33,963 bases of DNA from assembly GCA_050253335.1 (NCBI GenBank), contig JBFWJG010000025.1, positions 1-33,963 on the forward strand, written 5' to 3'. This DNA is from Deferribacterales bacterium. Its GTDB lineage: Bacteria; Chrysiogenota; Deferribacteres; Deferribacterales; Geovibrionaceae. The notes beneath the pieces are model-generated. The model was not told the origin of the DNA, made no database searches, and worked only from the letters and a program-made list of their open reading frames with translations. Shown one piece after another: positions 1 through 33,963 of the stretch. Position 1 is the first letter of the stretch, and each line of letters begins with the position of its first letter. Made by a program: the position numbers and the translations under genes.

Positions 1-891
1 GAAGAAGCCGATTACCGCTTCGAGCTCCTCGGTGGTCATTTCATCCGCCGGAGGCATCATGTCGTCATAGTTTTTCACAATCTGAACCGCCGGTTCTTTT
101 ATTGCTTTTCTGAGGTATTCCTCGTCAGTCTTGACAGTTTTTTCTGCGCCGTCTTCAAGGACTGTCACGTCACGGCCGTACATGTCCATGAAGCTGGGGC
201 CGACAATTTCGCTTCCGTCCATGGAGTGGCAGTCAAGGCATCCGTATTTTTCGAGAACAAGGAGGCCTTCAGGCTTTTCGGAGTCCGCTTCGCCTGTTTC
301 GACCCACTTTATGAATTCCTCTTTGGGAACAACAACGACTTTGGAGAGCATGTACGCATGTCTCGTTCCGCAGTATTCCGCGCAGAGGATGTCATACTGG
401 GCGGCCTCGCCGCTGTTGAACCATGCGTAGGTCTGCATTCCGGGGACTGTGTCCATCTTGATTCTGAATGCGGGCACATAAAAGCTGTGGATAACGTCCA
501 CAGAGGTCATGTCAAGCTTAACCGGCGTGTTCTCCGGCACATAGAGCTTGTCGCTTGTGCGGCCGTCATCATAGATAAACTTCCATGACCACATGCGCGC
601 CTCGACCTTCACGACCATCGAATCGGCGGGAGCCTCTCTCAGCGCCTTATAGCCTGTCCAGCCGAACCAGAACATGGCGAAAACCAGAATGGTGGGTATA
701 ACCGTCCACAGGGTTTCGGCTATCACGTTCCCTTCTATGTCGCTGGGGACGGGGTTCCTCTTTTTGCTGTAGCGGAAGAGGAACCAGAGCGTAACTGCGG
801 TTATGAGAAACAGTATTGCGAATGACACGCCGAAGATGAACAGGAAAGCCTGATCAACCTTGCTTACGGCATCAACGAGATTATTTTCCAT
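1..891 (-). CDS. coxB: Cytochrome c oxidase subunit II with fused C-terminal cytochrome c domain (partial; 3' end runs off the window)
   Basis: Not in the ORF track; translated by hand from the ATG at 891: MENNLVDAVSKVDQAFLFIFG... It has two TM helices, the aromatic motif RMWSWKFIY, DVIHSF, the CuA motif CAEYCGTRHAYM (~349-384) and a heme-c motif CLDCH (226-240). The frame is open to position 1. Confidence 0.96.
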   Translation of the reverse strand, partial: MENNLVDAVSKVDQAFLFIFGVSFAILFLITAVTLWFLFRYSKKRNPVPSDIEGNVIAETLWTVIPTILVFAMFWFGWTGYKALREAPADSMVVKVEARMWSWKFIYDDGRTSDKLYVPENTPVKLDMTSVDVIHSFYVPAFRIKMDTVPGMQTYAWFNSGEAAQYDILCAEYCGTRHAYMLSKVVVVPKEEFIKWVETGEADSEKPEGLLVLEKYGCLDCHSMDGSEIVGPSFMDMYGRDVTVLEDGAEKTVKTDEEYLRKAIKEPAVQIVKNYDDMMPPADEMTTEELEAVIGFF

Positions 892-902
892 GAAACCGCC
901 CC

Positions 903-1187
903 TTACCTGTACGCCACGTCAAGGAAGGTCATTCCTATGAATATGGCGAGAATTAAAAAACACATGAATACGATTGCCTTGATGAACCTGTTTTCGTATT
1001 TCAGGTGCATGAAAAACATAATTACAAACAGCGATTTCGCAGTGGCCAGCGCAAGCGCCACAACAACCTTGAAATAGCCGAAATCAACCCGTGTGGCTGC
1101 CACTGTGATAAAAGTGAGCAGAAGAAGCACAGCCAGAACGGATGTGAGCAGCTTTACGCTGAGAATGTGACCGTTATGTTCCGACAT
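903..1187 (-). CDS. coxD: Cytochrome c oxidase subunit IV (caa3-type small subunit)
   Basis: Three hydrophobic helices and the ATAKSLFVIMFFMHLKYE motif typical of COX4_pro. Start moved to the ATG at 1187 (MSEHNGH), which has an AAGGAGG RBS upstream. Confidence 0.9.
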   Translation of the reverse strand: MSEHNGHILSVKLLTSVLAVLLLLTFITVAATRVDFGYFKVVVALALATAKSLFVIMFFMHLKYENRFIKAIVFMCFLILAIFIGMTFLDVAYR

Positions 1188-1200
1188 ATCAGACCTCCTT

Positions 1201-1806
1201 CTACAGAACCAGGTAAAACAGCGGGAAAAGGAATATCCACACCAGATCCACAATGTGCCAGTAAAGTCCGGCGTTTTCCAGCTTTACAAAATCTTCCCTG
1301 TTGATGATGTCCCTTTTGAGGAAGTTCACCATGAACCCGAGAACAATCATGCCTATTACTACGTGTATGCCGTGCAGTCCCGTCATGATGTAATACAGGC
1401 CGAAGAATATGTTCTCCCCGTGAGGCAGTTCCGCCAGATGCGGGGAGGTGGGGTATATCCCGTGGCTGAACTTCGCTTTCCACTCAAAAAACTTGTTCAC
1501 AAGGAACATGAGCGCCATGGCGATGGTGAGCCATGTGAAAAGCACGGCCTTCTTTTTATCTCCTTTCTGTATGAAGGAGATGGCAAGAGCCACAAAATAG
1601 CTGGACACAAGCAGAACAACCGTGTTCAGCGTGCCGATTATCACATCAAGCTCCTTTCCGCCGTCATGAAACTCCTGCGGGTACTTGGAGAGAAAAACCG
1701 AGTACAGGACAAAAAGCCCGCCGAAGAGCAAAACTTCCGTGAAAAGGAAGAGCCACATGCCGAGCTTTGCGCCGTGGTAGTCTTTATGAACGTGGTTATT
1801 ACTCAT
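1201..1806 (-). CDS. coxC: Cytochrome c oxidase subunit III (short form)
   Basis: Motifs GMWLFLFTEVLLFG, NTVVLLVSS, TGLHGIHV and GLYWHIVDLVWIFLFP. Confidence 0.96.
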   Translation of the reverse strand: MSNNHVHKDYHGAKLGMWLFLFTEVLLFGGLFVLYSVFLSKYPQEFHDGGKELDVIIGTLNTVVLLVSSYFVALAISFIQKGDKKKAVLFTWLTIAMALMFLVNKFFEWKAKFSHGIYPTSPHLAELPHGENIFFGLYYIMTGLHGIHVVIGMIVLGFMVNFLKRDIINREDFVKLENAGLYWHIVDLVWIFLFPLFYLVL

Positions 1807-3424
1807 CTCTTTCTACCCCCTTGTAGCTGTAGGGTTTGCCTGATGTATCGGGCTCTTTGTCGAAGTTGAGCAGAGGAGGAGGCGAGGGGACCTGCCATTC
1901 GAGAGTCGCCGCGCCCCAAGGGTTGCGGCCGACTTTTTTGCCGCTTCTTATTCCTCTGTAGAGGTTAAAGAACATAAGCAGAATGCCCGCTGCCAGTATC
2001 CACGAGCCGACAGTGGAGATGAAATGCCCCGTCTGATACTGCGGAAGGTAGTCGTAGTATCTTCTGGGCATACCCTCAAGACCGATGACGAACAGGGGCA
2101 GATAAAGCATGTTGAAGCCGATAAAAAGGATGCCGAATGCCCAGTTAGCTATGCTCTTGTTGTACATCCTGCCGTAGAACTTGGGCAGCCAGAAGTGCAG
2201 GGCGGCAAATAAACCGAAGCCTGTTCCGCCGAAGATTACATAATGGAAGTGGCTCACGACGAAGTAGGTGTCGTGCACGTGTACATCTGTTCCGGCGGAG
2301 CCGAGCACAAGACCCGTAAGACCGCCGACGGAGAACAGGAATATGAAGCCGAGCGCGTAAACCAGCGGCGGCTCAATGATTATCGAACCCTTATAGAGCG
2401 TTGCCACCCAGTTGAAAACCTTGATGGCTGAAGGTATTGCGACTATGAAAGTAAGCAGTGAGAATATCAGCACCGCCGTATCGCTCATTCCGGAGGTGAA
2501 CATATGATGCGCCCAGACCAGAGAGCCTGCGAAGGCTATCATAAGGCTTGAGACCGCTATGGCCTTGTAGCCGAAGATGCTCTTGCGGGCAAAAGCGGGA
2601 ATAATGTCGCTCACCACGCCCATTGCGGGGAGGATCATGATATACACCGCCGGATGTGAATATATCCAGAAAAGGTGCTGGTAAAGAATCGGGTCGCCGC
2701 CTTTGTTGGGGTCAAACAGACCTACTCCCAGAACCCTTTCCACAAAGATAAGCAGAACCGTTATCCCCAGAATCGGGGTGGCGAGAACCTGAATCCACCC
2801 TGTGGCGTAAAGAGACCAAGTGAAAAGGGGTATCTTTGTCCATGTTAGGCCGGGTGCGCGGAGACGGTGGATTGTGGTGATGAAGTTTATCCCTGTGAGG
2901 ATGGAGGAAAAGCCTAGAACAAAGACCGCCAGCACCGCCACATTTACGTTTGTGGTGGTGAACTCGCTGAACGGCACATAGAATGTCCATCCGGTATCCG
3001 GCGCTCCGCCCCCTGTGAAGAGAGAGAAGAGGGCGGCAACTGTTCCGATGAGGTACAGCCACCATGAAAACAGGTTAAGCCGCGGAAAAGCCACATCCTC
3101 CGCGCCGAGCTGAATGGGGAGCACAAGGTTCCCTATTGCTGCGGGGATACTGGGGATCACCACTATGAATATCATGATCACCCCGTGGAGAGTGAAGACT
3201 GCGTTGTATGTCTGGGCTTCCATGATTGTTCTGCCCGGCGCAATGAGCTCAAGCCTTATGAGCAGGCCAAGGCACACGCCGACAATGAACATTCCCAGAA
3301 CCATGTAGAGATACATAAGCCCGATGCGCTTATGATCCGTGGTTAAGAGCCAGCTCATGATCCCTTTTCTGTGGCTGCCCGAGTCTTCGAAAAAACTCGG
3401 TAAAGCAGTCGAATTATTACTCAT
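1799..3424 (-). CDS. coxA: Heme-copper oxidase subunit I, type A2
   Basis: Motifs TTDHKRIG (D-channel), TLHGVIMIF, TGWTFY, GGDPILYQHLFWIYSHPAVY (YS motif), VWAHHMF, HDTYFVVSHFHYV and GMPRRY. Confidence 0.98.
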   Translation of the reverse strand: MSNNSTALPSFFEDSGSHRKGIMSWLLTTDHKRIGLMYLYMVLGMFIVGVCLGLLIRLELIAPGRTIMEAQTYNAVFTLHGVIMIFIVVIPSIPAAIGNLVLPIQLGAEDVAFPRLNLFSWWLYLIGTVAALFSLFTGGGAPDTGWTFYVPFSEFTTTNVNVAVLAVFVLGFSSILTGINFITTIHRLRAPGLTWTKIPLFTWSLYATGWIQVLATPILGITVLLIFVERVLGVGLFDPNKGGDPILYQHLFWIYSHPAVYIMILPAMGVVSDIIPAFARKSIFGYKAIAVSSLMIAFAGSLVWAHHMFTSGMSDTAVLIFSLLTFIVAIPSAIKVFNWVATLYKGSIIIEPPLVYALGFIFLFSVGGLTGLVLGSAGTDVHVHDTYFVVSHFHYVIFGGTGFGLFAALHFWLPKFYGRMYNKSIANWAFGILFIGFNMLYLPLFVIGLEGMPRRYYDYLPQYQTGHFISTVGSWILAAGILLMFFNLYRGIRSGKKVGRNPWGAATLEWQVPSPPPLLNFDKEPDTSGKPYSYKGVERDE

Positions 3425-3446
3425 ACATTTTCCTCCCGAGTTCCCT

Positions 3447-4271
3447 TTACTTTTTCTTCTTTTTGCCGCCGAAAACGAGGAAGGCGGCGAAGGCGGCGAG
3501 GGTGAGGATAATTACCACACCGGAAACCTTCATTATATCAAAGACATATTTCTTTCCTTCCTGATCATAGCTGAAGCAGAAGGAGACAATTTTTTTAACG
3601 GAGAGTCCCGGTGTTTCGTTTTCTGCCTCAACCATGGCCATAGTAAGCTCAAAGGGGAGAATTTTTGTTCCGTAAAGGTAGCGTATAAGCTTTCCCGATT
3701 CCGAAACCGCAAACACCGCCACAGGGTGGGCGAAGTCCTTGTCCACTCTTTTGAACCTGTATCCTGCGGAATCCAGAAAAGCCTTGATGTTCTCTCTTGT
3801 TCCGGTGAGGAATATCCAGCCCTCAGGAGCTATTTTTCCGTCTGCCGCTTTGAGATAGTTGCGCTTCTTGTCTGCGGCAATTTCCGGAGTGTCGTTTTCG
3901 TCAAAGCTGAATGAAATAACCTGATAGGTTTTTCCCGCCTCCATCTTTATCTGAGGAATGATGGAAGAGAGGTTTGACTGAAGGAAGTTGCAGACATTCG
4001 GACAGTTGAAGTAAACAGGCGCAATGATAGTCGGCTTGTCGATAAGTTCGCGCATGGTTACTGTTCTGCCTTCGGAGTCAGTGAAAGGGATGTCCAGCGC
4101 TATCACTTCGCCGAGCTTTTCGGTCACTCCCGCTTCACTTTGCGCTTCCGGAGCCGGTTCCTTGTGGACGTGCTCTTCCTTTTTGTCCCCGTCTGCGTTA
4201 TGGCCATGCTCCGCCCCCCATAGAGGGAGGCAGAGCGCGAATACTGCTAATGTAATTAAAAGCTTTTTCAT
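3447..4271 (-). CDS. SCO1/SenC family copper chaperone
   Basis: Signal peptide, His-rich N-terminus, CPNVC (CxxxC), WIFLTG, conserved His (FAHP) and a C-terminal TM anchor. Directly upstream of coxA. Confidence 0.93.
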   Translation of the reverse strand: MKKLLITLAVFALCLPLWGAEHGHNADGDKKEEHVHKEPAPEAQSEAGVTEKLGEVIALDIPFTDSEGRTVTMRELIDKPTIIAPVYFNCPNVCNFLQSNLSSIIPQIKMEAGKTYQVISFSFDENDTPEIAADKKRNYLKAADGKIAPEGWIFLTGTRENIKAFLDSAGYRFKRVDKDFAHPVAVFAVSESGKLIRYLYGTKILPFELTMAMVEAENETPGLSVKKIVSFCFSYDQEGKKYVFDIMKVSGVVIILTLAAFAAFLVFGGKKKKK

Positions 4272-4280
4272 GCGGATTTA

Positions 4281-4583
4281 TCAGAACTTGGACATATAGT
4301 CCGCGAGGGCTTTCATGTCCTCGGGAGAGAGGCCCGCGGCCATTCTCTGCATTGTTGCTTTCTTTTCCCCGCCGTAGGAGCCGTCCTTATAGCCGGCGAG
4401 CTTCTTCTCAAGGTCGGCCGGGCTCTGTCCCTTTATTGCAGCCTTAGCTCCTGCGGGAACCTTGGAGCCGTCCGCCCCGTGACAGGCTTTACACTTATTG
4501 TAAAGAGCCGCTCCGTCGGAAGCTGCAAATGCCATTGCGAAAGTTGTTACGATAAACGCGGATGCTAAAAGTGTTTTTTTCAT
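4281..4583 (-). CDS. Periplasmic monoheme cytochrome c (c553-like)
   Basis: Start at ATG 4583 (MKKTLLASAF, GAGGTGG RBS). Signal peptide, CKACH, and YKDGSYGG..KATM carrying the likely axial Met, as in c553. Confidence 0.93.
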   Translation of the reverse strand: MKKTLLASAFIVTTFAMAFAASDGAALYNKCKACHGADGSKVPAGAKAAIKGQSPADLEKKLAGYKDGSYGGEKKATMQRMAAGLSPEDMKALADYMSKF

Positions 4584-4751
4584 TTTTCCACCTCTTATGA
4601 AAAGAAAGTACTGGTTTAATTCTACACTCAAAAGGTGTTAAATCAAATGGGATTTTCATTGTTTTACAAGATTAATGGGATATGAGAGCAGGTTTATAAC
4701 CGGATTTGTGAACTTTTCCCGTTTATGCGGTACATAGCTTAAACAAGGAGG

Positions 4752-5225
4752 ATGAGTATGAGGTTAAGTGTTATTTTGGCGGCGGTTTTCATGTTTGTCG
4801 CAACAGGGGCATTTGCCGCGGCGCCTGCTCTCTCAGGCTGTGAGACAGTCTCTGTTAAGACAGGAAAGGAGTCCGCGAAGGAGATCTCCCGTCTGCACGG
4901 AAAGGAGATTGAATTCGAAAGCTCATATGTCGCTGAATACAAATGCGGTAACGACCCTGTGATTATCTGGGCTTCCTTCTCAAAAACAAAGGAAGAGGCA
5001 AAAACGCTTTTTAAGCTGATGGATGATAAAATGCCCGCCAGTCAGGCGTTCAGAAACCTTATGAGGATGAAGACCGACGGCTTTGATGTGGCCTACGTCA
5101 CGGGGATGGGGATGGACAACTACTATTTTCTGGACGGAAAGGGGAACTACTGGCTTGCGGCAACGGGCAGGGACACCTTCACGCTTCTTAAAAAGCTCAC
5201 CGGAACTCTGAAACAGAGCCGTTAA
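4752..5225 (+). CDS. Hypothetical exported protein
   Basis: AAGGAGG RBS, Sec signal peptide ending AFA and a normal soluble composition. Divergent from the cytochrome c gene; its 3' end overlaps the citG 3' end. Confidence 0.75.
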   Translation: MSMRLSVILAAVFMFVATGAFAAAPALSGCETVSVKTGKESAKEISRLHGKEIEFESSYVAEYKCGNDPVIIWASFSKTKEEAKTLFKLMDDKMPASQAFRNLMRMKTDGFDVAYVTGMGMDNYYFLDGKGNYWLAATGRDTFTLLKKLTGTLKQSR

Positions 5226-6024
5226 AAAGCATAAGCGCGCAGCTGACTGCCAGAAGGTCGGCTGCGCCGCCCATTGTGAGTCTTATTGATTTGTAGTATT
5301 CGTTTCTTTCTTCCAGCCACGGGATGTGGGAGTCCGATTTCAGAAGCTCATGGAGCGTCCGCCCGTCATTTCTGATGATTTCAAGCCCTTCCATGCCGCA
5401 CCTGTGCAGGGCTGTTGTGTCCTCCACCGTCCGCATGAGGGCGGCGAGCCCTGCGAACCTTGTCCGTTCGGTGCATCCGCTTTCTGCGTATTCTTTTTCC
5501 ATGGCGGGGAGTGCACTCTCAAACACGGAGGGCAGACCGTTCAGACATTCGCCTGTTATTCCGCCTGCGCCGTATATCCGCCGTGCGGTTTCGCCGTTGG
5601 ATTCCGGCAGGGCGGATGTGAAGAACCCTTCTGATATTTCTTTTATCTCCCTGCGGAGGTCATCCCCTCTGAACGAGGCGAACAGAACAAGACCGCTGAG
5701 GAAAATGTAGCCCTTGTGGGCGTTGCTTCCGCAGATCTCATGCATTCGTTTCTCCGCCGCAAGTCCGGCAGAGCGCAGTTCGGCAATGTCCGCACCGCTC
5801 ATTGCGACTTCGGCAAGTTCATGATAATACAGAGGAAGAACTGAGACTGAGAGGAGCATCCCCGCATAGGAGAGATCCTCATGTGAGCCGCTGTCAGACC
5901 TGTCCACAAGGCCGGGCTTGGGGGAGAGGTCAAGCTCCGCCTTTGCCCCCTGAGTGAGGCAGTCAGAAATTTTTGTTATGAAAGCCGCTGAGGAGTTCTT
6001 CAGCGGCGCCGACAGCTTCCGCAT
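5197..6024 (-). CDS. citG: Triphosphoribosyl-dephospho-CoA synthase
   Basis: Motifs ELDLSPKPGLVD, GSHEDL, NAHKGYIF, EDTTALHRCG and TMGGAADLL. Last gene of the cit operon; the start is uncertain. Confidence 0.93.
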   Translation of the reverse strand: MRKLSAPLKNSSAAFITKISDCLTQGAKAELDLSPKPGLVDRSDSGSHEDLSYAGMLLSVSVLPLYYHELAEVAMSGADIAELRSAGLAAEKRMHEICGSNAHKGYIFLSGLVLFASFRGDDLRREIKEISEGFFTSALPESNGETARRIYGAGGITGECLNGLPSVFESALPAMEKEYAESGCTERTRFAGLAALMRTVEDTTALHRCGMEGLEIIRNDGRTLHELLKSDSHIPWLEERNEYYKSIRLTMGGAADLLAVSCALMLFNGSVSEFR

Positions 6025-6463
6025 GGGTGTGTTTCTCCGTTCTGATGCAGTCGGCGGCGCTTTCGCCGCAAATGAGGCATTTTCTTCTGCCCATGCCCGC
6101 TTCCGCCCGCCCGAATGCCTTTGTTCCGCTGTATATGTCTATGTCCAGAAGACGGCAGAAGGGGTGAAGCTCTTCCAGAGTCACCCCTGCCTTTTTCATT
6201 TCAGAGGGGTTAAGGGAGGTTTTCATGAAAACCGCTCTGCCTGCCGCATCCTGTACTGTTCTTACGGTTTCTGCGCCTGTGAGCCTTGTCAGCTCATTTT
6301 CAGCCCATGAGATCAGCGCGTCCGCCTTTGTCTTATCCTCCCCCGGCATGTTGGAGGAGATGACAATCAGGGAGCCGCCGCCGTTGCTTAGTTCGGCAGT
6401 CAGGCTCCATCTGGCGTCACGGGCAGCGAGCAGTTTATTCCTTAACTCTTCTGACCGTGTCAA
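5963..6463 (-). CDS. citX: Apo-citrate lyase phosphoribosyl-dephospho-CoA transferase (holo-ACP synthase)
   Basis: Motifs LLAARDAR, NMPGEDK, LEELHPFCRLLDIDI and RKCLICGESAADCIR. TTG start overlaps the citF end. Confidence 0.92.
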   Translation of the reverse strand: MTRSEELRNKLLAARDARWSLTAELSNGGGSLIVISSNMPGEDKTKADALISWAENELTRLTGAETVRTVQDAAGRAVFMKTSLNPSEMKKAGVTLEELHPFCRLLDIDIYSGTKAFGRAEAGMGRRKCLICGESAADCIRTEKHTHAEAVGAAEELLSGFHNKNF

Positions 6464-7973
6464 TTATGCTTCCGTCCCTGTATTCCACAAGGGCGATTAT
6501 GTCATCTGTAAATTCCACAGGGCGCGGCACGCCTGTTATCTGGGTTATCTCTCTGCGGAGGTCGTTTATATCCTTAACGGGCATCTTCGCTTTTATCAGT
6601 TCCTTTTTGAGGTCTTCATGCTTGCTGTTCACCGCTATGCCCCGTTCGGTGACTATCACGTCTATGTTCTCGCCGGGGGTGGTGACTGTTGTAACCTTAT
6701 CAAGGATAATGGGCAGACGGCCTCTTATGGAGGGGGCAACTATTATGGCAAGCTTCGCGCCCGCCGCCGTGTCTGTGTGCCCGCCTGTGTTGTGGAGGAG
6801 ATAGCCGTTTGACTCTGTGTTCACGTTTACGTTGAAGTCGACATCCACTTCCGTAGCGCCGAGGATAACCGCATCCAGCCTGTTCACCACCGCCCCGCAG
6901 TTGAACGGGTTGGCGTAGGTGTCTGCGCTTATCTCCTGATGGCGCATGTTTCTGCTGATGGATTCCACGGCTTTAAGGTCGAAGCACTGAACATCAAGCA
7001 GGGTTTCAAACAGCCCTTCCTCAAGCATATCAACGAAATATCCCGTGATTCCTCCGGAGCCGAATGAACCTTTTATCTTCTCCTCAAGCATCATGCGGCG
7101 CACATTGTCCGCAACGGCGAGGGATGTTCCTCCTGCACCGGTCTGGAAGGAGAAACCGTTTTTAAGCAGGCCGGAAGCTCTGATCACCTCGGCGGCGTAT
7201 TTTGCTATCATTAGCCCTATGGGGTCTTTGGTTACCCTTGTGGTGGTGGAGACAATCTTCTTGGGGTCGCCTAGTGTTTCTACCTGCACCACGAAGTCAA
7301 CGCATGTCTGGGGTATGCTCACCGGACATACGGGGTAGGGGACGAGGTTGTCCGTAACGGCGACGACGGTTTTCGCGTAGCGCGCGTCAACATGGGAATA
7401 ACCGAGGCTTCCGCAGGCGGACGGGCCGGAATAGCCGTTCATATTGCCGTATTCATCACAGCAGGGTGCGCCTATGAAAGCCACATCCACAACAACCTCT
7501 CCGGTCATCATGGATCTTGCGCGCCCGCCGTGGCTCCGCACTATTATGGGGCATTCCAGCTCGCCTCTGGAGGCGGCTTCGCCCACAGGGCCGTTCACGC
7601 CGCACTCAAGGCTTGTTATCACCCCTTTTTTTATGTAGGGGATAATCTCCGCATGCACGGGGTGCACCGAGCTTGAGGCGATTGTTATATTGCGTATGCC
7701 GAGGGCGTCTATTTCTTTCACCACCTGATTGAGGATGCTGTCCCCGTTTCTCAGGTGGTGGTGTGTTGCTATTGTCATTCCGTCTTTCAGTCCGGAGGCG
7801 GTTATCGCCTCACGCAGGCTGCCCAAAAGCTTCTTTTCTCCGGGGCGGACTATCTTAACGGGGCGGGCGTATTCTGTTCCCTGCGGGGTGAGCAGGGCGG
7901 CGGAGTTGTATGGGGTGCGTTTTATCCCGTTGAAAACCTCGGGGACTAATCTGCCGAGACTATTTAGCGCCAT
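6435..7973 (-). CDS. citF: Citrate lyase alpha chain (ACP/CoA transferase)
   Basis: Motifs LKDGMTIATHHHLRNGD, RSHGGRAR, CGSLGY, FSFQTGAGG, ATEVDVDFNVNV and VEYRDGSIID. Confidence 0.96.
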   Translation of the reverse strand: MALNSLGRLVPEVFNGIKRTPYNSAALLTPQGTEYARPVKIVRPGEKKLLGSLREAITASGLKDGMTIATHHHLRNGDSILNQVVKEIDALGIRNITIASSSVHPVHAEIIPYIKKGVITSLECGVNGPVGEAASRGELECPIIVRSHGGRARSMMTGEVVVDVAFIGAPCCDEYGNMNGYSGPSACGSLGYSHVDARYAKTVVAVTDNLVPYPVCPVSIPQTCVDFVVQVETLGDPKKIVSTTTRVTKDPIGLMIAKYAAEVIRASGLLKNGFSFQTGAGGTSLAVADNVRRMMLEEKIKGSFGSGGITGYFVDMLEEGLFETLLDVQCFDLKAVESISRNMRHQEISADTYANPFNCGAVVNRLDAVILGATEVDVDFNVNVNTESNGYLLHNTGGHTDTAAGAKLAIIVAPSIRGRLPIILDKVTTVTTPGENIDVIVTERGIAVNSKHEDLKKELIKAKMPVKDINDLRREITQITGVPRPVEFTDDIIALVEYRDGSIIDTVRRVKE

Positions 7974-8883
7974 AGATCACCTCGTCTGAAATTTCATAGT
8001 CAATAAGACCCAAAGACGCGGCGGTCTTCAGCACGTTTGATGAACGCTTCACTATGGGCGCGTCTATCATTTTTCCTTTGAGCGAGATAACTCCCGTTCC
8101 CATCTCCCTTGCCTTGAGGATCGCATCTATCACCTCAAGGGCGAAGTCTATCTCCTCCTTAGTGGGGGCGAAAACCTTGTGCACTATGTCTATCTGGCGG
8201 GGGTTGACGAGGGATTTCCCCGTAAAGCCCAGCTTCTTGCTGAGGCGGACTTCCTTCTCGAAGCTTTCCTCATCGTTCACATCGGGGAAGATGGTGTCTA
8301 TGGCCTGAATGCCCGCCGCCTTCGCCGCCCAGATAACACGGGTTCTGGCGTGGAAGAGCTCCTCGCCTGTTTTGCTTCTTTCTATGCCCATGCTCGCTGT
8401 GTAGTCCTCCGCGCCGAAGGCGAGGGCTATGACCCTTGAGGAGCATTTGGCTATTTTTATGCAGTTGATCACACCCTGCGCGCTTTCGATGGAGGGGATA
8501 ATCTTGAATGTTCCCAGTTCAATGCCGAAGTTTTCCTCGCACTCGGTGAGGAAGGTGTCGAGCCTTTCCACAATCTCGGGCGTGTCCGCCTTGGGCAGGC
8601 GCACACCGTCCGGCAGGGCGGGAAGAACCGTTCTGAGGTCGTCATAACCCCATTCGGTGTCCAGAGGGTTTATGCGGTAGAAGATCTCTTTGTTTCTGTC
8701 TTTGTAGTTTTCAAGAAAACTGCGCACAAGGAGCCTTGCGGCGTCTTTTTCGTTGAGTGGCACAGCGTCTTCAAGGTCTATGAAAACACAGTCGCAGTTG
8801 AAAATGGGGATGTTCTGAAGCATGGACGGCATGTTGCCCGGAACATAAAGCAGTGTTCTTCTTAAAGCCGCGGCGTTACTCAT
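7960..8883 (-). CDS. citE: Citrate lyase beta chain (citryl-ACP lyase, HpcH/HpaI family)
   Basis: Motifs RRTLLYVPGN, IDLEDAV, IESAQG, GAEDY, GFTGKSLVNPRQI and GKMIDAPIV. Start set to ATG 8883, which has a GAGG RBS. Confidence 0.95.
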   Translation of the reverse strand: MSNAAALRRTLLYVPGNMPSMLQNIPIFNCDCVFIDLEDAVPLNEKDAARLLVRSFLENYKDRNKEIFYRINPLDTEWGYDDLRTVLPALPDGVRLPKADTPEIVERLDTFLTECEENFGIELGTFKIIPSIESAQGVINCIKIAKCSSRVIALAFGAEDYTASMGIERSKTGEELFHARTRVIWAAKAAGIQAIDTIFPDVNDEESFEKEVRLSKKLGFTGKSLVNPRQIDIVHKVFAPTKEEIDFALEVIDAILKAREMGTGVISLKGKMIDAPIVKRSSNVLKTAASLGLIDYEISDEVIYGAK

Positions 8884-9352
8884 GTTCTTCCTCAATGAAT
8901 ATTGTGGCTGTTCCGCCTGTTTTGGAGTAGTGGCGTTCTATGCCTTCTGTGTGGAGCTCGGAGATCATTATCTCGCAGGAGGCGAAAACCTTCGCGGAGA
9001 ATAAGTGCCCGCCGATGACCTCGCCGGATGATTTTGACATCTGTATGTGCAGGTGGCAGTCTGTTCTGCCGGATGCGTCAGGGAAGAAGTTTCCGCTCAG
9101 CCCCAGCAGTTCCAGCGGGCCTTCGATATTGTGCACGGTCATTCTGGGAACAGTGATGGGAAGCTTGGCGCCCGCTTTTATTCCCCTGAACTTCACATCC
9201 GTGACAGAGCCCAGAGCGGAAGTTACAACGGCGTGATCTATACCTATCTCCCTCACTGTCGCGGCGAGTTTTTCAACCAGATCCTCGCCCGGCTGGATTT
9301 TAATAATGAAGGTGCGCAGGAGTTTCGCTTCTTTGTACCAGACGGATTTCAT
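8876..9352 (-). CDS. DUF296 / PPC-domain protein (putative Zn-binding His triad)
   Basis: Motifs IQPGEDLV, SALGSV, ELLGLSGN and HLH...GEVIGGHL...CEI, characteristic of PF03479. Overlaps the citD stop (ATGA) and the citE start. Confidence 0.88.
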   Translation of the reverse strand: MKSVWYKEAKLLRTFIIKIQPGEDLVEKLAATVREIGIDHAVVTSALGSVTDVKFRGIKAGAKLPITVPRMTVHNIEGPLELLGLSGNFFPDASGRTDCHLHIQMSKSSGEVIGGHLFSAKVFASCEIMISELHTEGIERHYSKTGGTATIFIEEEHE

Positions 9353-9618
9353 GCTTTCTGCTCCTTTGCCCTGTTTATCACAGCTTCAACGCGTGCGGCT
9401 ATGGCGTAGTCCAGAGCGCCTCTGTCCTTTATGCGGAAAATTCCCGCCGTGATCCCCATGCGGCTGATAACCTCGGTTATCTTCGCCCTGATGAGGTGTT
9501 CGTACTGTTTTGCCACTGTGGAATCAATCTCGATGACGAGTTCATCCCCCGGCTCCGCGAAAACCATTATATCGCTGGACTGCATTGTCCCTGCCTGCGC
9601 TCTTCTGGCTATTTTCAT
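9349..9618 (-). CDS. citD: Citrate lyase acyl carrier protein (gamma chain)
   Basis: AGTMQSSD (prosthetic-group Ser), STVAKQY and DRGALDYAIAARV. Confidence 0.95.
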   Translation of the reverse strand: MKIARRAQAGTMQSSDIMVFAEPGDELVIEIDSTVAKQYEHLIRAKITEVISRMGITAGIFRIKDRGALDYAIAARVEAVINRAKEQKA

Positions 9619-9631
9619 TTTCGACCGTCCT

Positions 9632-10645
9632 TTATTTTGAGCTTTTGCAGAATTCTTCGGCTCTTGCCCGCAGCATGTCCCTGTTTTTCACAAGGTATGC
9701 ATATGTTGTTTCGGGTACAAGGTTTTTCATTTCGTCATCTTTTCCGGCAAAGAGGAGCCTGCGCACTGTGGATGCGCTTATGAGGGTTTCGCCGGAGGCT
9801 TTTCTCTGAATTTCCACCAGCTTGATGCCGTATTCGGGCATGACTCGCTTCATCGCCTCGTTGTAAAGAGAGGTGAACTCGCACAGGGGTTCCTCTCCGA
9901 CGTATCTTTTTATTATATTAAATGCAGGGGCGAAATGCTGTCCGAAAATGCGCAGGTCGGTTTCTATCTGCTGTTTTGTAACCTGTTCCTTGTTTTTGAG
10001 GAAGTATGAGGGGAAGGTTATGCGGCTTACCGCGTAGTCGCCGGAGGGGATGACATAGACATTTTTAAGATCCGCTGTGCCGCGCCTTACAAGGTCGAGC
10101 CTGTCCTGATAGGGGACGACTGACTTATCCTCCTGCACCACGAAAACGTAAACAAAGTCAGATTCAGCGGCGGCTGTTTCTATAAGGTGTCTGTGCCCCT
10201 TTGTGAAGGGGTTGCAGTTCATGACAAGGCCTGAGTTCCTGCCGTGGCGGGCCAGATTTTTCAGGTTTGCCAGATAATTTTTTATGCTTTTGCCGAATTC
10301 CAGAACGGCAACCTTATCGGTTGTGCATAATCTGGTGAAGTTCAGGCTTTCAAAATGAAGTGCGTACATGGGCTTCGTGAATACGAAAAGGTGATCGCAA
10401 CCTGCCTGAAAAGCGTCTGTTATGAGTGCGTTTATGATTTCGGAGAATGCGCCTGTGCTCTGATATTCCTCATCCACAGCGACCATTTTCAGAATGTTAT
10501 GGTCTCTGGCGCCTGCGGCAGTGAGGCGGCCGTCTTCATAGATGCCCAGAAAAACTTCGTGGGCGGGGTCATAGTCAAGCCCTGCGTCTTTCAGAAGGCT
10601 GACTGCTTCGCGGATCTGTGCTTCGCCTGTGATATAGCTGTGCAT
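9632..10645 (-). CDS. citC: [Citrate (pro-3S)-lyase] ligase
   Basis: N-terminal GNAT-like domain, plus MNCNPFTKGH, FVVQED, SRITFPSYF, RYVGEEP and ISASTVR. Confidence 0.96.
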   Translation of the reverse strand: MHSYITGEAQIREAVSLLKDAGLDYDPAHEVFLGIYEDGRLTAAGARDHNILKMVAVDEEYQSTGAFSEIINALITDAFQAGCDHLFVFTKPMYALHFESLNFTRLCTTDKVAVLEFGKSIKNYLANLKNLARHGRNSGLVMNCNPFTKGHRHLIETAAAESDFVYVFVVQEDKSVVPYQDRLDLVRRGTADLKNVYVIPSGDYAVSRITFPSYFLKNKEQVTKQQIETDLRIFGQHFAPAFNIIKRYVGEEPLCEFTSLYNEAMKRVMPEYGIKLVEIQRKASGETLISASTVRRLLFAGKDDEMKNLVPETTYAYLVKNRDMLRARAEEFCKSSK

Positions 10646-10684
10646 GTCCTACCTTATGGTATTTTCCAAAATCTATATAGCATT

Positions 10685-10732
10685 GTTTTGTTTTCAGAGC
10701 AATGGGGCAATAAAGGAATTATAGGTTTTTCT
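10685..10732 (-). promoter_or_regulatory. Putative regulator-binding region upstream of citC (9-bp phased repeats)
   Basis: On the + strand, GGCAATAAA/GGAATTATA/GGTTTTTCT at 10706-10732 and GTTTTGTTT at 10685. Resembles the region upstream of the dcu gene. Confidence 0.35.
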
Positions 10733-10756
10733 TATCCGTTCTATCGGGCTTATGAA

Positions 10757-11080
10757 TTAACGTGCGTTTGCTGTAATGTTTTCCGAAAGTATTTCAATGA
10801 CTTCCACACCTCCGCAGCTTGATTTGATTATTTTGTTTACTGAGATTTTGAGGCTGTACTCTCCGGCTCTGTCAAAATTCAGGATGAGGCTTCCGTTGTC
10901 CTCCGATGCGTGCACCCCTTCCTCCGGTTTTACGCTCACAGTGTAAAATTCGCCTCCGCCGGTCTTTGCCTGCGGTATTTTCACATGTGTTTTCACTGCT
11001 GTTCCCGCCGCTGTCTCGTAATCCGCCGCGCACAGGGTTAGTGAAGCAAGTAAAAAGAAAAGGATTAGGAATGCTTTCAT
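10757..11080 (-). CDS. Hypothetical exported protein
   Basis: AGGAG RBS, signal peptide MKAFLILFFLLASLTLCA, beta-rich-looking mature part and a KSSCGG motif near the C-terminus. Confidence 0.65.
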   Translation of the reverse strand: MKAFLILFFLLASLTLCAADYETAAGTAVKTHVKIPQAKTGGGEFYTVSVKPEEGVHASEDNGSLILNFDRAGEYSLKISVNKIIKSSCGGVEVIEILSENITANAR

Positions 11081-11102
11081 TCTGCGGCTCCTGAAAAGAG
11101 AT

Positions 11103-11127
11103 AAGCCGGGTGCGTCACACCCGGCTT
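11103..11127 (-). terminator. Hairpin after the Fe-S subunit gene (possible terminator or processing site)
   Basis: AAGCCGGGTG-cgtca-CACCCGGCTT is a perfect 10-bp inverted repeat; the minus-strand U-tract is weak. Confidence 0.5.
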
Positions 11128-11150
11128 TCAGATATGCTGTTCAGATGGAA

Positions 11151-11726
11151 CTATAAATCCTTCTCGTTCAGAACGAGTTTGGGTCTGGACGCTTCCACGA
11201 ACCTTGTGGAGGGGTTCAGCTCCTCAAATTTTTCAAACCCCGCCGGATACTGCTTCACATAGTCGGGGAGTTTATCGCCTGTTATTTCTGTCAGGCTAAG
11301 CGCACCTGCTGGGCAGCCCTGAACACAGGCGGGGAGAAGCCCTGCGTCAATACGCTCAACGCACATACTGCATTTTTCCGCACGCTGAAGCACTGTGTTG
11401 TCCGCAGGAGCTCCGTATGAACAGGCTTCTATGCACTGGCGGCAGTACACGCATTTGTCGGCGGAGTGGACAACTATGCCGTCCTTCTCCCTCTTCACAT
11501 GCGCCCCGACCGGGCACACTTCCACGCACACGGGTGATGCGCAGTGGTTGCACGCCAGAGAGTAAAAGGCTCTGTCCCTGTGCGGGTAGTCCTTCTGAGC
11601 GAGGGGCTGAAGCTTTCTCCATACCACGCCTTTTTCCTGATGGTACTGGTTTTTACATGCCATGGCGCAGGAGTAGCAGCCGATGCACTTTTTGGAATTT
11701 ACAAGGAATGCGAGCTGTTTTTTCAT
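11151..11726 (-). CDS. 4Fe-4S electron-transfer subunit (DmsB/PsrB-like, four clusters)
   Basis: Sixteen Cys in four groups: CIGCYSCAMAC, CNHCASPVCVEVCP, CVYCRQCIEAC and CSMC...CVQGCP. Confidence 0.94.
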   Translation of the reverse strand: MKKQLAFLVNSKKCIGCYSCAMACKNQYHQEKGVVWRKLQPLAQKDYPHRDRAFYSLACNHCASPVCVEVCPVGAHVKREKDGIVVHSADKCVYCRQCIEACSYGAPADNTVLQRAEKCSMCVERIDAGLLPACVQGCPAGALSLTEITGDKLPDYVKQYPAGFEKFEELNPSTRFVEASRPKLVLNEKDL

Positions 11727-11738
11727 ATCCGTTTCTCC

Positions 11739-14003
11739 TTACGCCTTGGCTATTTCTGCGAACTGGTCGTGTATGGCAACGCCCGGTGCGCCTGTTTTGA
11801 ATGTTCCCATGTCCGCTTCGGCATCGTCCACCAGCTCCTGAACATTGAAGTCTGTTTTGCCGCCGAACCATGCCTCATAAAGCACGAGGACATCCTCCGC
11901 TATTATGTCTGTGATTCTCGCCTTTACGGTTACACTGCCTGTTTTGTTGGTGAGCTTCACCGTTTCGCCGTCTTTTATCCCTTTCTTAGCCGCCGCCTTG
12001 GGGTTGATGTATACATAAGGCTCAGGGTTGAAGTCGCGCATGTAGTCAAGGTTGTTGAACTGAGAGTGCAGGCCGAACTGCGTGTGCGGGGTGAGCACAC
12101 GGAACCTGTCGTATGCCTTTCTCGGCGCTTTATATTCGGGGAGCTTGGAGTGTCCGTATTCCGCCGCGAGGTCTGAGCTGAACTCGTATTTCCCTGACGG
12201 GGTGCCGAATTTCAGGTCGTTCCATGACGCGCTGGAGGGGAGCTGAGCCTTGCGGGGGCCTTTTTTCAGGTCTTCCCAGCTTTTGATTCCGAACAGCTTG
12301 TGGATTCCGTCGTTAAACTCCTTTTCCATCCAGACTCTGGTGTCTGTTATCTGCGGGAATGTGCAGGAACCCGCCTCAAGCTCGTTCATTTTTTTGGAGA
12401 GCATGGCGGCTATCTGGAGGTCGGATTTGGCTTCGTACTGCTCCGGTATTGCTTTCTCATTAAGCCCTATCCAGTAATGCCAGTAGGAAACATTGACCGT
12501 GTATTCCTCAAACAGAGTGGTGCAGGGGAGAACAATGTCGGAATTTTCAACAGTCTCGTTGAAGAACTGATCCACGGTTACAACCATCTCCAGCTTGTCG
12601 AACGCCTTTTTCAGCTTGTTGCGGTCAAAGTCCTGCGCAAACGGGTTTTTGCAGGCAACCCAGAGGAGCCTTATGGGCGGTTCGTTTGTGGTGAGGATTG
12701 ATTCTGCTATCTTGTTGATGTTTATCGTTCTGTCGGAATAGGCCGCCTGTTTGCTTTCTGTTTTGTCAAACTCGCTCTTGATTTTGTCCTTGCCGAGGTA
12801 GCCCACTGAGCCTTCCGGCTGTTTCTGCACCATGGCGTTATAGTTGAAGCCCCATGTGTGAAGGTGGCCGTATCTCGCTCCGCCTCCTTCAACGCCTATG
12901 TTGCCTGTCATAGCCGCGACAGCGTCAATGGCGCGGACATTCACCCCGCCGTTCGCATGGCGCTGGAGGCCGTAGCCCGCCCAGATTGTGGCGGGTTTTG
13001 CTGATGCGAACTCCTCTGCAATCTGTCTGATTATTTTTGCGGGAACGCCGGATTTTTTGGCTGCCCACTCGACTGTCACATTCTTTTTCAGGTATGCGGC
13101 AAATTCTTCAAAGCCTTTGCTGTGCTTTTCCACAAACTCTTTATCAACAAGCTTTTTGTCCAGAATATGCCTTGCCATTCCGAGGGCGAGCGAGCCGTCT
13201 TCGGATGTTTTCACCCTTATGTAAAGGTCCGCCTTTGCCGCTGTCTGGGTCATTATGGGGTCGATTACCACAACCTTTGCGCCCCTTTCCTGAGCTTCAT
13301 AGACAAACTTCATGGAGTGTACGGAGTTCCACGCGGGGTTGCCGCCCCAGATTATTATATATTTCGACTTGACCATATCTTCGGGGTCGTTGCACCACAT
13401 GTTGCCCATGTCAAAGTTCTGGGCATCTATTCCCGCAGGCCAGCAGGGTGTGCCCACGAACCTTGTGGTGTAGCCGAGGGAGCTCATCATCCCCTCAACA
13501 CCGTAGTGGGTTATGCCGAAGTTGCCGGAATATTTGTCCAGAGCCATTCCGAGGAGTGAGCCGTCCTTCTTTTTGATCTCAAGGATTTTGTTTGAGATCT
13601 CTGTCAGCGCCTCATCCCAGCTTATCCTTTTCCAGTTGCCCGTGCCCCTGCCTATCTGCTTCATGGGGTATTTTATCCTGTCGGGGCTGTAGACCCTTCT
13701 GGGATAGCTGAAACCCTTCACGCAGAGCGCGCCTCCGGTGAATGTTGACTCCTGCGCACCCTCAACGAACTTGAGCACGCCGTCTTTTACGTATGACTTT
13801 ATGCTGCATGTGTCGTAGCAGTTTCTGGGACAGGCATTGCGGAAAGTTTCGTATCCGCCTTCATAATGCGTTCTTTCCCATTCTGCCGCCTGAAGAATGC
13901 CCGAGGGGAGCGACGAGAGTATGCCCGCCGCTGCCGCACTTTTGAGAAACGAACGTCTGCTCAGGGGGCAGAGCGCCGTTTCCTTCAATAAATCAGTCTT
14001 CAT
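11739..14003 (-). CDS. Tat-exported molybdopterin (DMSO reductase superfamily) oxidoreductase catalytic subunit, substrate unknown
   Basis: Tat motif SRRSFLK, N-terminal Fe-S motif CPRNCYDTC...LCVKG, DRIKYPM, ISWDEAL, putative Mo-ligand Cys in GTPCWPAG, WGGNP and TPHTQFGLHSQF. Start ATG 14003 (AAGGAG RBS) overlaps the chaperone stop. Confidence 0.94.
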   Translation of the reverse strand: MKTDLLKETALCPLSRRSFLKSAAAAGILSSLPSGILQAAEWERTHYEGGYETFRNACPRNCYDTCSIKSYVKDGVLKFVEGAQESTFTGGALCVKGFSYPRRVYSPDRIKYPMKQIGRGTGNWKRISWDEALTEISNKILEIKKKDGSLLGMALDKYSGNFGITHYGVEGMMSSLGYTTRFVGTPCWPAGIDAQNFDMGNMWCNDPEDMVKSKYIIIWGGNPAWNSVHSMKFVYEAQERGAKVVVIDPIMTQTAAKADLYIRVKTSEDGSLALGMARHILDKKLVDKEFVEKHSKGFEEFAAYLKKNVTVEWAAKKSGVPAKIIRQIAEEFASAKPATIWAGYGLQRHANGGVNVRAIDAVAAMTGNIGVEGGGARYGHLHTWGFNYNAMVQKQPEGSVGYLGKDKIKSEFDKTESKQAAYSDRTININKIAESILTTNEPPIRLLWVACKNPFAQDFDRNKLKKAFDKLEMVVTVDQFFNETVENSDIVLPCTTLFEEYTVNVSYWHYWIGLNEKAIPEQYEAKSDLQIAAMLSKKMNELEAGSCTFPQITDTRVWMEKEFNDGIHKLFGIKSWEDLKKGPRKAQLPSSASWNDLKFGTPSGKYEFSSDLAAEYGHSKLPEYKAPRKAYDRFRVLTPHTQFGLHSQFNNLDYMRDFNPEPYVYINPKAAAKKGIKDGETVKLTNKTGSVTVKARITDIIAEDVLVLYEAWFGGKTDFNVQELVDDAEADMGTFKTGAPGVAIHDQFAEIAKA

Positions 14004-14551
14004 ACTTTCTCCTTTGACATCACCATGGATGTCACCTCGTTTTTGATCCATCCGTTAAGAAGATTAAGCACATGCACAACCGCCGATGATTCATCCGCAT
14101 GTTCCTTTGCGCGTTCCACGAAGCGGGGAATCCACAGATACATATGCAGTGCCGTAAGCTGTTCATAGAGTTCCGTGAAGTTTCCGTCCGCCTCTTTCAG
14201 GCGGCTGATCAGACAGCAGGCGTCAAGCTCCGCCGGAAGCAGATCTTCCGGCATTCTGCCCTTGGCGGTGAGGCTGAGGCCTGCATTTTCGTATATTGAT
14301 TTGACTTTTTCTGTGATTTCGCCGTTGATGCGCCCTTCAGGGTCAAGATAAACAGAAGCCGCCATGGGAGCCTTGGGCGGCATGGGGCCTATGAAAAGCC
14401 TGTTGAACAGGAACTCCTCCTCATCCCAGTTGATTCCGCTGTCTGCTCCGCTTTCTGCCTGTGTGATGCGTGCGTATGCTTCCTGCATTTTTTCTTTTGT
14501 GCCGTAATGAAAAAAATCCCGGAAGGCTTCAATCAGTCCAATTGAATCCAT
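14000..14551 (-). CDS. TorD/DmsD-family redox enzyme maturation chaperone
   Basis: FNRLFIGP..PKAPMAASVY, a PEDLLPAEL variant of PxDHxxxEL, and HMYLWIPRF. Immediately upstream of the Mo enzyme. Confidence 0.85.
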   Translation of the reverse strand: MDSIGLIEAFRDFFHYGTKEKMQEAYARITQAESGADSGINWDEEEFLFNRLFIGPMPPKAPMAASVYLDPEGRINGEITEKVKSIYENAGLSLTAKGRMPEDLLPAELDACCLISRLKEADGNFTELYEQLTALHMYLWIPRFVERAKEHADESSAVVHVLNLLNGWIKNEVTSMVMSKEKV

Positions 14552-14555
14552 AACC

Positions 14556-14649
14556 GTACCCTCTTTTTGTTTAGGGTATGATAGTTCTTATGGAATAGGG
14601 GATAAACGTGGGGAAAAGGGTATTTATCGGGTATGGATTCATACCCGAT
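14556..14649 (-). promoter_or_regulatory. Putative LuxR/NarL-type operator array upstream of the chaperone-Mo enzyme operon
   Basis: Perfect inverted repeat ATCGGGTATG-gatt-CATACCCGAT (14626-14649), plus further GGGTA/TACCC half-sites at ~14557, ~14574 and ~14618. Confidence 0.55.
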
Positions 14650-14660
14650 GACGCATGATT

Positions 14661-16313
14661 TTATCTGTTGTTAAGATAAGTGAACAGGCTCACATCCCTT
14701 CCGCTCAGTCCGAGCTTTTTGCGGATGTTTTTTCTGTGGGTCTGCACTGTGTCGAAGGAGATATTCATGCTTTCGGCTATCTCCTTGCTGTCCGAGCCGG
14801 ACTGGATAAGCCGGCAGATCTGTATCTCCGCCTTTGTGAGCTTCGCCATGTTTGCGGCGTTGAGGGTGTCTGTTCCTTCTGTCAGCCCCGCAAGGAGGTC
14901 TCTTATTATTCCGGCGTACATGTTTCTTATTTCCGGGCTGGTTTCAGCGGCAAGCTTCTGAACAGACGGGATTATATTTGTCACCACTTTCTGGGAGATG
15001 CTGAGCATCAGTTCTTCCTTCTCTCTGTCTATTGTTTTGAGCACGTTCCGCAGAGTGACGTTCATCTCCTCCGCCTTGGCTTTCTCCTCTTTGAGGTGCT
15101 CCTCCATCGCCTTCTGGCGGGTGATGTTGCGGATTATTATGTGGAAGAAGTCTCCGCTGTCCAGCCGGAACCTGTTGAGAGTTATACTTGCGGGGAAGGT
15201 TTCCCCCTGAGCGGTCACTCCGCTGAATTCGCCGTTCCATATCTCCCCTTCGGGCATGAGCATGGCGGAGCGCATGGCGTCTATGCTGCCCGGATGGATG
15301 AAGCGGACACAGCTTTTACCTTCGATCTCCTTTTCCGGCAGGCCGAAAATCTCTGCCGCTTTGAGGTTGGCCTGAACAATTTTCAGGCTGCTGTCTGCGA
15401 GGATTATCCCCTCGCCCGCGGAGGAGAAGAGGGAGCGGAAAAGCTTCTCGGATTCCGCAAGCTCCTGAGTGCGCTTGGTCACTTCCTGCTCAAGCCTCAT
15501 GCGCTGGTCTGCTATGTATGTTATGTCATTGAGGACAATCACATAGCCTTCCGAGGCGAGGGAGACTTTTTTAAGGGGTATTATCACAAGAGAATATATC
15601 GAACTGCCGTCCGGCGTGGTGATTTCATGGGTTTTATCAAACGGATAGCGGTCAAGGAATTCCGCGAAGCCGCACTCCGGTCTGAAAACATCCAGAACAT
15701 TGAGCCCTTCTGTTTTTTCGCCGAATTTCTTTCTGGCAGAGGCGTTCATTTCCAGTATCTGCCCTTCTCCGCTTACCGTAATGAACAGATCCGAGGCGGA
15801 TTCCAGTATGTTCTCGAATTTGTTTTTAAGAAGAGTGAGTTCACGGTTCTTATTCTGGAGAATCGTGGCTGTTTCGGCGGCATTGCGCGAATGCCAGTCG
15901 GCAACGGTGATGGTCTCCATCGCGTCCAGAATCCTGCGGAGCTCTATGTAGTTCAGGAGTTTTTCCGCAGGGTCGGCGTCTTGTTCCAGAATGATGTCCT
16001 CAACGGCGTGCAGAAGGGTTTTAAAACAGCCGAAGAATGATTCCTCGCTTATTCCCCGTTCATAGTGCCTGTGAGCCGATTTGAGAAGAAATTCCGCTAT
16101 GTTCCTGCCGTTTCGGAGAACAGCGGGAAAATCGGGGGGAAGTCCCTGATTTATATATGTGCGGACGGGGATGATTATCCCGCGCAGGCTGAGGATGCAG
16201 TCTTCCCTTTTTGCGGTGGTATGCTCCAGATAGCCGGCGCTCTTCATGCGCTCCGTCCAGTTTGTGAGAAAGGTTTCTGTTTCCTGTATTATATGTTCAA
16301 GGAGATTTTCCAA
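14661..16313 (-). CDS. One-component transcriptional regulator: helical N-terminal sensor domain + two PAS domains + LuxR-type HTH
   Basis: PAS starts FENILESASDLFITVS...EMNASA and FRSLFSSAGEGIILAD...ANLKA, and C-terminal LTKAEIQICRLI...SKEIAESMNISFDTVQTHRKNIRKKLGL. TTG start with GGGAGG RBS. Confidence 0.92.
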   Translation of the reverse strand: MENLLEHIIQETETFLTNWTERMKSAGYLEHTTAKREDCILSLRGIIIPVRTYINQGLPPDFPAVLRNGRNIAEFLLKSAHRHYERGISEESFFGCFKTLLHAVEDIILEQDADPAEKLLNYIELRRILDAMETITVADWHSRNAAETATILQNKNRELTLLKNKFENILESASDLFITVSGEGQILEMNASARKKFGEKTEGLNVLDVFRPECGFAEFLDRYPFDKTHEITTPDGSSIYSLVIIPLKKVSLASEGYVIVLNDITYIADQRMRLEQEVTKRTQELAESEKLFRSLFSSAGEGIILADSSLKIVQANLKAAEIFGLPEKEIEGKSCVRFIHPGSIDAMRSAMLMPEGEIWNGEFSGVTAQGETFPASITLNRFRLDSGDFFHIIIRNITRQKAMEEHLKEEKAKAEEMNVTLRNVLKTIDREKEELMLSISQKVVTNIIPSVQKLAAETSPEIRNMYAGIIRDLLAGLTEGTDTLNAANMAKLTKAEIQICRLIQSGSDSKEIAESMNISFDTVQTHRKNIRKKLGLSGRDVSLFTYLNNR

Positions 16314-16422
16314 ATCAAACGACCTCCCGCAGACCTGATAAAGAATGGTTTATTAATTATAATAAATCAACTGTAAATTAGCAGGATAACGTCCTGCCGT
16401 TCCGGGTATAACGCTGATAAGA

Positions 16423-16444
16423 GCCGCCCTAGGTGCAGGGCGGC
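16423..16444 (-). terminator. Hairpin downstream of the flavoprotein gene
   Basis: GCCGCCCT-aggtgc-AGGGCGGC, 11 nt past the stop; weak U-tract. Confidence 0.45.
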
Positions 16445-16455
16445 GTATGCTGGAT

Positions 16456-17070
16456 TTATCCTTCCTTTTCTGTCACGGCGTCAGGGAAGGAGGCCATGTG
16501 CGGCTTTACCGCTCTGCCCAGCCAGTTGATGACTTCGGCTATGTGCGTCATGTTCGCCAGCCCTTCCTTATCGTTTGCCGCATCCCCTTTGTGGAGACCG
16601 TAAACCATGTTCCAGTAAGTGGAGCCGGAGATTATCATCCTTGAGATCATGAAAAGGTGGTTTATGGTATCAACCGCGTGGGTTGCGCCGCCGCGTCTCA
16701 CTGCGGAAACTCCCGCGCCGATTTTGCCTTTCAGGGCGTTTCCGTTTGCCATGGCCACGAAGCCCGAACGATCTATGAGCGCTTTGGTTTCCGCTGTTAC
16801 ATCAGCGAAATATGTGGGCGAGCCGATTATTATTGCATCAGCCTTCAGCATTTTTGCGAACACAGGGTTGAATGCGTCATCTATAATGCATGTGCCGTCC
16901 CCCCTTTTGAAACAGGCTCCGCAGGCTGTGCAGCCTTTTATGTCTTTGCCTCCTACAGTTTCAAGCTCGGTTTCCCAGCCTTTTTCCCTGAGAGTTTCAA
17001 GGACAGTGTTGAGGATAAGCGTTGTGTTGCCGTTTTTGCGGGGGCTTCCGCATATTGCAAGTGCATACAT
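16456..17070 (-). CDS. Iron-sulfur flavoprotein (Isf) / NADPH-dependent FMN reductase family
   Basis: GSPRKNGNT FMN loop, compact CTACGACFKRGDGTC (Cx2Cx2Cx7C), GSPTYF, KALIDR and RRGGA. Confidence 0.92.
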   Translation of the reverse strand: MYALAICGSPRKNGNTTLILNTVLETLREKGWETELETVGGKDIKGCTACGACFKRGDGTCIIDDAFNPVFAKMLKADAIIIGSPTYFADVTAETKALIDRSGFVAMANGNALKGKIGAGVSAVRRGGATHAVDTINHLFMISRMIISGSTYWNMVYGLHKGDAANDKEGLANMTHIAEVINWLGRAVKPHMASFPDAVTEKEG

Positions 17071-17147
17071 TGTGAGTTCCCTCCATTTTTTTATAATTTA
17101 AACTTTTCCGTTGATTAAAGAAAATATAGGAGTAATATTCATTTTGC

Positions 17148-17189
17148 AAGTACGGTATTTTTATTCATGTACTTACACAAAATATAGTA
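17148..17189. promoter_or_regulatory. Putative HxlR-family operator between the divergent genes
   Basis: Inverted repeats AAGTAC-N15-GTACTT (17148-17174) and TACT-N12-AGTA (17170-17189), just upstream of the regulator RBS. Confidence 0.5.
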
Positions 17190-17200
17190 TGAGGTTTCTG

Positions 17201-17608
17201 ATGAATACATGCAGGATAAAGGAGCTGGACGGCAGGCTTTACAGATGCTACTTCGAACTCACTGTCGGGGTGCTTTCCGGCAAGTGGAAGGCGATTATTA
17301 TATACAGGCTGGCGCTTGAGCCTGTTATGCGGTTCGGTGAGATACGAAAAAGCATTCCGGAAATAACGGAGAGGATGCTCAGCAAACAGCTCAGGGAGCT
17401 TGAAAATGACGGGCTGATCAGCCGTGAGGTTTATAACCAGATTCCGCCCAAGGTTGAATACCAGCTGACCGAAATAGGCTCGAAGCTTATCCCTGTCCTA
17501 ATGATGATGAAGGACTGGGGCGCTGAATATGAGGAGCATCTGGGCGGTCGCGGGCTCTTCTGCTCCCCTGAGTATGAACAGCCGGAAGAGAAGGCAAACG
17601 CTGAGTAG
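17201..17608 (+). CDS. HxlR/DUF24 winged-helix transcriptional regulator
   Basis: Motifs LSGKWKAIII, RFGEI, ITERMLSKQLRELENDGLI and PPKVEYQLT. Start moved to ATG 17201 (GAGG RBS); N-terminal cysteines. Confidence 0.94.
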   Translation: MNTCRIKELDGRLYRCYFELTVGVLSGKWKAIIIYRLALEPVMRFGEIRKSIPEITERMLSKQLRELENDGLISREVYNQIPPKVEYQLTEIGSKLIPVLMMMKDWGAEYEEHLGGRGLFCSPEYEQPEEKANAE

Positions 17609-17635
17609 AACAAGCGCGCATTCAGAATCCGGCAT

Positions 17636-17668
17636 AAAAAAAGCGGCATCCCGCAGGACGCCGCCTTT
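17636..17668 (-). terminator. Rho-independent terminator of icd (possibly bidirectional)
   Basis: Minus strand GCGGCGTCC-TGCG-GGATGCCGC followed by a T7 tract, between convergent genes. Confidence 0.8.
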
Positions 17669-17695
17669 AAAGTTTATTTCCGCCTGCAGTGGTTA

Positions 17696-20053
<2,358 letters not shown>

Positions 20054-20215
20054 TCAATCAATATTAGCTTCCGCAATGTTATAACATCATTTATTTTTGA
20101 AAATGCCTGTGTTATCAGGCCGGAGGAAAGTCTGCCCGTTAACCCTGCGCTTCCGCGCTGACGGGCTGAGTGCAAAATGAGCCATTGTTCTTTCAAGTCA
20201 CTGTTCTCCGTTATA

Positions 20216-20245
20216 AATAAAAAACGCCGCCTTTTCAGGGCGGCG
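20216..20245 (-). terminator. Rho-independent terminator of the diguanylate cyclase gene
   Basis: CGCCGCC-N7-GGCGGCG stem followed on the minus strand by TTTTTTATT. Confidence 0.75.
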
Positions 20246-20252
20246 CGTGTTT

Positions 20253-23159
20253 TTAAGATTCTTCGTCCTTCCAGACCACAACTCTGTTCCGGCCTTCGTT
20301 CTTCGCTTTATAAAGCGCGTCATCAGCCTTTTTCAGCGCCGTGTCCAGTGTGTCCCCCTGAGAAGGCACATCGGAGTAAATTCCTGCGCTGATTGTGAAA
20401 GATGTGCGGAGATCCCCCATCTCAATCACTTTGCCTTCCATCTCCCTGCGTATGTTCTCTATCCTGTTGAAAAGCGTGTCTTCGCCTGCGTTGGTGATGA
20501 ACACGGCGAACTCCTCGCCTCCGAAGCGGGAACATGCGTCGGTCTGCCGCTGAAAGTGGCGTATAAGGGTATTTGCCATTTCCTGAAGACTTTTATCGCC
20601 GAAGAGATGTCCGAAGGTGTCATTTACTTTCTTGAAGTGGTCAATATCTATTATGGCGACGGAAAAACGTATGCCGCTTCTCTGGCATATGCTGAACGCC
20701 TGCTGACTGCTCACTGAGAAAAACCTTCTGTTGTAAAGCCCTGTGAGGCTGTCTTTGTCGCTGAGTTCCTGAAGGCGGATGTTGGCGGCGTGAAGCTTAC
20801 GGTTGAGTTTTTTCATCTTGTGCGACCAGTAAACAAACAAAAGCCCCAGAACGGCGAAAACCCCCATGATTTTCCAGAACAGCCTGTAGTCAAAGCCCTG
20901 ATCATATCTTATGCTCATCCATTTTCCGGTTATTGCGCTTATTTCCTCTTCGCTGACCGAATCCACAAGCTTCTGGAATATCTTAACAAGGTGAGGCTCG
21001 TCATTTCTGGCGGCGATTCCCAGTTCCCAGTCCTGTTCAAGCCTGCCGGATATTTTGATGTCCACTATTTTATTCTGTTTTATCTGGTAGCCTATGCCCG
21101 CCATAGTGCCAATGGCTCCGTAGACCTCTCCTTTCTGAAGGAGGGCTATGCTTTCGGAATCGCTGTCAAGTTCTACGAGCCTTATCCCGGGGTATTTGCT
21201 GCGCAGGAGCTCGTTAATCGCGTAGCCTTTCACTGTCGCGAAGCTTTTATCAAGCACATCCTCTATTTTATCGATGAACGGATCGTTTATGGAGGTGGCT
21301 ACAACAGTGGGTATAACCACATAAGGCGTTGTGAAGCTGAAATATTTCAGCCTTTCCGGCGTGCGCATGGCGAGGGTGAGTATGTCGCACTCTCTGTTCT
21401 GCGCTTTTTTCATGGACTCCGCCCATGTCTGAGTGGGGATAAGATGAAGCTGAACTCCGGAGTTTCTCTGGATAAGCCTGATGAAATCGGCGGCTATGCC
21501 CTTGTGGACGCCGTTTTCAAGTTTTTCGAAAGGCATCCAGTCCGGATCGACGCACATGCGGATTACTTTCTTGTTTTCAAGATATTCCTTTTCCTCATCT
21601 GTAAAGGAGAGGGCGGGTTTTTTCATTTCATTGAGCTGAGGAACAAGCCACTGGTTTTCAAGGAGTACCTTCTCCTGAGCGCTGATGCTTCTCAGAGCCT
21701 TTGAGATGATGCTGTAAAGCTCCGGCATGGCGGGGCTGACGCCGAAGCGCAGGTCTTCCGCCGTTTTTCCGTCAGGGTTGAACTCCCCGCCTATGGTCAC
21801 GTTCAGCAGGGCGTATTTTTTTATCATTTTACTGCCGGAGTTAAGGGATGTGATCACCGCGTCAATTCTGCCGAAGGAGAGATCCTTGAACATCTCGTCC
21901 CTTGACGTGTATTCCCTCAGCTCTTTCAGCGAGTTTGTGTTTATGACGTTTTTAAAGAAGATGTCCTTGGTTATTCCCACTGTCCTGCCTGCGAGCGAGG
22001 CGTGGTCAGTATATTTGCCGAAGTCGTCCCTGATGAACACATAGCTCGGTATGCGGGCGTATTCGTCCGTGAAGAGGGTGAAGGGCTTTCTCTCCTCTGT
22101 CAGGGAGATGTCGGCTATCATATCGGTTTTGCCGTTTCTGAAATCGGAAAGCAGATCCGACCAGCGCTTGACGCTGTAAGTGAAGTCCAGCCCGGTGCGG
22201 CGGCTTATCATTTTCAGAAGAGAGTCCGTGTAGCCTGTCATTTCGTCATGCTCAGCGAAGCTGAAAGGATAGAAATCCGGCAGCATTCCGACTGAAACGG
22301 CAGGGCGGGATCTGATGAAAGCCTCCTCCTCCGGTGTAAGCTCGATGCTTTCGGATGCGCTGAAAACCTGTCCGTTATATATAGACCAGAGCTTTTCAAG
22401 CTCCTCCTTTGCCGTTTCGGGGATAGCGCCTATGGATTTGTTTATTATCCCCGCCAGAAGCGGGTTATTGTTGAGAACGCCTATCCGCAGGTCTTCCTCT
22501 TTCAGATCTTTAATTTTCAGATCCCCCACGGAAATCAGGTTGGAGAAGGTGTTTTCCCTTGCGATAAACCTTCCTCCGAGTTCACTCACGAAGACAGCGT
22601 CCACCCACCCGAATGCGAGGGACTTGATCATGTCCACGTTGTTGTTGAACTCGATGAGGCTGAGGTTCTGGTTCTTCAGTGTCTGCGCATAGAAGATGTC
22701 TTTGATATATCCGACTTTTCTGCCTTTAAGGATGCTTATGCTGTCCGCTGTTCTGATGCCCGAATCATTGCGCACAAAAACAACCGTTCTTCTGATATGG
22801 TAGGGACTGCTGAATATTATGAACTTCTCCCTTTCGGGCGTGTGGGAGATTTCATTTATGGCGTCCAGCTCGCCGTTGAGAAACGAGTGGTATATGTTTG
22901 TCCAGTTTCCCATTTTATAACGGATTTCAAGGCCGCTGATCTCCTGAATCATGTTCATGAAATCGATTGAGTAGCCTTTTATATTCCCGTTTCTGAAGTA
23001 TGTGTAAGGCTCGTTGCTGTCCACAACGCCAACGGTGATTGTCTTTTTCCGGCTGATATAATCCTGTTCCTCGGGCGTGAAAAGCTGTTCCGCGAATGCG
23101 GGGGCACAGAGAATAAAAAGCAGTAAAACGGCTGCAAGCTTGTGTATCGCGCGGCTCAT
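20253..23159 (-). CDS. Membrane-bound diguanylate cyclase with three periplasmic solute-binding (BvgS/EvgS-like) domains
   Basis: Signal peptide, three repeats starting FTPEEQDYI / LTPEEEAFI / FTDEEKEYL, a TM helix, a coiled coil, then DSLTGLYNRR, DIDHFKKVNDTFGH, RQTD I-site and RFGGEEF. Confidence 0.95.
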   Translation of the reverse strand: MSRAIHKLAAVLLLFILCAPAFAEQLFTPEEQDYISRKKTITVGVVDSNEPYTYFRNGNIKGYSIDFMNMIQEISGLEIRYKMGNWTNIYHSFLNGELDAINEISHTPEREKFIIFSSPYHIRRTVVFVRNDSGIRTADSISILKGRKVGYIKDIFYAQTLKNQNLSLIEFNNNVDMIKSLAFGWVDAVFVSELGGRFIARENTFSNLISVGDLKIKDLKEEDLRIGVLNNNPLLAGIINKSIGAIPETAKEELEKLWSIYNGQVFSASESIELTPEEEAFIRSRPAVSVGMLPDFYPFSFAEHDEMTGYTDSLLKMISRRTGLDFTYSVKRWSDLLSDFRNGKTDMIADISLTEERKPFTLFTDEYARIPSYVFIRDDFGKYTDHASLAGRTVGITKDIFFKNVINTNSLKELREYTSRDEMFKDLSFGRIDAVITSLNSGSKMIKKYALLNVTIGGEFNPDGKTAEDLRFGVSPAMPELYSIISKALRSISAQEKVLLENQWLVPQLNEMKKPALSFTDEEKEYLENKKVIRMCVDPDWMPFEKLENGVHKGIAADFIRLIQRNSGVQLHLIPTQTWAESMKKAQNRECDILTLAMRTPERLKYFSFTTPYVVIPTVVATSINDPFIDKIEDVLDKSFATVKGYAINELLRSKYPGIRLVELDSDSESIALLQKGEVYGAIGTMAGIGYQIKQNKIVDIKISGRLEQDWELGIAARNDEPHLVKIFQKLVDSVSEEEISAITGKWMSIRYDQGFDYRLFWKIMGVFAVLGLLFVYWSHKMKKLNRKLHAANIRLQELSDKDSLTGLYNRRFFSVSSQQAFSICQRSGIRFSVAIIDIDHFKKVNDTFGHLFGDKSLQEMANTLIRHFQRQTDACSRFGGEEFAVFITNAGEDTLFNRIENIRREMEGKVIEMGDLRTSFTISAGIYSDVPSQGDTLDTALKKADDALYKAKNEGRNRVVVWKDEES

Positions 23160-23249
23160 ATATGAGGCTTCTCCGGAATGCTGTCCGCCGGGCGGACTGT
23201 CAGTGTGTATCTGTGTATTGTTTATATGATTTTAATACTTCCGGAGTAT

Positions 23250-23510
23250 TTAATCAAAGTTTTTTCTGAAAAAGTTTTTCTCTTGGGAATAATCTTCAGG
23301 TTCGGTCGGCTTCAAGGAAGAGTTTTCTGACTCATCGTCTGTAAGATTATCAGCCTGCGCCTGCATGAATCTGTCTCTAATTTCCGGTGCATAATGTACG
23401 GCGCTGTATTCTGCGTTTGAAGGTTTCTGAGCCGTTTGTTCGGATTTCTTCTGCGTACCTGAGAACCCTATGGTCAGTGAAAACAGTAAAACTGTAAGGA
23501 TATGGTGCAT
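23250..23510 (-). CDS. Small hypothetical protein with hydrophobic N-terminus
   Basis: GAAGGAGG RBS, signal- or TM-like N-terminus and a polar, probably disordered remainder. Fills an otherwise empty intergenic space. Confidence 0.5.
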   Translation of the reverse strand: MHHILTVLLFSLTIGFSGTQKKSEQTAQKPSNAEYSAVHYAPEIRDRFMQAQADNLTDDESENSSLKPTEPEDYSQEKNFFRKNFD

Positions 23511-23648
23511 CCTTCTTCCTCCTTCTAAAACTGCTGAACGATTATTTCACCGGTCTGTGAGCGTTTTGTCATGGAAAACTCAGAAAAGGAAGAAACATGC
23601 ATACACTCAGTGCTTAACGATTATTTACAATTATTGTCCATAAAAATC

Positions 23649-23677
23649 TTGACAGTTTGACTTCGCAGTCGTAATTT
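23649..23677 (+). promoter_or_regulatory. Sigma70 promoter of the tetR-RND operon
   Basis: TTGACA (23649-23654), a 17-bp spacer, then TAATTT (23672-23677). Confidence 0.65.
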
Positions 23678-23728
23678 GACTGCGTGGTCATATTATGACC
23701 GTGTAGTCATATTATGACCGTGTAGTCA
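23658..23728. repeat. Four TGAC-N6-GTC(A/G) palindromes at 19-bp period (putative TetR operators)
   Basis: TGACTTCGCAGTCG (23658), TGACTGCGTGGTCA (23677), TGACCGTGTAGTCA (23696) and TGACCGTGTAGTCA (23715). Confidence 0.8.
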
Positions 23729-23742
23729 ATAGAGGATAACTG

Positions 23743-24324
23743 ATGAACCTTAGAAAGAGGAAAGAAGTTCTGGACAACCTTTTCAGGGAGAGGATTGTCG
23801 GAACTGTTATAGAGCTGATCAGGGAAAGCGGCGGAATCACCATGGAGGAAGTTGCCAGAAGATCCGGAGTTTCAAAGGGCTCGCTCTATAATTATTTTGA
23901 AAACAAGGAACTGCTCATGGAGTATGTTCATGCGGAAATGATGCAGCCCATAACAAAAGGGATAGACGGAATATTCAGAAGCGGGAAAAGGCCGTCTGAG
24001 ATGCTTCTTGATCTTTTCGAAGGCATGTTTGATGTTAGCGATGAGGTCTGTCTGTATTTCAGGTTTCTGGATTCCCACCGCACGGTGGAGGAGGACACAA
24101 AAGAGACTCACTATCTTCTGCTTGAGCCTCTGTCAAAGATTTTTGAAGCCGGAATAAAAGAGGGGGAGTTTGTGGATGTGGATCCCTACATTCTTGCAAA
24201 CACCTTCGCGGGAATGGTTGTGGGAACTTTCGGTTCCTACGGGTTCAGAGATGCAGATGAAGCGGACTTTCTGAAAGCAAAAGAGGAAATGCTGAAGCTT
24301 ATAAAAAAGCTGATAATCACATAG
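23743..24324 (+). CDS. TetR/AcrR-family transcriptional regulator
   Basis: HTH ITMEEVARRSGVSKGSLYNYFENKELL and C-terminal GIKEGEF. Confidence 0.95.
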   Translation: MNLRKRKEVLDNLFRERIVGTVIELIRESGGITMEEVARRSGVSKGSLYNYFENKELLMEYVHAEMMQPITKGIDGIFRSGKRPSEMLLDLFEGMFDVSDEVCLYFRFLDSHRTVEEDTKETHYLLLEPLSKIFEAGIKEGEFVDVDPYILANTFAGMVVGTFGSYGFRDADEADFLKAKEEMLKLIKKLIIT

Positions 24325-24337
24325 GAAGGGATATTAT

Positions 24338-25486
24338 ATGAGATCAAGGTTATTGTTATCCGCAGGCTTTGCTGCGGCGCTTATTATCGGACTGTTTATA
24401 TGGAAGGGCGGAAGCACGGCTACAGCCGCTCAGCCTCAGGGCGGAGGAGAGAGACCCCCCGCGGAGGTTACCGTCCACACGGTTAAGGCAGAATCTGTGA
24501 CATTCACAAAAGACCTGCCCGGGCGCATCTCCGCTGTGAGAGTGGCTGAAATACGCCCTCAGGTTTCGGGAATAATAATTAAAAGACTTTTCAGGGAAGG
24601 CGGCAGCGTGAACGCCGGTCAGCAGCTTTACCAGATAGACCCCGCACCCTTTCAGGCGGCTTATGACAGCGCGCGGGCAGAGCTTATGAAGGCTGAGGCG
24701 AATCTTCAGTCCGCGGCGCCCAGAGCAGAGAGATACGCAGGGCTTGTTGAGGCGGGCGGAGTCAGCAGACAGGAATATGATGACGCTCTCACCGCGTTGG
24801 CACAGGCTAAAGCCGCAGTGGCGGCGGCGCAGGCAGCCGTCAGTGCCGCTAAAATAAATCTCGACTACACAAAGGTTTTTTCACCTATTTCGGGGCATAT
24901 AGGCAAATCATCCGTGACGGAGGGCGCCCTTGTTACCGCTAATCAGGCTTCCGCTCTGGCAACTGTTCAGCAGCTTGACAGCGTTTATGTCGATGTGAGC
25001 CAGTCCGCGGAGGAAGTTATGAAACTCCGCCGTCTGGTTACCGCTGACGGAACCCTCGGCTCAAGGGCTGAGGCTGAACTGCTCATTGGAGACAGGGTTT
25101 ACGCCCACAAAGGCGTTATGCAGTTTTCAGATGTGACGGTGGACGAGACCACAGGCATGGTGCAGGTGCGCGTTCTTTTCCCCAACCCTGAAAGAGAGCT
25201 TCTCCCGGGGCTTTTTGTCAAGGCGAGGATAGGTCAGTCCAGTGACAGCGCCGCCATTCTCATCCCTCAGCAGGCCGCAGTGAGAAATGCGGACGGAAGC
25301 GTCATTGTCTGGGCCGTTGATGCGGAAAACACAGTGAATCCCCGTCCTGTTCAGGTTTCAGATGCGGTCGGAAACAGATGGAGCGTCACCTCCGGTCTTC
25401 AGTCCGGCGACAGGGTTGTTGTGGAAGGACTTCAGAAAATACGCCCCGGCGCGAAAGTAAACCCCGTTGAACAGAAAGCCGAATAG
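24338..25486 (+). CDS. acrA: RND efflux periplasmic adaptor (AcrA/MexA family)
   Basis: Motifs LPGRISAVRVAEIRPQVSGII, LYQIDP, SPISGHIGKS, VDETTG, FPNP and LLPG. Confidence 0.95.
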   Translation: MRSRLLLSAGFAAALIIGLFIWKGGSTATAAQPQGGGERPPAEVTVHTVKAESVTFTKDLPGRISAVRVAEIRPQVSGIIIKRLFREGGSVNAGQQLYQIDPAPFQAAYDSARAELMKAEANLQSAAPRAERYAGLVEAGGVSRQEYDDALTALAQAKAAVAAAQAAVSAAKINLDYTKVFSPISGHIGKSSVTEGALVTANQASALATVQQLDSVYVDVSQSAEEVMKLRRLVTADGTLGSRAEAELLIGDRVYAHKGVMQFSDVTVDETTGMVQVRVLFPNPERELLPGLFVKARIGQSSDSAAILIPQQAAVRNADGSVIVWAVDAENTVNPRPVQVSDAVGNRWSVTSGLQSGDRVVVEGLQKIRPGAKVNPVEQKAE

Positions 25487-25511
25487 GCACAAAACAACAG
25501 GATGATATAAT

Positions 25512-28500
25512 ATGTCGAATTTCTTTATAGATCGTCCCATCTTTGCATGGGTGATTGCAATCATAATAATGCTTGCGGGCGTGCTTGCCATTAAGACACT
25601 GCCTGTGGAGCAGTACCCGCAGATCGCGCCGCCGACGGTGACGATTAACGCAAGCTACCCCGGCGCATCCGCCGAAACTCTGGAAAACAGCGTTACGCAG
25701 GTTATAGAGCAGAAGCTTGTGGGTATAGACTATCTGCGCTACTTTTCATCCACCAGTGACGCCACGGGTAACGTTCAGATAACGCTGACATTCGAACCTG
25801 AGGCAGATCCGGATACGGCGCAGGTGCAGACACAGAACAAGATTCAGTCCGCTCTGTCCTCGCTTCCGCAGGAGGTTCAGCAGCTCGGAGTCACCGTAAA
25901 CAAGTCAAACAGCAGCTTCCTTATGGTTATAGGGCTTTACTCCGAAGACGGCTCCATGACCCAGAACCAGATCGGCGACTTTATAAGCTCAAAGATGGCA
26001 GACCCGCTGAGCCGAGTTCTCGGCGTGGGTTCGCTTCAGGTTTTCGGCCAGCCCTTCTCCATGCGCATATGGCTTAACCCTGACCAGCTCCACAGCTATA
26101 AGCTCACCACGCAGGAAGTGATAAACGCGGTAAGCGCACAGAACGCTGACGTCTCCGCCGGACAGCTCGGCGGAAACCCCGCTGTGAAGGGGCAGCAGAT
26201 AAACGCTACCATCACGGCGCAGTCAAGGCTCAAAACCGTTGAGGAGTTTGAGAATATATTCCTCAAAGTAAACACGGACGGCTCGCAGGTGCGCCTTAAA
26301 GATGTGGCGAGGGTCGAACTTGGTGTTCAGAGCTATGAAATGGTTACCCGTTATATGGGTAAACCCGCAGCAGCTATGGCTGTGAGCCTCGCAACCGGAG
26401 CGAACGCCCTTCAGACTGCGGATCTTGTGAAAGCGAAAGTTGCCGAGCTTGAGGAGTTCATGCCCGAAGGTCTTCAGGTGGTTTACCCGTACGACACCAC
26501 GCCGTTCGTCAGGATCTCAATCAAAGAGGTTGTGAAAACCCTTCTTGAGGCAGTGGTTCTCGTATTTCTTATCATGTACCTGTTCCTGCAGAACTTCAGG
26601 GCAACGCTGATCCCAACGATCGCCGTTCCAGTTGTTCTTCTGGGAACATTCGGCATACTCTTGGCTTTCGGCTTCACCATAAACGTTCTTACGATGTTCG
26701 CGATGATTCTGGCCATCGGTCTTCTTGTGGATGACGCGATAGTTGTTGTGGAAAACGTTGAAAGGGTTATGAGCGAAGAGGGTCTGCCCCCCAAAGAGGC
26801 CACAAGAAAATCCATGAACCAGATAACCGGCGCCCTTGTGGGCATCGCTCTTGTTCTTTCGGCGGTTTTTGTTCCCATGGCTTTCTTCAAAGGTTCAACA
26901 GGCGCAATCTACCGCCAGTTCTCCATAACCATTGTTTCCGCCATGGTGCTTTCGGTTGTGGTTGCCCTCGTGCTCACCCCCTCGCTCTGCGCATCCATGC
27001 TCAAGCCGGTTGAGAAGGGGCACAAGGAGCATATGACAGGCTTTTTCGGCTGGTTCAACCGCATGTTCAACCGCAGCAGAAGCGCATATAAATCAAGCGT
27101 GGGCTATGTGGCATCCAGAGCCTTCAGGTTCTTCATTGTCTATGGGGTAATTTTGGCAGGTCTAGGCTATATGTTCACAAAAATCCCCACGTCATTCCTC
27201 CCCGATGAAGATCAGGGTATGATGTTCGTGCAGGTTTCCACCCCTCCCGGGGCTACTCAGGAAAGAACTCTTGAGAGCGTGAAGAAGGTTGAGCAGTATT
27301 TCATGGAGCAGGAGAAAGATTCCGTTGCCAGTATTTTCACCGTAACGGGCTTCAGCTTCGCAGGGCGCGGTTCAAACACCGCCATGGGGTTTGTGCGTCT
27401 TAAACACTGGGATGAAAGAACAGAAGACAACCAGAAGGTTTTTGCCGTGGCGCAGAGAGCCATGATGAACCTTTCCGCAATCAAGGACGCCTTTGTGTTC
27501 GCTTTCTATCCGCCCCCAATAATAGCCCTCGGCAACGCCACAGGCTTCGACCTCAAACTTCTTGACAGGGGCGGTCTCGGTCATGAGGCTCTCATGAACG
27601 CGAGAAACCAGCTTCTGGGTATGGCCTCTCAGGACAAAAGGCTTGTGGGCGTGCGTCCCAACGGCTTTGACGATGTGCCGCAGTTCAGAATCCATGTGGA
27701 TCATGAAAAAGCCAGTGCGCTGGGTGTTTCCATAAGCAGTATAAACAGCACCCTTAAAACAGCTTGGGGCTCGTCATATATAAACGACTTCCTCCATGAA
27801 CAGCGTATCAAAAAGGTATATGTTCAGGGTGACTCGGAATACAGGATGCTTCCCGAAGACATATACAAATGGTACGTGAAGAACAGCAGGGGAGAGATGG
27901 TTCCGTTCTCAGCATTTGCGACTGCTGAATGGGAATACGGCTCACCTAAGCTTGAACGCTACAACGGAACCTCATCTCAGGAGATTATGGGTGCGCCCGC
28001 TCCGGGGATAAGCTCAGGCGAGGCTATGCAGATTATGGAAGAGTACGCCGGAAAGCTTCCCAAGGGGATCAGTCTTGAGTGGACGGGAATATCATACGAA
28101 GAGCGTGCCGCAGGCGCCCAGACGGGTCTGCTCTACGGGCTTTCACTGCTCATCGTGTTCCTTTCCCTTGCGGCTCTGTATGAAAGCTGGTCTGTTCCCT
28201 TTGCGGTAATGCTCATTGTTCCGCTCGGTATTGTAGGAACCGTCGCCGCGACTCTGGCCGCGGGGCTTTCCAATGACGTTTACTTTCAGGTGGGTATGCT
28301 TACCACAATCGGTCTGGCATCGAAAAACGCCATTCTGATCGTTGAGTTCGCAAAAGACCTGCATGACAGCGGCTACGGGCTTCTGCGCTCTGCCATGATA
28401 GCCTCCGAACAGAGGCTCAGACCGATACTTATGACATCCATGGCGTTCATACTGGGCGTTACCCCCCTCGCTATTTCAAACGGAGCGGGTTCAGCCAGCC

Positions 28501-28649
28501 AGAACGCCATAGGCATAGGCGTTATCGGCGGTATGACTTCGGCTACTTTCCTCGCCATACTGTTTGTCCCGATGTTCTATATCGTAATAATGAAGCAGTT
28601 CGGAAAGCGCACAGAGGCTGACGCAAAGGAGGCTAAGAATGGTAAGTAG
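25512..28649 (+). CDS. acrB: RND multidrug efflux permease (AcrB/MexB family)
   Basis: [14 protein letters not shown] and the proton-relay motifs [23 protein letters not shown] and RLRPILMTS; 1045 aa. Confidence 0.98.
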
Positions 28650-30051
28650 AAATATGATCGCGGCCGCGGCCGTGTCAGTGATAATGGCGGGGTGCTCAAT
28701 GATCCCCGCCTATGAAAGACCCGCTTCCCCTGTCGCGGCTTCATTCCCCGCGGGAGAGGCCTACAGGGGGGCGGAAAGCGGTGCCGTGAACGTTGCGGAG
28801 ATAGCGTGGAAGGACTTCTTCCTCGCTCCGGAGCTCAGGGCGCTGATCGAAAAAGCACTTGAAAACAACAGGGATCTCCGTGTCGCGGCTCTGAACATAG
28901 AGGCGGCAAGGGCGGCCTACCGCATTCAGCGTTCAAGCCTTCTGCCGAATGTTGATGCAACAGGCGCCTTCACCCGTCAGCGTGTGCCCGAGAACGCAAG
29001 CGCAACGGGCAGTGCCTACACCGCCTCAAGCTACAGTGTTGGCATCGGCATAGCCGCTTACGAACTTGACTTCTTCGGCAGGGTGAAAAGCCTCAGCGAA
29101 AAAGCCCTTGAAAGCTACTTCGCTACGGAAGAGGCTAGAAACGCCGCGCAGATAACCCTTATCTCCGAAGTGGCAAATGCCTACATCACTTATCTGGGAG
29201 ACAGGGAGATGCTCAGGCTCTCAGGGGAAACCCTGAAGGCTCAGCAGGATGCCTACGCTCTGGTTAAAAGGAAGTATGAACTGGGAAGCGCAACGAAGCT
29301 TGACCTCGAACAGGCTTCGACAGCGGTGGAAAACGCAAGAATAAGCAGGGTTCAGTACACAAGACTCACAGCGCAGGACTTAAACGCGCTTACGCTTCTT
29401 GCGGGAACTCAGATAGACGCCGAAGCGCTTCAGGCGGGACTGCCCGATGAGGTGACAGCGCTGAAGGCTCTGCCTGCGGGCGTGCCTTCGGAGACTCTTC
29501 TGAACAGACCTGATATAAAGCGTGCGGAGCATTCGCTGAAAGCAGCCAACGCAGATATCGGCGCGGCAAGAGCGGCCTTCTTCCCATCAATCACGCTTAC
29601 CGCCTCAGCAGGGCTGGCGAGCACGGGACTTGATGACCTTTTCAGCTCAGGCTCAGGGCTTGCGTGGTCGTTTGCGCCTAAAATAAATATACCGATCTTC
29701 AACGCGGGGCGTAACAAGGCTAATCTTGAAGTGGCGAAAGTTAACCAGAAAATAGCGGCCGCTGAATATGAAAAGGCGATACAGACCGCCTTCCGTGAAG
29801 TTGCGGATCAGCTTGCCGCAAAAGGAACCTTCACAGACCAGCTCACGGCGCAGAAAACCCTTGCGGACTCTGCCCGCAGTGTTTACGAACTCTCAAGTGA
29901 GCGCTACAGACACGGCGTGTCAAGCTATCTTGAGGTGCTGGACGCTCAGCGCTCGCTTTTCGCGGCGGAGCAGGGAGTCATCTCAGTCAGACAGCAGTAT
30001 TTAAACAACCTCGTCACCCTTTACAAAGTTCTGGGCGGCGGACAGATATAA
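28639..30051 (+). CDS. oprM: Outer-membrane efflux lipoprotein (OprM/NodT family)
   Basis: Lipobox MAGC, plus [35 protein letters not shown] and LYKVLGGG. Confidence 0.94.
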
Positions 30052-30067
30052 CTTCTCTCACCAAGAC

Positions 30068-30104
30068 CCCCGTGCGGACCCAGTGCGCCGCGCGGGGCTT
30101 TTTT
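30068..30104 (+). terminator. Rho-independent terminator of the efflux operon
   Basis: CCCCGTGCGG...CCGCGCGGGG stem followed by CTTTTTT. Confidence 0.75.
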
Positions 30105-30791
30105 CTATATGCTCATTCTCCTGAAAATCCGTTCCGGTCTGCCCACTGTTCCGTAGTCTATGTCGGCGTAGAGAAAGCCGGAGGCGAGCAGATATTCCAG
30201 ATAGCGTCTGGCTGTGTTGCGGCTGGCGTTAATTTTTTTGCCCACATCCTCGGCGGAGTAACCTTCTGCTCCTTCCTCCTCGAACACGGCGCATATCTTT
30301 CTCAGGGTTATGGGGTCTATGCCCTTGGGGAGGCTGTTTTCATCCTGTGCCTCCGAAACGGGGTGAATGAGCCTGTCTATCATCTGCTGTTCAAACACCG
30401 AGTTTTTCATGAGCTCCGTGCGGTATGTGCGGAATTTTTCCAGCGATGCCTTGAACCTGTCGAATATCACAGGCTTCACAAGGTAATCAAACGCTCCGCC
30501 GCGGAGAGCTTCCTGCAGTGAGCCCGCCTCTTTTGCCGCGGTGATCAGTATAACATCCACGGATTTCCCCTTTTCCCGCATTTTTTTCAGAAGCTGCATC
30601 CCGTTTCCCTCAGGGAAAAAGAGATCAAGAAGCACAAGCTCCGGCTCCAGCACGTCCACCATCTCCTCGCCGTCCGGCAGGCTGTTTGCGATGCCTATTA
30701 CCTCAAAGCCTTCGACCTTTTCGGTGAAGCGCTTGTGAAGCTCCGATATTTTGATATCGTCCTCAACTATTACCGTTCTTATTTTCTTCAT
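30105..30791 (-). CDS. dcuR: CitB/DcuR-family response regulator
   Basis: Receiver domain (IVEDD, LLDLFFPEGNG, ITAA, YLVKP) and CitB-type output LPKGIDPITL...SRNTARRYLEYL...YGTVGRPER. Confidence 0.88.
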   Translation of the reverse strand: MKKIRTVIVEDDIKISELHKRFTEKVEGFEVIGIANSLPDGEEMVDVLEPELVLLDLFFPEGNGMQLLKKMREKGKSVDVILITAAKEAGSLQEALRGGAFDYLVKPVIFDRFKASLEKFRTYRTELMKNSVFEQQMIDRLIHPVSEAQDENSLPKGIDPITLRKICAVFEEEGAEGYSAEDVGKKINASRNTARRYLEYLLASGFLYADIDYGTVGRPERIFRRMSI

Positions 30792-32385
30792 GATACATTT
30801 CCTTTGGTATTGTCACTCTGAAGGATACGCCGCCCAGCCTGCTTTTTGCCATGCCTATGGAGCCTCTCAGCTCCATGAGGGCGTTCTGCACAAGATAAAG
30901 CCCCACGCCTCTGTTTTCGCCCTTGGTGCTTACCCCTTTCTGGAAGATGTCTTCTATTATGTCAGGCTCAAGCCCGCCGCCTGAATCCTCAACCTGAAAG
31001 ACAATGCTTCTGCCCGAATCATTCATCGTGAGCAGAACCTTTTTCACAGGGGAGTCAATCACAGCGTCAAAGGCGTTGTCCAGTATGTTGCCGAGCACGG
31101 TGACTATCTTCTCCCTGTCTATTCTGGCGGGTATGTCTGTCATTCGGCTTTTCTCCGCTATGGCGAAGTCTATTTTCAGTTCCCTTGCCCTGCTGTGTTT
31201 GCCGATGATCAGAGCTGAAACAATCGGGTCAGGCACATTTGCGTTCACGAAGCTTATCATCTCCTCATGTATTCTGGTTTCCGAGAGAATAAGCTCCAGC
31301 GCCTCCTGATATGCCTCAAGCTGGATAAGTCCCGCCACTGTGTGGAGCTTGTTGGAATATTCGTGGGACTGCACACGGAGCATGTCCGAATATTTTTTAA
31401 TACGGTTAAGCTCCTGCGCGAGAAGGGTTATCTCATTCTTCCGCCGGAAGGTGACAACAGCTCCCTGCACCCTGCCCATATGCATGACCGCCATTATGTT
31501 GGTTAGAAGCTCAACTCCGTTCAGGGTCATGGAGGTGTCTTCCATGTTGGTTTTTGTCCTCATCACATCCGCGGAGTATTCCGGCGGGAATATTTCGCTT
31601 ATGTGGAGGCCTATATAATCCTTTTCAAGGGAAAGAACCCTTATGGCGTTCTTATTGATCAGCCTTATGCGGTTTTCGGTGTTAACGGCTATTATTCCTG
31701 CCCTTATAGAATCTATTATCGCGTTTCTTTCAAGGAAGAGATCCGCTATTTCCGCAGGCTCCAGACCGAGGGTTATTCTCTTCTGGTGATTGGCTATCAG
31801 CACCGCCGTGCCGAGTCCGGTCGCAAGCATCATAAAAACAAAGAGCAGAGGCTTTTTCTGATGCTCAAGGATTGTTTCCCGCACCCGTTCCTTGAGATAA
31901 CCCACGGCAACGAAACCGACTATGCGCCCCTCGTGGTAAACAGGAGCAATTCCGCGGACGGAAGGACCCAGCGTTCCCACCGCTTCCGAGACATACGCCT
32001 CTCCGTATTCTGTTGCGCGGTCGGTGTCGTCCCCCTGAAATTTTTTGCCGATATTGGCGGGATTAGGGTGTGAAAGCCTGATGCCGGAATTATCCGCAAC
32101 AACAACATAGGCGGCGTTTGTTCTTTTTCTGATTTCCTCCGCGGCTGCCTGCACCCGCCCGCCTTCATCTCTTCCCGCAGCCAGTGACTGCTGTATGAGG
32201 GGCATGGTGGTCATTGTCTGGGCGATATTAAGCGCCTTTTCGCCTATCTGAAATCTGAGAAAGTCCGCAACCATGCCGGAGAATATAAGACCGCTGATCA
32301 CAAGCTGAAGCATCAGCACCGCGAAAATCATCATCAGCATCTGTATGCGTATGGGACGGGAGGAGAAGAAACGCTTCATGTTCAC
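30763..32385 (-). CDS. dcuS: CitA/DcuS-family sensor histidine kinase
   Basis: TM - sCache (RLSHP...GTLGPSVRG) - TM - GLEPAEI - PAS - LRVQSHEYSNKLH - GNILDNA - DSGGG - STKG..RGVGL. The start could be GTG 32385 or ATG 32379. Confidence 0.9.
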   Translation of the reverse strand: MNMKRFFSSRPIRIQMLMMIFAVLMLQLVISGLIFSGMVADFLRFQIGEKALNIAQTMTTMPLIQQSLAAGRDEGGRVQAAAEEIRKRTNAAYVVVADNSGIRLSHPNPANIGKKFQGDDTDRATEYGEAYVSEAVGTLGPSVRGIAPVYHEGRIVGFVAVGYLKERVRETILEHQKKPLLFVFMMLATGLGTAVLIANHQKRITLGLEPAEIADLFLERNAIIDSIRAGIIAVNTENRIRLINKNAIRVLSLEKDYIGLHISEIFPPEYSADVMRTKTNMEDTSMTLNGVELLTNIMAVMHMGRVQGAVVTFRRKNEITLLAQELNRIKKYSDMLRVQSHEYSNKLHTVAGLIQLEAYQEALELILSETRIHEEMISFVNANVPDPIVSALIIGKHSRARELKIDFAIAEKSRMTDIPARIDREKIVTVLGNILDNAFDAVIDSPVKKVLLTMNDSGRSIVFQVEDSGGGLEPDIIEDIFQKGVSTKGENRGVGLYLVQNALMELRGSIGMAKSRLGGVSFRVTIPKEMYHEENKNGNS

Positions 32386-32425
32386 CTTTTCTTTTCTTAA
32401 ATAATATTACGCCCGCGGCTTAAAT

Positions 32426-32466
32426 AAAATAAAAAAAAGGACACGGCGCAGTTCTGCCGTGTCCTT
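32426..32466 (-). terminator. Rho-independent terminator of the dcu transporter gene
   Basis: AAGGACACGGC-N8-GCCGTGTCCTT followed on the minus strand by a long T-tract. Confidence 0.85.
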
Positions 32467-32489
32467 CAGCGCAGGAGGGCTTATCTCTG

Positions 32490-33815
32490 TCAGATTATGA
32501 ATAGCGCAATGGCATAGCCGACACAGCAGGCGGTTATCACCCCTATGAGACCCGGAGCCATGAAGCTGTGGTTGAAGTAGAATTTACCGATCCTTGTGGT
32601 TCCCGTGGTGTCAAATGTGCATGTGGCGATATCAGACGGATAGTTGGGGATGAAGAAATATCCGTAGCTTGAGGGCATTATGGCTATCAGAAGCGCAGGG
32701 GGCAGACCGAGGCCCAAGCCCACGGGGAGCATCATTTTGCATGTGGCCGCCTGAGAGTTGACCACAACGGATACGATGAACATGGCCAGAGCGAATGACC
32801 AAGGATATGCCTGAACCATCTCTGTTATGGAAACCTTGAAAGCGGGCATTGCGTACTGGAAGTATGTGTCGCTCATCCACGCAATACCGAAAATAGCGAT
32901 GCACGCTACCATGCCGGACTTGAAAACCACGCCTTCGGGCACAAGGGAGGGTTTGGTTTTTGTAACGATGAGTATGAGACCGCCGAAAGCGAGCATCATC
33001 ATCTGGATCAGTGTGGCCATGTCTATAGGCTTGGGCATTCCCTCTATGGTGCGCAGGGAGGGGAACATGCCGAAAACCACTATGACGGCAAGTGAGGCAA
33101 GGAATATATAAACCGCGTTTCTGGATGATGACGGAAGTTTTTCGTTGAGCGTTGTTGCGGTTGTGTTTTCGATTCTTTCACGCCAGAGAGGATCCTGCAT
33201 ACGTTTCTGAAATTCTGGATCATCTTTGAGCTCTTTGCCCCTGCGGAGGCTGTAGACGGACATTGCTATTGTGCCGATGAAAGTCGCCGGAAGGGTTACG
33301 CCCACTATGGAAAGAAGTGTCAGCCCTTCGGCCACTCCAGAAAGAGCGGAGAGATAATAAACAACCGCCGCGGAGATCGGGCTGGCTGTTATACCCAGCT
33401 GGGAAGCGACAGAAGCCGCCGCCATCGGGCGTTCGGGGCGTATGCCGTTTTTCAGTGCTATGTCTCCGATTATGGGCATGATAGTGTAAACAGCATGTCC
33501 GGTTCCCAGCATAACTGTCATAGTGTATGTAACTATGGGTCCCAGAAATGTAATCTTTCTGGGGTTCGAACGCAGGATTCTTTCAGCAATCTGAAGCATG
33601 TATTTCAGGCCGCCGGCGGCTTCCAGTATGGACGCGCATGTGACAACTGCGAGTATGATCAGCATTACAGTTATCGGGGGCGATGTGGGGGGCATTTTGA
33701 ATATGAGCACTTCGATAAGAAGACCTATGCCCGAAACAACGCCGAGCCCTATGCCGCCGAAGCGGCTGCCTATGTAAAGCATTATGAGAAGAAATAAAAA
33801 TTCCAAGTACAGCAT
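32490..33815 (-). CDS. dcuB: Anaerobic C4-dicarboxylate transporter (DcuA/DcuB family)
   Basis: Motifs GGIGLG, LEAAGG, GTGH, IRPERPMAAASVASQ, SPISAA, FGIAWMSDT, NSQAAT, PNYPSD and GTTRIGKFYFNHSF. GGAGG RBS. Confidence 0.93.
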   Translation of the reverse strand: MLYLEFLFLLIMLYIGSRFGGIGLGVVSGIGLLIEVLIFKMPPTSPPITVMLIILAVVTCASILEAAGGLKYMLQIAERILRSNPRKITFLGPIVTYTMTVMLGTGHAVYTIMPIIGDIALKNGIRPERPMAAASVASQLGITASPISAAVVYYLSALSGVAEGLTLLSIVGVTLPATFIGTIAMSVYSLRRGKELKDDPEFQKRMQDPLWRERIENTTATTLNEKLPSSSRNAVYIFLASLAVIVVFGMFPSLRTIEGMPKPIDMATLIQMMMLAFGGLILIVTKTKPSLVPEGVVFKSGMVACIAIFGIAWMSDTYFQYAMPAFKVSITEMVQAYPWSFALAMFIVSVVVNSQAATCKMMLPVGLGLGLPPALLIAIMPSSYGYFFIPNYPSDIATCTFDTTGTTRIGKFYFNHSFMAPGLIGVITACCVGYAIALFII

Positions 33816-33871
33816 GGTGTACCTCCGTGATTTTCCGCAGAAAGAGTCGTTTCCGCGGTTCTATAAGAGGT

Positions 33872-33952
33872 ATCATATATGTTTTGTTTGTTAGTTATAG
33901 TATTCGGAATAATAGGATATTTTGAATTTTTAGCATATTCTGCACATTTTGC
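33872..33952 (-). promoter_or_regulatory. Putative dcu promoter with 9-bp phased repeats (candidate CitB/DcuR sites)
   Basis: Minus-strand TATGAT (-10-like, 33872-33877). On the + strand, GGAATAATA/GGATATTTT/GAATTTTTA/GCATATTCT/GCACATTTT at 33906-33950. Confidence 0.5.
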
Positions 33953-33963
33953 TCACAATCAGG

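Follow-up and report, generated by a model that had tools for sequence, protein, structure and literature searches.

The window, as we call the whole 33,963-nt stretch of Deferribacterales DNA analysed here, carries a citrate lyase operon on its minus strand, with the gene order citC-citD-PPC-citE-citF-citX-citG. The third gene encodes a PPC/DUF296 protein of 158 aa. The features of the operon are as follows.

9632..10645, minus strand: citC, citrate lyase ligase, which acetylates the ACP thiol (TIGR00124, 287 bits, over cut-off; PF08218)
9349..9618, minus strand: citD, acyl carrier protein (ACP), gamma subunit (TIGR01608 and NF009726, over cut-off)
8876..9352, minus strand: PPC/DUF296 protein of the cit-linked clade (PF03479; H100/H102/H116 and R56; clade-typical loop at 60-70; from alignments, model and synteny)
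7960..8883, minus strand: citE, citryl-ACP lyase, beta subunit, of the PPC-linked clade (PF03328; TIGR01588, 345 bits, under the cut-off of 443; tree)
6435..7973, minus strand: citF, ACP transferase, alpha subunit (TIGR01584, 661 bits, over cut-off)
5963..6463, minus strand: citX, holo-ACP synthase (PF03802 over cut-off; TIGR03124 under)
5197..6024, minus strand: citG, triphosphoribosyl-dephospho-CoA synthase (PF01874 over cut-off; NCBIfam CitG/MdcB models under)

All six core cit genes were matched by Pfam; CitC, CitD and CitF scored above their citrate lyase equivalog cut-offs, and CitE, CitX and CitG below. The PPC gene is the sole PF03479 match in the source genome. Its product matched this family at 93.5 bits (gathering cut-off 25) and no second Pfam family, the acetolactate decarboxylase (ALDC) family PF03306 not being reached, and carries the motif C99-H100-L-H102 ... 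G114-G115-H116-L. The gene overlaps citD by 4 nt (ATGA) and, if citE starts at its likely ATG at 8883, citE by 8 nt. These overlaps, the placement between citD and citE and the HLH...GGHL triad were seen as described in the original prediction, made from the DNA of the window. In E. coli K-12, citD directly precedes citE, the order that the prediction took as canonical, and the PPC insertion is therefore real. The prediction also read the overlap with the ACP gene as translational coupling to a stoichiometric partner. This sign proved unspecific: five of the six junctions within the operon overlap, as do citD and citE of E. coli (4 nt), so that the overlaps of the PPC gene carry little information. 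Inside the operon no oad, malic enzyme or transporter gene was found, as had been claimed for the oad genes and the transporter.

Several other features were seen in the window. A DcuA/DcuB-family transporter with a DcuS/DpiB-like kinase and a DcuR/DpiA-like regulator (30105-33815) lies about 20 kb from the operon; this set is a candidate for carboxylate uptake and control and was not found in related cit loci. The operon is flanked by two open reading frames (10757-11080 and 4752-5225) without a Pfam or NCBIfam family, which among the loci examined had matches only in the closest relatives. A molybdopterin oxidoreductase with a TorD-like chaperone and an Fe-S subunit occupies 11151-14551. By eye, 903-4631 resembles a heme-copper oxidase cluster with SCO and cytochrome c, and 17696-19924, 7 kb upstream, a monomeric isocitrate dehydrogenase. 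A single RNA run yielded five short contigs, located on citD/citC, citE, citF (two) and 4030-4516; none lay inside the PPC gene, which is uninformative at their depth of about 4-6. A promoter and terminator scan remained at chance level.

The source names read 'PPC domain-containing DNA-binding protein', but a transcriptional regulator or other DNA-binding protein is very improbable here. No regulator is conserved beside the operon, and DNA binding would tolerate the loss of the metal site described below. Against this, the gene sits in the middle of the operon, Pfam detected the PCC domain alone, with no helix-turn-helix, and the protein is net acidic (17 K+R versus 20 D+E). In plant AHL proteins it is a separate AT-hook that is credited with binding DNA.

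A PPC clade in fixed synteny with one type of citrate lyase

A first protein search retrieved 261 relatives at E 1e-10 or better, with identities of 57-86% among the 120 listed; the closest named relatives were Deferribacterales. Profile searching against 50% representatives revealed a steep drop in score from the cit-linked clade to other PPC proteins, and trees built with a quick method separated the two with a support of 100. Cultured hosts among the matches include Desulfuromonas acetoxidans, Malonomonas rubra, Seleniivibrio woodruffii, Deferribacter autotrophicus and Mesoterricola sediminis. Plasmid-borne PPC matches were 27-30% identical (12 listed of 38) and fall outside the clade, and a search of the ESM Atlas returned generic PCC clusters only.

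Synteny was counted per set of loci, and the counts are not summed because the sets overlap. The order citD-PPC-citE was found in 7/7 loci of the genome collection, in 13/13 loci of Deferribacterota and in 40/40 loci of Desulfuromonadia, 39 without and one with a gap of about 200 nt. Among the best 80 of 203 metagenome loci, 74 displayed this order, five were cut on one side by the contig end, and one (L015) read PPC-citE-citF with no citD upstream; citD and/or citE thus lay beside the PPC gene in 80/80. No cit gene was present within about 1.5 kb of distant PPC genes (0/38 loci). A neighbourhood survey of PF03479 homologs, as the original prediction had proposed, therefore revealed a synteny that is neither unique to this genome nor random. 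Among the loci examined, no other gene was conserved around the operon beyond close kin.

In these loci, mean identities to the proteins of the window were 58% for PPC, 61% for CitD, 70% for CitE and 72% for CitF, with 43% for CitC, 42% for CitG and 35% for CitX; PPC conservation is thus near that of CitD and above that of CitC, CitG and CitX, an estimate biased upward by the choice of loci through PPC. Pairwise identities of PPC and CitD correlated moderately (rho 0.46), which is undiagnostic for neighbouring genes. Some loci depart from the usual content: L084 has citD-PPC-citE without citC or citF, L227 and L248 are cit clusters without citG, and L071 (901-3128) has a Pfam-confirmed, split monomeric isocitrate dehydrogenase directly before citD and lacks citC.

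The CitE proteins encoded next to PPC form one clade (support 99), and every examined genome with this lyase type carries the PPC gene. Of 68 Deferribacterota genomes, 14 have a CitF over the cut-off, and 13 of these carry the PPC gene; the fourteenth (G044, 64% complete) has a divergent lyase and no PPC gene. In Desulfuromonadia, the class of genome G068, CitF was found in 46/201 genomes and the PPC gene in 40 of these 46. The CitF of the remaining six was 43-44% identical to that of the window in the four examined, and in both of the lyases scanned with Pfam the ACP was fused to CitE. A phylum-wide sample of 251 genomes contained the clade in G068 only, together with two other genomes having CitF of another type. 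Plasmid CitF proteins were 48-55% identical (12 listed of 89 records), and CitE of the window is 43% identical to E. coli CitE. Collectively, these data indicated that in anaerobic respirers a PPC clade of its own holds a fixed position and co-occurs with a distinct clade of ACP-dependent citrate lyases.

Five loci (L215-L219, in G363, G441, G460, G404 and G491) encode a lyase of a second type, in which a long CitE precedes a divergent CitF. In L215 and L217 Pfam placed the ACP at the CitE N-terminus, and in all five citC, citX and citG are not adjacent. Their neighbours are isocitrate/isopropylmalate dehydrogenase and aconitase genes, or genes for a fumarase-type dehydratase, a flavoprotein and PrpD, and this lyase type possibly acts on another acid. 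Two further loci, L177 (G268) and L269 (a Cupriavidus record), have a lone citF with no adjacent citD; the Cupriavidus locus was accordingly dropped as a betaproteobacterial proxy. An acidic CitE tail was present in 26/26 PPC-linked loci, 9/9 related proteins and 0/7 other lyases. It was discounted as a docking site, since the codons of its E-V-I-Y-G end coincide with the ribosome site and start codon of citF.

The separate clade of CitE and its score below the citrate lyase equivalog cut-off could also mean that this lyase acts on, or is poisoned by, another compound such as citramalate or a damaged acyl-ACP, with the PPC protein as a repair or side enzyme. Consistent with this, no citrate transporter or sensor is conserved beside the operon, CitMHS being adjacent in one of the annotated loci (L064), and PPC genes of the sister clade occur in catabolic clusters alongside those for aldehyde:ferredoxin oxidoreductases and ABC transporters. 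We consider this explanation unlikely, as CitC, CitD and CitF pass their citrate lyase equivalog cut-offs, the gene order is otherwise that of E. coli, and no conserved neighbour encodes a dehydratase or another pathway enzyme. The sister-clade loci are L170-L173 and L176 (G305, G140, G203, G277 and G222); three of them read aldehyde:ferredoxin oxidoreductase, ThiS/MoaD-like gene, PPC and then a branched-chain-type ABC transporter.

A putative metal pocket and loss of the histidine triad

Structure prediction gave the fold of a PPC protomer (pLDDT 89.6). The model matched solved PPC proteins with Z scores of 16.3-19.1, the best being 2DT4 (Z 19.1; Foldseek E 2e-11). ALDCs were the next structural neighbours (Z 7.8-10.6, rmsd about 5; 133 residues aligned for the top match), in agreement with the fold kinship stated in the original prediction; kinship to PTD012 (1XCR), named in the same claim, was weaker (Z 4.9). 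A weak profile alignment (probability 9%, E 0.0037) placed R56, H100, H102 and H116 onto R145, H194, H196 and H207 of the ALDC 4BT2. In the accessible part of PMC9090609, the three histidines of ALDC are zinc ligands and R145 is a substrate-binding arginine. No counterparts were mapped for ALDC Thr58, Glu65 and Glu253, and no alignment to the ALDC N-domain was obtained; by eye, S49 and E81 are candidates for T58 and E65, but mapping them failed. H100, H102 and H116 are invariant in alignments A1 and A3 (114/114 and 79/79 members), sets collected by their similarity to a query with the histidines and in part by the GGH pattern, which suggests that the metal site matters in most lineages. A metal pocket able to take a small carboxylate is thus plausible in the PPC protein of the window.

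PPC proteins form trimers, the solved members being homotrimeric with bound metal, and CitE also forms trimers. A complex prediction with three PPC copies and CitD scored 0.00, which is evidence neither way.

The profile search of the PPC clade also returned members lacking the histidines. In this branch (that of P0122) all three were kept in 0/121 proteins (120 listed of 565 matches, plus P0123), a sample whose genomes could carry a second, His-bearing copy; most members read Q/E-Y-R at the triad positions. The branch is nested in the PPC clade with a support of 99 and belongs to Acidobacteriota, centred on Holophagae; five members have organism names, two of them from Holophaga and one each from Geothrix, Terracidiphilus and Mesoterricola. 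Fermentation of citrate by Geothrix fermentans yields acetate and succinate. Positions 56, 59, 74, 98, 100, 102 and 116, which held the ligands and the pocket, are relaxed in the branch (entropy ranks 52-96%), R13, P65, R70, C126, E132 and S143 are invariant, and the fold is predicted to be kept. Its sister, L075, lies between citD and citE and has kept the triad but lost R56 and K59.

The sister of the CitE of the L075 group is a clade of 303-aa CitE proteins. In 5 of its 13 members the longest contig had the same size as that of His-less PPC proteins (2,165; 7,834; 8,183; 1,804,791 and 4,432,003 nt), compared with 2/107 among other CitE proteins and 0-4 per 120 in shifted controls. The His-less PPC gene thus appears to share contigs with the same CitE lineage, as judged from matching contig sizes and not from DNA. 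No His-less PPC accession could be paired with a CitE accession, and none of these genes was found in the viral contigs or plasmids searched. A branch that apparently stays with the same lyase after losing its histidines points to a binding or regulatory role independent of metal.

Accessory partner or enzyme

The kinship to ALDC raises the possibility of an enzyme that removes the lyase product, which the original prediction put forward as a soluble oxaloacetate decarboxylase. It would be a biotin-free, Zn-dependent oxaloacetate decarboxylase or enol/keto tautomerase, and its His-less branch a pseudo-enzyme. ALDC is the next structural neighbour after the PPC proteins (Z 10.6, rmsd 5.0), its R145 and histidines align weakly with R56 and the triad, and both characterised relatives decarboxylate beta-keto acids according to the available portion of PMC12337341. 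The one result leaning toward this idea in the genome survey was the scarcity of OadB in Deferribacterota, where an OadB-family gene was found in 3/13 PPC-positive genomes and was absent in 10/13; none was found in the window's genome. Other findings argue against it, and we regard a decarboxylase as rather unlikely. The expected anti-correlation with oadA did not appear, since OadA was over the cut-off in 7/40 PPC-positive and 13/161 PPC-negative Desulfuromonadia, and OadA-like proteins of at least 650 bits were found in 23/40 and 19/161, kin not being independent in either comparison. Nor is there a pathway hole demanding a decarboxylase: the window's genome has other exits for oxaloacetate, with an ATP-type PEPCK, malic enzyme matches at two places and an FAH-family protein, besides a pyruvate-carboxylase-length protein, and the E. 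coli operon is also without oad. The alignment to ALDC has a probability of 9%, and R56 is common in PPC proteins generally (70/132 of a broader set). Oxaloacetate lacks the hydroxyl that the substrates of ALDC and BKGD carry beside the carboxyl they lose. A decarboxylase would drain the reverse TCA cycle should the lyase take part in CO2 fixation, as the accessible text of PMC2996986 proposes. The conserved His-less branch would also be left unexplained.

In three loci (L221, L228 and L230), citC is immediately preceded, on its own strand, by a sodium-pump decarboxylase cluster of the composition carboxyltransferase/gamma/biotin/beta. Their oadB-family genes were rejected as part of an OadA system, as the pump is of the acyl-CoA carboxyltransferase type (L221 and L228 checked).

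The second enzyme proposed earlier was citrate lyase deacetylase (EC 3.1.2.16). As a metal-dependent thioesterase for S-acetyl-ACP, the PPC protein would oppose CitC and switch the lyase off. The PPC gene does trail the ACP gene, starting within 4 nt of it in 113 of 122 loci, but tight gene coupling is general in this operon. Such an off-switch would be useful in hosts that carry citrate synthase; no sequence for EC 3.1.2.16 turned up in our literature search, and the consulted part of PMC12337341 reports that PTD012 is a weak esterase on a nitrophenyl ester. The His-less branch would be incapable of metal-dependent hydrolysis, and the size of the classical enzyme misfits a 17-kDa protomer. 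Altogether, this assignment seems improbable. Citrate lyase deacetylase activity was described in Rubrivivax gelatinosus (Rhodopseudomonas gelatinosa), where the classical enzyme is about 14 kDa with subunits of about 7 kDa.

The comparative sequence evidence favours an accessory or regulatory partner, with both enzyme assignments possible. The original view of an enzyme rather than a DNA-binding protein holds in its second half, DNA binding being unlikely; the His-less branch and the lack of an anti-correlation with OadA oppose a plain enzyme. The PPC protein probably serves citrate lyase as a missing working part or as its switch. More specifically, we tentatively favour, as a reading that may well be right, a dedicated accessory subunit that binds the lyase and has a metal pocket fitted to a small carboxylate, one lineage being able to dispense with this pocket. 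The protein probably trimerises like other PPC proteins, and its conserved job would be binding to the lyase complex, so as to stabilise the lyase or switch it. In most lineages an ALDC-like Zn(His3)+Arg pocket may bind a small carboxylate as a sensor, most plausibly oxaloacetate, perhaps also with slow turnover of the bound acid; in the Holophagae-centred branch the metal ligands would have decayed, with the binding scaffold still under selection. Oxaloacetate inhibits citrate lyase.

The accessory subunit would serve to prevent the lyase and citrate synthase from undoing each other's work. Such a switch makes sense because the hosts also carry citrate synthase and a futile cycle would follow if the lyase ran unchecked. 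Citrate synthase was detected in 7/8 PPC-positive genomes tested but not in the window's own assembly; this is probably an assembly gap, as the assembly is about 0.4 Mb smaller than those of congeners and citrate synthase is present in 3/3 congeners. Points against an accessory subunit are this missing citrate synthase, the citrate lyase of E. coli, which has no PPC gene, and the invariance of the triad outside the His-less branch. A bolder version, possible but doubtful, is a fourth citrate lyase subunit: a trimeric sensor, PII-like in logic, that switches the lyase off, possibly by ACP deacetylation, and reads oxaloacetate or a related acid in a pocket derived from that of ALDC, via zinc in most lineages and via arginine in the Holophagae branch.

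The PPC gene is a widespread seventh cit gene that defines a variant citrate lyase system, apparently undiscussed before. Structures of prokaryotic PPC/DUF296 proteins have been solved since 2006-2009 under PDB titles that state no function, and these proteins are routinely labelled DNA-binding. A clade fixed in one enzyme operon over several phyla puts function within reach of direct tests, the substrates and partners to try being few, and the His-less branch offers a natural loss-of-metal control. Any outcome would be new, be it a fourth lyase subunit or switch, a new type of oxaloacetate decarboxylase or the deacetylase. If the sensor-switch reading were true, no prokaryotic PPC protein would have had a defined job before this one, and acetate-oxidising anaerobes using the citrate synthase route could change over between oxidative TCA cycling and the cleavage of citrate, for fermentation or CO2 fixation. 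The question also bears on the role of the lyase in iron- and sulfur-reducers, for which the reverse TCA cycle is proposed, and not established, in the accessible text of PMC2996986.

Comparison with known systems

In that text, the Geobacter bemidjiensis cit cluster proposed to serve the reverse TCA cycle spans seven locus numbers, Gbem_3862-3856, and has six named genes (PMC2996986); we infer that the seventh is the PPC gene, which is unmentioned in the accessible article and in the 15 supplement texts searched. The Deferribacter papers PMC6896113 and PMC13186404, in their available parts, discuss only ATP-citrate lyase and citrate synthase, and one clade member is named from Deferribacter autotrophicus. 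DUF296, PPC and AF0104 do not occur in the accessible part of PMC12337341, and the available parts of PMC8516083 and PMC4968806 added nothing. Outside subscription journals, our search found no paper discussing PPC/DUF296 (Gbem_3860) with citrate lyase, the one hit being an unrelated table.

AF0104 (2H6L), PH0802 (2DT4) and BT_1116 (3HTN) have the same fold as the PPC protein (Z 17.6-19.1, rmsd 2.2-2.9) at about 30% identity or less; the HxH...GGH motif is common to all, and the three PDB titles give no function. The cit-linked clade differs from other PPC proteins in an insertion at 60-70, in having S143 and T150 at positions most often held by D and E elsewhere, in its fixed place in cit operons and in its His-less sub-branch.

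The ALDCs 4BT2 and 6J92 have a related fold (Z 9.5-10.6, rmsd 5.0), with the three histidines and Arg145 aligning weakly, but they are two-domain chains of about 235 aa, at 13-15% identity to the single 158-aa domain studied here. C11orf54/PTD012 (1XCR), a beta-keto-L-gulonate decarboxylase with a His3-Zn site and an ALDC-related fold (PMC12435205), bears out the beta-keto-acid decarboxylase activity cited in the original prediction. It is a DUF1907 protein of 313 aa from another pathway and needs H217 and R263, residues specific to it, according to the available portion of PMC12337341.

The canonical citCDEFXG system of E. coli has the same six genes in the same order, with 28-48% identity to the proteins of the window. 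The system of the window differs from this canonical form in its extra PPC gene, its separate CitE clade and its lack of a linked citT or DpiAB.
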